Assembly: GCA_026414565.1 (NCBI GenBank)
Contig: JAOAIT010000065.1
Span: forward strand, 193-64,192
Source of the DNA: Verrucomicrobiia bacterium
GTDB taxonomy: Bacteria > Verrucomicrobiota > Verrucomicrobiia > Limisphaerales > Fontisphaeraceae
DNA length: 64,000 nt
Reading direction: 5' to 3'
Shown piece by piece: positions 1 through 64,000 of the stretch (positions within the stretch are counted from its first letter, which is position 1; the number at the start of each line of letters is the position of its first letter). The notes below the pieces were generated by a model. The model saw only the letters and a list, made by a program, of their open reading frames with translations, was not told the origin of the DNA and did no database searches. Both the position numbers and the translations under genes were made by a program.

Positions 1-274
1 AGGTGCGCGGCTGAAATTGAGGCCGAACAAACTGCGGCGTGACAAACTGGGGCTTGATGAACTCCGCCCGGTAAGGGTCCGGCTTGACAAAGTCTTTTTT
101 CTCGCGCGTGCGCCGCTCAAACTCGGGTTGGATGAAGCGGGGACTGACAAATTGCGGGTACATGTAGCAGGAGCTGGCCTGGGCACCCACCGAACGCTGC
201 CCCTGGGCCGCCACCCATCCCGCGGCACCCAGCCACGCACCCATGAGGATTATTGAAATGGCTACCCGCTTCAC
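1..274 (-). CDS. Partial CDS running off the left edge: signal-peptide protein with short P-Q/E-F repeats
   Basis: Own translation of the minus strand; it is absent from the ORF track because there is no stop in the window. GTG at 274 or in-frame ATG at 244 gives (M)KRVAISIILMGAWLGAAGWVAAQG, then YPQFVSPRFIQPEFERRTREKKDFVKPDPYRAEFIKPQFVTPQFVRPQFQPR, open to nt 1. The listed + ORF 17..256 looks like its antisense shadow. Confidence 0.4.
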   Translation of the reverse strand, partial: MKRVAISIILMGAWLGAAGWVAAQGQRSVGAQASSCYMYPQFVSPRFIQPEFERRTREKKDFVKPDPYRAEFIKPQFVTPQFVRPQFQPRT

Positions 275-323
275 AAGCTCAGATATAAGTCCAAAACAAC
301 CCGGCTGGCAAATAAAAAATGAC

Positions 324-2141
324 TTAAGCCGGTGTCGCGGCGGGTGAGACGGATGCGGTTTCAAAAAAACCATGCACCGGCCGCACCAGTTCAAAGTTGC
401 ACAGGCGCAGCTCGGGTTTGCCCAAGGTATCCCGCACCAGCCGATTCTCCGGATCAAAGGAAATCAGCAGATGTTCCGGCTCCAGATTCAAGTCCTCGTA
501 GCCACACCGTTCAAACCGCCGCCGGGCGCGCTCCATGAATTCCTCCAGCTCCTCATCGGTGATCAGGCCCTGGCGATGCGCCTCGCGCACATTGACGCCG
601 CGAAAATAACTGCCATCGCTGATGGCCAGCAGCACATCCGGCCCGTTCCAAAAGCCCCAGATCGAAATGTAGTCATGCCCCGGCTGCAGCAACGGCTCCC
701 CGTCCGGCATCAAAACTTCTGCAAATCTCTGGTAACGGCTGGCATCGGTAATTTTCCGCAGGTGATCATTCCGGCTCCCCGTCATATAAATCGCTCGCGG
801 ATAAACCGTCCGCGCCCCCGCGCCGCTCATGCCCAGTGCACAGGCAAACTCCTCAAAGGGGCTGTTGAAGCCGTACTCCAGAATGCGCCGGGAGCGCAGG
901 CTGTCGTCCGGCACGTGGGGCGTGGAGCCCATGCGGGAGACTTTCCACACCAGATTAATGTTGTCCTTCGTGCGCGTAAGGTAGGTTTCGGTGCGCTCGG
1001 ACAATCGTTTTTTGGGCGTGCGCCGCCAGCGCTCAGGCAGAAAATAGTTGAATAAATCGGGGTCCTTCCCCACCACCCAGAGGCGCCCGCCGGTGCTTTC
1101 GGCCTGACCGTAAATGTAATCCACCCCCAGGATGTTGACGGTTTTGAGGTGGGCCGGCAGGGGTTTGCTCGTATTCACCTCAAACCGCCGGGCCATGTGC
1201 TCCAAATAATACTGGCGGTTGAAGCTGGCCACCGCCTGCTCATGCTCCGGCGTGCGCTCCAACAGCTCATAGTCCACCACCGCATAAACCACCTGCCGGT
1301 TGCGGTCCCGCAACAGCGTGAAATCCGGCTGGGGCCGCACGATGATATGCTGGGGCTTCATGTCCACCATCCGGTAGCCCTTGTGCTCCAGTTCGTGATT
1401 CACCAGGCTGGTAACCGAAGCCAGAAATTCCTCCCGCGCCTCACCAGTCAGTTGAAACAAGGTGGCCGTTTCCACCAAATCCAGACCTTTGATCCATCCA
1501 TACAACAGCACATATTGCCGCAAGATGTCTATTTCCACCCCCGGCGACTGGGCAATTTTGGCGGCAATACGGTCCTGCGAGCGCCCGGTCTGCCAGAGCT
1601 GCAGCCGCTCGCTGGGCACATAGATGGCCAGCGGCTTTTGCGTGCGAATTCGAATGCGGGGCGGGCCGTATTCCCCCCGCCGCATCTCCATGACCAGCGC
1701 AAATTCCTCGAAAGGACTGTTGAACTCCGCGTTGATAAACTTGTTGACGGTGAGGGTGTCCAGCGGCACCACCTCGCCCACACGGGACCATTTGACCACC
1801 AAATGCAGCGAAACCCCCTCCACCGGTTTGGTAGGCACCCGGTACACCGTGCTGGTGCCGATCAGCCGCTCGCGCTTGGCCTCAAACCATTCCTTCCCAA
1901 ACCAGTTCTCCGGCAGCAAATGCTCCCAATACGGCAGCCCGTAGCGGGTCAGATATAATTCGCCGCCATCGGAAGTTTTCAAATGGGTATAGTCCACCCC
2001 CAGCAGGGATACGGCCGTGGCCTGCCGCGGCAAACGCGCCAGTTGTCGCGCCGAGAATGGCTGCCGCACAATCTGCTCCCCGGCCTCAGGAACCAGCCGG
2101 TCTTCCTGCCGGGGGGAAGCTTTGGCCATCGGCCGATTCAT
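324..2141 (-). CDS. Tandem protein-kinase-like protein: N-terminal module with catalytic-loop-like motif, C-terminal module degenerate
   Basis: 605-aa ORF with ATG preceded by AAGGTGGA. There are two internally homologous about 270-aa modules, both carrying FNSPFEEFA. Module 1 has VVKW, LEHKGYRMVDMKPQHIIV (resembles HRDxKPxN) and VVDYELL (DFG-like). Module 2 has NLEPEHLLI and LCNFELV at the equivalent positions. It lies 15 nt downstream of ogt. Confidence 0.6.
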   Translation of the reverse strand: MNRPMAKASPRQEDRLVPEAGEQIVRQPFSARQLARLPRQATAVSLLGVDYTHLKTSDGGELYLTRYGLPYWEHLLPENWFGKEWFEAKRERLIGTSTVYRVPTKPVEGVSLHLVVKWSRVGEVVPLDTLTVNKFINAEFNSPFEEFALVMEMRRGEYGPPRIRIRTQKPLAIYVPSERLQLWQTGRSQDRIAAKIAQSPGVEIDILRQYVLLYGWIKGLDLVETATLFQLTGEAREEFLASVTSLVNHELEHKGYRMVDMKPQHIIVRPQPDFTLLRDRNRQVVYAVVDYELLERTPEHEQAVASFNRQYYLEHMARRFEVNTSKPLPAHLKTVNILGVDYIYGQAESTGGRLWVVGKDPDLFNYFLPERWRRTPKKRLSERTETYLTRTKDNINLVWKVSRMGSTPHVPDDSLRSRRILEYGFNSPFEEFACALGMSGAGARTVYPRAIYMTGSRNDHLRKITDASRYQRFAEVLMPDGEPLLQPGHDYISIWGFWNGPDVLLAISDGSYFRGVNVREAHRQGLITDEELEEFMERARRRFERCGYEDLNLEPEHLLISFDPENRLVRDTLGKPELRLCNFELVRPVHGFFETASVSPAATPA

Positions 2142-2156
2142 ATTTTTGTTTCCACC

Positions 2157-2687
2157 TTACCACAAAAGCCGCCGGAAGTGGTGAATTTTATGTCCCTCCA
2201 CCGCCAGCAGCCGCTGCTTCCATTCCCGGCCGCCGGCAAACCCTCCCAGCCGCCCGCCTGCCGCCACCACCCGATGGCACGGCACCAGCAACGGAATCGG
2301 ATTGGCTCCACAGGCCGCGCCCACCGCCCGCGCCGCCGCAGGATGGCCAATCTGGCGGGCGATCTCTCCATAGGTGCATACACGCCCCACAGGAATCATG
2401 GCCAGAGCCTCCCATACCGCCCGTTGAAAGGCTGTGGCTTCAGACCAATCCAGGGGCGGCTTCCGCGTTACGGGTGAACCTTCCAGAACGCAACCGACAG
2501 CATCGCTGGTTGCTTCATGCCAGGAAACCACCCCTGCCGGCACCAGCGCGTCACTGGGCAGCGGCCCGGCGGAAACAGCCCCAGGAAAATCAATGCTGCG
2601 CAACCCTGCCTCACCGTAGCTGGCCAGAAACTCACCCCAACGAGAAGGAATGGGCAAAACCCAAAGGTCTATGCGCGGCAAAGCCAC
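2157..2687 (-). CDS. ogt: Methylated-DNA--protein-cysteine methyltransferase (O6-alkylguanine-DNA alkyltransferase)
   Basis: 176 aa with a GTG start. Contains the PCHRVV active-site motif, preceded by the TYGEIARQIG helix-turn-helix region and ACGANPIPLLVPCHRVV. Confidence 0.85.
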   Translation of the reverse strand: MALPRIDLWVLPIPSRWGEFLASYGEAGLRSIDFPGAVSAGPLPSDALVPAGVVSWHEATSDAVGCVLEGSPVTRKPPLDWSEATAFQRAVWEALAMIPVGRVCTYGEIARQIGHPAAARAVGAACGANPIPLLVPCHRVVAAGGRLGGFAGGREWKQRLLAVEGHKIHHFRRLLW

Positions 2688-2699
2688 AAATCAGCGGAG

Positions 2700-3236
2700 C
2701 TATTGATTATTCCGCACCAGGGTGAGCAAAATCCACAACACCACCAAAAACGCCCCCACCAACACCAAGAAACGGTTGCGCGCCACCCGCTTTTCAAAAC
2801 GCAACGCCACCGGCTCCCGCAGTCCTCCATAGGCCAGGTACTTCACCAAAAGTGGGTTGGAGGGCGGCTGCGGTTGCCACCACGCCGTCAAACGCCGCCA
2901 AGCACCGGCCAGATCAAACTTGCGCACCCCCAGCTCATTGTACAACTCCGGGTGCGCCGCCGGCTCCGGCACTACTGCCGCCGGTTTGGGGGCCGGCCGC
3001 GGCATGGGCGGTGTCACAGCCGGCCGGGAAGGAACCTCCCGCGGGCGGACGGGCCCACCCCCGGGGGCCGCAGGCGGGGCCGTGCGCGGAGACGCCGCCG
3101 TCCCCACCGGAGAGGAGGGACGGGCCGGCAACTGCGCACTCAGCCGCCGGATGCGCGCCTCCAGCTCTGCAATCTGCGTGTTGAGATCGCGCTCCCGCGT
3201 TTGCAAAGGGTCTGCTTTGCGTTTGAGCCAGCCCAT
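2700..3236 (-). CDS. Hypothetical tail-anchored protein with N-terminal coiled coil, Pro-rich linker and C-terminal TM helix
   Basis: 178 aa. DLNTQIAELEARIRRLSAQL is followed by a P/A-rich stretch and a C-terminal FLVLVGAFLVVLWILLTLV. Its ATG lies 3 nt after the stop of the upstream gene. Confidence 0.5.
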   Translation of the reverse strand: MGWLKRKADPLQTRERDLNTQIAELEARIRRLSAQLPARPSSPVGTAASPRTAPPAAPGGGPVRPREVPSRPAVTPPMPRPAPKPAAVVPEPAAHPELYNELGVRKFDLAGAWRRLTAWWQPQPPSNPLLVKYLAYGGLREPVALRFEKRVARNRFLVLVGAFLVVLWILLTLVRNNQ

Positions 3237-3239
3237 GCC

Positions 3240-3920
3240 TTATTTACCGCGTATTAGCAAAACCATCACCAGCGTCAACAAGGCCAGCACCACCGGCCAT
3301 GTCAGCCCCAACCCCACCCGGCTCAGGGTCCAAAAATCCATGCCGGCCAGCGCCGGCGGGGCCGCCGGCGAAGCGGGCGGATTCCCCTCCCCGGCCGCCT
3401 CCGGAGCCGGCGTGTTGAGCAGCGGAAATTTCAACCGCGCACTGTTCCATTCCATGCGCGCATTCTCCAGCGTGGTAAGGGCGCGCGTGATTTCCGTTTG
3501 AAAGTTCTCTGCCGTCCACGACTCCTCTTGAATGGACTGGACCTTGTTCAATGCCTCCCGCAAGCCCGCCACGGCTTTGGCCATTTGTTCCGCCTCCTGC
3601 CGGGCGGAGAATTCGGCTTCCTCCAGCAAACCAATGCCGCGCGTCAGATGCCTCACCATCTCCTCGCGGCCGGTTTTCCATTCCGCCTGGCGCCGGCGCG
3701 TCTCCTCCAGGGCCGCCCGCTCGCGTTCGAGCTGCTCCTGCGCCTGGCGCAGCCGGGCCAGCTCGGCCTGCACATCCGCCACCTGGGACTCCACCTCCTC
3801 CCGCGTAGGCGCCCGCGCCACCCCAGAAGCGGGGGGCGCTGCCTGCTGGGCGGCCGGGGGGCGGCGTCCGTCTTGATAGTCCAAATCCACAAATTCGGAT
3901 GGATCCAATTTGGAAGCCAT
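3240..3920 (-). CDS. Hypothetical tail-anchored coiled-coil protein
   Basis: 226 aa with long E/R/Q/A-rich heptad-like segments (VADVQAELARLRQAQEQLERERAALEETRRRQ) and a C-terminal TM helix (GLGLTWPVVLALLTLVMVLLI). Confidence 0.5.
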   Translation of the reverse strand: MASKLDPSEFVDLDYQDGRRPPAAQQAAPPASGVARAPTREEVESQVADVQAELARLRQAQEQLERERAALEETRRRQAEWKTGREEMVRHLTRGIGLLEEAEFSARQEAEQMAKAVAGLREALNKVQSIQEESWTAENFQTEITRALTTLENARMEWNSARLKFPLLNTPAPEAAGEGNPPASPAAPPALAGMDFWTLSRVGLGLTWPVVLALLTLVMVLLIRGK

Positions 3921-4058
3921 GGCGTTGAGCTTAGTGAAGGCCCGTATCAGTGTAAAGCAATCCTTGACCCCGGCACAAACCCGGACAACACAACATCCTG
4001 CCCTCTTCCGGCTGCGCGCCCGGTGCGCCGCAACAGCACTGCCCGGCCGCGGGTGCGC

Positions 4059-4691
4059 TTAATCCGCGCCCAGCGCGATCTTCAGCAGCTCCTCCTGTGT
4101 CCAGTTGGTGTCGCGCCCCGCGGTGGCCTTGCGAATGGGCGCCACCTGCTCCGGCCGGACCGGCGAGGCCTGGTTGCCCCAGGCCTTGTTCATGCGGATG
4201 TAGGTCAACACCGCCGCAATTTGTTCATCGTTCAAGGTATCCTTCCACGGCAGCATGACGTTGTTAAAGGTGTAGGCTTTGCCGCTGACTGTGATGGGGC
4301 CGGCCATACCGTGGAGAACGATCCGAATGATCCGGTTGGGGTGCTCGGCCAATACCCAATCCGATCCTGCCAGGGGCGGCGCTTGAATCGGGCTGCCCAA
4401 ACCATCTGCCTGATGGCACGAGGCACAATAGGTAAGGTAAATGCCGCGGCCTTTCTCAAACAACGGGTCCGTGGCCGGTTTGGGATTGGCCTCCTCCACC
4501 TTGGCCAGCGAGGGATAAGGCGCATAAACGCGGGCGTTGAAACCACCCGCCTGCTTGTCCAGGCTCATCGTGGCCACATAGAACAAAACTCCCAACACTC
4601 CCACCAGCCACATGGGGGTGGGCGCCCTGCCCGCCTGCGGCTCGGCATCCTCCGGCAAGGACCGAAGTTCTATGGGGGAAGGCGCGCTCAT
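4059..4691 (-). CDS. Membrane-anchored monohaem c-type cytochrome (CcoP/FixP-like position in the cluster)
   Basis: 210 aa with an N-terminal TM helix (WLVGVLGVLFYVATM) and a single CASCH haem-c motif, with a downstream Met (NNVMLPW). Its ATG overlaps the stop of the CcoO-like gene (ATGA at 4688-4691). Confidence 0.75.
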   Translation of the reverse strand: MSAPSPIELRSLPEDAEPQAGRAPTPMWLVGVLGVLFYVATMSLDKQAGGFNARVYAPYPSLAKVEEANPKPATDPLFEKGRGIYLTYCASCHQADGLGSPIQAPPLAGSDWVLAEHPNRIIRIVLHGMAGPITVSGKAYTFNNVMLPWKDTLNDEQIAAVLTYIRMNKAWGNQASPVRPEQVAPIRKATAGRDTNWTQEELLKIALGAD

Positions 4692-5455
4692 GGTGCAGTG
4701 CTTTCAGAAACGGCGGGAGCTGCGTTGGTGTTCACCGCCTTGTTCACCTGGTTGGTCCTGGCGGCGGCCGCGGCGGCTTCTGCTGCTCCCGGCAGCGGCG
4801 CCTCAAAAACCGGCGCATCCGCCCGCAGGCTCATCAAGTACACCACCAACGCGCGAGCCCGCGGCCCGGGCACGATCTGCTCCGGCCAGTGCTCGGGGCT
4901 GCGCTGCTCGAACTGCAGCGCCAGCGGATCCCTTTCCTGGCCCGGGCGCAGCGGACGACGCTCAAACAAAAACGCATAAGAGGGCATCAGCGAGGCGGGG
5001 GCAAACTGCCGTGGATTGTACAAGTGCAGGTAAAGGCGTTGCTCCAGTTCCTCCACATGATTGGAAACCGTGAGAAACTTCCACGGCACTGCAAAACGTT
5101 TGGGCTCACGCAGTCCCAGGTTGGCCAGATCCGGCCCCACGCGCGCCGCCCCCACGAGCACCGGATGATCCGCCAGAAAATCCTGCGCTACCGTCCGCCG
5201 CACCCCCCAGCCACGTTCCACGTCATTTTCAGGGCGCACCTGTTGAGTGTGACATTCCGCGCAGCCCAGCGAGCGATACACCTGCAACCCCTGCTGCGCC
5301 AGACCCGGCCGCGCGGTGGGGTAATCCGGCTGCGGCGCAGGCTGCGGCACCGGCTCCAAACGGCCCAACTGCAGTTGCGGCGCCATCACCAGTCCCGCCC
5401 AGGACAAAGCCAGGGTGACAAAGGCGCTCAGGAATATCAACGCCCCGTGATTCAT
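4688..5455 (-). CDS. ccoO: cbb3-type cytochrome oxidase subunit II-like (CcoO/FixO-like) monohaem cytochrome c
   Basis: I prefer the start MNHGALIFLSAF at 5455: GGAGGTGG lies upstream and the ATGA overlaps the CcoN-like stop. Motifs QVYRSLGCAECHTQQVRP, GPDLANLG and HLYNPRQFAPASLMPSY match CcoO signature regions as I recall them. Confidence 0.75.
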   Translation of the reverse strand: MNHGALIFLSAFVTLALSWAGLVMAPQLQLGRLEPVPQPAPQPDYPTARPGLAQQGLQVYRSLGCAECHTQQVRPENDVERGWGVRRTVAQDFLADHPVLVGAARVGPDLANLGLREPKRFAVPWKFLTVSNHVEELEQRLYLHLYNPRQFAPASLMPSYAFLFERRPLRPGQERDPLALQFEQRSPEHWPEQIVPGPRARALVVYLMSLRADAPVFEAPLPGAAEAAAAAARTNQVNKAVNTNAAPAVSESTAP

Positions 5456-6915
5456 GCCGCCACCTCCTTCGCCACGGGGGCCGTCACCGGGCAACAGCTT
5501 CCGCGCAAGGCGCAAAGCATCGCCCGGCTGCCTTGATACACCACGGCAATTCCCAGGGCGCTGCCGCCGAGAACCACCGCCAACAACCCCACCCCGGCCA
5601 GTTTAAGCCCCGGCAGCGCGGCCGTCAGTGAAGTCATAAAAGGTGTGCGCCAATCCGCCAGGGCGGCGGCCTGTGCATTGCCCGCCCACAACCAGCCCAC
5701 GGCCCACAGCACCGCCCCCCCTGCCAGTGCCAGCGCCATCCCGCGGCTCGTGGCACAGGTGCATCCCTCGCGTCCACAGGCCAGCCGGGGCACCACATAC
5801 ATCATGCCTCCCGCCAGCGCGGGCAGCGCAAATCCCAGCAGCCACAAAGAAGGACGCGCAGCCGTGAGATACGTCAAGTTCACCACCTCCTGCAACGCCG
5901 GCCGCGAGACTACCGCCTGCCAGATCACCACCACCATCCACATCCATAGTCCAAACAGGCTCAGCCCCAATCCCGGCTGGCGCCATACCCCGCGGTAATT
6001 GCCGCCCAAGGTATGATACACGTTCAGGGCCAGTGCGATGACCGCCACCAGCATGAGCACATCGGCCACCGCGCTCACTGCCGGCAACCAGCGCGGCACC
6101 GGCAAAGCATAATGAAAACCGCTGGCGGTCCCGAATACCGCCACCACCCAGAACACCATCTTGCTCAGCGGCGCGCTGTGCAGCGCCCGCCCCGCATAAC
6201 GCGGGAGAAAATAGAAGGCCGCACTTAGCCCGGCCGCCGTCAGCCACAGGGTCAGCAGATTATTCGCCAGCCAGGTGCTCACCACCACCTGCATCACCCC
6301 GCGCGGCGGCACGCATTGCAGCAACACGATGCCCACGCTCATCAGCCAGAAAAACCAGAACAGCCCCGCCATCATCCACCATTGCGAGGGATAAACCGAC
6401 TCCCGCCGGCGATGCTGCAAGGTCAACCACGCGCTGACCCCCAACCCCGCCAGGCCAGCCCACATCAAGCCGCTCCCGTAAAGCGGCGCCCCCCACAGCG
6501 GATAGCCTGTGGCGTCCCCCGCCAGAATGCCCACCCCGCCCAGCAACACGCCCACATTCCACAAGACCCCGCCCAGAAAGGTCAGCCAGCGCTGCTGCAA
6601 ACCCACCCCGCCCAACCGGGCCAGCATCCACAAGCCCAAGCCCACAGCCGCCTGCGAGGCAAAACCATAAAACAACACATGCTGCGCCGCCGGCCACAAA
6701 CGGCCATAGGAAGACCACGCCGCCTGCCCCAGCGTCTCCGGCGCCAGCAACTTCCACCAGGCCCACCCCGCCAGCACCAGCCCCACCACCAGCCAGCCTG
6801 CCGCCTTCACCATCAGCCACAACACCGGCCAGCGCGATGCGGCATCCACTTCCGCCGGACTCAGCGGCGGGCGGGACTTTGCAACCACCTCACTCATGCC
6901 AGACGTTTGCACCAA
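5452..6915 (-). CDS. Haem-copper-oxidase subunit I-like (CcoN-like) polytopic membrane protein lacking most canonical His ligands
   Basis: 487 aa with about 12 hydrophobic segments. CcoN-like motifs are WPAAQHVLFYGF, AAFYFLPR and GFHYALPVPRW, but the whole ORF contains only 5 His. See findings. Confidence 0.65.
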   Translation of the reverse strand: MVQTSGMSEVVAKSRPPLSPAEVDAASRWPVLWLMVKAAGWLVVGLVLAGWAWWKLLAPETLGQAAWSSYGRLWPAAQHVLFYGFASQAAVGLGLWMLARLGGVGLQQRWLTFLGGVLWNVGVLLGGVGILAGDATGYPLWGAPLYGSGLMWAGLAGLGVSAWLTLQHRRRESVYPSQWWMMAGLFWFFWLMSVGIVLLQCVPPRGVMQVVVSTWLANNLLTLWLTAAGLSAAFYFLPRYAGRALHSAPLSKMVFWVVAVFGTASGFHYALPVPRWLPAVSAVADVLMLVAVIALALNVYHTLGGNYRGVWRQPGLGLSLFGLWMWMVVVIWQAVVSRPALQEVVNLTYLTAARPSLWLLGFALPALAGGMMYVVPRLACGREGCTCATSRGMALALAGGAVLWAVGWLWAGNAQAAALADWRTPFMTSLTAALPGLKLAGVGLLAVVLGGSALGIAVVYQGSRAMLCALRGSCCPVTAPVAKEVAA

Positions 6916-6918
6916 GGT

Positions 6919-7293
6919 TTATTCGTAAGGGTTGGCCGGCGCCGGGGGCTTGGCCGAAGCCTTTTCCAGTCGCTGCAGCAGCAGTGTGCGTCCCTGGGCC
7001 GGATCCGCCCATTCGCGCGCCACCAATTCCATCGCGCGCGTCACCGGCAGCCGCACCAGGCCTTTTGTCTGATCCACCCAGCCATAATTCTCCAACGCCT
7101 CCTGGTTGGCCGCCTTCAACTCGGCCAGCGCCTTGGCCCGTTCCTCCGCCCGGCGCGCGTTCAAATCCGGCGGGCGGGTGTAATGAACCATCAGCCCCAC
7201 CAGCAGCAGGATGGTGGCGAGGGCCGTCACCACGGCGGCGGCGTTGGCCCACCGCCGGCGATTAAGCTGGGACACTGCTTCGCTCATGCTCAT
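6919..7293 (-). CDS. Small single-TM protein between actF and the oxidase-like genes (possible ActG-type subunit)
   Basis: 124 aa with an N-terminal TM helix (AAAVVTALATILLLVGLMV) followed by a soluble helical domain. It is tightly packed, 8 nt after actF and 3 nt before the CcoN-like gene. The assignment rests on position only. Confidence 0.4.
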   Translation of the reverse strand: MSMSEAVSQLNRRRWANAAAVVTALATILLLVGLMVHYTRPPDLNARRAEERAKALAELKAANQEALENYGWVDQTKGLVRLPVTRAMELVAREWADPAQGRTLLLQRLEKASAKPPAPANPYE

Positions 7294-7301
7294 GCCTCAC
7301 T

Positions 7302-8546
7302 TTATTTGGCCCGCCCCGGCACCGCCGACGCCGGCGGCACATAAACGCCCATGGTTTCCGCAATGCGCGGATCGCGCTGCGGATAGGGCGGATGCGCCTG
7401 GAAATACCGCAGGAATACCATGCCCAACACGCCGCCAATGAAGGCCAGCGCCGCCACATCCAGCCAGTGCACCCGCAGGCCGTCAGGATGCAAGACCGGC
7501 TTGATGTTGAAGGTCATGTCCGCGTAATGCATCAACCAGGCCCACACGCACATGGGCACCATCACCTGCAGCGACAGCTTGGCATCAATCCGCAACAGGG
7601 CCAGGAAGGGCAGGAAAAAGTGACCGAACATGATAATCAGCCCCAAATCCCACCACGTGCCCTGCTCCCGCTGCACATACCAGAACGTTTCCTCCGGGAT
7701 GGCCGCATTCCAGATCAGAAAGTACTGAGAAAAGGCGACGTACGCATAAAACACCGTGAAGGCGAAGAACAGCACGCCCGTGTCGTGAAAGGTTTTGGTT
7801 TGCACCACCGCCTGCAGCGGCCCGGCCTCCCTGAGTTTCAAGGCCAGCAGATACGTCGTGGCCAGCGTCACCCACACGCTCCCCGCAAAGTAGTACACCC
7901 CGTACATGGTGGAAAACCATTGATGCTGCAGCGATTTCATCCAGAAAATCGCCCCCAGCGTCAGGCTCACGGCAAACAGGAAGATGCCCGCCGCCGACCA
8001 CCGCCGCATGGCAAAGGTCTCCGCCGCGGCGCCGGTGACATCCTGCCGCAGCGAAAAGCGCCGCAGTTGCCACGCCAGCAGCGACCACAACAAAAACAAC
8101 CCCGCCGACACCGCCAGCCAGACCGGTTTGTTGAACAGGACATGCTTCACGTGCAAAGCGTGATCCTGATGCGGGTCCAGCGCCATCCACCGATAGATGT
8201 AATCCTCCGGACGGGCGAGCAGGGCGTTCAAGGCAATCGGCACAAACAACACCCCCAGCACCGGCAACAACCAGGCCATGTGCTCCCACACCCGCCGCAG
8301 CGGCACCATCCATTGCGAGTCAAACAGGTGATGCATCATCACCAGAAACAGCGCCCCCAGACTCAAACTGAGGAAAAACATGAAGGCGGTCAGGTACGAG
8401 TACCCAAACTGTTTCGGCCACCAAATGGCCCCCGCCAGACAGAGCAAGCCGCCGGCCACCGCCAGCACCAGCGGCGCCCGGGCCAACCGGCCCAGCTCCA
8501 GTTTCGCGGCCGGCATGGGAGCATGTGAACTTGTGCTCATGGTCAT
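7302..8546 (-). CDS. actF: Alternative Complex III subunit ActF (polytopic membrane subunit)
   Basis: Polytopic membrane protein in the ActF position after actE. The likely start is MTMSTSSHAP (ATG 8546), 14 nt after the actE stop. The track ORF extends to 8654 but overlaps actE. Confidence 0.7.
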   Translation of the reverse strand: MTMSTSSHAPMPAAKLELGRLARAPLVLAVAGGLLCLAGAIWWPKQFGYSYLTAFMFFLSLSLGALFLVMMHHLFDSQWMVPLRRVWEHMAWLLPVLGVLFVPIALNALLARPEDYIYRWMALDPHQDHALHVKHVLFNKPVWLAVSAGLFLLWSLLAWQLRRFSLRQDVTGAAAETFAMRRWSAAGIFLFAVSLTLGAIFWMKSLQHQWFSTMYGVYYFAGSVWVTLATTYLLALKLREAGPLQAVVQTKTFHDTGVLFFAFTVFYAYVAFSQYFLIWNAAIPEETFWYVQREQGTWWDLGLIIMFGHFFLPFLALLRIDAKLSLQVMVPMCVWAWLMHYADMTFNIKPVLHPDGLRVHWLDVAALAFIGGVLGMVFLRYFQAHPPYPQRDPRIAETMGVYVPPASAVPGRAK

Positions 8547-8560
8547 GATTCCAGCAACTA

Positions 8561-9175
8561 TTACTTCAATCTCGCCCGCATCTCCTGCGGCACATCCTCC
8601 ACCGTCCCCAGGCGGGCCAGTTGCAACGCCCGCAGGTAGGCAATGATGGCCCACCGATCCTCAATCGCGATTTGCGCGGCGTAACCGCTCATCAGGTTTT
8701 TGCCATGACTGATGGTGTTAAACAGCTCGCCATCGGCCAGCTCCACGATGCGCTTGTCATGCAGATTGGCCACCACCCCCATGGCCCCGATTTTCTTGGT
8801 AATGCCGTTGCCGTCCGCCTGCGCCCCATGGCAGGGCGCGCAATGAATCAAATACCGCTCCTGCCCCCGCGCCAGCATCGCGTGGGTCACCGGCGCCGGC
8901 AGGGATGCCACGAAATTCGTGGTGCCCGGCAGCCGGCCCGTGTTCCAGGGCGTGTCCTCATACGGTTCGCCGCGCGCAATGGTGCCCGCCGGCCGTGGAC
9001 GGCTCCCGCGTTGATCCGCAAAAAACTCGCTTTGAAACTGCGGCCGCTGTTTGGGCTGGCGGACCATGTCCGCAAAAATTTCGATGGGCGGCCGCCGCGA
9101 CGGGCTGCCGCGGAATCCCGCAATGGCCACCACGGCCACCAACACCGCCACAAAGGTTAGCAGGATGTATCGCAT
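8561..9175 (-). CDS. actE: Alternative Complex III subunit ActE (monohaem cytochrome c)
   Basis: Single CAPCHG motif and an N-terminal signal/anchor (MRYILLTFVAVLVAVVAIAG). The ATG at 9175 lies 2 nt after the actD stop, with GGAGGA inside the actD 3' end. Confidence 0.75.
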   Translation of the reverse strand: MRYILLTFVAVLVAVVAIAGFRGSPSRRPPIEIFADMVRQPKQRPQFQSEFFADQRGSRPRPAGTIARGEPYEDTPWNTGRLPGTTNFVASLPAPVTHAMLARGQERYLIHCAPCHGAQADGNGITKKIGAMGVVANLHDKRIVELADGELFNTISHGKNLMSGYAAQIAIEDRWAIIAYLRALQLARLGTVEDVPQEMRARLK

Positions 9176-9177
9176 GG

Positions 9178-9717
9178 TTATTCCTCCACCCACTCGATGT
9201 GACGGCTGCCCAGCCGCTCCAGCATCTGGCGCGTCTCGGTGTCCGAATACTTCGGGTCATCCGTCTCAATGACCACGTAAAACTTGTCGTGCGTGGCCTG
9301 TTTGAACCGCCGGTTCTTCAGCAGGGGATGATGCAGGCGCGGCAGGCGGTTCAGAAACAACATCCCAAACAACGAGCCAAACGCCCCCAATAAAATGGTC
9401 AATTCGTAGCTCGGCGGAAACGACGACAGCGGACTGTAGAATGGCTTGCCGCCCACCAGGATGGGATAGTCCACCGCATTCATCCACCAAATCATGAGCT
9501 GCCCCAGAGCAAAGCCCGTGGCCCCGCCGATAAAGGTGAACCAGCCCACCGGCGAGTTCTTTAATCCCATCGCCCGATCCATCCCATGCACGGGGAACGG
9601 CGTGAACACATCCCACCGCCGAAAACCGGCGTCACGAATCGCCTCCGCGGCATGCAGTAATGCCGCCGGCGTGTCGAACTCCGCCAGTATGCCGTACACC
9701 TGTCGCGGCGCGCTCAT
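9178..9717 (-). CDS. actD: Alternative Complex III subunit ActD (DUF3341-type membrane protein)
   Basis: 179 aa. [25 protein letters not shown] is typical of the ActD/DUF3341 N-terminus, followed by two TM helices. ATGA overlap with actC at 9714-9717. Confidence 0.8.
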
Positions 9718-11162
9718 GCGTGGTGCCCTCCTTCCTTCGCCCCGCCCAGCGGATGGTGCGGGTCGGCCTGCGGCGTAATGCCTTTGACCTCACTGATGGC
9801 AATCATCGGCAGGAATCGCATAAACAACAGGAACAACGTCAGGAACAGTCCAAACGTCCCCACAAAGGTCAAGATGTCCACCTTCGTGGGGATGAAATAA
9901 CCCCAGTTGGACGGCATGAATTCACGGGCCAGCGTGGTGGCGATGATCACAAACCGCTCAAACCACATGCCAATGTTCACCACAATTGAAATGATGAACA
10001 CCGCCCACATGTTCTGCCGGATGTGCTTGAACCAGAACAACTGCGGCGAAATCACGTTGCAGGTGATCATGATCCAGTAGGCCCACCAATACGGCCCAAA
10101 CGCGCGAAACTTGAAGGCGTCCAGCTCGTAGGGATTCCCGCCATACCAGGCGATGAAGAACTCCATGCCGTAGGCGTAGCCCACAATCGAACCGGTGGCC
10201 AGCACCACCTTGCACATCAAGTCCACATGGCGCTTGGTGATGATGTCCTCCAAATGACACACCGACCGCAGCGGCACCAGCAGCGTCAACACCATGCCAA
10301 ACCCGCTGAAAATTGCGCCGGCCACAAAGTAGGGAGGAAAGATGGTGGTATGCCAGCCCGGCAACTGCGACACCGCAAAGTCAAACGACACGATCGAGTG
10401 CACCGAGAGCACCAGCGGCGTGGACAGGCCGGCCAGCAGCAGATAGGCCTTCTCATAGTGGCTCCAATGCCGGTTGGATCCCCGCCAGCCCAGGGCAAAC
10501 AAACCATACAGAATCTGCCGCAGTTTCGTCTTCGCCCGATCCCGCATCACCGCCAGATCCGGAATCAACCCCATGTACCAGAACAACACCGACACGGTGA
10601 AGTAGGTGGACACCGCAAACACGTCCCACTCCAGCGGCGAGCGAAATTGCGGCCAGATGTTGTTGGAGGTTGGGATCGGCAGCAGCCACCACGCCAGCCA
10701 CGGCCGGCCGGTGTGCACCAGCGGAAAGATGCCGGCGCACATCACCGCAAAGATGGTCATGGCCTCCGCGGCGCGATTGATGCTCGTGCGCCAGCGCTGC
10801 CGCAGCAAAAACAGAATGGCCGAAATCAGCGTGCCCGCGTGGCCGATGCCGATCCAGAACACAAAGTTGGTGATGTCCCAGGCCCAGGCCACCGGATGAT
10901 TCAAGCCCCAGACGCCGATGCCCGTGCTGATCAGATAGGCCAGCATCACAAAGCACAACACCATCACCGACGCGCTGATGCCAAAGGCCACCCACCACCA
11001 GCGCGGAGTTTTGCCCTCCGCCACACCGGCAATGTGATCGGTGATCCAGCCCAGCGAGCGGTTGTTTAACACCAGCGGCTCGCGCTCCAGTTCCGGCGGC
11101 GGGGCTTCCACCCGCACGTTGGCCGCGGCCGTCAAGGCGGTGGGAGAGGTTGCGTGCGCCAT
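9714..11162 (-). CDS. actC: Alternative Complex III subunit ActC (NrfD/PsrC-like quinol-interacting membrane subunit)
   Basis: 482 aa polytopic protein with NrfD-like sequence ([35 protein letters not shown]). TAATG overlap with actB at 11162. Confidence 0.85.
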
Positions 11163-14100
11163 TAGTGGCCTCCTTTCCCGGTGGGCGCGCCGTGCGTCTC
11201 GAACGGCGAGCCATGCCGTTGCATGTACTCCTGCAAGGCCGCCGGATGCGGCTGCTCAGGGTTGAAATCAGGCATACGTTCGTTGGGATTGCGCACCCGC
11301 GCCAGATACGTCGTGCGCGGGCGGGTATCCAGATATCCTAACATGCTGTAGTTGTGCTCCAATCGGCGCCATTGCGACACCGTGCTCTCCGGATCAGACA
11401 CATCGCCAAACACAATCGCCTCCGCCGGGCACGCCTGCTGGCAGGCCGTCTTGGGAATCGTCCCCTCGCTCTCCCGCAGTCGCACCTCGCCCGAGGCGCG
11501 GGCTTTGACCTTCTTGGCGATCTTCGCCTGCTCGATGCGCTGGATGCAGTAGGTGCATTTTTCCATCACGCCGCGCATACGCACGGTCACATCGGGGTTG
11601 CGCACCAGCTTCAACAAATCCCATTCGTCCGCCGGCACCGTGCCGCGGTCCGGGTCCTTGAACCACCGTGCCAGCTCCCACTGGCCATCAGGATTCCGGC
11701 TGAAGGGGCTGCGATACAAATCATCCTTGGGCCGGCGATTGTAATCAAAGAAGTTGAACCGCCGCACCTTGTAAGGGCAGTTGTTGCTGCAATACCGCGT
11801 GCCCACGCAGCGGTTGTAGGTCATCAGATTCAACCCCTCGTCATTGTGCACCGTGGCGTTCACCGGGCACACATTCTCGCACGGCGCATTTTCGCAGTGC
11901 AGGCACATCACCGGTTGATAGGCAATCTGCGGATTCTCCACGCTGCCCGCATAATACCGGTCCAACCGCAGCCAGCTCATCTCCCGGCCCCGGGTCACCT
12001 GCTCCTTGCCCACGATGGGAATGTTGTTCTCACTCTGGCAGGCCACCATGCAGGCCGTGCAACCCACACACGCCGTCAAATCCACCACCATCCCCCACTG
12101 ATGCATCCCCGTCAGCGCCGGCCGCGGGTAAATGGGCCGTGGATTGCCCTGCGCATCCTTGGGAATGTGTCCTGTGTGGGAGGGCGCATCCAAATCCATG
12201 TGCTTCGCGAATTGCGGATGCTTGTCGAACTGCGCCTTGTTGATCTCGCGCACCAGCGGACGTCCCTCCATCGCCCCGTGCTCCTGCGTGCTGGCCAGTT
12301 GCCGCGTCACCCCGGGCAACGGCCGCAACTGCGCCCCGCCCGCAAAATGCGCCTCGTCCAGCTTGACCCGGTAGGCATTGAAGCCCGCCGCCGTGCCGTC
12401 AGCCAGCCGCCCGATGCGCCCGGTCTTTTCCCGGCCGTAACCCAGCGGGAGGCCCACCACAAAATCGGCCATGCCGGGCTGAATCCAGACGGCGCCGCTG
12501 ACTTTGGCGCCATTCAAAGTGATCTCCGCCACCGGGTTGAAGAAAAGTCCCTTCTCCGCCTTGGGGCCCCGCGCTTTTTCATCAAAGCCCTCCAAGCCCA
12601 GCGCCTTCGCCGTCGCCGGGCTGAGCAGGATGGCATTGTCCCACGTCAGCTTGGTGATGGGATCCGGCGTCTCCTGCAGCCATCCGTTGTTGTTGAAGCG
12701 GCCGTCATCCACGCTGTAGCTCCGCTGAAACACCAGCTCGAGGCTTTGCGCCGAGGGCGCAGCCGCCGGGCGGGCGGCCGCCAGCGCTTTCTGCACCGCG
12801 CCCGTCTGGAGCTGCCCGCTTACAGGCGCGGGGGCCGATCCCGCCTGAAAACCATCATGTAAAAACTTCTTCCATGCCTCCTCCTGGCGGCCGTGCAGGC
12901 CAAAGAACGTCTCCCGCACGATGTCATAGGGCCGCGTGACCTCCATCCCCCCCAGCCGCGCCAGCACTTCCAGCTCGGTGATGCCGCCAAACAAGGGCTC
13001 AATCAGGGGCTGCACCGGCACCAGCGTGCCGTCGGCCGTCCGCGCGTCGCCCCAGCTCTCCAGGTAATGCAATTGCGGCAGATGCCAGTCGCAGCTCACG
13101 CTGGTTTCATCCTCGTAATAGCCCAGACGCACCACCCGCCGCGCCTGCCGCTGCACCGTTGCCCAGTTCAGGGAGGCGGGCGCCGTGTAGGCCGGGTTGC
13201 CGCCGCATATCACCAGCGTATCCACCTGCCCGGCCTTCAGGGCCGCGGCCAGCTCCGCCAGCGTGCCTTCCACCGGCTCCTTCGCCGGCAGCAACACCAG
13301 GGTTTGATTCAGGTTGTCCAGCGCCGCGTTGATCAGATGCGCCATCAGGTGCACCACCAACGGCTGGCGGTAGCCCGCCATGACCAGCCCGTTTTTACCC
13401 TGGCTCACCAGGTCCCTGGCGCACTCCTCAATCCAGCGGCTGTGCGCGCCCGCCGGCTGGGCCAGCGGCTTCAACAGGGCTGCCAGCTCGCCATACCGGC
13501 CGGTCTGCTGCAATACTGCCAGCGCCAGCCCCGCAGCCAGGGCCTGCACCTGCGAGCCTGGCAGGCGCAACCGATGATCCGCATTGGCCCCGGTCAGGGA
13601 AAACAACGGCTCGACGACATAAAGCCGGTTCATCACATCCCCCGGTTTGCGCACGCGCCGCCCCCGTGCAAACCGCCGCACATGCAGATAGGTATCCTCT
13701 TCGGCGCCGAGAAAGTCGGCGTCCAGGGACACAATCACCCGCGCCGCGTCCAGCTTAAAGTAGGGCCTCAACGGCTGCCCATAGGCCGTCGAAGCCGCCT
13801 GCCGGTGGATATCAAAATCCACCGCCTCGTGCACAAACCAACGGGCCTTGGGCAACCGTTGGCGCAAAGCCTCCTGGAGACGCTGCCTGGACGGCGAGCT
13901 GCTGCGCTCCAGCAAAAAGCTCCATCCCTCCCCCTGCCTGGCCGCCGCCTCCCGGCCCAGCGTGTCCAGCATGTCCAGCGCCTGCTCCCGCGAGCGCAAC
14001 TGCCCCCGCTCCAGGAAACGCATGGCGCGATCCGGATCATAAAGGTTCAATAACGAAGCCTGGGCAAACTGATCTGTGGCCCCGTTGCTGTCCGGATGCA

Positions 14101-14479
14101 GGGCGTTGCCCTCAATCTTCGTTGGCCGCCCGTCGTGGCTCTTCACCACCAGCGGGATGGCGCTGCCCCGCGTCGGATACGCGGTGGCGTAGTACACCGG
14201 CACCCCATGCACATAATGCTCCGGCTGCTTGCCAAACGGCATGATCTTTTCCTCCGGCCGCCGGCAGCCCGTCATGCCCAGCCCCGCCAGAAGGAACGAG
14301 GCGGACATGATCTTCACAAAGTGCCGGCGTGTCAGCGGATCCGTCAGCTCGCTGGCGCCGGCGGGAAATTCACGTTCAACCCACTCACGAAATTCGGGAC
14401 GCTCGGCCAGCTCATCCAGGCTGCGCCAGTACTTCGGGCCGGTCTCAGGTTCGGGACAGGGGGGAGGTATCGTCTTCAT
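11162..14479 (-). CDS. actB: Alternative Complex III subunit ActB (molybdopterin-oxidoreductase-like domain fused to a 4Fe-4S ferredoxin-like domain, Tat signal)
   Basis: The start MKTIPPP at 14479 overlaps the actA stop (ATGA). Twin-arginine motif [12 protein letters not shown] is present. C-terminal Cys clusters are [41 protein letters not shown] and CTYC. Confidence 0.85.
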
Positions 14480-15126
14480 CGGTGGCAGGCGGAGCAATGT
14501 TGGGAAGGATTGACTTTCCAGTCACGCACCGCTTTCTGCGCCCAGTCTTTGGGCAGGTGCTGATGCGGATCCCACGCCAGATCGGTCACCTTGTCGAGCG
14601 GCCGCAGATTCGGCTCCGGCGCCCGGTGACACTCCAGACAGAAGGCCATGCTCAGGGGCTGGGCATGCCGCACCTCTTCCATTTGATGAATGTTGCCATG
14701 ACAACTCAGACAGCTAATCCCGCGATTCACATGCACCGCGTGGTTGAAATACACATAATCCGGCAGTTTGTGCACCTGCACCCACGGAATGGGCCGGCCC
14801 GTCTGCGCGCTCTCCCGCACCAGCGCCAACCGCGGATCATCCTTTAACACCTGATTGTGGCAGTTCATGCAGGTGGCGGCGGAGGGAATGTTGGAGTACC
14901 AGGACTGCTCCACGCCGCTATGGCAATACCGGCAATCCATGCCCAACTGCCCCACGTGCGTGGCATGCGAAAACGCCACCGGCTGGATGGGCGTGTAACC
15001 CACCCGCGTGTACTTGGGCGTGAAATAATACCACAAACCCGCCACCGCGCCCCCCCCAAACAACAAAAGACTCATGAGGGCGTAAATCGGCAGCCGGTTG
15101 GTCCATTTAGGAAAAACATCCGACAT
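14476..15126 (-). CDS. actA: Alternative Complex III subunit ActA (pentahaem cytochrome c, membrane anchored)
   Basis: 216 aa with an N-terminal TM helix and five CxxCH motifs: CRYCH, CMNCH, CLSCH, CLECH, CSACH. Confidence 0.85.
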   Translation of the reverse strand: MSDVFPKWTNRLPIYALMSLLLFGGGAVAGLWYYFTPKYTRVGYTPIQPVAFSHATHVGQLGMDCRYCHSGVEQSWYSNIPSAATCMNCHNQVLKDDPRLALVRESAQTGRPIPWVQVHKLPDYVYFNHAVHVNRGISCLSCHGNIHQMEEVRHAQPLSMAFCLECHRAPEPNLRPLDKVTDLAWDPHQHLPKDWAQKAVRDWKVNPSQHCSACHR

Positions 15127-15515
15127 GGTTGCCTGTTCGCCTTTCTACACGTTTGCCAACATTAGCAAATTCAATGTGCTCAATGAATAGGCCTTCAATT
15201 AGCCCAGAATTATTGTCCCGCAAGCAACGCCGACGTAATTTGTTAACTTTTTATTTTTACTAATACAATCTATTAATAAATGTTACGCATACTCAATTCT
15301 CCACCACCGCCCTGCCCTGTGCCTGACTCTGCCTCAAGGGATTAAGCCCTATTCTGCCATGCCCAGCCCCGCAACTCAAGCCACACCCGCCCGGGCCGCC
15401 TGCCGCCAAAACCCAAGCCCATCACCCATGCCTTGAGGCTGAATCCCCCCATCCGCCACGGCCCCCCTGCGCCCGCTTGTGTTTTGCCCGGCTTTCCCTT
15501 AGCGTTTCTCCCGCT
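15127..15515. promoter_or_regulatory. Divergent intergenic region between actA (-) and hisD (+), with a conspicuously AT-rich core (about 15170-15300)
   Basis: This is the only long AT-rich tract in the window (ttaactttttatttttactaatacaatctattaataaatgtta). It contains the inverted repeat TTTGC-N8-GCAAA at 15152-15169. It must hold at least the act promoter. No -35/-10 assignment was attempted. Confidence 0.4.
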
Positions 15516-16811
15516 ATGAACGTGTTACGCTACACGGATGCCGATTACGCGCAGCGCAAAGCCCAACTGACGGCCGCCGCGCCCTTGTTTGAGCCCCAAA
15601 TTGAGGAGCGCGTCCGGGCCATCATCCAGGCCGTGGCCGAAGGCCGCGACGCCGCCGTGGCCGAATTCACCGCGCGGTTTGACGGTGTCCAGCTCGCGCC
15701 GCCGCAATGGGCGGTGACGCAGGCCGAATTGATGACCGCCGCCCTGACCGCCGACGATGCCCTGCGCCAAGCGGTGGCCGCCACCGACCGCAACGTGGCC
15801 GCCTTCGCCCGCCGCTCCCGCCGCAAAAACTGGTCGGCCCGCAACGCCCAGGGCGGCCAGGTGGGCGAGAAGTTTGATCCCTTTCAACGAGTGGGCATCT
15901 ACATCCCCGGCGGCACGGCCCCGCTCGTGTCCACCGCCTTGATGACCATCACCCTGGCCCGGGTGGCCGGCTGCCCGCAGATTGTCGTCTGCACCCCGCC
16001 CGGCCGCGATGGCAGCGTCAACCCGGCCCTGCTTTACGCCGCCAGTGCAGCGGGCGCCACCGAGATTTACAAAATCGGCGGTGCCCAGGCCATCGCCGCC
16101 ATGGCTCTGGGCACGGAAACCCTCCAGCGGGTACAGAAGATTTTTGGCCCTGGCAACGCCTACGTGGTGGCCGCCAAACGCCTGCTAGTGGGGCACGTGG
16201 CCATTGACCTCCTGCCCGGCCCGAGCGAAGTGCTGGTGCTGGCCGACGATTCCGCCAACCCCCGTTTTGTGGCGGCCGATCTGCTCGCCCAAGCCGAGCA
16301 CGGCTCCGGTCATGAACGCGTCTGGCTCATCACCACCTCCGGCAAGATGCTCAAGGCGGTGGAAAAGGAAATGCAACGCCAGCTCCCCCAGCTCGAACGC
16401 CGGGCCATGATTGAAACCGCGCTCAACAACAACGGCTGGCTCATTCAAGTACGTGACCTGGCCGAAGGCATTGCACTCATCAACGCCCTGGCCCCGGAGC
16501 ATCTGGAGCTGCACGTGCGCCAGCCGGCGCGCGTCGTCGAAAAAGTGCACACCGCCGGAGCCATCTTCATCGGCCCCTGGTCCCCCACCGTGTTGGGAGA
16601 TTACGTGGCCGGCCCCAGTCACACCCTGCCCACCGGCGGCGCAGGCGCCTCCTTCCCCGGCTTGACGGTGGACATGTTCCAGCGCCGCACCAGTGTGGTG
16701 ACTTATGATCGGGCCGCCCTCAAACGCTCCCTGCCCATCGTCCAAACCTTCGCCCAACTGGAGGGCCTTGACGCCCACGGCCAGTCGGCCGCCATTCGTT
16801 TTCAGAGATAA
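15516..16811 (+). CDS. hisD: Histidinol dehydrogenase
   Basis: The start MNVLRYTD is preferred over the upstream alternative at 15477. Family-typical regions are IYIPGGTAPLVSTALM, PSEVLVLADD, AQAEHG and GDYVAGPSHTLPTGG. Confidence 0.9.
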   Translation: MNVLRYTDADYAQRKAQLTAAAPLFEPQIEERVRAIIQAVAEGRDAAVAEFTARFDGVQLAPPQWAVTQAELMTAALTADDALRQAVAATDRNVAAFARRSRRKNWSARNAQGGQVGEKFDPFQRVGIYIPGGTAPLVSTALMTITLARVAGCPQIVVCTPPGRDGSVNPALLYAASAAGATEIYKIGGAQAIAAMALGTETLQRVQKIFGPGNAYVVAAKRLLVGHVAIDLLPGPSEVLVLADDSANPRFVAADLLAQAEHGSGHERVWLITTSGKMLKAVEKEMQRQLPQLERRAMIETALNNNGWLIQVRDLAEGIALINALAPEHLELHVRQPARVVEKVHTAGAIFIGPWSPTVLGDYVAGPSHTLPTGGAGASFPGLTVDMFQRRTSVVTYDRAALKRSLPIVQTFAQLEGLDAHGQSAAIRFQR

Positions 16812-16816
16812 GACCC

Positions 16817-17929
16817 ATGCAATCCTCCTCCTCCTTGATTCGCCCCCTGGTGCGGCGGCTCCAGGCCTACGTGCCGGGCGAGCAGCCCAAGATTCGCGGC
16901 CTGATCAAGCTCAATACCAACGAAAACCCCTATCCGCCCTCGCCGCACGTCCGCCAAGCCATTCGCCGGGCCGTGGATGCACGCCTCCGGCTCTATCCCA
17001 ATCCCACCGCCCAACCGCTCCGGGAGGCCCTGGCCCGACTGCACGGTTGCTCGCCCGATAACATCGTCATCGGCAACGGCTCCGATGAATTGCTGGCGCT
17101 GGCCACCCGCGCCTTTGTAGAACCGGCGGCGGCGGTGCCCCAAGGCTCCGGCCGGGCCATCGTCCAGTTCTTCAATCCCAGCTATTCCTTGTATCCCGTC
17201 CTGGCCGAGATTCACGGTGCCCTCAGCCGGCCCGTGCCCCTGCGCCCGGATTTTGGTCTGCCGTCCCCGGCCGAACTGAAACGCGGCCAACAGTGGCGTT
17301 TCGATGCCGCCCTCACCTACATCACCACCCCCAACGCCCCCACCGGCCGCGGTTATGCCACGGCTGAGTTGGAGGCGCTTTGCCGGGCACAGCGGGGCGT
17401 GGTGATTCTGGACGAGGCCTACGTGGACTTTGCGGCGGATCATGCGCTGGCCCTGGCCCTGCGTCATCCCAACGTCATTGTCTCGCGCACCTTTTCCAAG
17501 GCCTATTCGCTCTGCTTTCAACGCATCGGTTATTTTGTCGGCCCGCCGGAATTGATGGCCGCCCTCGATAAAATTCGTGACAGCTACAACGTAAACGGCC
17601 TGGGCCAAGTGGCCGCGCTCGCCACCCTCGAAGACCTCGAGTATTACCGCCGCAATTTTCAAAAAGTCATCGCCACCCGCCAATGGCTGGCCGCGGCGCT
17701 GCAACAACTGGGCTTTACCGTGCTGCCCAGCCAGACCAATTTCCTTTTCACCCGCCCCCCGCGCTTTCCCGCCCGCGACTGGCTCGACAAACTGCGCGCC
17801 CAAAAAATCCTGGTGCGCTGGTGGCATTATCCCGAAGTGCGCGATTACCTGCGCATCACCATCGGCACCCGCAAGGAAGCCCAGGCCCTGGTGCAGGCCG
17901 CACGGCGCATCCTTGCCTCCCGCGCCTGA
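16817..17929 (+). CDS. hisC: Histidinol-phosphate aminotransferase (class II PLP aminotransferase)
   Basis: 370 aa. Contains YVPGEQP...IKLNTNENPYPPSP, VILDEAYVDF and SRTFSKAYSLCFQRIGY (PLP-lysine region). It lies 5 nt after hisD. Confidence 0.85.
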   Translation: MQSSSSLIRPLVRRLQAYVPGEQPKIRGLIKLNTNENPYPPSPHVRQAIRRAVDARLRLYPNPTAQPLREALARLHGCSPDNIVIGNGSDELLALATRAFVEPAAAVPQGSGRAIVQFFNPSYSLYPVLAEIHGALSRPVPLRPDFGLPSPAELKRGQQWRFDAALTYITTPNAPTGRGYATAELEALCRAQRGVVILDEAYVDFAADHALALALRHPNVIVSRTFSKAYSLCFQRIGYFVGPPELMAALDKIRDSYNVNGLGQVAALATLEDLEYYRRNFQKVIATRQWLAAALQQLGFTVLPSQTNFLFTRPPRFPARDWLDKLRAQKILVRWWHYPEVRDYLRITIGTRKEAQALVQAARRILASRA

Positions 17930-18004
17930 CCATCTGCCCCCTCCCCTGTCGGACACCCAGACAAACCTTGTCCTGACCCCGCGCCGGGCCTATTTTGATT
18001 TTGC

Positions 18005-19531
18005 ATGGCGGACATTGTCCTTGCCACCCTGAATGCCAAGTACATTCACGCGGCGTTTGGTTTGCGCTATTTGCTGGCCAACCTCGGCGAACTGCGCCCG
18101 CGGGCCGAATTGTTTGAGGCCGACATCAACCAGCGCCCCCTCGACATTGCGGAGGCCCTGCTCGCCCGCTCCCCCCGCATCATCGGCCTGGGGGTGTACA
18201 TCTGGAATGCCACGGAAACCACCGAATTGGTGGCCATCCTCAAACGGCTGCGGCCCGACGTGAAAATCATTCTCGGCGGGCCGGAGGTCAGTTACGAAAC
18301 CGGCGCCCAGGCCGTGGCGCAGATGGCTGATCACGTCATCACCGGCGAGGCGGATTTGATGTTTGCCGAGGTCTGCGCCCAACTGCTGCAAGGCACCACG
18401 CCCCCGAAGCTCATCCCGGCCCCGCTCCCGGATTTGAAGCAGCTCGCCCTGCCCTACAACGAGTACACCGCTCAGGACCTTGCCCACCGGATTGTTTACG
18501 TCGAGGCTTCCCGCGGCTGCCCCTTCTCCTGTGAATTCTGCCTCTCGTCGCTCGATGTCCCCGTGCGCGCCTTTCCCCTGCCAGCCTTTTTGGAGGCCAT
18601 GCAACGCCTCCTGGACCGCGGCCTGCAGCACTTCAAATTCGTGGACCGCACCTTCAACCTCGACCTCCGCGTCAGCCGCACCATCCTCGAGTTCTTCCTG
18701 GCGCGGATGCGTCCCGGCCTGTTTCTGCATTTTGAAATGATCCCCGACCGCCTGCCGCAAGAGCTGCGCGAAATCCTTGTCCGTTTCCCCCCCGGCTCCC
18801 TGCAATTTGAAGTGGGCGTGCAAACCTTTGACGAAGCCACCGCGGCGCGCATCCAGCGCCGGCAAAACCTGCAGCGTTTGGAGGACAATTTCCGCTTCCT
18901 GCGCCAGCACACCGGCGTGCACATTCACGCCGACTTGATCGCCGGCCTACCCGGGGAGGATCTGGCCAGTTTTGCCGCCGGCTTTGACCGCCTGCTCGCC
19001 CTGGAGCCGCATGAAATCCAGGTGGGCATCCTCAAGCGCCTCCGCGGCACGCCCATTGTCCGCCATGATCAGGAATGGGGCATGATCTACAACCCCCTGC
19101 CGCCTTATGATCTCCTGGAAAACCGCCTCATCCCCTTTGCCGAAATGCAGCGCCTTCGCCGCTTTGCACGCTACTGGGACTTGGTGGGCAACAGCGGCAA
19201 TTTCGTTGAATCGCGCGCCCTGCTCTGGCGCGGGCAGCCTTCCGCCTTCAGGGCCTTCATGGAGTTCAGCGACTGGCTCTTCGCGCGCGTGGGCCGCACC
19301 GATGCCATCGCCCTGCCGCGTTTACTGGAGTTGTTGTTTGAGTTCTTGCGGGGCGTGCGCGGATGGTCCGCCCAGGAAATTGCGCCCGTATTGCTGCGCG
19401 ACTATCAACGAGGTGGGCGGCACGACTGCCCCCCCTGCCTGCAACCTTTTCTGCCGCCGGAAGTCCTGCCCGCTCCGGCGCGCCGCCAGGCCCGCTTGCT
19501 GCGCCGCCAGGCGCGCCATCGTCATGGCTGA
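18005..19531 (+). CDS. B12-binding-domain radical SAM protein (DUF4080-type C-terminus)
   Basis: 508 aa. The N-terminal IVLATLNAKYIHAAFGLRYL and IIGLGVYIWN are typical of the B12-binding-like domain. The radical-SAM cluster motif is ASRGCPFSCEFC. Confidence 0.75.
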   Translation: MADIVLATLNAKYIHAAFGLRYLLANLGELRPRAELFEADINQRPLDIAEALLARSPRIIGLGVYIWNATETTELVAILKRLRPDVKIILGGPEVSYETGAQAVAQMADHVITGEADLMFAEVCAQLLQGTTPPKLIPAPLPDLKQLALPYNEYTAQDLAHRIVYVEASRGCPFSCEFCLSSLDVPVRAFPLPAFLEAMQRLLDRGLQHFKFVDRTFNLDLRVSRTILEFFLARMRPGLFLHFEMIPDRLPQELREILVRFPPGSLQFEVGVQTFDEATAARIQRRQNLQRLEDNFRFLRQHTGVHIHADLIAGLPGEDLASFAAGFDRLLALEPHEIQVGILKRLRGTPIVRHDQEWGMIYNPLPPYDLLENRLIPFAEMQRLRRFARYWDLVGNSGNFVESRALLWRGQPSAFRAFMEFSDWLFARVGRTDAIALPRLLELLFEFLRGVRGWSAQEIAPVLLRDYQRGGRHDCPPCLQPFLPPEVLPAPARRQARLLRRQARHRHG

Positions 19532-19543
19532 TACAAAAGCAAT

Positions 19544-19630
19544 TGGTGCCGACGGAGGGAATCGAACCCCCATGCCCTTGCGGGCACCAGATTTTGAGTC
19601 TAGCGCGTCTGCCTATTCCGCCACGTCGGC
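19544..19630 (-). tRNA. tRNA-Leu (anticodon CAA), class II with long variable arm, CCA encoded
   Basis: The reverse complement folds by eye. Acceptor GCCGACG/CGTCGGC, anticodon arm CTAGA-CTCAAAA-TCTGG, variable hairpin GCCC-GCAA-GGGC, T arm GGGGG-TTCGATT-CCCTC, then ACCA. Confidence 0.85.
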
Positions 19631-19734
19631 ACCCGGGGTTTATATAATCCACCCCCCGCTGCCTGCGCAAGCGCAACTTTGCTGAAACTGGAAAAGGCGC
19701 AACGAAACTGATGTGATCAACTGCCTTGCCGTCC

Positions 19735-21654
19735 CTATTTCAATAAAAACTCGCGCAAAAACAGGATCGTCACGTAAAACTGGTAGTCGGCATTTTTCTT
19801 CTTGGCAAAACCATGGCCCTCGTCCTTGGCCAGTAAATACCACACCGTGCCGCCGGCCTGCCGGATTGCCGCCACCATCTGCTCCGATTCACTGGCCGGC
19901 ACCCGCGGATCATTCAACCCCTGCACCACCAGCAACGGTTTGCGGATCCGGGCGGCGTGATTAGCTGGGCTGATCTTCTCCAGGAAGGCGGCCATCGCCG
20001 GATCCCGCTCGTCCCCATATTCCACCCGCCGCAAGTCGCGCCGGTAATCCTGGGTGTTTTTGAGGAAGGTCAGAAAGTTGGAGATGCCCACGATGTCCAC
20101 CCCGCAGCGCAGGCGATCGCTATAATGCACCATCGAAGCCAGCACCATGTAACCGCCGTAGCTGCCCCCCATCACCGCCAGCCGCCCGCTATCCACCCGC
20201 GCGTCCTGCCGGAGCCAGTCCAGCAGGGCGCCAATGTCCCGCACGCTGTCCTCGCGCTTGTAGCCATTGTCCAGCGTCAAAAAGGTTTTGCCATAACCCG
20301 ACGAGCCGCGGACGTTTGGATACACCAGCGTCACCCCAAGCTCATCGAGGTAATAATTGTTGCGCCCTTGAAACACCGGCCGGCTTTGCGCCTCCGGCCC
20401 CCCGTGAATGATAATCAACGCCGGGCGCGGCCCGGGAAATTTCTGGGCGTCCGGGCGGTACACGAACGCGCTGAGGGGGAGGCCGTCAAAGCTCTTGAAG
20501 CGCACCAGCTCCGGCTCTCGAAACTGGCTGGCATCCAGGCCGCCCGTTTCACTTTCCGTCCAGCGAATCAACCGGCCGCTGCGCAGCTCCAGGGACCAGG
20601 CATCCGCCGGCGAGCGTGCCGAGGACAGAGTGAACCCGATTTCACGCCCGCTTTCATGCCAGTGCAACCCGCTCACCACCCCCAACGGCAGGCGGGGCGC
20701 CCGCCGCTCGCGCCCGCTGCGCGCGTCCATCAGGTGCAGCACGCTCGCGCCGTCCTCATTGCTGACATAGGCCAGCGTCCGCCCGTCGGGCGACAAATCA
20801 AACGCCGTCACATCCCACGCCAGTTGGGGCGTGAGCACCTGCACCGCCCGGCTGCGCAAATCCATCCGCACCAGCCGCATGAACTCGCTGTCCTTGTCCG
20901 TGGTGGTGTAAATGGCCGTGTCCCCCGGTGCAAACTCACCGCCATTCCAAGCTATTTTTTCCCCGGTTTTGGGTGTCAACAACTCGCAGCGCCCGCTGCT
21001 CAGCTCCAGCAGATGCAAATAGGATTCATTGATGGAAATGTATTCCTCCAGCAGCAGCTTTTGCTCGTCGTGCGACCAATCGGCAATCTGCCATCCCCCG
21101 CCCTGCACTTCCAGCGCCATCCGCGCCGTCTCCGGGCGCGCCGGATCCATGACCCAGATGTCGGTGTCCCGGCCGTTGCGCCGGGTCGAGGTGAAGGCTA
21201 GCTGCCGCCCGCTGCGGGCCCAGACCGCGCCCAGGTTGCGCGACTTCCCGTCCGTCAACAGAATCGCCCGGCCGCGGCCCGGATCAAAACGATACAACTG
21301 GTAAAACTCCCCCCCGCCGGCGTCCTGTGCATACACCAAATATTCCCCTCGCGCCGGTTGCACCGATCCCCCCGCCACCGGCTCCGGCAGAAAGGTAAGC
21401 TGCCGCCGCGCACCGCCGGGATGGCTCACCCAGTGCAACTGGGCCGCGTCGGCAAAACGGGTGGTGATCAGCATCTCCCGCCGCAACGGATGCCAGGATT
21501 GAAAACTCGCCGTGCGAAACTCCAGATACCGCCCCACGTCCGCCCGTAATTCCTGCGGCACCGGCGGCACGCCTTCCGCCACCATGTTTTCCGGCGTTTG
21601 TGCCGTGGCCGCCAGCGCCGAGGCCGCCCAGACCCACCATTTCCATGCTTTCAT
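19735..21654 (-). CDS. Secreted S9-family serine peptidase (prolyl oligopeptidase / acylaminoacyl-peptidase type, beta-propeller plus alpha/beta hydrolase)
   Basis: 639 aa with signal peptide MKAWKWWVWAASALAATAQ. The nucleophile motif is GGSYGGYM, with downstream GLNDPRVP and DEGHGF consistent with a Ser-Asp-His triad. Confidence 0.85.
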   Translation of the reverse strand: MKAWKWWVWAASALAATAQTPENMVAEGVPPVPQELRADVGRYLEFRTASFQSWHPLRREMLITTRFADAAQLHWVSHPGGARRQLTFLPEPVAGGSVQPARGEYLVYAQDAGGGEFYQLYRFDPGRGRAILLTDGKSRNLGAVWARSGRQLAFTSTRRNGRDTDIWVMDPARPETARMALEVQGGGWQIADWSHDEQKLLLEEYISINESYLHLLELSSGRCELLTPKTGEKIAWNGGEFAPGDTAIYTTTDKDSEFMRLVRMDLRSRAVQVLTPQLAWDVTAFDLSPDGRTLAYVSNEDGASVLHLMDARSGRERRAPRLPLGVVSGLHWHESGREIGFTLSSARSPADAWSLELRSGRLIRWTESETGGLDASQFREPELVRFKSFDGLPLSAFVYRPDAQKFPGPRPALIIIHGGPEAQSRPVFQGRNNYYLDELGVTLVYPNVRGSSGYGKTFLTLDNGYKREDSVRDIGALLDWLRQDARVDSGRLAVMGGSYGGYMVLASMVHYSDRLRCGVDIVGISNFLTFLKNTQDYRRDLRRVEYGDERDPAMAAFLEKISPANHAARIRKPLLVVQGLNDPRVPASESEQMVAAIRQAGGTVWYLLAKDEGHGFAKKKNADYQFYVTILFLREFLLK

Positions 21655-21771
21655 GCCGCTAATCTAGTCGAGCCAGGCGGCCCCGCCAAGCCGGGCTTTG
21701 CCGCCGCCCGCGCCGCCGGTGGAAAAATCCGCGTGAAATCCCCCTCCGCTGCCATTATCTTGGCTGCGTTC

Positions 21772-22683
21772 ATGACGGTCCTGCACCAAATCAAAAAATG
21801 GGGAGAATTTGTCAAATTCTCCCATACCGTGTTTGCGCTGCCGTTTGCGCTGGCCGCGATGGCGATCGCCGCCCGCGAGAACCGCGGCTGGCCGGGTTGG
21901 GAAAAATTCCTCTTGATCCTGGCCGCCATGGTCTGCGCCCGCACCTGCGCCATGAGCTTCAACCGCATTGTGGACCGCCGTTTTGACGCGCTCAACCCGC
22001 GCACCGCCGGCCGCCATCTGCCCACCGGCGCCATCTCCCTGACCGCCGCCTGGGCGCTCTGCGCCGGCAGCGCCCTCGGCCTGGTGGCCGCGGCCTATCT
22101 GCTGAATCCGCTCTGTTTTTATCTTTCGCCCGTCGCGCTTTTCTTCATCTGCTTCTACTCGCTGACCAAGCGCTTCACGCACTTCACCCACGTTTTTCTG
22201 GGGGTGGCTCTGGCTCTTGCGCCCGTGGGCGCCTGGCTGGCCGTCAAAGGCTCCGACGTCACCCCCCTGGAGGTTTTACAAATGAAACTCCTGGCCCTGG
22301 CCGTGGTCTTGTGGCTGGTGGGCTTTGACATCATTTACGCCCTGCAAGACTACGAGTTCGATCGCACCCACGGCCTGCACTCGCTGGTGGTGGCCTGGGG
22401 GCCCAAAAACGCCCTGGCGGCCGCCTTTCTCTCCCATCTGGCCATGGTGGCGGTGTTGGTGATCTTTGGGTTGTTATGCCGCTTCCGGCTGGCCTACCTG
22501 GTGGGCATGGGCATCATTGCCGTCTGCCTTTTCATGGAGCATCTGCTCGCCCGCAAGCGCTCGCTCAACTGGATTCAACTGGCCTTCTTCCGCCTCAACG
22601 CCCTGATCAGCGTGGTCTTCCTGGTGGTCGTCCTCGCCGAGGTGATCTTCAAGGGGGGGTTCCGTTTTTCAGGATTCAAATAA
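21772..22683 (+). CDS. UbiA-family aromatic polyprenyltransferase (MqnP/4-hydroxybenzoate prenyltransferase-like)
   Basis: The start MTVLHQIKKWGEFVKFSHTVFALPFAL (ATG 21772) is preferred. The upstream part of the track ORF overlaps the peptidase gene. Asp-rich motifs are NRIVDRRFDALNPRT and DIIYALQDYEFD, with about 8 TM segments. Confidence 0.75.
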   Translation: MTVLHQIKKWGEFVKFSHTVFALPFALAAMAIAARENRGWPGWEKFLLILAAMVCARTCAMSFNRIVDRRFDALNPRTAGRHLPTGAISLTAAWALCAGSALGLVAAAYLLNPLCFYLSPVALFFICFYSLTKRFTHFTHVFLGVALALAPVGAWLAVKGSDVTPLEVLQMKLLALAVVLWLVGFDIIYALQDYEFDRTHGLHSLVVAWGPKNALAAAFLSHLAMVAVLVIFGLLCRFRLAYLVGMGIIAVCLFMEHLLARKRSLNWIQLAFFRLNALISVVFLVVVLAEVIFKGGFRFSGFK

Positions 22684-22686
22684 TAT

Positions 22687-22760
22687 TGGCTGTCCGGCTT
22701 GGATTCGAACCAAGACAAAGAGCTCCAAAGACTCTTGTGCTACCGTTACACCACCGGACA
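22687..22760 (-). tRNA. tRNA-Gln (anticodon TTG), CCA encoded
   Basis: Reverse complement is TGTCCGG..GTGTAACGGTAGCAC..AGAGT-CTTTGGA-GCTCT..CTTGG-TTCGAAT-CCAAG-CCGGACA-G-CCA. The U1-A72 pair and G73 discriminator are typical of bacterial tRNA-Gln. Confidence 0.85.
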
Positions 22761-22877
22761 GCCCACGCCCCATAACCTAAGCCCTCAGCCCGCCGGCGCA
22801 AGCTGTTTTTTACCGCAGACACGGGTGACGCGGCTATTGGCGCTGACAGGCAGGCGCTCCGCGCAGAAGATTTCCGC

Positions 22878-26210
<3,333 letters not shown>

Positions 26211-26429
26211 GGCCGCTTGTTGTCCCGCTCCTGAGCGTCACAAAATTCCCCTCGCCCGTCAAATCCTTGGTCAAGCGCGGCCCGCCCTCAGAGGCCGCAC
26301 CGGCCAGTAACCGGACAGGAGGACTATGGGCAGCGAGTGATTTGCCGCCAGGGCGTTTTCCGGGCAATGCAGGAGGAATTGGGCGGGCTGTGTTGACTTT
26401 CTTAGTCATTTGGCTAACCTTGCACAAGT

Positions 26430-26810
26430 TTGCAGGCGCTGTCCCAAACGCTTAAAGCCCTGGCGGATCCCACCCGGCTCCGCCTCGTGCTGGCTTTGCA
26501 GCAGGGCGAGCTGTGCGTCTGCCAGTTGAACACGCTTTTCCCCTTCTCCCCCTCCACGTTGTCACGCCATCTGGCCGTGCTGGAGCGCGCCGGGCTGGTG
26601 CAGAGCCGCAAAGCGGGGCGCTGGGTGTATTATGCCCTGCTCCGCCGCGGCCAGCCGCCGGCGCTGCGTCAGTTGTTGCGCTGGGCCCTCGAACATGCGG
26701 GCCGGGATCCCCTGGCCAGGGAGGATGCCCTGCGTCTGCGCCAATGCCGGCGCTCCCGGAGCATGATTGCCTGTCCGCCGAGGGCAGGCGGAAAAACGCC
26801 GCGCACCTGA
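26430..26810 (+). CDS. arsR: ArsR/SmtB-family metalloregulator
   Basis: 126 aa with an apparent TTG start (a stop lies 12 nt upstream in frame). Contains LKALADPTRLRLVLALQQGELCVCQL (CVC metalloid site) and LSRHLAVLERAGLV (wHTH). Confidence 0.8.
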   Translation: MQALSQTLKALADPTRLRLVLALQQGELCVCQLNTLFPFSPSTLSRHLAVLERAGLVQSRKAGRWVYYALLRRGQPPALRQLLRWALEHAGRDPLAREDALRLRQCRRSRSMIACPPRAGGKTPRT

Positions 26811-26829
26811 TTTACCCATAATCGTTTTT

Positions 26830-27906
26830 ATGAGCGAAACGACAAAAATTGCCAAACGACTTAACTTCTTTGAACGTTACCTCTCCCTGTGGGTGTTGCT
26901 GTGCATGGGCGCGGGGGTGGCCCTGGGCAAGTTGGCCCCCGGCTTCATCAGTGCCTTGAGCAAACTGGAATTTGGCCAGGGATCACAGGTCAATGTGCCC
27001 ATTGCCATCCTCATCTGGCTCATGATCTATCCCATGATGCTCAAGATTGATTTTGGGTCTCTCCTGGAAGTGACCAAACGCCCCAAGGGCCTCCTGGTGA
27101 CGCTGTTTGTCAACTGGCTCATCAAACCGTTTAGCATGGCGTTTTTTGCCTGGTTGTTCATTCAAACCTTGTTTGCGCGCTGGATTGACCCGGAAACCGC
27201 CCGCAATTACACCGCCGGCTTGATCATTCTGGCCGCGGCCCCCTGCACCGCCATGGTTTTTGTCTGGTCTTATTTAACCGATGGCGATCCCGCCTACACG
27301 CTGGTACAGGTGGCCGTCAACGATCTGATCATGCTGTTTGCTTTTGCGCCCATCGTAATGTTTCTCTGCGGCGTGGCGAATGTGATCGTGCCCTCCAAAG
27401 TGCTGATCACCTCGGTGGTGGTGTTCATCGTCATCCCCCTGGCGGCAGGATTCCTGACCCGCACGCTGCTCCTCAAATCCCACGGCAAAGAGTGGTTTGA
27501 ACAGAGCTTCCTCCCGCGTTTTCATCCGGTCACCGTCGTGGCGCTGCTGGCCACGCTGGTGCTCATCTTCGCCTTTCAGGCCGAGAACCTGACCACCCGC
27601 TGGCTGGCGGTGCTCCTGCTGGCCGTGCCCATTCTGGTGCAGGTGTACTTCAACAGCTCCATGGCCTACCTGCTCATGCGCCTGTTCAAAGTCCCCCACA
27701 ACGTCGCCTCCCCCGGCGCGCTCATTGGCGCCAGCAACTTTTTTGAGCTGGCCGTGGCCGTGGCCATCACCCTCTTCGGCCCGGCTTCTCCCGCCGCCCT
27801 GGCCTGTGTTGTCGGCGTGCTGGTGGAGGTGCCGGTCATGCTCTCCGTCTGCAAGATCTGCAATGCATCGCGCGCCTGGTACCAGCGCGCCCTATCCGCC
27901 GTCTGA
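26830..27906 (+). CDS. acr3: ACR3-family arsenite efflux permease
   Basis: The start MSETTKIAKRLNFFERYLSLWV (ATG 26830) lies 20 nt after arsR. About 10 TM segments, with typical ACR3 regions IAILIWLMIYPMMLKIDF and LIILAAAPCTAMVFVW. Confidence 0.85.
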   Translation: MSETTKIAKRLNFFERYLSLWVLLCMGAGVALGKLAPGFISALSKLEFGQGSQVNVPIAILIWLMIYPMMLKIDFGSLLEVTKRPKGLLVTLFVNWLIKPFSMAFFAWLFIQTLFARWIDPETARNYTAGLIILAAAPCTAMVFVWSYLTDGDPAYTLVQVAVNDLIMLFAFAPIVMFLCGVANVIVPSKVLITSVVVFIVIPLAAGFLTRTLLLKSHGKEWFEQSFLPRFHPVTVVALLATLVLIFAFQAENLTTRWLAVLLLAVPILVQVYFNSSMAYLLMRLFKVPHNVASPGALIGASNFFELAVAVAITLFGPASPAALACVVGVLVEVPVMLSVCKICNASRAWYQRALSAV

Positions 27907-28079
27907 GCCTGGCGGCAGGAACTTCATGGCATGCGGCGGGGCCTCATGCCGCCGGCCCCGCCAGCCGGCAAAAAGGCCAGGTGACGGCGGTTTCACTTGG
28001 CCACTCAAAAAGAGCGGGCTACTCTATGGCGGTATGGGACGCCCGCCCTCTTTGAACCGGACGGGCCGTCACCGGGGCC

Positions 28080-30515
28080 TTGAGCATGGACACAGGAGCC
28101 ATTTGCCTGCTGCTGGCCATAGGCCTGCCTTTGGTGGGTTTTCTGCTGCCAGCGTGGGCCGGAAGCAAATGGGGGCCGCGCGTCGCTTGGCTGGCGCTGG
28201 CCTTCCCCCTGGTGGCTTTTGGGGCGTTGCTTACGCTGGCGTTGTCCCTGCACTGGCCCGCCCGGCTGGTCATTGAAATCCCCTGGATTCCCACACTAGG
28301 GATCAACCTCTCCTTTCTGGTGGACGGGTTGTCTCTTTTCTTCGGTTTGGTGGTCAGTGGCATGGGCTGCTTGATCTTCTTTTATGCCGGCCACTATCTG
28401 GATGAACACTTTGAGCATCACGGCCGTTTTTACAGTTACCTCGTCCTGTTCATGGCCGCCATGCTGGGCACGGTTTTTGCCAACAACCTGCTGATGATGT
28501 TTGTGTTCTGGGAGCTGACGGGGCTGGCATCGTTTCTGTTAATCGGTTTTCTGCATGGCGAGGAGAGCTCGCGCGTGGGCGCCCGCCAGGCGTTGGTGGT
28601 GACGGCCGGCACCGGCCTGGCGTTGCTGGCGGGGCTGATCATGATCTACGCCGTCACCGGCACCTACGATTTTCATGCGCTGGCCGGCGCCGGCCTGCCG
28701 TGGTCACACTACGGCGGCTGGCTGACGGTGGCGATGGGCCTTGTGCTGCTGGGCGCGTTTGGCAAGTCGGCCCAGTTCCCGCTGCACTTCTGGCTGCCCA
28801 ACGCAATGGCAGCCCCCACCCCCGTCAGTGCGTACCTGCACTCGGCCACCATGGTGAAACTGGGGGTTTTTTTATGCGCCCGCCTGTTCCCCCTCTTTGC
28901 GGAGCAAGCCCTCTGGGCGCCGTTGGTCAGCATCGTAGGCTTCACCACCATGGCCTTTTGCGCCGTGCTGGCCCTGCTGGCGCATGATTTGAAGGCCATT
29001 CTCGCCTTTTCCACCTGCAGCCAGCTTGGTTACCTCATCGGGTACTACGGCCTTGGCCCCGCCGAAGGGGTCGAATACGACTACCTCCACATCTTCAACC
29101 ATGTGCTGTACAAGGGCAGTTTGTTCATGATTGTGGGCGTCGTCGCCCATGCCGCCGGCATCCGCGACATCCGCCAGCTCGGCGGCCTCTTCCGCCGCCT
29201 GCCCCTCCTGGGTTCAGCCACCCTCGTGGCAGCGGCGGCGATGGCGGGATTGCCCGGAACCACCGGCTTTTTGAGCAAGGAAATGATGCTTAAAGAGATT
29301 TTTGAAGCGCTCGGCCCGCATGAATTTCTGAGCTGGTTTGCCACTGCCTGCGTGCTCCTCACCAGCCTCGTCAAGGTGGCCTTCTCCACCCGTCTCTTCG
29401 TGAACATCTTTCTTGGACCGGAGCCGCCTGAGATCGCCCGGCAGTTTCATGCGCCTTCGCTGTGGATGCAGCTCCCGCCGGCCATCCTCGCAGGCGCTGC
29501 CCTGTTGTTTGGCGTGGCGCCGGCGCTGCTCGATGCCTGGTTTCAACCGCTGGCGGTTGCGGGCCTGAACCGCCCCGGCCATCTGGCTCTGTGGCATGGT
29601 TTCACCCGTGAGCTGCTGGCCAGCACCCTGATCGTCATCGCTGGCTTCGGCCTTTACTGGCTGGGCGTGCGCACCCGTTGGCGCTGGCATGAAATCCCGC
29701 GAAGCTGGCAATTTGACCGCTTCTTCGAGACCGCCCTGGAAGGCCTGGCCGCCTTCGCCAAGGCTCTGACGCGTTTTGTCCGCTCCGACTCCCCCACGGC
29801 CTATCTGCCGGTGGTGCTGGGTTTTGTCATCCTGACGGTGGGCGGCACCCTGGCCTGGCATTTCGGGCTGGATGCCCGTTTGCTCGAGCAAATCGCCGCC
29901 GCCGACTGGCCCAGACTTAATGCGATGCGCAGCCTGGTGGCCGCCTTGATCGTTCTGGCGGTGGGCGGCGTGCTCGTGTTGCAACGTTGGACCACCCAGC
30001 TCATTTCCCTCAGCGTGGCCGGCTTCTTGATTTGCTTTTACTTCGTTCTGTATCGCGCGCCGGACCTGGCGTTGACGCAAATCCTGGTCGAAGTGGTCAC
30101 CCTCTTCCTCATTCTGCTCCTCCTCGGACGCTTTCCGAAATCAGCCGAGGAGGGCGAGGTTTCCTGGCAGGCACCCGGCTGGCGGCAGGCCATCAACGCC
30201 GGTCTGGCCGCAGGCGTGGGCATTCTAACCACCGCCCTCATCCTGGTCGCCACCAGTCAACCGGCGCAACAACGCCTGGGTGACTTTTTCCTGGCCCAAA
30301 CTGTGCCGCTGGCCGAGGGACGCAACGCCGTGAACACCATTCTCGTGGACTTTCGCGGTTTCGACACCCTGGGCGAGATCGCCGTGCTGCTCATTGCCAC
30401 CCTCGGTGGACTGGGGCTGTTAATGCGCTATAAGCGCACCCGCGAGGAATACCAGCAGGGACCGCTGGGCCCGCCGGGCTTTGGCACGCTGCCCCCCGAA
30501 AAGGAGGAACCATGA
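28080..30515 (+). CDS. mrpA: Mrp-type Na+(K+)/H+ antiporter subunit A (NuoL-like, with MrpB-like C-terminal extension)
   Basis: 811 aa polytopic protein. NuoL/MnhA-like regions are LSFLVDGLSLFFGLVVSG, WELTGLASFLLIGF, GKSAQFPLHFWLPNAMAAPTPVSAYLHSATMVKLG and PGTTGFLSKE. Confidence 0.85.
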   Translation: MSMDTGAICLLLAIGLPLVGFLLPAWAGSKWGPRVAWLALAFPLVAFGALLTLALSLHWPARLVIEIPWIPTLGINLSFLVDGLSLFFGLVVSGMGCLIFFYAGHYLDEHFEHHGRFYSYLVLFMAAMLGTVFANNLLMMFVFWELTGLASFLLIGFLHGEESSRVGARQALVVTAGTGLALLAGLIMIYAVTGTYDFHALAGAGLPWSHYGGWLTVAMGLVLLGAFGKSAQFPLHFWLPNAMAAPTPVSAYLHSATMVKLGVFLCARLFPLFAEQALWAPLVSIVGFTTMAFCAVLALLAHDLKAILAFSTCSQLGYLIGYYGLGPAEGVEYDYLHIFNHVLYKGSLFMIVGVVAHAAGIRDIRQLGGLFRRLPLLGSATLVAAAAMAGLPGTTGFLSKEMMLKEIFEALGPHEFLSWFATACVLLTSLVKVAFSTRLFVNIFLGPEPPEIARQFHAPSLWMQLPPAILAGAALLFGVAPALLDAWFQPLAVAGLNRPGHLALWHGFTRELLASTLIVIAGFGLYWLGVRTRWRWHEIPRSWQFDRFFETALEGLAAFAKALTRFVRSDSPTAYLPVVLGFVILTVGGTLAWHFGLDARLLEQIAAADWPRLNAMRSLVAALIVLAVGGVLVLQRWTTQLISLSVAGFLICFYFVLYRAPDLALTQILVEVVTLFLILLLLGRFPKSAEEGEVSWQAPGWRQAINAGLAAGVGILTTALILVATSQPAQQRLGDFFLAQTVPLAEGRNAVNTILVDFRGFDTLGEIAVLLIATLGGLGLLMRYKRTREEYQQGPLGPPGFGTLPPEKEEP

Positions 30516-31075
30516 AAGGGCCAGAATCATTCATTTTTAGGACCATGGTGCGGGTGGCCTTTTTCATCATCAACCTGCTCGCCCTCTACCTGCTGCTGCG
30601 CGGCCATAACTACCCCGGCGGCGGCTTCATCGGCGGACTCGCCGCCGCCATCTCGCTGGTCTTGCTCAGCCTGGCGCTGGGACTGGAAGAAATGCACCGC
30701 GTGCTGCGTTTCGATCCCGTTCGCCTCGCCGCCGCGGGCCTGTTGCTGGCCACAGCCACCGGCCTCCTTCCTGTCCTGGCCGGACGGCCTTTCCTGGAAC
30801 ATTTCCATGCGCAGTGGGAGCATGTGCCATTTCTGGGCAAACTGCATGTGGGCACCCCCCTGCTTTTCGACCTGGGCGTGTTCCTGGTGGTGGTGGGAGT
30901 GACCACAAAAATTATTTTCGTCCTGGCCAAATCCACCGCCGGCCTCCGGGCCCTGGTGCAGGACGAGGAGGCGCGCTACAGCTCACCCCGCGAAACCCCC
31001 ATCGAAGACGCCTGGACAGCCGCCGACGAGACCGCTCCCGCAGCCCCGAGAAAGGAGGACGACGATGCAAATTGA
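30512..31075 (+). CDS. mrpB: Mrp antiporter subunit B
   Basis: 187 aa with ATGA overlap with mrpA. Contains HNYPGGGFIGGLAAA, typical of MnhB, and an acidic C-terminal tail. Confidence 0.75.
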   Translation: MKGPESFIFRTMVRVAFFIINLLALYLLLRGHNYPGGGFIGGLAAAISLVLLSLALGLEEMHRVLRFDPVRLAAAGLLLATATGLLPVLAGRPFLEHFHAQWEHVPFLGKLHVGTPLLFDLGVFLVVVGVTTKIIFVLAKSTAGLRALVQDEEARYSSPRETPIEDAWTAADETAPAAPRKEDDDAN

Positions 31076-31418
31076 AACCGCCATCCTCGTGGGCGTCATG
31101 TTTGCCTGCGCCACCTATCTGGTGCTGCAACGCAGCTTCGTTAAAATCCTGTTTGGCTTCGTCATCCTTTCCAACGCCGCCAACCTGCTCGTTTTGAGCA
31201 TGTCCGGCCTGCCGGAAGGCAAGGCACCACCCATCGTGGGCAATCCCCCGGCCCCGATGGTGGATCCGCTGCCCCAGGCCTTGATTCTCACCGCCATCGT
31301 GATCGGCTTTGGGGTGGTGGCTTATCTGGTCTTGTTGCTTTACCGGCTGTTTTTGGATCAGCGCACCACCAATGCCGCTGAGTTGTACGCTGAGTCAGAA
31401 TCTCCTCCCCGCGAATGA
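31065..31418 (+). CDS. mrpC: Mrp antiporter subunit C (NuoK-like)
   Basis: 117 aa with three TM segments and DPLPQALILTAIVIGFG, typical of MnhC/NuoK. It overlaps mrpB by 11 nt. Confidence 0.8.
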   Translation: MQIETAILVGVMFACATYLVLQRSFVKILFGFVILSNAANLLVLSMSGLPEGKAPPIVGNPPAPMVDPLPQALILTAIVIGFGVVAYLVLLLYRLFLDQRTTNAAELYAESESPPRE

Positions 31419-32914
31419 ACTGGGCTGCCACACCCCTCTTGCTGCCGCTGCTCACCGCCCTGCTGCTGCTGTTCGGGCGGCCGGGAGTGGGCCGCCGATG
31501 GCTGGCCGGTATTTCAGCCGCGCTGCAACTGGGGGCCGCCCTGTATTTACTGAGCTGCGCTTTTCAAGGTCATACCTTCGTCCTGCCCGTTGGCCGCTGG
31601 GCCGCTCCCGTGGGCATTGTGTTGGTGGTGGACACGCTCTCCGCGGTCATGGTCTGCCTGACCTCGCTGATTGCCCTGGCCACTCTGCTCTATGGCTTTG
31701 CCGAAAGCCCCGTCAGCATCGAGCATCCCTTGCGCCTGCCGCTGGTGCAATTCCTGGTGCTGGGCATCAACCTCTCCTTCTGCACGGGGGACTTGTTCAA
31801 CTTGTTTGTCGGCTTTGAGGTCATGTTGATTGCGTCGTATGCCCTGCTCACCCTCGAAGCCGATGACTGGGACATCAAACAGGCCTATCCCTACGTGGCC
31901 ATCAACCTGGTGGGCAGCGCCCTCTTTCTCTGTGCCGCCGGCCTGGCTTACGGTTTGTTTGGCACGCTGAACTTCGCCGACATCGCCCTCCGCAGCGCCA
32001 GCATGGGCGGCGATCCCCGCGTGCAAACGCTGGCCATGTTGCTGCTGGTGGTCTTTGGCATCAAAGCCGGTCTCTTTCCGCTTTATTACTGGCTGCCCAA
32101 CAGTTACCCCACCCTCCCCATCCCGCTGGCAGCCTTGTACGCCGGCATGTTGACCAAAGTGGGCGTGTACGTGCTGGCCCGTGTGTTTGGGACCGTGCTG
32201 CCGCATGACCTGCATTTTGCGCATCAACTCCTCGCCGCCCTGGCGGGGCTGACCATGGTGATCGCCGTGCTGGGCGCCCTTTCACGCCAGTTCATTCGAG
32301 GCATTCTTTCCTTCCACATCCTCAGTCAGATTGGCTTCATGGTGCTGGCCCTCGGCTTTTTCACGCCCCTGGCCTTCGCCGCCGCCATCTTCTACATCAT
32401 TCATCACATCATCGTGAAAGCCTCGCTGTTTCTCATCGGCGGAGTGGCGGCGGAACTGAACGGCACCGACAACCTGGCCCGCGGCGGCCAACTCTGGCGG
32501 CATGCCCCATGGCTGGGCGTCCTGTTTCTTGCCCAGGCTCTTTCCCTGGCCGGCCTGCCTCCGCTGAGCGGTTTTTGGGGAAAATATGTCATCCTGGTGG
32601 TGGGTTTCGAGCAGGGGCGCTACGTGCTCGTTCTGGCCGCGCTGGTGGCCAGTTTGTTGACACTGATGAGCATGTTAAAGATTTGGAATGCCACCTTCTG
32701 GGGCGGTAATGACCGCACCCCGGTGCGGTTGAACAGCCCGCGCTGGCGGCGCATGACCATGGTGGTGGCCGGATTGACGGCCATCTCCCTCGCCATTGGT
32801 CTGGGCGCGGAGGCGATCATGCAAGTCGCCCTCAAGGCCGCAACCCAAACCCTGGATCAACCAGGCTACGCCGCCGCGGTGTTTAAGGCCCTGGGCAAAG
32901 GAGGCCCCCCATGA
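31415..32914 (+). CDS. mrpD: Mrp antiporter subunit D (NuoM/N-like)
   Basis: 499 aa with ATGA overlap. Contains FEVMLIASYALL, FGIKAGLFPLYYWLPNSYP and LAGLPPLSGFWGK. Confidence 0.85.
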   Translation: MNWAATPLLLPLLTALLLLFGRPGVGRRWLAGISAALQLGAALYLLSCAFQGHTFVLPVGRWAAPVGIVLVVDTLSAVMVCLTSLIALATLLYGFAESPVSIEHPLRLPLVQFLVLGINLSFCTGDLFNLFVGFEVMLIASYALLTLEADDWDIKQAYPYVAINLVGSALFLCAAGLAYGLFGTLNFADIALRSASMGGDPRVQTLAMLLLVVFGIKAGLFPLYYWLPNSYPTLPIPLAALYAGMLTKVGVYVLARVFGTVLPHDLHFAHQLLAALAGLTMVIAVLGALSRQFIRGILSFHILSQIGFMVLALGFFTPLAFAAAIFYIIHHIIVKASLFLIGGVAAELNGTDNLARGGQLWRHAPWLGVLFLAQALSLAGLPPLSGFWGKYVILVVGFEQGRYVLVLAALVASLLTLMSMLKIWNATFWGGNDRTPVRLNSPRWRRMTMVVAGLTAISLAIGLGAEAIMQVALKAATQTLDQPGYAAAVFKALGKGGPP

Positions 32915-33387
32915 AAGCCTTCGCCTTGAATCTGCTCATCGCCACGATCTGGCTGCTGCTCAGCCAGTCCCCCTCGCCCGCCGTGTTTGCTCTGGGATTT
33001 CTGGCGGGCTTCCTGCTTCTCGCCGCCTTCAAAAGTGTGGTGGGCGCCGAAGATTACATTCGCCGCTGGGTTGGCCTGGTGCGCTTTATTCTCCTCTTCA
33101 CCCGGGAATTCATTACGGCCAATCTCAACGTGGCGTGGACGGTTTTGTTTCGCCCACCCACCACCCTGCGGCCCGGCTTTGTGACCTACGACGTCAGCGG
33201 TCTGAGCCGCACCGAAATTTTGATTCTTTCGTATTGCCTCACCCTCACGCCCGGCACCACCACCGTGGACATCAGTCCCGATTTCAAAACGCTGGTGTTC
33301 CATGCCCTGGACGCGCAGGAGCCGGAACAGCTCCGCGCCCAGTTGGACAACAAACTCAAACCCGCCCTGCTGGCGTTCACACGATGA
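32911..33387 (+). CDS. mrpE: Mrp antiporter subunit E
   Basis: 158 aa with ATGA overlap with mrpD. Two N-terminal TM helices and the LTLTPGTTTVD motif typical of MnhE. Confidence 0.75.
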   Translation: MKAFALNLLIATIWLLLSQSPSPAVFALGFLAGFLLLAAFKSVVGAEDYIRRWVGLVRFILLFTREFITANLNVAWTVLFRPPTTLRPGFVTYDVSGLSRTEILILSYCLTLTPGTTTVDISPDFKTLVFHALDAQEPEQLRAQLDNKLKPALLAFTR

Positions 33388-33692
33388 TCCATCTCACCAT
33401 CCTGTTGTCCTTTGTCCTCCTGTTTGTGGCCATCCTCCTGGGATTGTACCGGCTGGCGCGTGGCCCCACCGTGCTGGATCGCGTGCTGGCATTTGATTTG
33501 ATCACCACCTGCGCCGTGGGCATGATCATTCTGCTCTCCATCCAATGGCAGACGCCCCTTTTCCTGGAGCTGATTCTGGTTTTTGCGCTGCTCGGTTTCC
33601 TGACCACCGTGGCGTTTGTGGTCCACCTGCGCCAGACCCGCCAGCCCCCATCCTCCACGCCCGCCACCGTGGAAGCCCGGAAAAAGTTATGA
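33384..33692 (+). CDS. mrpF: Mrp antiporter subunit F
   Basis: Internal ATG 33384 of track ORF 32796..33692 overlaps the mrpE stop (ATGA). The product MIHLTILLSFVLLFVAILLGLYRLARGPTVLDRVLAFD is MnhF-like, with three TM segments. Confidence 0.75.
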   Translation: MIHLTILLSFVLLFVAILLGLYRLARGPTVLDRVLAFDLITTCAVGMIILLSIQWQTPLFLELILVFALLGFLTTVAFVVHLRQTRQPPSSTPATVEARKKL

Positions 33693-34027
33693 TCCACCTC
33701 CTTACCATACTCTGCCTGCTGCTCGGAGCGCTGCTCATTCTCACTGCGGCCATTGGTGTGGTGCGCCTGCCCGATGTGCTCTGCCGCTCCCACGCCGTGG
33801 CCAAGGCGCTCACACTGGGCATTTTCCTGATGCTGCTGGGACTCTGGCTGCAGTTGGAGGATCCCCGGCAGGGCCTGAAAATTGTCCTCGCCATCTTTTT
33901 CCAGGTGCTCACCATTCCCGTTTCGAGCCATCTTATCGGCCTCATCTCGCGCCAGGAAATGTTGCATAACAACTCCCCTCTTCCCTCCCCATCATCCCCC
34001 TCAGACGCCAAAGCTCCCCAAGCATAA
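33689..34027 (+). CDS. mrpG: Mrp antiporter subunit G
   Basis: Internal ATG 33689 of track ORF 33545..34027 overlaps the mrpF stop (ATGA). The product MIHLLTILCLLLGALLILTAAIGVVRLPDVLCRSHAVAKALTLG is MnhG-like. Confidence 0.75.
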   Translation: MIHLLTILCLLLGALLILTAAIGVVRLPDVLCRSHAVAKALTLGIFLMLLGLWLQLEDPRQGLKIVLAIFFQVLTIPVSSHLIGLISRQEMLHNNSPLPSPSSPSDAKAPQA

Positions 34028-34029
34028 CC

Positions 34030-34053
34030 GGAGGGCGTCGCGTGACGCCCTCC
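34030..34053. terminator. Perfect 10-bp GC-rich hairpin between the convergent mrpG and GH5-like genes (candidate intrinsic/bidirectional terminator, no U-tract)
   Basis: GGAGGGCGTC-gcgt-GACGCCCTCC starts 3 nt after the mrpG stop. Confidence 0.4.
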
Positions 34054-34242
34054 ACGGAGTCTCCCAACCACCAGGGCTTTGAGTCCCGATTGGCAAGCCC
34101 ACGCACCAACCCTTTTCCCAAGATGGGCCCGGGGCACAGCCCGGTTGTGGCACGAGCGGTAAGGTGGAAACGGACACCGCGGCAGAAAACCGGCTGGCCA
34201 CTCTGCCGCAGCCCGCTTGGCGTTTTTCCCGCAAGCTGGAAC

Positions 34243-35313
34243 CTAGGGGGCGGGGGGCGGTTGATAGCGATCACGAAGTTTCAAGAACTCGAACACCTGC
34301 CGATGATACGCGCTAAACTCCGGATCGGGGATGCCATGCGGCGGGCAGGCGGGCGTGCCATAGCCGGTCTGAAACATATCGTGATGATACACCGAATGCC
34401 CGCCCACCTTCCACACCTCCCAAATATGCAAAATGTGATCCATGGGATGGGTGACTTCCCGCGGGCCGCCAAAATTGGCCGTCCCATTGCGGGCGGGTTC
34501 ATCGTCCACCACCGGTTTCTTATACTCGGCCAGCAATCTCGCAATCTCCCGCGGGGCCAATATCCATGTTTTGCCCTGGCCCTGACGGCTGGTATGCGGT
34601 GTCAGGTAATCCAGTGTTTCGTTCAGCTCCCGCGGCCCCAGGACGCCCGCCACCCCGGGCGAGCTGGTCACCAGCCGCCGCGGATCTTCCTCCCGCAGCG
34701 CGCGCACCAGCGGCAGCACGCGCTCGTCGTGGTGTTCATTCCAGATTTGCAACGTCAGATTCCGCCATGGTTTCAACTCGGCGGCCAGCGCGCGCACCGC
34801 TTTTTCATCCGCGCCAGCCGGCAGGCGGATTCCTTCCCGGAAACTTTCCTGCGCAAAGAGGCAGAGCTGGATGACCATCTCTTCCACCCGCGCATCCGTG
34901 AGCAACGCCTTGAGCGTCTGCAGCGGCGCCGGCCGCAAAGTCCCATCGGGTTGATACAAAGTGCTTGTCGGCGCGGCGTCCACAAACCCGCGTTTATTGT
35001 CCCATTGCGCCCACACGCGCAGGACGTTGATGCCGTAACTCCGAAACTTCCTCAGCCACTGGCGGCGGCTGGCGGAGTCACGATTAAACGCGGGATTGTA
35101 GAGCGCGTTGAAAAAACTCACCCCCGTGAACGGAAAAGGCCGCCCGTCCAGCCGGAATCGCGTGCCGCTCACCGACAGTTCCATCGTGGAGGGTGCCATT
35201 TCCGCCGGGCCACTGGCACTCCAACCGTCCTGAACCGTCCAGAGCATGCCCGCGGAGGTTGCCGACCAAAAACCAGTCTGTTGCAAAAAACGACGCCGAC
35301 TCACAGGGTTCAT
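34243..35313 (-). CDS. Tat-signal secreted glycoside-hydrolase-like protein (GH5/cellulase-like TIM barrel, tentative)
   Basis: The preferred start is MNPVSRRRFLQQTGFW (ATG 35313, twin-arginine). GINVLRVWAQWD and LTLQIWNEHH (an NE acid/base-like motif) suggest clan GH-A. The family was not verified. Confidence 0.5.
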   Translation of the reverse strand: MNPVSRRRFLQQTGFWSATSAGMLWTVQDGWSASGPAEMAPSTMELSVSGTRFRLDGRPFPFTGVSFFNALYNPAFNRDSASRRQWLRKFRSYGINVLRVWAQWDNKRGFVDAAPTSTLYQPDGTLRPAPLQTLKALLTDARVEEMVIQLCLFAQESFREGIRLPAGADEKAVRALAAELKPWRNLTLQIWNEHHDERVLPLVRALREEDPRRLVTSSPGVAGVLGPRELNETLDYLTPHTSRQGQGKTWILAPREIARLLAEYKKPVVDDEPARNGTANFGGPREVTHPMDHILHIWEVWKVGGHSVYHHDMFQTGYGTPACPPHGIPDPEFSAYHRQVFEFLKLRDRYQPPPAP

Positions 35314-35396
35314 GGTGTACTTATCCAGTCCGCCAAGATTGGTTTCAAGCCCTAATACCGCAACTTCACGGGGGACCAGCGAGGGAGTCCGGACGG

Positions 35397-37634
35397 CTAA
35401 CTTCCCAAATCCACCGCGCACCGGAAGCCCACCGTGGCACAACGCTCCAAACCGGGCCAGAAGCGCAGCAGTTTGGCCGTGTGCGCGTTCGGACGGGGGC
35501 CGCCGTCGAAATACCAAATCGACCCTTCCGCCTTGTACCAACAACCGCCTTTGAGCAGCACAAAGCGGTTGCGCCCATCCGTGTGTTCGCTTTCCGTCAG
35601 CTCCCACACGTTGCCGCAGCAATCGTACAGGCCAAAAGGTGAGCGACCGCCCGGAAACGCCGTCACCGGCGTGGTGCCGCCGGTTTGTCCCCCGTTGCGT
35701 CGGGCCGGATCATCCTCCTGCCCCCAAGGGTATTTGAGCGCCGTGGGCCCCTGCGCGGCGTATTGCCATTCCTCCTCCGTGGGCAGCCGTTTGCCGGCCC
35801 AGGCGGCATAGGCGCGGGCATCGTCTAGGGTGACATAAACCACCGGATGCTCCTCAAGCCCTGCGGGAAGTCGGCCATTCCCCCAATGCTTGAGGAAATT
35901 ATCCGGGATGGCCGGCCGGTATTTCGTGGCTTTCATGAAGGCCGCAAATTGGCGGTTGGTGACAGGCGTGGCGTCAATAGCATAAGGCTTGAGCGCCACC
36001 CGCCGGACAAAGGAGCGGGTCCCTCTGCTGGTGTGGGGACGATCCGGGGAGGCCTCGTAATAGCCCAGCTCGCGCACGGTGAATTCCACCGTCAGCTCCA
36101 CCGTAGCCGCAGGAATGCGGATCATGCCTTCAGGCGCTTGCGCATGAATCCGGGTGGGCGTCACAGGAATGCGTTGCGCAACCGAACGGGCTGGCGTGGT
36201 GTCATCACTGGCCGCTGCATGCACCCGCTGTTGTCGGCGCAGAAAATCATTCCAACCTTGAGGCAGCCGGCCGGCTTCCCGGGCGTAAAAGCAACCCACG
36301 CCGCGGGGGCGAAGGCTCCCAGAAAGAATCCACAGGCCATTTTTGTTTTCAGCCCGGATTTCAAGTCCTTGCACAAGATCGAACAACCGCTGACCGGCTG
36401 AGCCTTGAATGGCCAGCAGCGGCCCTTGCACCGCCTTGTCTGAACGATTCACCAATGTCCACAGCCGCTCCGTGCCCTCGCCCCATTGCGAGGCAAAAAC
36501 CGCCGGATGAAGTGTCGGCACCAACGGCATCCATGCCTCGCCGGCAAACAAGGCGGCAAAACGCCGCTGAATGGGCAGGAGGGTGCGCAGGAGGGAGCGA
36601 TCGCGGGCGTTCCACCCTACCCACTGGCCGAAGACGTTTTCCCACACCATCATCCCGCTGCCGTTCATCCAGGCGGTGTGCAGCTCGCTGGAATGATCCC
36701 ATTCCCAGCGCCGGATTTGATGCTGCATGTGGCGGCGTTCAAACCATTTGTTGCGAAGCACGCCGGGCGCGGGGCTGTCAAATTCACCCCACCACTGCGC
36801 CCATGACAAATGATGATCATGGACGTTCTGCAACGGGAGCATCAGCTCGCCCTCCAGCGCCACCCCGCGGCGCACCGCATCCAGCCGCTGGCGAAAATCA
36901 CCAGCAGCCTTGTCCAAGGTGTCCAAAAAGATGCCGTCGGCCTCCAGCTCAGCTACCATCTGGACCAGCGACGCCAGATGATCCTCTCCCCCCAGGCGCG
37001 TCCCCGTGTCCCAAGGATTGTAACAAAGAAAGACTTTGACCCCACGGGTTTGAAAGCGACGGACAACCTGGCGCACACCCCGCAGCCCGCCGGGCAGCTC
37101 GCGGTAATAATCAAACTGGTTGCGCCCATCCACGCCAATCCACGGATAGGCCTGCCAGAGCACCACCGCGTCATAGCCGCCAAAGGTTTGCGCTTCCGCG
37201 TCCAAAAACTCCTCCACCCGGTAACGCCCCCGGCGCGCGTCCAAAAACCGCTCGTCGTTCAACATTAAAAAACAACAGCAGAAGCACGAGGACACCCAGG
37301 CAAAGTCGGGACGCTGATAGAGCGCATCCGAGTAATTCAACTTCGCCCGGATTTTGCTCCGCATCTTCATCAAGGCCTCACGCCATGCCGGCCATTGCGC
37401 CGGGTCCTTCGGCGCCGGAATGAGCGCAGGGGGAAAACCATCCGGGGCGAAGGGAATCAAGCTGGATTGCTCCGCGCCCGCCGGTGTCTGAGCCCGCAAC
37501 GCATCAAGCCAGAGCAACGCCGTCCCGCCGCAGGCCAGACGCCGCAGCCATTCCCGGCGATTGATTGACGCCGCAGGATTTCGCAGCAGTCTGCTGTGGT
37601 GGATCTTGTGGGTCATGGTCACGCCGGGCCGCAA
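35397..37634 (-). CDS. Tat-signal protein: N-terminal glycoside-hydrolase-like domain fused to a C-terminal FGE/SUMF1-family (formylglycine-generating-enzyme-like) domain
   Basis: 745 aa with the likely ATG at 37616 (MTHKIHH) and NRREWLRRLA. The C-terminal 270 aa carry FGE-sulfatase-family motifs: IDATPVTNRQFAAFM, YVTLDDARAYAAWAGKRLPTEEEWQYAAQG, FGLYDCCGNVWELT, LLKGGCW and VGFRCAVD. Confidence 0.7.
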   Translation of the reverse strand: MRPGVTMTHKIHHSRLLRNPAASINRREWLRRLACGGTALLWLDALRAQTPAGAEQSSLIPFAPDGFPPALIPAPKDPAQWPAWREALMKMRSKIRAKLNYSDALYQRPDFAWVSSCFCCCFLMLNDERFLDARRGRYRVEEFLDAEAQTFGGYDAVVLWQAYPWIGVDGRNQFDYYRELPGGLRGVRQVVRRFQTRGVKVFLCYNPWDTGTRLGGEDHLASLVQMVAELEADGIFLDTLDKAAGDFRQRLDAVRRGVALEGELMLPLQNVHDHHLSWAQWWGEFDSPAPGVLRNKWFERRHMQHQIRRWEWDHSSELHTAWMNGSGMMVWENVFGQWVGWNARDRSLLRTLLPIQRRFAALFAGEAWMPLVPTLHPAVFASQWGEGTERLWTLVNRSDKAVQGPLLAIQGSAGQRLFDLVQGLEIRAENKNGLWILSGSLRPRGVGCFYAREAGRLPQGWNDFLRRQQRVHAAASDDTTPARSVAQRIPVTPTRIHAQAPEGMIRIPAATVELTVEFTVRELGYYEASPDRPHTSRGTRSFVRRVALKPYAIDATPVTNRQFAAFMKATKYRPAIPDNFLKHWGNGRLPAGLEEHPVVYVTLDDARAYAAWAGKRLPTEEEWQYAAQGPTALKYPWGQEDDPARRNGGQTGGTTPVTAFPGGRSPFGLYDCCGNVWELTESEHTDGRNRFVLLKGGCWYKAEGSIWYFDGGPRPNAHTAKLLRFWPGLERCATVGFRCAVDLGS

Positions 37635-37725
37635 TACGCCAGCCCGGCGGCAAGATTAGCGCCGCTCCGCCACCGATTCAAAGCCACAGTGAAGGCAATG
37701 CAGCCAAAACATGACCCCATCCTTC

Positions 37726-39114
37726 TCAAGGCACGCGAAACTCCCCGAGTGTCAGCCAGCCGGATTGATGTTGATCTTGCGATTGATTGGCGAAGCGCAG
37801 CGGCAGGCCATGGATGAGCGGGTTGACCACCCGCAGCAATAAACGGTACACGCCCGGCGGCAGCGCCGCAACCTTGCCGCGGTGTTGCCACCCAACGGCA
37901 GCTTCTCCCGGCAGGATGGTGGAGAGCCGCCAATCGGTTTTCCACACGGCCATCTGCTCGCCAGCCCCGCTCACCACTGCCAGTTCAACCGGCCAGTCAT
38001 AATAAAAGGGCGCCACGCCGGTATTGGTAACCATCAGCGAAACGCCCAGTTGACCCCCGCCAGCGTTGATTTCCGCCGCAGTGACATACAGCTCGTAGCC
38101 CATGCGTTGGGCGGCACGAAGTGCGCGTTCGCGGGCCGCCCCCTGCAGTTTGCCCCGAAAAACGCCCTCATTGCAGAGCCAGGAAACATGGGTCACCTCC
38201 ACGCAACGATCAAACTCCTGTCCGGCGGGCGCACAAGAAGGCTCGTCAAAGAGGCACTTCCAGATTTCCGGGCGTACCTCGCCGCCAATTGGCTGCGTGC
38301 GCCATTTATCCAGCGCTCCGGCGGCGCGCAGGCGGGTCTCAAAAAACCACTCATTCCCCTTTTTGCCCGTGTGCACCGTGGCCCACGCAAAGGAATCGTC
38401 GTGATAACCGATGGCCCGCCGGCTGTTGTCAGCATAGACGGGGTCGTTCGGGCCGGCGGGGTAGCGCGCCACCAGCTTGGTCTTTTTGAACGCGGCCTCA
38501 AAGGCGTCCATCACCTCCCGTTGGACGGTCTTGGAGGCAAACCATTTTTGGTTGGGATAATTATGCCACTCGCCCCATGTCCCGAGCAGGCCAAGGCCGA
38601 TGAAGCCCACCCGCGGATCGCCGTCGTATCGGCGGCCCAGCGCGTAAATGAAATTGGTCAGCGCCGCGCGCAGGCGTGGGTCCTCGTAATCCGGCGTGTG
38701 ATCCACCGCAGGCGGAAACGGCTGCGTGTTCGTGTTCGTCCACCGTCGCATGGTTAATCCCGCGTCAATCAAGTATTGCGGCACGCCCGTGCTTCTGCCC
38801 GGCCACTCCATATAAAAGCGGGCGATGAACTGGTGCCCGCGCGAAGCGGCCGCGTTGAGTTTCGCCTCAAACGGCGCCCAATTAAAATTCGTCGGGCCGG
38901 TCATCACCTCGGATAGTTTGGTATAATCCCACTCCAGGCTGTGGGGGAAGGTCTTGTCCTCGCGCAGGTACGGCACAAAACCCTTGAGCGGATTGTCCGG
39001 CGGCGCGGGCGCATAAGCCAGGCTGGCCGCCTGGACCAGGCACCACGGCAGCAGCCACAGCAATCCCCATCCCAAAGTTCGCAGACGGCCGGCAAAATGG
39101 CGTTGAAGGTTCAT
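37726..39114 (-). CDS. Secreted glycoside-hydrolase-like protein (resembles the DUF4874/DUF4832 family, tentative)
   Basis: 462 aa with signal peptide LGWGLLWLLPWCLVQAAS. Contains FIGLGLLGTWGEWHNYP and IGGEVRPEIW and a C-terminal beta-sandwich-like tail. The family is recalled from memory only. Confidence 0.45.
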   Translation of the reverse strand: MNLQRHFAGRLRTLGWGLLWLLPWCLVQAASLAYAPAPPDNPLKGFVPYLREDKTFPHSLEWDYTKLSEVMTGPTNFNWAPFEAKLNAAASRGHQFIARFYMEWPGRSTGVPQYLIDAGLTMRRWTNTNTQPFPPAVDHTPDYEDPRLRAALTNFIYALGRRYDGDPRVGFIGLGLLGTWGEWHNYPNQKWFASKTVQREVMDAFEAAFKKTKLVARYPAGPNDPVYADNSRRAIGYHDDSFAWATVHTGKKGNEWFFETRLRAAGALDKWRTQPIGGEVRPEIWKCLFDEPSCAPAGQEFDRCVEVTHVSWLCNEGVFRGKLQGAARERALRAAQRMGYELYVTAAEINAGGGQLGVSLMVTNTGVAPFYYDWPVELAVVSGAGEQMAVWKTDWRLSTILPGEAAVGWQHRGKVAALPPGVYRLLLRVVNPLIHGLPLRFANQSQDQHQSGWLTLGEFRVP

Positions 39115-39280
39115 TTTGGCTTAAGGTTTTTAGTCTTGCATGAGCCTCGGCGCGCGCCAGAACCAGCCCCCAACCACCACCCGCCCGCTGCTCCGCCAGC
39201 GCCGTTGCGGCGCGTGCGGCTTTGGCGCAAGCCCAGCCAATCAAAGGATAAAGTGTCGTGCCGAACCACACGAACCCTGT

Positions 39281-41215
39281 TCATTCCGCCGCCATCTCCA
39301 CCCAGCGGGTGCGCACGTTGCGACCGGTGGGCAGTTCCCAGGTTTCCTGATGGCCCAGGAGACGGCTTTGTGTGTGCGTGCCTGCGTGATCAATCCAGTG
39401 ATAAGTGACACACGTGCGGCCGCCACCAGCCACAGGGTAGATCAGATGCCCCTCGACCCGCCGGTAGCGCTTGCCCCCGTCGTTGTGCAAACGCACTCGC
39501 ACGGCGGAGGCCTGGTTGTCCGGCAGATGCGCGTGCGCCGACCACAGAGTCTGCGACCAAAAATCCGCCGGTTCCACACCGCGCCGCACAATACGACCAT
39601 CCTTCAGCAAAGGCAGCCAGGTGCGCCCGCCATCCAGTGAATACTCCATCTGGTAACGCACCTGGGGGTTGGGCGGGTTGCCGGAGGCCACATGCGCGGC
39701 CACGTAAAGCTCCCGCGCCGGCTCGCCGCGAGGAGTCTTGAACTCCAGCGTGACCCGCGGGCTGTCCCACCCCCCCTCGATGATGCGCGGGCCGGCCTGC
39801 GTCACGTTGGGGCCGAAGCTCACGATGGCGCGTCCGCCAATTTCCAGCCTGATACGGGTGCCGCCATCCTTGAGTCGCGGAAAGGTGGCGGGATTAGCCT
39901 GGCAGATGGTGGTGATGGTCAGGCCGCTACCGGCCAGCCGGGACGCCGGCGCGCCCAACCGCAGTTGCCACTGGCGGCGGCCCTTGACGTGATCGGTCAA
40001 ATCCATGCCATCGGCAAAGGCGCCACAGTCCTTCCACGTCGCGCCGCCATCGGTGGAAATGGCAACAGCGCACCCGGCGCGGCCATTCAGGACGAGGCCG
40101 CGGCGGCCGCCCGGCTGGTAAATGTCCCAGGGGCCATCCCCGGCGGGCATCGCGGCGATAATGTACGGCGTATAAAACTCCAGCGTGACGTGGCGCTCGC
40201 TCTCGTCCACCACGCCTTCTTTATAGCCGCCGCCGGCGAAGTCCGGCTGCCAGACATATTGCGCGTTGCCGTAGCGGGCCTGGCCGTCCACGTGCGGAGT
40301 GCCGGTTCGACTGCCAAACATTTTCTCCGGCTGGTTGACCCACGTGCGCGAGCGTTCAGGGCCGGGGATGCCGCCGGTGCGGTAGTTGCGGCCCCAGAAG
40401 ACAAAGGTGCGGCCGTCTTCCAGTCCCGGCTCAAACCAACGCCGCAGCCGCTCGCCCTGGCGCAGGTGGACGATCGGCGGGGGGCCGGCGTAACCCGCCT
40501 GGTATTCAGCGGTCTTGTAGGCCGCGTACGCCGCGCCGTCGCCCGGGTGCAACCCGCAGACCAGCCAGCCCTGCTGGCGCTCCGGGGCATGCTCGCGGCT
40601 GGTCAGGGTTTTCCAATTTTTGCTGATGACATCCAGCCCCAACAGCGTGCGGCCCTCGGCATCAAAAATCACGGTGGACAAATCGTGATCCACCATCGCC
40701 CAGCGGCCCTCGCCGTAGCCCTCGCCGGTGAGAAAGACTTCCAGGGAGTTGTGCCCGCTGGTGCCCGTCACGCGGCTGCGGCAAGGACCCAGCATGGCGT
40801 CCAGCTCCGCCGTCCACTGCGCATGGGTGGTGCCGCACAAAGCGAATCCATGCGCGAAAAGGCCGGTCCAATAGTCGCGCGTGGCGGAGTCGCTGGAGTT
40901 GGAGAACCCCTTGCCCCACAGGTCCTCGGTGCCTTCCTCGCCGTGGGCGTAGTGGGTGTTGCGAAAGAACCATGAGGCCAGCACGCGGTCCTGCTCCGTG
41001 CGCACCGGACGGCCGGTGGCGCGTTCGTACTGGGCCGCCTGAGTGGCGAAGAGCCGCGGAAAAGAGGACATGGCCAGCTCGCCGGGATACCATGGATGAT
41101 CGGTGGCCAGTTGGGGATCGCCCACACCAGCTTGCAGGCCGGCCGACAGCCCGAGCATGGCGAGCCCGCAGAGCCGGCGCGCGCCGCCAACCCTCAATCG
41201 CTCGCAGAGTTTCAT
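39281..41215 (-). CDS. Secreted protein with an N-terminal transglutaminase-like (Cys-His-Asp) core and C-terminal BNR/Asp-box repeats
   Basis: The preferred start is MKLCERLRVGGARRLCGLAMLGLSAGLQA (ATG 41215). GFALCGTTHAQW ... GHNSLEVFL ... RWAMVDHD matches the order and spacing of the transglutaminase-fold triad. Asp-boxes are ISTDGGATW and YSLDGGRTW. Confidence 0.45.
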   Translation of the reverse strand: MKLCERLRVGGARRLCGLAMLGLSAGLQAGVGDPQLATDHPWYPGELAMSSFPRLFATQAAQYERATGRPVRTEQDRVLASWFFRNTHYAHGEEGTEDLWGKGFSNSSDSATRDYWTGLFAHGFALCGTTHAQWTAELDAMLGPCRSRVTGTSGHNSLEVFLTGEGYGEGRWAMVDHDLSTVIFDAEGRTLLGLDVISKNWKTLTSREHAPERQQGWLVCGLHPGDGAAYAAYKTAEYQAGYAGPPPIVHLRQGERLRRWFEPGLEDGRTFVFWGRNYRTGGIPGPERSRTWVNQPEKMFGSRTGTPHVDGQARYGNAQYVWQPDFAGGGYKEGVVDESERHVTLEFYTPYIIAAMPAGDGPWDIYQPGGRRGLVLNGRAGCAVAISTDGGATWKDCGAFADGMDLTDHVKGRRQWQLRLGAPASRLAGSGLTITTICQANPATFPRLKDGGTRIRLEIGGRAIVSFGPNVTQAGPRIIEGGWDSPRVTLEFKTPRGEPARELYVAAHVASGNPPNPQVRYQMEYSLDGGRTWLPLLKDGRIVRRGVEPADFWSQTLWSAHAHLPDNQASAVRVRLHNDGGKRYRRVEGHLIYPVAGGGRTCVTYHWIDHAGTHTQSRLLGHQETWELPTGRNVRTRWVEMAAE

Positions 41216-41333
41216 ATTGAATTGGACGCTGCCGCCGGCCTTTCCTTCAGGCGGAAAGGTTTCATCCAGCCGGAGCCTCAACGCTGCCGTCCGCACGCCG
41301 GCGCCGGATCAGTTTCGTGTCCTGGTGTTGGCC

Positions 41334-44234
41334 TTACCGGGCGGCGGCCCGCAAAGTCAGCGCGAGTTTTTGCACGTAAAACTCATCCGCCCGGCACCAG
41401 GGCAAATCCACCATGCTCCGCAAGCGCTCCGCTGGTTCGCCCAGGATCAGCGCCCGCGCGGCAAAGATTTCCATGGGCGTGGTGGGAAGCTGGGTGGGCG
41501 ATTCGTTGCGCCATAATTGTTCCACGTTCCACGCCAGCCACCACCCGGGCCGATGATAGTCCACATAGGTGGCCATCAGTTGCCGTTCCACGGGCAGGGC
41601 GTACGCCGCCAGCAAGCGCGCCACCTCCGGCGTCAACCGCCGCCAGCGGGCCACAACCGAGCGCCCGTTGGGCAGCGTCCGAATGACCCCGCCCCGCGTA
41701 TGGGCCAGGGCAAAGACCAGCCGGGCGCGCATCGCCTGACGGGTCAGGGGCAGGGCTTCGTCCACCGCCGCCTGATCGCCCGCAGCCCGGGCCAGACGGC
41801 AATAGGCCATCAACCCGGCCAGGCGCGCGTTGCCGAAGTCGTCGTCGGGGCGGGCCGGCGGCGTGCGCAGCCGCTCGCGCAATTGGGGCCAATGTTTTTC
41901 CAGCCAGCCGATGGCGGCGGGGGTGCGCGTCCACAACCAGAGCGGGTAAAGCCGGGCCAGATCGTCGCGCACCGGGTCTTCCAACACCTGCATGAGCTTG
42001 AGCGGCACGTCGTAGTGCACTCGCGGCTGCCCGGCTTGGGACGCGTAGGTGCGCGGCAGGCCGCCTTCAAGCAGCGCGGCGGCCCGGGCATCGGCCTGCC
42101 GTTGCAATTCCTCGTCGAGAAACGGGCGCGCCAGCAGGAGCGTCAACAACGTTTCACTCGGATCGTGGAAAAATCGGTAGGCCTCCTCCGGCGCTTTGCC
42201 GGCTGGAATGACCAGTGGTTGCCAGGGCTGGCTCAACAATTCGCGCACCTGGCACCGCAGGCTTTCGCGCAGCGCCGTTTGTCCCTCGGGCACGCTGGCG
42301 GGTGCCGCCGGGTCAAAAGCCGGTTGCCATATAAACTCATCCAGCTCGCGGTCGGCTATGGCCGCCACGGTTCGCTCCGCCTCTGCCACCAGCGGAGCAG
42401 CGGCCGTGCCGGGCACCCGGCCCGGCAGGGCCTCCAACACGTTGGTCAGGCGCGGCGTGGCCAGGGTGTCCCAATCCCATGGCAGGGCTTGGAGCCGCTG
42501 CCATTCCTCGTCGCTCAACTTCGGCGCGGGCAGCGTGGTTTTCTTGGGCGGCGGCGCGCCCGGGGCGGAGCGATAAGCCACCAGCGCGCAACCGGAATTC
42601 AATTCGTGAGTGGGCAGGTAATAGAAGCGGCCGCCCGCAATGGCCACCGGCACATCCAGCACCGAGCCGCCGCCGTACACCGCGGTGCCGCGGATAAGCC
42701 ACTCCGCCCCGGCGGGCAGCTCCTGCCCGCGCCACGCGGCCACACTCAAGGCGAGTGCCTCGCCTTTGGCGGGCTCATGGATGTTGAGTGCCAATGGTTG
42801 CTCATATCCCTTCAATGTAAGCAGGTCCAGCGCGTTGACGTTGTCCTGATGGGTATTAATCAGCAGCCGCCCGGCAAAGCTCAACTGGCTTTGCTCATCA
42901 TGCACCAGCAGCAGACTGTCATGCCAGCCATACGTGCGGGTCTCATCCATCAGGGGAGTGATGTGGCCGTTGGTGGTGTTGAGATAGCCCACGTTGAGAA
43001 AGGGCGAATAATGCTCATAACGGCTGCGCAACAATGCCTGATACTTGACGATGACCCGACCCTCCGGCGTCACCAGCGGCGGCGCCCCGGGTCCGTTCAT
43101 GCTTTCCGAGGCCACAATCGGCGCCACAAAGCGCGGCCGGCCGCTGGCCGGGTCCAGCACAAAGAAAGTCTGATACGCTGGCTCCTCGGTGAGACGGCGG
43201 CGCAGATAATCCAACTGCGCCAGGTAGGTCTCCGGCTTTTCCATTAGCCGAAAGTTCTCCGCGCGCAACCGGTCACTCTCCTCTTTCTTGTGCCGCCAAC
43301 TGGCAAAATCCCCAAAAACGGCCTTCACCATCTCCAACAGCAGGTTCTGCATCCGGTCATAGCCGATCACCGGCTGCGTCGTCACCATCACCGCCCCATC
43401 CGGCGCGATCACCGGATGGTAACCACGCATTGAGGCCCCGGGCAGTTGGGGACTGCGCCACAACTCGCGGCCGTCCGCAAGCGCCAGGGCGTGCACCCGC
43501 AGAGCCTCGCTGCCGATATACACCCGGCCCATGCGCGCATCAATGGCCGGACTGTTCAACAGCGGCGCGCCGGTGTCGGCTTTCCAGCGCAGTTGGCCTG
43601 TAGCCGCGTCCAGCGCGTACAAAAAACCGTCACGGCTCCCAATAAAAACCACGCCGCCATGAATCGCCGGCGCATTCCACACCGCCGCGCCGGTTTGGAA
43701 AGACCAGGCCGGCTTTCCGCTGGCAGCCTCCAAGGCATAGACCCGGCCATCGGCACTGCCAAAGAAGACCCTGCCTTCTCCCAACGCCGCCGCATGCAAG
43801 ATGGGCCCGCCAGCCTTGAACGTCCAGACATCCCGCCCCGTGTCAGCGTCCAGGGCATGCAACACCCCCGCCATGGTCCCGAGGTACACCCGGCTGCCCG
43901 CAATGACGGGCTGAATGCCGCTTTGCAACCCCTCATCAGGGAACAAGCGGTACCATTGCCGCGTGCATGGTGGGCGCAGCTCCTCCGGCGTGCCGCCGGA
44001 GCGCGCCGCATCATGGCCAAGCATGGGCCAATCCCCTGCCCACACGCGGCCGGACGAAAGCAGAGCAGAAAGCAAAACCAGGCCAATGAGCAGCCCAAAA
44101 CCGGCTAAACGTTCTGCGCCTGAGCATTGAGGACTGATTTTGGTCGAAAGGACAGACGACGCATTACCCACGCCAGGCATCCCCCGGGGCAACAGGATCA
44201 GTGCATTCATGTGAATACCTGATTGAATCTCCAA
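41334..44234 (-). CDS. Secreted PQQ-like beta-propeller repeat protein with a large uncharacterized helical C-terminal region
   Basis: 966 aa with a signal anchor (FGLLIGLVLLSALLSSGRVWA). Contains repeated G-x-[VL]-[YH]-A-L-D-A-x-[TS]-G-x-x-x-W units (VLHALDADTGRDVW, RVYALEAASGKPAW, FLYALDAATGQLRW, RVHALALADGRELW). Confidence 0.7.
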   Translation of the reverse strand: MEIQSGIHMNALILLPRGMPGVGNASSVLSTKISPQCSGAERLAGFGLLIGLVLLSALLSSGRVWAGDWPMLGHDAARSGGTPEELRPPCTRQWYRLFPDEGLQSGIQPVIAGSRVYLGTMAGVLHALDADTGRDVWTFKAGGPILHAAALGEGRVFFGSADGRVYALEAASGKPAWSFQTGAAVWNAPAIHGGVVFIGSRDGFLYALDAATGQLRWKADTGAPLLNSPAIDARMGRVYIGSEALRVHALALADGRELWRSPQLPGASMRGYHPVIAPDGAVMVTTQPVIGYDRMQNLLLEMVKAVFGDFASWRHKKEESDRLRAENFRLMEKPETYLAQLDYLRRRLTEEPAYQTFFVLDPASGRPRFVAPIVASESMNGPGAPPLVTPEGRVIVKYQALLRSRYEHYSPFLNVGYLNTTNGHITPLMDETRTYGWHDSLLLVHDEQSQLSFAGRLLINTHQDNVNALDLLTLKGYEQPLALNIHEPAKGEALALSVAAWRGQELPAGAEWLIRGTAVYGGGSVLDVPVAIAGGRFYYLPTHELNSGCALVAYRSAPGAPPPKKTTLPAPKLSDEEWQRLQALPWDWDTLATPRLTNVLEALPGRVPGTAAAPLVAEAERTVAAIADRELDEFIWQPAFDPAAPASVPEGQTALRESLRCQVRELLSQPWQPLVIPAGKAPEEAYRFFHDPSETLLTLLLARPFLDEELQRQADARAAALLEGGLPRTYASQAGQPRVHYDVPLKLMQVLEDPVRDDLARLYPLWLWTRTPAAIGWLEKHWPQLRERLRTPPARPDDDFGNARLAGLMAYCRLARAAGDQAAVDEALPLTRQAMRARLVFALAHTRGGVIRTLPNGRSVVARWRRLTPEVARLLAAYALPVERQLMATYVDYHRPGWWLAWNVEQLWRNESPTQLPTTPMEIFAARALILGEPAERLRSMVDLPWCRADEFYVQKLALTLRAAAR

Positions 44235-44854
44235 TACCAGAATGTTTCAAGCACATCTTGATCTCCTTCACGCCGCGATTGGCTCGCATGCACGCCCCGG
44301 ACGACAGCGCCCGACCTGCTTGACTCACTTTGCTCACACATAAGGGAAGCGGTGCAAAATCCGCACGAAACCAGCCCCCCGCAGCCGGGCCCGGTGGAGG
44401 CATCACGCGCCCAATCTGGAGCAAGCGCCTTTCCTTGCCCGGGCAAGGCGGCGTGGTGGTCTCATGCCAGGCGCAGCACCGCGTCACCGCCGATCCACGG
44501 CGAGATGAAACCTTGCACCGCGCCACCCGCCATCTTACCAACACGCGCCGACCCGCCGTCCTGCGGGCGATACCAGTACACGGCAAACCTCCCGCGCGCG
44601 CTCCGCAAGTCCAGACTTAGCCGCGCCGGACGGTCACAAACCGTCCGGGCGTCCACTCGCGCGCAGATAGACTTTGATGCACGCAAAAACGCCGGGGGAC
44701 TGGTCGTGGCGGCAGGCCCGGGACGATCGGCAGAACGGACTGAGGCCGGGGCGCACAGCAGGACGCAACGCGGGGCTGGCGGCCATGGAGGTGCTCGCGC
44801 AGCTTGGGTTCGCATCAGGAGATGCCAACAGGCCGGAATCAAGACCGCCGGATG

Positions 44855-46099
44855 TCAACGGACGCCAAAAACCTCCCGCACGGCTTCGAGATACTTATAG
44901 CCGTTCACGGTGTCCGGTTCGAGGTAACTCCCCTCTGTCCATTCGTTCCAGCAATTGATTGTGAGGACACGCGGCCCGTTCGGCTGCGCCAGCAACCGGC
45001 GTTGGGCCATCCGGAGGGCTTCCCGGAATCGCTCGGGGGTGTTGTTTTGAATCGTGTGGGTGAACGGATACCCCGAGTTGTCGAAGGCATCCGCCGGATC
45101 GCAGCGCGGACTCGGATCCCAGCCCATGGTGATGTTGGGGAAATACGGCACACCGAAACCTTTTTCAGCGCGATCCCAATATGCAAAGTAGGCGTCCCGG
45201 GCAACGTTGTAATCTGTTGCCTGCTCCGGGAGCTGCACATGATGAGCCCAAACGTAGGAAGTGACTGAATCAAAGCCCAGGTCGCGCACCAGGCGAAACT
45301 GATTCAACGGCGTCTTTTCGCCCGGGAGGATCGGCTCTCCCCAAGCCACCGCGTTCAGATGAAGCCCGGCCAGGCCGGCAGCCCTGGCCTTGGCCCGAAA
45401 CCGGTCCAGAGTCGCCCGTGTCGCCTCCACGGTGCCGAAATTCTCGAGCAGCTTGCTGAGCTCGTAAAAGGAAAAATAAGGCTTCCCGTCAATGCGCCAG
45501 TAGGAGGGATGCGCGAAGTAATCCCGGATCAAGTGATCACAAATTTTCTCAAAGGCGTCGGGGCTGACCCTGCCGCCATACAGCACCTCGTAGGGCTTTC
45601 CCTTCTTGTAGGGAAACAGATTCTTCAGCCAATCGTGGTTTGCCCACATGAGCGCGAACTGGATGCGGCTGTTGTTGGTCGCCTTGAGAAATCCCTCGTT
45701 GATCGGCCGGTCCAGGAAGGGGCCGTCCTCATAATGGTACCAGTCGAAAATGAATACCTGGATACCATGGTCGGCCGCGGCAGCTATCTTCTGCGCCATG
45801 ACACGAGGATCGGATTCGTCCTGATAGCCCCATAGCGGCACTTTGGGTTGCGGGTGGCCGGGAAAACGCGGCTTGGCGGCCTTGACCAGCTCCCATTCAC
45901 TCCACTCCCTGCCCCGCAGCTTCAGATTGCGCGGGTCATTGGGATGGTATTGGCCAAAATAATAACATGCCACCGTGATGTTGGTGGCAGCTTGCGGAGC
46001 CGGTTTGTCCGCAGCCGAAGAGGCACCCGGCAGCAGCGCCAGGAGTGACAGCCAGCGGATAAATCGCAGAACATGGTTGTATATGGCTTTCATAATCAA
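44855..46099 (-). CDS. Secreted WbsX-like / GH99-like domain protein
   Basis: 414 aa with a signal peptide (WLSLLALLPGASSA). CYYFGQYHPN, FIFDWYHY, MWANHDW and CWNEWTEGSYLEPD resemble the Glyco_tran_WbsX / GH99-like family as I recall it. Confidence 0.55.
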   Translation of the reverse strand: MIMKAIYNHVLRFIRWLSLLALLPGASSAADKPAPQAATNITVACYYFGQYHPNDPRNLKLRGREWSEWELVKAAKPRFPGHPQPKVPLWGYQDESDPRVMAQKIAAAADHGIQVFIFDWYHYEDGPFLDRPINEGFLKATNNSRIQFALMWANHDWLKNLFPYKKGKPYEVLYGGRVSPDAFEKICDHLIRDYFAHPSYWRIDGKPYFSFYELSKLLENFGTVEATRATLDRFRAKARAAGLAGLHLNAVAWGEPILPGEKTPLNQFRLVRDLGFDSVTSYVWAHHVQLPEQATDYNVARDAYFAYWDRAEKGFGVPYFPNITMGWDPSPRCDPADAFDNSGYPFTHTIQNNTPERFREALRMAQRRLLAQPNGPRVLTINCWNEWTEGSYLEPDTVNGYKYLEAVREVFGVR

Positions 46100-46419
46100 C
46101 TATTTTTGTCAGCCAAAATGCTCATGCCCCCTTGGTGCAAGTCACCCCAGGCGGGTTCAAGTCTGGCGTGATTAGGAATCCAGCATCCGCCCCCCTGGAA
46201 ATCCCCTGAGCCAGCGCCCGTGAGACCGCCGTATTCTGGCCAGTTCCAGCCCGCGAACTGGGCCTTGGCGCGGGCCAGGTCATCGCCGCCAGACTCGTTG
46301 AACGGTTGGTCGGCTCTGACGTTAACAAGGCCGGCCGTAGCCGAGATCACCGGGAGGACCACCAACAGCCACGCGGTCAACAAGCCGCACGGCACAAGTC
46401 TGGTGGAGGTGGGGTGCAT
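46096..46419 (-). CDS. Small secreted hypothetical protein
   Basis: 107 aa with signal/anchor CGLLTAWLLVVLPVISATA. Its stop overlaps the start of the WbsX-like gene by 4 nt. No recognisable domain. Confidence 0.4.
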   Translation of the reverse strand: MHPTSTRLVPCGLLTAWLLVVLPVISATAGLVNVRADQPFNESGGDDLARAKAQFAGWNWPEYGGLTGAGSGDFQGGGCWIPNHARLEPAWGDLHQGGMSILADKNS

Positions 46420-46593
46420 GGTTGTTTTCGGAAATTCGCTGTTTCAACTTGCAGCAGGAGATTCAACAATCCGGCGAGGGGGTGGACAACCCATAAGTCA
46501 AACCGTCCAAAGCTCCCCTCGCATCTGCACGCTTGCTAAGTTACCAACCTCTTCCGGTCATAAGCAAATACCCAGGTTGTAAAAGCACGCCAG

Positions 46594-49115
46594 CTATTTG
46601 CGCACCGCCATCGCCACGCCGAACCCGTTGGACGCGAGGTAAAGACGACCATATTCCCGGCCATCCGCCACCATGTCGTTGACCTGGCCGGTGAACGGGC
46701 AGCGGCCGGGCGCCGTCATGGCTTCCCAAGTGGCGCCGAGATCGTGGCTGGCAAAGACACCGTCCTGCTCCTGACCGCCCAGCCTCAGAGTGCCGGCGAC
46801 GTAGAGGGTCGGCAACTGGGTGCCCGGCTTGGGCAGGCCCGCCGCCATGGCATAGGCGTTGAGCACAACGCCCGCCGCGACACGTTGGAAACTGCGACCG
46901 CCATCAAGACTGCGGTGGATGCCATTGGGGCCGGCGCTTACCCACAACTCGCCCTGGCCACTCACCGGGTTTTTGAACGGCACCAGAAAAGCGTGTCGGG
47001 CCTCCTGACCGCCGAATGGAGCATTACCGGCGGGCAAAGACCAGGAAGCGCCGCCATCTTCGCTCACCCAAACCTCATGACGCTTTTCCGGGTTCTTACG
47101 CATGAGGTAGAAGCGCTTGCCGTTCACCCGGTCCGCCTCCAAGCGCACAGCATGGAAGGTATAGGGTTGAGGTCATCCAGTTTCCAAGGGATGCCGGTGC
47201 CCGGCTGCCAGGAGCAGTTTGCGGACCAGGCGTTGGTCGTATAGTGCGGACGGCGCAGAAACCCGACCACCACCATGTGATTCGGATCGGTGGCGGAAAT
47301 CGCCACCTTGCCGGGTCCCATGCTCTGCGGATGTGCGCTGCCTTCTGGTGGCGGCAGGGTGCGCGTCACATAAGTCAGGCCGTTGTCCCGGCTCAGAAAC
47401 AGCCTGGGCCAGGCGGAGCTGTAACCGCCTTGGGTGGCCCGCAGCACCACAATGCGCTGCGGATCCGACGGGGCCGCCTCAATGTCGCAGATTACCGCAT
47501 CACGGTTGCGGGGCTCGCCCTCGGGCAGGTAATCAACCAGTTGCCGCCTGGGCGACACCAGCGGATCCGTGAAGCGCATCCCATTCACATCCGCCATGGC
47601 GACAAACAGGCGCGCCTCGCCCGTCGGCGGCGAGCACAAAGCCCAAGGCACTGTGGTCTCGTAGCCCCGCACGACGGCCTCGAACCGCACGGTTGGCGCA
47701 TGACGATCTTCGCAACGCATAATGCTGAAGGCGTCGCCGCACCACAGCCGCTTCGGTTGGAAGGGATCAAACGCCAGCTTCCCATGGGCGGGTTGAAGAA
47801 ATGTCGTGTCCAGCCAGTTGGTCGCCCGCGCCTCCAGGCCCAGCGCCCGTTTGGGATTGTCATACAACTTCCACTCGCCGGTGCGCCAGGTGGCGCCACC
47901 GTCCTCGCTCTGCCACAGCTTGTTGTCCCCGGCAGCCACGATCCGGCGGCGATCCGCCGGATGACTGTCCACACTGCCAAAACTCTTGCCGGCGGTCCCG
48001 GGCAGGACTCTCCAGACCGTGCCATTGAAGGCAAACAAACCATTCTCGCCCGCCACATAGCAGGTGCCCGCCTGCGGACCCGGCGCAAGCTGGCGGCAGG
48101 AAGTGGGCGCCTCCCCGGCCTCGAGACGGGTGAAGGTTTCACCCCCGTCCTGGCTGCGCCAGACGCCGCCCGTCACCGAGCCTTTGCTGGCGACGCCGAG
48201 AAACACCAGCCGGCTGCGCGGCGGGGTGCCCACGGTGCCGCCCCGCGAATCCACCCACACCACTCGCACGCCAGTGGGTTCCCAATCGTTCTTGGAAAAG
48301 CCCGTGGGGGCGTTGGTTAGTTTGGTAAAAACGGGTTTGGCAGCGCGGGCATTGAGGCTGCGGTACACGCCATCAATCAGGGTGGCGACGTAGAGAACGT
48401 CCGGATTGGCGGGATCCACCGCCAAGGCCTCGCCTTGGCGGCGTTCCGCCAGATTGCCGCCGAAGCTCAAAATCGGCACGCCCCACTGGCCCTGGCGCCG
48501 CGCCCCGTCCCATATTCGCGTCCAAGTGGCCCCATAGTCAAAAGAGCGGTACAGCGCGTTGCCCTCCGGGTTTTCCTGGGTGCCGTTGACGTAGGCGCCA
48601 AAGGAGGCGTAGATCGTCCCGCGTCGGCGCTCATCGCTGCCAGGGGCAGGGTCCACTGCGATGGCGTGGCAACTGCGACTGCCGAAACGGGCCGGCATCC
48701 AGTCCATAAGGCTGACCCAGCACTGTCGTTTTGCATCCCAGCGCAACACTCCGGCGGTGTCCTGACGGGCATAGATCAGGTCCGGCACCGCCGGATGGGC
48801 AAGCACCGTGCTGTTCAACCCGCCGCCTTCAATGGCTACCGAGGTCCAGATCCAGGCTGGGTCAGCTGCTGCCGCCGGCAAAACCCCGGCCAGCATGAGC
48901 AGACTGATTGCCAGGACGCTGCCAATGGTGGAAATCCGCAGTAACGGGCGGGTGGGGCAAGGGCACTCGGCCCTCGCGGACGCCGAGGATTCCATCATAG
49001 GCGCACCGGGGGCCGCCGGCACCGCCGCCAAAGCCGCCAGGCCGCGCCAATGTGTAAGAAAGGTGAAATGACTGATTAAATTCGTATTCCTGTAAGTTTT
49101 CACAGCAGACATCAC
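46594..49115 (-). pseudogene. BNR/Asp-box repeat beta-propeller protein (sialidase / GH74 / sortilin-like) split by a frameshift into 663-aa and 184-aa ORFs
   Basis: Asp-boxes occur in both parts. Upstream: SFDYGATW, SQDGGETF, SEDGGATW, SRDNGLTY. Downstream: SEDGGASW, SLDGGRSF, SHDLGATW. The two frames overlap at 47124-47172 and the downstream ORF has only a GTG start. See finding. Confidence 0.5.
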
Positions 49116-49122
49116 TCTGGCG

Positions 49123-50688
49123 TTATTTAAGCATGGTTTCCAACACCGGGTCCATAACCTCTGCCCACAGGCGATAGCCTGCGGCAGAAAGGTGTAATTT
49201 GTCCGCGGTGTAAAATTTCAGCTCCAGTTCCCGATCCGGCCGAAGTAGCCGCTCGCTGATTTCCAGGAAGACCACCCGCCGACCGTCGGCGAACTCCTTC
49301 AGCGCGGCGTTGATGGTGTCCACGCGCCGGCGCGTGCCGCCGTCACCCTTGTCGAAGAAATGCCAGTTGGAAACCAGCAGAATCTTGGCGTCGGGCGCTT
49401 TGGCCTGAATTGCCGCCACCACCGCCTTGATCCCTTTCACGGTATCGTCAGCGCCAAAGCCGGGCCAGAGGTTGTTCACCCCGACGGACAGCATCACAAC
49501 TTTCGGGTTCAGTCCGTCCAGAATCCCTTTCTCGATGCGATAGAGCAATTGTGGGGTGCCATCGCCGCCCACCCCATAATTGACCGCCCCCAGTTTGGCA
49601 TAGTGTTCTTTCCAACGCGGCTGCTCGCTCCAACCCTGAACCAATGAATCGCCAAGAAAGATAAGGGGGGCAGGACCTTCCTTGGCACGTTGGAGCTGGC
49701 CGTCAAGCACCTGCCGCCAGGCTTGGGGATAATCGGGCCAGAAACCTTCCGCCGGGTCGCAGGAGTGTCTGGGTTTGGGCGGGCCTTGCGGCTTGGGCCG
49801 TGGGACGGCCTGGGGTTTGGCGTCCGCGCCGGGATCGGTGCCGTCCAGGCTCACATCATCGAGCCAGACCACACCCGGGCCTTGCAGCATCAACACCACA
49901 GCAGCGCGGACGGCGTTGGTGGGCAATACAACTTCACCCTCGGCTTTGCGCCAATCGAAGCCGGTGAGGGCGTTGCCCACCACTTTGAAATCAATCCCCT
50001 TCCAGTCGGCGGTGAAGCTTTGCAGCGCCAGCATGGCGTTGGCACCGCCGTCGGCGCGAACCCAGCCGGAGAGTCGGAGGCGCTCGCCGCCTTGAACCGC
50101 AAAGAATTGGGACACTTGGGCTTGCGCCGCCCCCTCCACCGCTGCAAGGGCCAGCGAGGCGGGCGCGGAATGGAAGGTGGCCGTGTCACGCGAGACTTTG
50201 ATCTTGCCCTGGCTGACAAACTCGCTGGTCCAGTGCTCGGGCTTGTCCAAGCCATCAGTCATGGATGGGTTGCGGAGGGCGATCTTGGTCAGGCCGGCTG
50301 TTTTTTCGGGCACGGGTTGGTTGATCGGCGCGGGCATGGCGGGCGCGCCGGCCAGGGGCAGCGCAAGCAAGGTCCGCAGGGTGCCTCCAGCGAGCATGTC
50401 CCAGAACTTCGGCGCGAAAAGCGGACGCTCGGGCGCGTCAGGTGCCACGCGCAGGAGAATCTCCTCATCCACAGCGAAGCCGCCTTCAGCTTTGAGTCCG
50501 GCTGGCACGTAATGCGCGGCGCTGCCGATGGGCTGGTTCCAAGTGCTGGGGCTGGCGGATGGCCAGAGCCAGGGATCACGGCGCGGTGCGGCGGTGGCGC
50601 CAGACTGCGCGCACAACCCACCCACAGCCAGGGCCAGGGCCAAACCCGCAAAAAACCAGTGCAACCGTTGGCACGATTTCATTTTCAT
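49123..50688 (-). CDS. Secreted beta-sandwich (carbohydrate-binding-like) protein fused to a C-terminal SGNH/GDSL hydrolase
   Basis: The preferred start is MKMKSCQRLHWFFAGLALALAVGG (ATG 50688). SGNH blocks are IFLGDSLVQGW (I), GVGGDGT (II), MLSVGVNNL (III) and DKLHLS (V). Confidence 0.65.
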   Translation of the reverse strand: MKMKSCQRLHWFFAGLALALAVGGLCAQSGATAAPRRDPWLWPSASPSTWNQPIGSAAHYVPAGLKAEGGFAVDEEILLRVAPDAPERPLFAPKFWDMLAGGTLRTLLALPLAGAPAMPAPINQPVPEKTAGLTKIALRNPSMTDGLDKPEHWTSEFVSQGKIKVSRDTATFHSAPASLALAAVEGAAQAQVSQFFAVQGGERLRLSGWVRADGGANAMLALQSFTADWKGIDFKVVGNALTGFDWRKAEGEVVLPTNAVRAAVVLMLQGPGVVWLDDVSLDGTDPGADAKPQAVPRPKPQGPPKPRHSCDPAEGFWPDYPQAWRQVLDGQLQRAKEGPAPLIFLGDSLVQGWSEQPRWKEHYAKLGAVNYGVGGDGTPQLLYRIEKGILDGLNPKVVMLSVGVNNLWPGFGADDTVKGIKAVVAAIQAKAPDAKILLVSNWHFFDKGDGGTRRRVDTINAALKEFADGRRVVFLEISERLLRPDRELELKFYTADKLHLSAAGYRLWAEVMDPVLETMLK

Positions 50689-50799
50689 TGTGCTTGGCGC
50701 GCCCGGCAGGAAGGAAAATCGCAGCGACAATTCCCCCTTCGCATTTCTCTTGGGCAACGTCATGGCCCATTCCCGCCCACCCGCCCCACTACGCCCGCT

Positions 50800-53700
50800 T
50801 CACGGAGTCAGATACTCGGTCATAAACCGGCCCAGCACCGCCTCCCCGCGGGCGTTGGCATGGACGGGATCGCGCTTGTACCAATCCAGCGGCTTGCCGC
50901 TGGCGCGCACATACTCCCCCCAAAGAAGCTGCAAATCAAGAAATCCCGCCTTCTCCTCCCGCGCCAGCGCGGCCAGCCGCACGTGCCAGGCCTTGGGCGT
51001 ATCGGCGCGCTCGGCGGCCCATTTGGCGTCATCGGTGGGGTCCGCCGCGCCAAACGGCCCCGTGCAAAGCAGCACGTCCACAGGCCGCGTGACCCGAATT
51101 TCCCGGATGACTGCGCGCACAGCCTCGAGATCCTGGTTGTGACTGATGCCGCCAATGATGAGCAAATCGGGCTGCAAGGGCGCAACGTGCCGGCTCACCC
51201 GGCCCTGTTGCGCATACCACCAGCAGCCCTTGCCCCCGGCGACCACGGCGGTGAGTTCCAACCGCGTGTGCGGCATGCGCGCCTGCAGGCTCTCGCCAAA
51301 GCGGGAACGCCAAGTATCATTTACAATGCTGTCGCCCAGCATAACCACCCGCCAGACACCGCCGGTCTCCGCCAGACGGGCACGGCTCAGCGGCAACGCG
51401 TCCCAACGATCAGGGGGCGGGGTGTATTGCACCGGCGGAATTTCAGCGCGTGCGGCCGCCACCTCCGCCTCGCCGCGCTCAGGCTGCACGTTGAAATATA
51501 CGATTTCCTGGCCTTCCTTGACCTGCCAGCTTTTACGTGCATCGGCGCGGGCCATCTGCTGCGCTTCGTCCATCACGGCCACACCGTCCACATGAATGGC
51601 ATTGCGGCGAAGCTGCGTGTGCCGGGCCGGGGGCGCGATGCGAATACCCCGCGGCCCGTCGTAAATATGCGTGCCCTCGATCAGATTCCAATCCTTCAGC
51701 GGCGCGGTGGCGGGCAGACCCGTGATTTTGGCGCGGGCAGGCGGCAAATCCACAGCCGCGCGCTGGGCCGGATCCATTCCCTGCAGCCAGCCCGGCTGAA
51801 TGTGAAAACTCGGGCCGTAGCGGAAGCCGGTAATCTCACAGAAACGCACACTGTTGCCAAAAACCAGCGGTCCCAAAAGGCTGATGTTGCCGCGCTCCAT
51901 GAGCCGCACGCCGATCAACTCACAAAAGGCCACCGGCGAAGGCGTGGTGTTTTGCCAGGCCCACAAATAAAACCCTCCGCCCCGCCGCTGGGCATGGCCG
52001 TCCACCACGTGCCCGAAGTTGTTGCCCCAGAAGCCGGTCCAGTTCGCCGTGTTTTCCTCCTCGTTATCAATCCACAACGTCTCGGCGTAGGCCTTGCCGG
52101 TCATGATGTAGGTCGTGGCCTCCGGCAACACCTCCCACGGCGGCTCGAGATAGAGCGTGTTCACCGAATTGCTCACCACGCGGCGGTACTGGCCCAGGCC
52201 GGGGCCGTCCAGCACGAGTACATATTCGCCGCCCAGCTTTTTGCCCTCGAAGGGCGCGCCCGCCACCGTCAGGCTCGCGCGGTCTGCGCGCGCCACCGGC
52301 CCATGCCACGTGGCCTCCCCGGCCTCATACATGTTCTCGCCGGAATTGTGCCGGCGGGGAATATTGTTGCGCCAGCGGTTGCCCAACAGGATCGAGTGGT
52401 AACCGCTGGTGAAGCCGGTCTGGCTGACCCAGTTGCGGTCGCCGTCCTCAAGGGTGTTGTGCTCGATGATGGAATGCACAAAAGCGCGGATGAACAGGTT
52501 GTTGGCCTGCCCGTGCTGGATATTGCGGATCGTGTTGCCGCTGACCAGCGCCTGCTCATGCGGGCCATGTACCAGAAACACCCCGCCCTGCGCCGATTCG
52601 ATCACCGAATCCTTGAGCACAAAACCGTAGGAGCCCCACTCCACCATGACGGCCGGCTCGGTCGAGTGCGTGGCACGCAGATGGCACCGCTCAATCCGGC
52701 AATGGCTGTGCGAGCCAAAGATAACCTGCAGCGTGCCCGGGCCGTCCACAAAACCAAGATCCGTCACCCGCGCATGATCCCGCAGCCAAAGCATCGCGCC
52801 CCGGTTGCCGCCCTCCTGCCGCGCGCGGAAATGCCCCGGCATGGCGCGGGCAATCTCTACCGGCACGTCCCAGCGCATGGGCCGCCCCTCCAGCACCACC
52901 AGCAGGCTGCTCTGCGGGCCGGCCCCCTGCAGCGTAACATTTGTGGGCACCCATAATGTTGCGCTGATGGCGTAAGCCCCCGGCGGCAGAAACACCGTGC
53001 CCCCGCCCGCAGCGCCGGCCTGCACCAGAGCGCGACGCAAGGCCGCAGTGTCATCGTGAAACCCGTCGCCGTGCGCGCCCATTTCGCGAACATTAAAGAA
53101 ATTCGTCGCCGGTTTCACCGGCAGCGCCACCGCCAGCTTCACCGGCCCGCCCCAACCCGCCTCGCCGCCCGCGCCATTGTGAACGAACAAGTCATAGTCT
53201 CCAGGCGCCAGTTCGGAAGGCAGGCTCACCCGCACCTCGTAAAGCGGATGCTGGCCGCGCCGGAAATTCGTCAGGCGGACCACCTGCCCGTCGCTCCGTC
53301 GTTTCAAAGCCACCCACCGCGCATCCAAGGTGCGGCCAAACACGCGCACCTCGCCCCCGGGCACGGCGGTTTCGGGCGACACCCACCACGGCTGGGCGCT
53401 GGTGACCAGCCATGGCCTGGACCAGCCCTCACGATTGCGCACCCAGCACACGTGCCCGCCTGCGCGCGCATCATAAAAACCTTCGGCGTTGTATTGCGTC
53501 TCAAACTCGACGGCCATGACCAGGCCGCGTGGATCGGTGTCGAGCACGTTCAACTTGCGGGCTTCCGGTGGCGGTGTGGCGGGCAACAAATCCCGCCCGG
53601 GATAAGGACTTTGCCCCAGCGCCGCCCACACGCGGTTGGTGTCCAGCGGCACCCGCCAGCTTCGCACCTCGACCTCGCCCGGCGTGAAGCCCGTGCCCCA

Positions 53701-53862
53701 GATCAGCTTGGTGTTGCCCCCCTGCACCCGGCAGATTTCCGGCGCTGCCGCCAAAACGGCGTGGGCAAGCAACACAAAAGCCGCCAGGGGCAGCCAACAC
53801 AGGCAGTTTGCGATCCTTAATCCATGGCAACGTGTCGGCAATTCGGCTTGGGAAGGCAGCAT
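50800..53862 (-). CDS. Secreted right-handed beta-helix (pectate-lyase-3-like) protein fused to a C-terminal SGNH hydrolase
   Basis: 1020 aa. FNVREMGAHGDGFHDDTAALRRALVQAGAAGGGTVFLPPGAYAI is typical of the Pectate_lyase_3 N-terminus. C-terminal SGNH blocks are VMLGDSIVNDTW, LLIIGGISHN and DPVHAN. Confidence 0.65.
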   Translation of the reverse strand: MLPSQAELPTRCHGLRIANCLCWLPLAAFVLLAHAVLAAAPEICRVQGGNTKLIWGTGFTPGEVEVRSWRVPLDTNRVWAALGQSPYPGRDLLPATPPPEARKLNVLDTDPRGLVMAVEFETQYNAEGFYDARAGGHVCWVRNREGWSRPWLVTSAQPWWVSPETAVPGGEVRVFGRTLDARWVALKRRSDGQVVRLTNFRRGQHPLYEVRVSLPSELAPGDYDLFVHNGAGGEAGWGGPVKLAVALPVKPATNFFNVREMGAHGDGFHDDTAALRRALVQAGAAGGGTVFLPPGAYAISATLWVPTNVTLQGAGPQSSLLVVLEGRPMRWDVPVEIARAMPGHFRARQEGGNRGAMLWLRDHARVTDLGFVDGPGTLQVIFGSHSHCRIERCHLRATHSTEPAVMVEWGSYGFVLKDSVIESAQGGVFLVHGPHEQALVSGNTIRNIQHGQANNLFIRAFVHSIIEHNTLEDGDRNWVSQTGFTSGYHSILLGNRWRNNIPRRHNSGENMYEAGEATWHGPVARADRASLTVAGAPFEGKKLGGEYVLVLDGPGLGQYRRVVSNSVNTLYLEPPWEVLPEATTYIMTGKAYAETLWIDNEEENTANWTGFWGNNFGHVVDGHAQRRGGGFYLWAWQNTTPSPVAFCELIGVRLMERGNISLLGPLVFGNSVRFCEITGFRYGPSFHIQPGWLQGMDPAQRAAVDLPPARAKITGLPATAPLKDWNLIEGTHIYDGPRGIRIAPPARHTQLRRNAIHVDGVAVMDEAQQMARADARKSWQVKEGQEIVYFNVQPERGEAEVAAARAEIPPVQYTPPPDRWDALPLSRARLAETGGVWRVVMLGDSIVNDTWRSRFGESLQARMPHTRLELTAVVAGGKGCWWYAQQGRVSRHVAPLQPDLLIIGGISHNQDLEAVRAVIREIRVTRPVDVLLCTGPFGAADPTDDAKWAAERADTPKAWHVRLAALAREEKAGFLDLQLLWGEYVRASGKPLDWYKRDPVHANARGEAVLGRFMTEYLTP

Positions 53863-54143
53863 ATATGATGGGTATGACGGGGGCTGGCCGTCCGCGATTC
53901 ACACCCGGAGGCGGCGGCCAGTCTCGTGACCAACAAAACCGCCGAACCCCGCCAAAGTCAACCTTCTTCATGCAGCCTCGCCGCGGCAACCCGGCGGCCC
54001 GCAGCTCTCATCCGGCAACCCCTGAAGCCGGCCGCGCCGCGGCCATCGGCCCGCCGTGTCGTCCTCCCCCTGTCCACATCAAGGTGGAGACGGGCACACG
54101 GTTCAATGTTTGCCGATCCAGCAGCCCGGCCGCCGGGGTTCGA

Positions 54144-57100
54144 TCAAGGTTGCAGGCGGAAGAATCGCTGCGGTTGGTCGGCCTGCAAGCGCACGGTGGA
54201 TTGCCCGTCCTGCGCCTCCACCGCCGCCTCCACCGGCTGCCAGTTGCCGCCACGCAAATCGTCTGTAAAGAACAACCGGAAGGGCACCGGCGCGCTCCAC
54301 CGAATCATGAGCTGGTTACTATCCCGCCCCAGGCTGAGGTACGGCGGCGCCACCACCACATCCGGCGCGAGTCCCACCTGCACAAGTTGCAGTTGCGTCA
54401 AGGTCAACGCCCGGTTGAAAACTTGCACCTCGTCAAGCAACCCGCGAAAACAACGGCTGGCCGACGGCCCAATCGCCGTGCGGGCGCTGCCCCCGGCGAT
54501 GCCAAAGTTACCCAGGGTCAACGCCCCGGTCCCCGCCAGCACTCCCCGAGGATAATCCACCACCCGGTCCACCGCCGCCGGGACAACTGGCGAGCCGAAG
54601 TAAAACTTCACGTGGCCGCTCGCCTGCCCGGGATCGTAGGTCACGCCAAAAAACACCCAGTTTTGCGGTCCGACGGCCGGATCCGCTGTCACCCGCCCCG
54701 CTGAACTGATGGCCGGCGAACCGTCCGGCCATTGATTCACTCCCAGTTGCAGGGCGCCATTACTCAGTTGCACCAGGTCAAAGCCACGCCCGCCGGGGCC
54801 ATCCAGCGCAAACAACAGCCGGTTGCCGCCGCCGCCGGCGGTCAGATCGCGGCAATTCAACCACCCGCACACCGTGAAGGCCTCCATGCGTCCCAGCGTG
54901 TTGCCATAAGGGTTGGTCAAATCAATCGCGCGATTGCCATCACTCGCGCCCAACACCCCGAAGTCCACGGCAAACAGATTGCTCGCGGGGGCATAAAAGC
55001 CCATGGGCACATTCGTTGAAAACACCGGAAAACCGCCCTGCTGGATAAACGCGCCTGTGCCGCCCAGATTGCCAAGGTTGGTGGTCACCGTCCCTGCACC
55101 CTCATTCAACGGCAGCCGCACCTTCCAGCCGTTCTCGGGCAACACGGTCAACATGGCCGTGTCGCTCATCACGGTGCCGTAAAGGTTGCTCACCACCGCC
55201 CGCCACGTCGCACCGGCATCGGCCAGGCTGGCCACGAAAGAATAAACGAAGTTGGTCGCCCCGGGTATCGCATCGCCGTTGCGCAACCACTGAACGCTCA
55301 AAGGCGGGGTACCGGTCGCCATCACGCTAAACGCGGCAGGCTGGCCGGCAAACACCGTCACGGACGCCGGCTGGGCCACCAGGCCGGGCGGCGAGGTGGA
55401 GGCCACACCAGCGGCGCGTGCTTGAAACCGCTGAATCTCCTCCAAACTCAACACATTGGTGAACACCATCACCTGATCCAGCAAGCCCCGCAGCACCCGG
55501 CTCCCCCCGCCCGGCCCCAACTGCGTCCGTGCCGACACCACCGACCCAAAGTTGCCCAGCGTCACCGCCCCGCTGTTTGGCAACACCCCTCTGTTGTACG
55601 TCCGCGTCACGTCCAATGCCGCCGGCGTCCCTCCGTTCCCAAAATAATACTTCACATTGTCCGCCGTCTGCGTCCCATCGTACGTCACCGCAAAAAATAC
55701 CCAGTTGCTCACCCCCGTGTTCGCATCTGCCGTAATCCGCCCCGCCGAACTTACCGCCGGCGACCCGTCAGGCCATTGATTCACCCCCAACTGCAAGCTG
55801 CCATTGGCCAGATGCACCAAATCAAAACCGCTGCTGTTGGGCGCCACCAGCGCAAACACCAGCCGGTTCCCCCCTCCTCCGATGGTCAAACTCCGGCAAT
55901 TCACCCACCCGCACACCGTAAAACCGCTCATCGGCCCCAATGCCCCTGGCAAATCCACCGCCCGGTTGCCGTCCGTGCTGGAGGAAATCATCCCGAAATC
56001 CACCGCCCCGATGTTGAACGCCGGCGCATAGGGCCCCGTTGGCACCACCGGCGAAAAAACCGGATACCCCCCCTGCTGCGCAAAAGTCGCCACCCCGCCG
56101 CGCGTCCCCAGGTTGGTGGCCGTTGTTCCCGTGCCTTCGCTGAAGGCCAGTTCCACTACGGGCCTCAAAGGCGGCGGCATATAGGCCCGAAATTCGATGT
56201 TGGTCTCCAGCAAGAAATTCGGCACCGGCAGGGCCCGATCCCCAATCAGCACCACCCGCAACGTGTACACCGCCCCGGTCACCATCGGCTCGGTCGTCAA
56301 CAGAACATTGGTTTGATTGGCCGCCAGCACCGCCGACCAAATACCCAGATTCCCCGGCTCCAACGCATAATTCCCCACCTCCTGCGCCGTGCCCGCGTCC
56401 ACCGGCTCCGAAAAACTCACCAGGATGTTGGTCAAACTGGGCGCCTTCACCTCCACCACCCAGGGCGGTGTAAAGTCGCTCTGCACGCCCAGCGTCGCGT
56501 TGCTGCTCACCAACATGCTCACCAGATTCGACACCACCACCCGGAACCGGGCTGCATGATCCTGGGGCCGGGCCGGACTCAATACATACGTGGCATTGGT
56601 CGCCCCCGGAATGTCCACTCCATCCCGCTGCCACTGGTACCAGATGGGCAGGCCGCCCCTGACCGCCACCGTAAACACGGCATCCTGTCCCGCGTTCACC
56701 ACCCGATCCACCGGCTCGCTGATAAAGGCCAGCGGAGCCGGCGGCGATGCCGCTGCCACCTGCGCCGCTTGTATCTCCTCCAGACTCAACACATTGGTGA
56801 ACACCATCACCTGATCCAGCAAGCCCCGCAGCACCCGGCTCCCCCCGCCCGGCCCCAACTCCGTCCGCGCCCCCGCCACCGGCCCAAAGTTGCCCAGTGT
56901 CACCGCCCCTGTGTCTGGCAACACCCCTCTGCTGTACGTCCGCGTTACGTCCAATGCCGCCGGCGTGTCCCCATTCCCGAAATAAAATTTCACATTGTCC
57001 GCCGTCTGCGTCCCATCGTACGTCACCGCAAAAAATACCCAGTTGCCCGTCCCCGTGTTCTCATCCGCCGTGATCCGCCCGGCCGAACTCACCGCCGGCG

Positions 57101-57629
57101 ACCCGTCAGGCCATTGATTCACCCCCAACTGCAAGCTGCCATTGGCCAGATGCACCAAATCAAAACCGCTGCTATTGGGTGCCACCAGCGCAAACACCAG
57201 CCGGTTGCCACCCCATCCCACCGTCAAACTCCGGCAGTTCACCCAACCGCACACCGTAAAACCACTCATCGGACCCAGTGCCCCTGGCAAATCCACCGCC
57301 CGGTTGCCGTCCGTGCTGGACGTAATCATCCCAAAATCCACCGCCCCGCCGTTGAGCGCCGGCGCATACGGCCCCAACGGCACCACCGGCGAAAACACCG
57401 GATACCCCCCCTGTTGCGCAAAACTTGCCTCACCCCCACGCGAGCCTTCATTGGTGGTGACGGTGCCCCACCCCTCACTAAAGGAGAAGCGAACCACCGG
57501 CGAGGGTTGCGCCCACGCCCCGAAGGCCTGAAGCCACAAGAGCAACACCACCAGCCCGACATGCTCCACCAGTGCTCGGCACTGTCCGCCAAAAGCACCC
57601 AACACGCATTGGAGGTTTATAGTTTTCAT
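54144..57629 (-). CDS. Secreted protein with three LamG/concanavalin-A-like lectin domains alternating with Ig-like domains
   Basis: 1161 aa with a signal peptide (VVLLLWLQAFGAWA). It has three units of the type FTVCGWVNCRSL...GGNRLVFAL...GFDLVHLANGSLQLGVNQWPDGS...NWVFFAVTYDG...VKFYFGN...LDQVMVFTNVLSLEEIQ. Ig-like linkers include YQWQRDGVDIPGATNATY and VQWLRNGDAIPGATNFVY. Confidence 0.75.
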   Translation of the reverse strand: MKTINLQCVLGAFGGQCRALVEHVGLVVLLLWLQAFGAWAQPSPVVRFSFSEGWGTVTTNEGSRGGEASFAQQGGYPVFSPVVPLGPYAPALNGGAVDFGMITSSTDGNRAVDLPGALGPMSGFTVCGWVNCRSLTVGWGGNRLVFALVAPNSSGFDLVHLANGSLQLGVNQWPDGSPAVSSAGRITADENTGTGNWVFFAVTYDGTQTADNVKFYFGNGDTPAALDVTRTYSRGVLPDTGAVTLGNFGPVAGARTELGPGGGSRVLRGLLDQVMVFTNVLSLEEIQAAQVAAASPPAPLAFISEPVDRVVNAGQDAVFTVAVRGGLPIWYQWQRDGVDIPGATNATYVLSPARPQDHAARFRVVVSNLVSMLVSSNATLGVQSDFTPPWVVEVKAPSLTNILVSFSEPVDAGTAQEVGNYALEPGNLGIWSAVLAANQTNVLLTTEPMVTGAVYTLRVVLIGDRALPVPNFLLETNIEFRAYMPPPLRPVVELAFSEGTGTTATNLGTRGGVATFAQQGGYPVFSPVVPTGPYAPAFNIGAVDFGMISSSTDGNRAVDLPGALGPMSGFTVCGWVNCRSLTIGGGGNRLVFALVAPNSSGFDLVHLANGSLQLGVNQWPDGSPAVSSAGRITADANTGVSNWVFFAVTYDGTQTADNVKYYFGNGGTPAALDVTRTYNRGVLPNSGAVTLGNFGSVVSARTQLGPGGGSRVLRGLLDQVMVFTNVLSLEEIQRFQARAAGVASTSPPGLVAQPASVTVFAGQPAAFSVMATGTPPLSVQWLRNGDAIPGATNFVYSFVASLADAGATWRAVVSNLYGTVMSDTAMLTVLPENGWKVRLPLNEGAGTVTTNLGNLGGTGAFIQQGGFPVFSTNVPMGFYAPASNLFAVDFGVLGASDGNRAIDLTNPYGNTLGRMEAFTVCGWLNCRDLTAGGGGNRLLFALDGPGGRGFDLVQLSNGALQLGVNQWPDGSPAISSAGRVTADPAVGPQNWVFFGVTYDPGQASGHVKFYFGSPVVPAAVDRVVDYPRGVLAGTGALTLGNFGIAGGSARTAIGPSASRCFRGLLDEVQVFNRALTLTQLQLVQVGLAPDVVVAPPYLSLGRDSNQLMIRWSAPVPFRLFFTDDLRGGNWQPVEAAVEAQDGQSTVRLQADQPQRFFRLQP
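55437..56120. repeat. Intragenic direct repeat, copy 1 (encodes the second LamG domain)
   Basis: Near-identical to 56775-57458 at a constant offset of 1338 bp. For example, 55754-55835 appears identical to 57092-57173 by eye. Boundaries are approximate. Confidence 0.7.
56775..57458. repeat. Intragenic direct repeat, copy 2 (encodes the first LamG domain)
   Basis: See copy 1. The shared opening string is caacacattggtgaacaccatcacctgatccagcaagccccgcagcacccggctccccccgcccggccccaact. Confidence 0.7.
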
Positions 57630-57736
57630 ACGATTCGCTTATTTGGAGTTTAGTTTTTTACAAATTTTGCCGGCCGCCCGGCCCAATGGTCATGCCCCGC
57701 CAAATGCACCTGACACCGCCATTCCATGGCTCCGAT

Positions 57737-60700
57737 TCACTCTCCCGCGGAGGTTCGCAGCCGAAAATACCCCTGCGGCCCCAAAACCGTGATGTTGGTC
57801 ACTCGCAACGTCTCGCCCCCTGCGCGATTTGTTAGAAAAGGCGTCCACGCCGGAGCATCCAAGCGTTCTTTGTAATCGAGGACGTAAACAAGCCCCGGCC
57901 GGCTCGGCCAGGAAATGTCCAGACAACCGTTTTGCAGCCCCACCTTTCCCAGGACAGGCCGCGGCAAAACTTCCACCAAAAAGGAGGTTGTGGCGCTCAG
58001 GGGAGGCTGCCCATTGTCGGTTACGCGCACAGCAATCACGTACAGCCCCTCCAATGTCGGCAGCCAGGAAAAGTAACCATCGGCAGTGACCTGAGCTCCC
58101 GACGGAGCTCCCGGCTCCAGGCTGAACCGCAAGGTTTGCGTGGGACCATCGGGATCGCTGGCACTCAGGAGCATTCCCAGCGTTTGCCCCACAAACACCG
58201 TCCGGTTGGCCACCGGCACCACCACGGGAGCCAGATTGCCGCCCCGCACCCAGTTGGGCCCACGGGGCGAAGCCGAGCCGGGCATAAACACCAGCTCCGG
58301 ACCGCCATCCGGCAGCCGGCCCATGCTGACATCGTTGGTCTGAACGCCAAATTCAACGGTGTCAATCGCCGTCCCATCTGCGGCATAAAGACCAATGGCC
58401 TCCCCGGCGGCGGACAGTTTGAAATTCACGTGCAGATCAGCCCGTGGTCGCCCCTGTGCATCCGTATTCTGGGCTGTCTCTTCATCCGCCCAGACCAACA
58501 AGTATCCCTGCGGGGGGATGAGGTGCGCGCCATTGGTGGTAATGCGGTACTTAAAGCGGTTGGTTAACGTGTCGGTCAAATAACAATCCGCCAAATCCAC
58601 CGCCTGCGTGCCCGGGTTATACAGCTCAAACCAGTCCTCATAATCGCCATCCACCGGATCTTGCAGCGTGCGCTGGTTGCTGGCCATCCATTCATTGATG
58701 AACACCACCAGCGGCAGACGGCGCGGGTCATTGGGGGCGGCAGGCGTGGGATAAATGAACTGCTGCCGCGCAAACGGCTGGCCATCCGGATAGGACCCAT
58801 AACTGCGGTTGTCCGGCAAAGCGCGATAATTGACATAATCCAGCACCTGCGGCTGGCCATTGTGCAGCCGCGAAAGCGCCACCCCGCCGCCGGCCGGCGA
58901 CAGCCGGAAATTCGCATGCCATTCCTGGGCGGTGGATTGCGCGGGCTGCCCATCGCAAAACACCACCAAGTATTGGCCCGGCCCAAGGCTCGCGCCCGAT
59001 GGAAAAGCCCATTGTGTCAGATTCGAGTAATTGCTTGAAAGGTACAACCCTTGCAGGGACACGGTTTGGGAGCCGGCGTTGTAGATTTCGACCCACGGCT
59101 CCTCCTCCCCCGCCGCATCGCGGCAGCCCGCTGTGCCCATTGGCGCCACCTCATTGAGCCACAACGGAGGAAAAGCGGGCAACGTGGCGGCAAACTGATT
59201 GGCGGTGCCGGGAGTGCGATAGGTCACCGCCGGACTCACCAGCCGGGGCGGGAGGTTGACCTCGGGAGTGATGACGGGCAAAATATTGGTGCCCGCGCCG
59301 CCGGTGGTCAAAGCCGCGCTGTTCTGGATGCGCACCACCAAATTGGTGGCGGAATTTGTGGACCAAAACCAGAAACTGAGCGTGCAAATCGTATTGGGCG
59401 CCGGCGCCGGGGACAGATTCTGCGAAATGACCCGCCCATAACTGTTGCCAAACGTCGTGCATTCCAGCCGCAGCGCGCCCTGACCAGAACGCACCGGAGA
59501 GGAGACGATGGCGGTGTTGGTGTAATTGGTGGGGATCAACCAGCTATTGGTAAGCACGGGATTCTCCACCAAGGGCAGCTCAAAATCGCCATTGCGGACA
59601 TAATTAAACCCCACCGCTGCATTCGTCCCCTCCACCAGGCAAATATCATCAATAATCGCGCTGGCGCCGTTGGTCTCGCCCAGGTAGATCAACAGCCGTT
59701 GCGCACCGCCGCCCACCCCCACTCCAATACTTCCCGTCAACACCACCTGCCGCCACCCGCTATTGGTCCGGGCCGGCTGATACACCCCGGGCTCATAAAC
59801 CGGCGGAACATATTGCGCCGTCCAATTACCCGCCCGCGCATTGTCCTGATTGACATCAATCAACTGATAAGCGGAGCCGGTGCCGCTGACCGCCGCCGCG
59901 GGCCATGGCAGGTCGCCCTCGTACCGGACCCGGTCCACCACCACCTCGGCGCCCCCTTCCGCCCCCGGCATCAAGAGCGTCAAGGTTTCGCCCCCGGCTT
60001 GCAAGTTGCCGGGATATTCATCAAACAACGGCGCCTGAAGGCCATAAGCCGCCAAATAAGCCCAGCGATTCTTCACCAGCACCAGATAACTGCGCGGAGC
60101 CAGATAACTGCCCGGCGGGAAGGTATAGTCCAGCCCGTTGATACGCCAGCCCGACATATCAAAGGAGGTGGTGACCGACCGGTTGAACAACTCCACATAT
60201 TCCGCCCCCGGTTGCAGCGGCTGCGCCATGATTTCCGTAAAAATGACGTTGCCCGCCGGCGAATCGGGCGTGACATTCACCACGGCCTGCACCGTCGCGG
60301 CAGCATTGCTGAGCACCCGGCCCCGCAAGTCTGTGGCCGTTATTTGCAGCCGGTTGGTGGCCGCCGACACGGGCAGGCGCAAAGTCCAACTGGACACACT
60401 GTTCCACGTCACCGGCCAGGCCACGCCATTGACGAGGATGTTTTGCACCGTCACCGGGGCGGTCCCCGTCAGGGTGACCACGTTGCTGCCGGCCACACTC
60501 ACGTTGGTGGACACCACGCTGAACACGCTGTTGCCGCCCGCGCCGGCAATCACACTGCGCACATAGTCGCTGCGCTGCTGGATGTAACTGGCGCGGTGGG
60601 TGTAGGTGGCGCTGGAGAACGGCCCGTAATGCGCCAGCCAGTAGGCGAGGTAATTGGTGTTGTAATAGGTATCCATGAGGTCCTGCAAATGCGCGTAAAG

Positions 60701-63700
60701 CTGGCGCAAGTTCGCGGGCAGGTTGATGATTCGCCCCAGATTCTGCCCCCCCACAATCACATCCGTGGCCGAGCGCGTGAAAGTGAAGTCGTTGTCCCAC
60801 ATCAAATAAACCGCCTTGTGATCCTCGGGGCGGAAATAAATCATCACGTTGTGATTCAACCAGAACGTGTAGGTGTCATTCACGCCACACAAGGTGATCA
60901 ACGCATACGCTCGCAGCCATTCCGGCAAATCCATCAGTTGCCGCGTTTGGTTCTCCAGGGCCGTCCCGCTCAGACTGAAGGCTTTGCCCAACGCCATGAT
61001 GGGACGGTAGTCATCGCTTGCCCGCTGATTTTTGCGAAGGTAATAATAGCGGTAGTTCTCCTTGTCATTGCCGTGATCGGTGAGATCCACATACTGCGTC
61101 GCATTCGGCTGGGGTAGTTTGTAACCGTCCGAGGTCGCGCTGGTGGAATAATAAACCCCCTCCATCTCAAACAACATGCCCCGCTCCCCCTCTTGAAAAG
61201 CGGTGGCGATAAACTCATCCTCATAACTGGGGGTGAGCAGCGCGGGGCCATTCTCAGTCCCGCGGGGCGAAAGCACCCGCGCCACGTCCAAGTGCATGGT
61301 GGGAATGCCGCCGGCCACCAGGGCGAGATGCCGCACCACGATCTCCTCATTCACCGGCGAACTGTCGCCCGGCCGGCGATCCAATCCCATGGTGGGGTGA
61401 ACCCCACGGAATTTCTGATCCGGTTGAAATGCCAGATGAAACCCGACCCGGTTGCTGAAAGGCCGGCCGTTCATGCTGCTTTTCAAGCGCAGCCCCACGT
61501 TGTAATACGCCACCCGCTCATTGTAGATCACGGTGCACGGCCAGTTGTGATTGCTCATGACGTTGGTCGCCTGATGCAGCCAGGCGGCCAGCGCCGGCGT
61601 GGTAATAATGCGGAAAGTATGTCCCGGAAAGGCCGTTGCCTGCCCGTCATTGACCTTGTACAGGGCGCCCCCCTGTGGCCCCTCCGCCGGGAAGGTCGCC
61701 GCCGCGCCCAGACCATCCACCGCCCGCACGTAGAACTGCACCACGGCTCCGGAGGAGTAGCCCGGGATGACGCCCTGATAATCCCCCTCAGCACTCAAGC
61801 TCATGGGCGCGTTGGACCAGGCACCGCTGTTGACCGACCAATACACCTGGCACTGGCTCACGCCCTGGGGATCGCTGGCCCGCACGCGCACCGTCACCGG
61901 CGCCCCCACCGGCGGCACCACCGGTTCATGCGCCAAACCGGCGAACGTAGGCCCGGGATTCGCCTCGTAACGGGAATTGCGCGCCCCCGGCGTGCCGTTG
62001 CGCTGTGGCGCCTCCAGTTCCGTCGTGCGCGCTACGCGGTTGAACCACAGCCGCGTATTCAGCAAACGGCTGCCGCCCAACCATTTGGCCCGATAACTGA
62101 TTTCATACTCCCGGCCGTCCGTCACACTCAAGCCGTCCTTCAACGTGGTCGCAATGTGATTATGCATGTGCTCCTGTGGCCCGCTGGCCACCACATACAA
62201 CACCCGGTTGCCGGGCTGGTCCGGATCTTCGATCACGCGGCTGAACATGTGGGTGCCCAATACCCGCCAGCCCGCCAGGCCGTTCTCAAAATTCCCATTG
62301 GCAATCATCTCCACCGGATTATTGGTGGGCGACTGGATCACCCGGATGTCATCCACCAAACATTCCCCCGCCGCCTGCAAACCCAGGATAAACTCGCGCC
62401 ATACACTGTCTGGATTGGCCGTGGTGCTGGCCTGAGCCGTCATCCGATAGGTATAAGTGCGCCACCCCCCCTTGCTGCCTTCCTCGCTCGCCGCCCAAGC
62501 TTCGGCACTGGCGGGATCGGAAAAAGGATTCCGCAACTCAAGGCTGGAACCGCCCCCATCCGCATATTTAGGCCAGCGTCCCCACGAGTAAAAGCGCACC
62601 ACCGCTGCCGGGTTGCCCTGCGCATCCAACAGCCGCAACGGCAGATCCTCCGAAGACAAGCGGCCGCTGTAATTGCCCAGGATGTCCACGCCGGGAAATG
62701 TGGCCCGCAAAGCGATGGCATCCCTGGCCACCACCAGATACGCCCCTGGCGCCAGCAGTTTGCCCTCGGGAAAGTCATAGCGCACCGCCCCCTCCAAACG
62801 CCAGCCGGTCAAATCCACCGGATTGGTTCCGCGATTATACAATTCCAACCATTCTTCGGGATTCTCCTCGGGCGGCAAGTCCCCCACAGCAGGATAAGGC
62901 TGGTGATGATACATGATCTCATTGATGACCACGTCCCGTCGCAGCCAAACCTCATTTGTCGTGCCAGGGGTAGTTTGCCGGGGGACCAGCCAGGATCCGG
63001 TGCCTTCGGGATGACGCGCCTGAGGATGATTCTTCGCCACCACGGCATCATAAACGCGCCCCTTGCCGGGTGCGTAGAACACCACCCGATCGCCGTCGTC
63101 CGCCCCAAAACCCACAGTGGCCCGTTGTAACACCCAGCGTTCCCCCGGCTCCAACGTCCGCGCCGGCAGCACATATTCCGCGTAATGCGTGCCAAACCTT
63201 GCCAGCACACAGCCGTCCAGCGCCACCGGCCCGCGGCCGTAATTGTACAATTCCACCCAAAATTGCTGATTGGTCACAGCGGGCAGCTCGTTCAACGCCA
63301 CCGTCAAATCCGGCGCCAGCACCCCGCCGGGGGCGTTGGTGACATAAGTCACCTCCTCCAACTGCAGGCCAAATACCACATCTGAACTGGTGCTGTTCAC
63401 CTGATGCACCTCAGCCGCCAAAATGTTGGTGCCGGGGCGCAGGCTGGCGGCAGATATGCCAAACGGCCCCTCGTAGGCCGCGTCATTCACTGTCCGGCTG
63501 GCCAGGGTGGTGGACGTCACCGGATCATTCACCCCCAACCGCCAGACCTCCACGCCATTGAGATAAACCACCACCCCGTCATCCACCACGTGCCGTAAGG
63601 CCAGCGTGGCCCGGCTCACCTCCCCCGTATAAACAAAGGTGGTGCGGAAATAATACGTGAGCTTGTTTGCCCCAACGGTTAAGGGTGTGCGAATCGGCTC

Positions 63701-64000
63701 CGGCAGGCAGTTGCAATCCTCCCGCGCCAGCAACGCCGCGCCCTGCGGCCAACTGCTGTCATCGTACTCCGGATTGCGCCAGGCCGCGCCCCGGTCCGTT
63801 CCAGATTCCTCATAACGCCACACGGCGTCCACCGGCACCAGTGTCCGGCTTTGCGTGGTAATCGTCAGGCGCGGCGTGTTCGCCATCCCGGGAGAACCAC
63901 CCACCGAAAGGCTCGCTCGCCAGTTGGCCGGGTCTCTGCTGGCCAGCTCCTCATCTATCTTGGCCAGCGACGGCCCCGCCCCATCGGCCGCCACCGGCCA
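57737..64000 (-). CDS. Giant secreted CotH-kinase-family protein with multiple lamin-tail (LTD) domains; 5' end probably beyond the window
   Basis: More than 2085 aa. The track start at 63994 is only a GTG and the frame is open to the window edge. LTD-like units are FWVELYNYGRGPVALDGCVL, VINEIMYHH...EWLELYNRGTNPVDLTGWRL, FTEIMAQP...YVELFNRSVTTSFDMSGWRI, LNEVAPMG...WVEIYNAGSQTVSLQGLYL and INEWMASN...WFELYNPGTQAVDLADCYL. The CotH-like core runs around RVGFHLAF...NHNVMIYFRPEDHKAVYLMWDNDFTF. Confidence 0.7.
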   Translation of the reverse strand, partial: WPVAADGAGPSLAKIDEELASRDPANWRASLSVGGSPGMANTPRLTITTQSRTLVPVDAVWRYEESGTDRGAAWRNPEYDDSSWPQGAALLAREDCNCLPEPIRTPLTVGANKLTYYFRTTFVYTGEVSRATLALRHVVDDGVVVYLNGVEVWRLGVNDPVTSTTLASRTVNDAAYEGPFGISAASLRPGTNILAAEVHQVNSTSSDVVFGLQLEEVTYVTNAPGGVLAPDLTVALNELPAVTNQQFWVELYNYGRGPVALDGCVLARFGTHYAEYVLPARTLEPGERWVLQRATVGFGADDGDRVVFYAPGKGRVYDAVVAKNHPQARHPEGTGSWLVPRQTTPGTTNEVWLRRDVVINEIMYHHQPYPAVGDLPPEENPEEWLELYNRGTNPVDLTGWRLEGAVRYDFPEGKLLAPGAYLVVARDAIALRATFPGVDILGNYSGRLSSEDLPLRLLDAQGNPAAVVRFYSWGRWPKYADGGGSSLELRNPFSDPASAEAWAASEEGSKGGWRTYTYRMTAQASTTANPDSVWREFILGLQAAGECLVDDIRVIQSPTNNPVEMIANGNFENGLAGWRVLGTHMFSRVIEDPDQPGNRVLYVVASGPQEHMHNHIATTLKDGLSVTDGREYEISYRAKWLGGSRLLNTRLWFNRVARTTELEAPQRNGTPGARNSRYEANPGPTFAGLAHEPVVPPVGAPVTVRVRASDPQGVSQCQVYWSVNSGAWSNAPMSLSAEGDYQGVIPGYSSGAVVQFYVRAVDGLGAAATFPAEGPQGGALYKVNDGQATAFPGHTFRIITTPALAAWLHQATNVMSNHNWPCTVIYNERVAYYNVGLRLKSSMNGRPFSNRVGFHLAFQPDQKFRGVHPTMGLDRRPGDSSPVNEEIVVRHLALVAGGIPTMHLDVARVLSPRGTENGPALLTPSYEDEFIATAFQEGERGMLFEMEGVYYSTSATSDGYKLPQPNATQYVDLTDHGNDKENYRYYYLRKNQRASDDYRPIMALGKAFSLSGTALENQTRQLMDLPEWLRAYALITLCGVNDTYTFWLNHNVMIYFRPEDHKAVYLMWDNDFTFTRSATDVIVGGQNLGRIINLPANLRQLYAHLQDLMDTYYNTNYLAYWLAHYGPFSSATYTHRASYIQQRSDYVRSVIAGAGGNSVFSVVSTNVSVAGSNVVTLTGTAPVTVQNILVNGVAWPVTWNSVSSWTLRLPVSAATNRLQITATDLRGRVLSNAAATVQAVVNVTPDSPAGNVIFTEIMAQPLQPGAEYVELFNRSVTTSFDMSGWRINGLDYTFPPGSYLAPRSYLVLVKNRWAYLAAYGLQAPLFDEYPGNLQAGGETLTLLMPGAEGGAEVVVDRVRYEGDLPWPAAAVSGTGSAYQLIDVNQDNARAGNWTAQYVPPVYEPGVYQPARTNSGWRQVVLTGSIGVGVGGGAQRLLIYLGETNGASAIIDDICLVEGTNAAVGFNYVRNGDFELPLVENPVLTNSWLIPTNYTNTAIVSSPVRSGQGALRLECTTFGNSYGRVISQNLSPAPAPNTICTLSFWFWSTNSATNLVVRIQNSAALTTGGAGTNILPVITPEVNLPPRLVSPAVTYRTPGTANQFAATLPAFPPLWLNEVAPMGTAGCRDAAGEEEPWVEIYNAGSQTVSLQGLYLSSNYSNLTQWAFPSGASLGPGQYLVVFCDGQPAQSTAQEWHANFRLSPAGGGVALSRLHNGQPQVLDYVNYRALPDNRSYGSYPDGQPFARQQFIYPTPAAPNDPRRLPLVVFINEWMASNQRTLQDPVDGDYEDWFELYNPGTQAVDLADCYLTDTLTNRFKYRITTNGAHLIPPQGYLLVWADEETAQNTDAQGRPRADLHVNFKLSAAGEAIGLYAADGTAIDTVEFGVQTNDVSMGRLPDGGPELVFMPGSASPRGPNWVRGGNLAPVVVPVANRTVFVGQTLGMLLSASDPDGPTQTLRFSLEPGAPSGAQVTADGYFSWLPTLEGLYVIAVRVTDNGQPPLSATTSFLVEVLPRPVLGKVGLQNGCLDISWPSRPGLVYVLDYKERLDAPAWTPFLTNRAGGETLRVTNITVLGPQGYFRLRTSAGE

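Follow-up and report, generated by a model that had tools for sequence, protein, structure and literature searches.

A CcoN-like protein without cofactor ligands is conserved in Alternative complex III operons of Verrucomicrobiota

The window analysed here, a 64,000-nt stretch of a Verrucomicrobiia contig, carries on its minus strand the genes of an Alternative complex III (ACIII) followed by those of a module resembling a cbb3-type oxidase. The first gene (14476-15126) encodes ActA, a pentahaem cytochrome c with five CxxCH motifs and a QrcA-like NCBIfam match. ActB (11162-14497), a fusion of molybdopterin-like and Fe-S domains with a TAT signal, was matched by QrcC/QrcB-like, DsrO-like and TIGR04519 TAT-variant NCBIfam models. 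The quinol-interacting membrane subunit of the NrfD type, ActC (9714-11162), has a DsrP-like NCBIfam match and is 98% identical to the PF03916 (NrfD) gene of Fontisphaera persica, the closest cultured relative. ActD (9178-9717) shares 96% identity with the F. persica gene bearing PF11821 (ActD), and ActE (8561-9193) is a monohaem cytochrome c (CAPCH) whose homologues carry PF00034 and PF13442. ActF, an NrfD-like membrane subunit (7302-8654, with a true start probably near 8543, for ~412 aa), was assigned by synteny: the gene after actE in F. persica is 93% identical to it, and it occurs in all of the loci compared below. The gene set and order of ACIII, actA-F, are therefore complete, as judged from motifs, NCBIfam matches and the Pfam marks of F. 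persica genes that are 90-98% identical.

Between actF and the oxidase-like module lies a gene for a small single-TM protein of 124 aa (6919-7293). This protein had no significant match in Pfam, NCBIfam or the PDB. Its gene is absent from stand-alone cbb3 operons and is found in every ACIII-linked locus, of both classes defined below, and the protein may be an ActG-like accessory subunit of ACIII. The next ORF, encoding the CcoN-like protein that we call N, spans 5452-6915 and has 487 aa when counted from TTG 6915. Homologues are 481 aa long and begin at the residue equivalent to M7, and the true start is on that account probably ATG 6897, which would give a protein of 481 aa. The stop codon of N overlaps the start of a CcoO-like gene in an ATGA at 5452-5455, which GAAGGAGG precedes. 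A second such overlap, at 4688-4691, joins the CcoO-like monohaem cytochrome c (4688-5455; 255 aa; PF02433 FixO, 65 bits) to a monohaem cytochrome c of 210 aa in the CcoP position (4059-4691; PF00034 and PF13442). The haem motifs of the two cytochromes are CAECH and CASCH, respectively. A preliminary description of this DNA had reported an intact 487-aa ORF coupled through ATGA to a CcoO-like gene with CxxCH, and then a monohaem cytochrome c; this layout was confirmed, on the minus strand and with the shorter N probable. No other oxidase is encoded within the window. The operon of F. persica is alike, and its N is 75% identical.

The same description had taken N for a member of the haem-copper oxidase (HCO) superfamily, and we found this to be correct. 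The PF00115 (COX1) profile matched residues 31-431 with 65.7 bits, above the cut-off of 34.8. An AlphaFold2 model (pLDDT 83, pTM 0.85) had the 12-helix fold of cbb3 CcoN, and the best structural matches in a Foldseek search were the CcoN chains 9g6b_A, 8smr_E and 3mk7, with TM scores of 0.82-0.88; scores against cNOR NorB were 0.74-0.82. N thus meets both the profile and the 12-TM-fold criteria for subunit I of the superfamily. Like the CcoN of P. stutzeri (3MK7) and P. aeruginosa (8SMR), it is also accompanied by an immediately downstream ccoO and a c-type cytochrome as third subunit. By contrast, the CcoN equivalog model TIGR00780 gave only 34.4 bits, far below its cut-off of 583.15.

The ligand columns were tabulated with P. 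stutzeri CcoN as reference; three independent alignments (HMMER and two with MAFFT) agreed. As had been claimed, N contains exactly five histidines (H79, H168, H246, H268 and H301), compared with 15-22 in canonical relatives. Both axial ligands of the low-spin haem b are replaced (H60 by A77, H347 by S356), as is the proximal ligand of the high-spin haem b3 (H345 by R354). At the CuB site, H207 is replaced by N218 and H257/H258 correspond to H268/Y269, so that at most one of the three CuB histidines remains. The register of this lone histidine, in the GFHY motif, is ambiguous; judged from the alignments, one His of the CuB pair is possibly the sole ligand position retained. The cross-linked tyrosine, Y251, is G262. 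The residues in the seven columns are thus A, N, G, H, Y, R and S, and N cannot hold the canonical ligand set, as was originally proposed. The accompanying suggestion that the first low-spin haem histidine survives was mistaken: H79 aligns with the conserved Asn62 column, two residues past the H60 position, so that this ligand of the low-spin haem has not been kept. We also rejected H79 as a shifted haem ligand; histidine occurs in its column only in the five closest sequences.

To place N among its relatives, we surveyed 80 species-level genomes, mostly of Verrucomicrobiota. Ligand-less versions were present in 45 and fully canonical ones in the other 35. The family is large, with 3164 representatives at 50% identity matching N at E<=1e-3, of which 711 reach E<=1e-30. 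In an alignment of 164 sequences, comprising the 150 best such representatives and earlier family members, 145 had no more than one ligand histidine. All 45 ligand-less loci share the layout ActABCDEF-small gene-N-CcoO(-cytochrome c), and the survey of related genomes that had been advised therefore found His-poor CcoN-like genes always within an act operon. The canonical sister operons have the identical layout with an intact cbb3. The two classes differ in their linked assembly genes: ccoS is present in 33 of the 35 canonical loci and in none of the 45 ligand-less ones, and ccoI, frequent in the former, is likewise missing from all 45 of the latter. These counts concern locus-linked genes only and do not exclude copies elsewhere in the genome.

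N groups with, or nests inside, the verrucomicrobial and planctomycetal clade of ACIII-linked cbb3 oxidases. Monophyly of the ligand-less proteins was recovered in 58 of 60 bootstraps when all columns were used and in 29 of 60 (~48%) after removal of 63 class-diagnostic columns; a single origin is likely but not established. A search with a canonical member (P0012) gave 4137 matches, of which the best 120 were listed. An N-terminal motif, AE[VI]DAS.R.P, was considered as an ACIII docking element and rejected, since it also occurs in stand-alone canonical cbb3 operons (L027, L044 and L067).

Across the ligand-less clade, the losses extend well beyond the ligands. No sequence of this class among the 80 genomes has a histidine in the H345 column, and the column of the cross-linked tyrosine holds G, A or T in 58 of 58 ligand-less sequences. 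Further catalytic residues are gone clade-wide (R57, R437, W203, Y223, now F, S240, now A, Y237, T215 and H337), among them haem-propionate arginines and proton-channel residues. Three glycines that pack against the haems, G211, G349 and G324, have given way to bulky residues. Relative to cbb3 CcoN, N therefore lacks both haem b histidines, the haem b3 histidine, at least two of the three CuB histidines, the cross-linked tyrosine, R57, R437 and the proton-channel residues; it also stands in a cluster without ccoS or ccoI.

These data bear on whether N could still be a redox or metal enzyme, built around a non-canonical site, holding haem through non-histidine ligands or copper alone, and catalysing new chemistry, an option that had been raised at the outset. 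Two observations are in its favour: a subclade of six loci (L011, L012, L019, L026, L047 and L051) keeps all three CuB histidines while having lost every haem ligand, and the query clade has one histidine in the HH region together with Cys-rich C-terminal stretches. However, the Cys motifs are limited to the closest relatives, ccoS and ccoI are missing from the loci, and the propionate-binding arginines, channel residues and haem-packing glycines have been lost as described. Moreover, the old ligand columns are hypervariable (A/Q/S/G; N/G/D/A; Q/R/K/V/L, for example), and neither a newly conserved polar residue nor an alternative ligand was found at or near the old sites across the clade. Different chemistry is disfavoured on these last grounds, and we give a non-canonical site very little credence.

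We then considered whether N is under selection at all. Its dN/dS was 0.18-0.26, which indicates purifying selection. Intact ORFs of 470-540 aa were found in 43 of the 45 ligand-less species-level genomes, as well as in ~150 representatives despite divergence to ~32% identity. The two exceptions, a frameshift in L022 and an in-frame stop in L036, may be assembly errors or real decay. Conservation is still 85% or more in about 90 columns, some of which hold structural Gly, Pro and Trp residues common to active CcoN. N therefore meets neither mark of a pseudogene, a broken frame or a dN/dS near 1, in agreement with the initial view that the gene is not decaying. It is nevertheless the fastest-evolving gene of the operon, the remaining genes having dN/dS values of 0.02-0.14 (0.09-0.12 for the small 124-aa protein). 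At equal ActC divergence, identity in N was 0.50 in the ligand-less class versus 0.74 in the canonical class, corresponding to a substitution rate about twice that of cbb3 CcoN.

The rapid evolution of N, the hypervariability of its old active-site columns and the two disrupted frames are in keeping with a neutral relic en route to loss, whose frame stays open merely through its position between selected, translationally coupled genes. Against this, an unconstrained 1.4-kb ORF in a genome of ~65% GC would not survive open across such divergence, and the near-universal integrity of the frame, a dN/dS far below 1 and the conserved structural columns are all at odds with neutrality. We regard a neutral relic as highly unlikely. 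A milder caveat persists: the evolutionary rate of N exceeds that of its neighbours 2-8 times, and part of its conservation could therefore reflect constraint on membrane insertion or translational coupling and not a specific scaffold role.

The partner cytochromes show no comparable loss. The CcoO-like protein matched solved CcoO chains (8smr_F and 3mk7_B) with E = 4.5e-14, and its TM anchor, CxxCH, GPDL and HLYNPR..MP elements were aligned. Its CxxCH is present in 42 of 44 ligand-less loci, with the axial Met column 98% conserved, so that the hallmark of a cbb3 operon, a ccoO directly downstream with CxxCH and axial Met, is met. Homologues of the 210-aa cytochrome c retain CxxCH in all 35 ligand-less loci in which they were compared. 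Constraint on the CcoO-like protein and the monohaem cytochrome c is also tighter than on N (dN/dS 0.03-0.12, with 0.03-0.06 for the 210-aa protein). The retention of the haem motifs under this stronger constraint argues, from sequence data alone, that the c haems of both proteins are in use.

This evidence weighs against another explanation, in which ACIII has come to depend on N for its assembly or stability through constructive neutral evolution of a former ACIII-cbb3 supercomplex. N would then have no part in electron wiring, and the CcoO-like protein and cytochrome c would be incidental passengers. Such a dependence would account for the absolute co-occurrence of N with ActABCDEF and the small gene, which holds without exception in ACIII-linked loci of both classes, and for selection on N that is purifying yet relaxed. 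It would also fit the absence of a linked acceptor: clustering of flanking genes revealed no conserved extra partner or downstream electron acceptor gene near the operon, only housekeeping genes, such as that for shikimate kinase, being recurrent. Passengers would not, however, be expected to keep their haem motifs and to be more constrained than N itself. In addition, ACIII is established to function without an HCO-like subunit in other phyla, as in the Rhodothermus and Flavobacterium structures cited in PMC8361435. We consider dependence of ACIII on N unlikely, though not to be dismissed.

Overall, the data are best explained if N is a catalytically dead descendant of an ACIII-linked cbb3 CcoN that has been kept, free of cofactors, to scaffold an electron-exit module of c haems on ACIII. 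We hold this to be probable, with some reserve, there being no data on expression, association with ACIII or cofactor content. By inference from its residues, N would contain neither haem nor copper and would be unable to reduce O2 or NO. It would serve as a membrane scaffold that keeps the CcoO-like protein and the monohaem cytochrome c attached to ACIII or close by. Menaquinol-derived electrons are predicted to leave ACIII via ActA/ActE, to pass to the c haems of these two cytochromes and, in place of a binuclear centre, to reach another acceptor with its genes in a different part of the genome, for example a caa3 oxidase or periplasmic reductases. The preliminary description had suggested, as one possibility, that N is non-catalytic and acts as a scaffold or electron-exit partner for ACIII. 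Synteny, the loss of ccoS and ccoI alongside the ligands and the intact haem sites of the partners support this proposal; the role itself is only inferred. F. persica grows aerobically or by fermentation (PMC13608581); its aerobic growth with a ligand-less N operon implies that respiration there needs another oxidase.

It is conceivable that N is more than a passive scaffold and has acquired a new role in an obligate ACIII module, such as providing a gated route for protons or ions, or a conformational coupling element that makes ACIII electrogenic, with a copper-only site possible in the AHGHH-K subclade. We think this improbable; if true, the haem-copper oxidase superfamily would gain a new functional class, and complex III a new architectural type.

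The arrangement of the locus recalls the ACIII-oxidase superoperons and ACIII-aa3 supercomplex of Flavobacterium johnsoniae and Rhodothermus marinus, in which ActABCDEF likewise precede haem-copper-oxidase genes in one transcriptional direction. Co-location of ACIII and cbb3 genes has also been described in Methylacidiphilum (PMC6688271); our literature search found no structure or biochemistry of any ACIII-cbb3 assembly. The present locus differs from those superoperons in that its catalytic subunit, N, is free of cofactor ligands. The ACIII-linked module therefore cannot be a terminal oxidase, its lack of activity being inferred.

Other members of the HCO superfamily have also departed from O2 reduction, namely the Tyr-less families (NOD, a putative N2O reductase, eNOR, sNOR, gNOR and nNOR), which were recognised by missing or changed active-site residues and gene context (Murali et al. 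2024, PMC11214002). Those families, however, retain both haems and a three- or four-residue metal site, modified in some cases, and gNOR was described as the first HCO family in which even a single histidine of the active site is replaced (PMC11214002). The N clade has lost essentially all of these residues, with no replacement site. A further parallel is provided by domains of respiratory complexes that lost a cofactor site yet were kept under selection as architecture. There, the loss concerns an accessory part, either a subunit or a domain, of a complex whose catalytic core is active, whereas here the catalytic core subunit itself is dead. A literature search returned no published description of a ligand-less CcoN, and N would be the first case found of an HCO catalytic core subunit surviving under selection without cofactor ligands.

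The ligand-less proteins are labelled 'cbb3-type cytochrome c oxidase subunit I' by NCBI and JGI, an annotation that is probably wrong for N. As ccoN is a routine marker of high-affinity, microaerobic respiration, inferences drawn from it would fail in a large part of the Verrucomicrobiota. Members of this phylum are abundant in soils and fresh waters. For the same order, recent genome papers report a cbb3 oxidase (PMC13608581), the class of the gene being undetermined here. The canonical sister operons and the subclade with CuB histidines only form a natural series in which the death of a respiratory enzyme, and whatever preserves its shell, can be studied. The locus also offers a testable handle on the exit of electrons from ACIII and on the existence of ACIII-cbb3 supercomplexes, for which a cultured carrier, F. 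persica, is available.

The CcoN-like gene, N (5452..6915, minus strand), comes ninth in a cluster of co-directional genes running from ActA to a monohaem cytochrome c gene. The cluster includes ActA (14476-15126), whose product has five CxxCH motifs, ActB (11162-14497), ActC (9714-11162), ActD (9178-9717), ActE (8561-9193) and ActF (7302-8654), all of alternative complex III (ACIII), followed on the same strand by a gene for a small single-TM protein (6919-7293), N, a CcoO-like gene (4688-5455) and the cytochrome c gene (4059-4691). The ORF of N encodes 487 aa from a TTG. Because its homologues are 481 aa long and their first residue corresponds to M7 of the query, the start is likely the ATG at 6897, as judged from the alignment. 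The preliminary description was accurate as to the ATGA overlap coupling N to the CcoO-like gene (preceded immediately by GAAGGAGG), the CxxCH of the CcoO-like protein (CAECH) and the adjoining monohaem cytochrome c (CASCH), as well as the total of only five His in N, at positions 79, 168, 246, 268 and 301. A second ATGA overlap joins the CcoO-like and cytochrome c genes.

The proposed haem-copper oxidase (HCO) fold of N was borne out. Pfam COX1 matched residues 31-431 with 65.7 bits (cut-off 34.8), and the ccoN equivalog model scored only 34 bits (cut-off 583). An AlphaFold2 model from 14 input sequences (mean pLDDT 83, pTM 0.85) best matched, among PDB entries, the cbb3 CcoN chains 9g6b_A, 8smr_E and 3mk7 (TM 0.82-0.88, 18-20% identity), with cNOR NorB and A/B-family subunits I ranking lower. 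To locate the ligand columns, we used HMMER against 3MK7_A and two independent MAFFT family alignments, all of which yielded an identical table. In Pseudomonas stutzeri numbering, H60 corresponds to A77 of the query, H207 to N218, Y251 to G262, H345 to R354 and H347 to S356. The H257/H258 pair corresponds to H268/Y269, a single His of ambiguous register. Thus, as had been inferred by eye, the six ligand His are not all present; at most one remains. The earlier suggestion that H79 is a retained haem b ligand did not hold: it aligns with the conserved Asn62, and His occurs in this column only in the closest relatives.

An initial database search returned 13 relatives with identities down to 34%, all but one of which lacked most ligands. 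We then scanned one genome per GTDB species, which yielded 484 loci, and fetched the best 80. These were nearly all from Verrucomicrobiota (Pedosphaera and Limisphaerales, subdivision 3, Opitutales); 35 were fully canonical (HHYHHHH) and 45 were ligand-less, so that His-poor CcoN-like genes do recur behind act operons. H60, Y251 and H345 were kept in none of these 45 loci. Searching 1.84 billion 50%-identity representatives with a profile, we obtained 3164 matches at E<=1e-3 and 711 at the stricter E<=1e-30. We aligned 164 sequences, adding the query, the reference and the family members already collected to the best 150 matches; 145 had at most one of the six ligand His (none in 91, one in 54), and the former ligand columns held highly diverse residues. 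The haem-propionate residues R57 and R437, invariant in canonical enzymes, were gone across the ligand-less class, as was the canonical-invariant W203. Of the other canonical-invariant residues, those of the proton path and cavity were also lost (Y223 to F, S240 to A, Y237, T215 and H337), bulky side chains stood in place of G211, G349 and G324, and the query's own subclade additionally lacked E122 and E125. There is strong support for the view that N holds no canonical cofactor and is neither an oxygen nor an NO reductase. A rival reading is that N performs new chemistry; column comparison found no newly conserved polar residue across the class.

Another rival reading is that N is a neutral relic. 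Fontisphaera persica (CP116615) carries the same operon and shares the flanking hisD/hisC, ogt and a gene for a 605-aa protein. According to Nei-Gojobori estimates against F. persica and a second relative, dN/dS was 0.18 and 0.26 for N, 0.02 for ActC, 0.04 for ActA, 0.03-0.06 for cytochrome c, 0.09-0.12 for CcoO and 0.06-0.14 for ActF. At 80-90% ActC identity, N was 74% identical in the canonical class versus 50% in the ligand-less class; for CcoO, the corresponding values were 72% and 55%. N is therefore constrained yet clearly relaxed, and the purifying selection agrees with the earlier view that it is not a decaying pseudogene. Two ligand-less loci were disrupted in N, by a frameshift (L022:6168-7633) and an in-frame stop (L036:2750-4216). 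Both are soil MAGs from the same study, and the N halves beside the lesion were 86-93% identical to an intact relative; the lesions may stem from misassembly, or N may truly have become a pseudogene in some lineages.

NJ trees with P. stutzeri as the root placed the ligand-less sequences in a single long-branched clade adjoining or inside the canonical verrucomicrobial clade, with bootstrap support of 58/60 using all columns and 29/60 without 63 class-diagnostic columns. Nested within it, and not basal, was a subclade (L011, L012, L019, L026, L047 and L051, e.g. L012:10019-11467; support 59/60) with all three CuB His in the signature A-H-G-H-H-[QVI]-K, no haem ligand and no cross-linked Tyr. 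Either a copper-only site or a transitional state in the course of decay would fit this pattern.

Canonical and ligand-less classes are cleanly separated by gene context. All ACIII-linked loci had the order ActABCDEF, small gene, N, CcoO and cytochrome c, with ccoS, where present, before N and ccoI at the end. Of the 35 canonical loci, 33 had ccoS immediately upstream of N, and many had ccoI downstream; neither gene occurred in the neighbourhoods of the 45 ligand-less loci. Ligand loss thus accompanies loss of the genes for haem b3/CuB loading. In ligand-less loci, CcoO kept CxxCH in 42/44 and the axial Met column in 98%, and the third subunit kept CxxCH in 35/35; the CcoO-like protein studied here aligned with solved CcoO across the TM anchor, CxxCH, GPDL and HLYNPR..MP. 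Judged by these motifs, the partner cytochromes stay competent. The flanks of the compared loci showed no additional conserved partner.

The reading we prefer, with moderate confidence, is that N serves in the membrane as a scaffold without cofactors, holding the CcoO-like protein and the monohaem cytochrome c on ACIII or beside it. This cytochrome module would then be an electron exit from ACIII, feeding another acceptor. Alternatively, ACIII assembly might depend on N, with no wiring role. Growth of F. persica is aerobic or fermentative, and caa3 and bd oxidases have been reported alongside 'cbb3' in Limisphaera genomes (PMC13608581).

Co-location of ACIII and cbb3 in Verrucomicrobia was already known (PMC6688271). 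Divergent HCO families without the Tyr have also been described, but these retain haems and metal sites (PMC11214002). We found no description of the ligand-less clade in full-text literature; most subscription journals were not covered, and prior mention, for example in HCO classification papers, is not excluded. Public annotation names these proteins cbb3-type oxidase subunit I.

Every ACIII-linked locus, canonical or ligand-less, encodes the 124-aa single-TM protein (6919-7293), which is missing from stand-alone cbb3 operons. Searches of Pfam, NCBIfam and PDB gave no match for this protein, possibly an ActG-like subunit of ACIII. Some Limisphaerales and Lacunisphaera (L027, L044, L067) carry a canonical ccoS-N-O-c-ccoI operon without ACIII upstream; the L067 protein and protein P0171, at 712-718 aa, appear to be CcoN-CcoO fusions from a single ORF. 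Verrucomicrobial-type operons also occurred on contigs named Akkermansia muciniphila, Chitinophaga pinensis, Bifidobacterium sp., Haliangiales and Ca. Acidoferrum (L021, L026, L040, L017 and L083), probably through MAG mis-binning or mislabelling.

Just past the cytochrome c gene, two minus-strand genes without family match encode a 226-aa coiled-coil protein with a C-terminal TM helix (3240-3920) and a 178-aa Pro-rich TM protein (2700-3236); conservation of both reaches F. persica and L087 but not the more distant loci. The 605-aa protein (324-2141, minus strand; 91% identity with F. persica, dN/dS 0.06) had no Pfam match; NSPFEEFA occurs in it twice, which suggests a putative internal duplication. 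On the plus strand, 28080-33387 holds a Mrp/Mnh-type multisubunit cation/proton antiporter cluster, whose first gene is a fused MrpA-like one (Proton_antipo_M and MbhD/MbhE domains). Upstream of it (26430-27906) lie short ORFs at 26430-26810 and 26767-27906, whose N-termini, without a family-library scan, look like those of an ArsR-type regulator and an arsenite-efflux permease.
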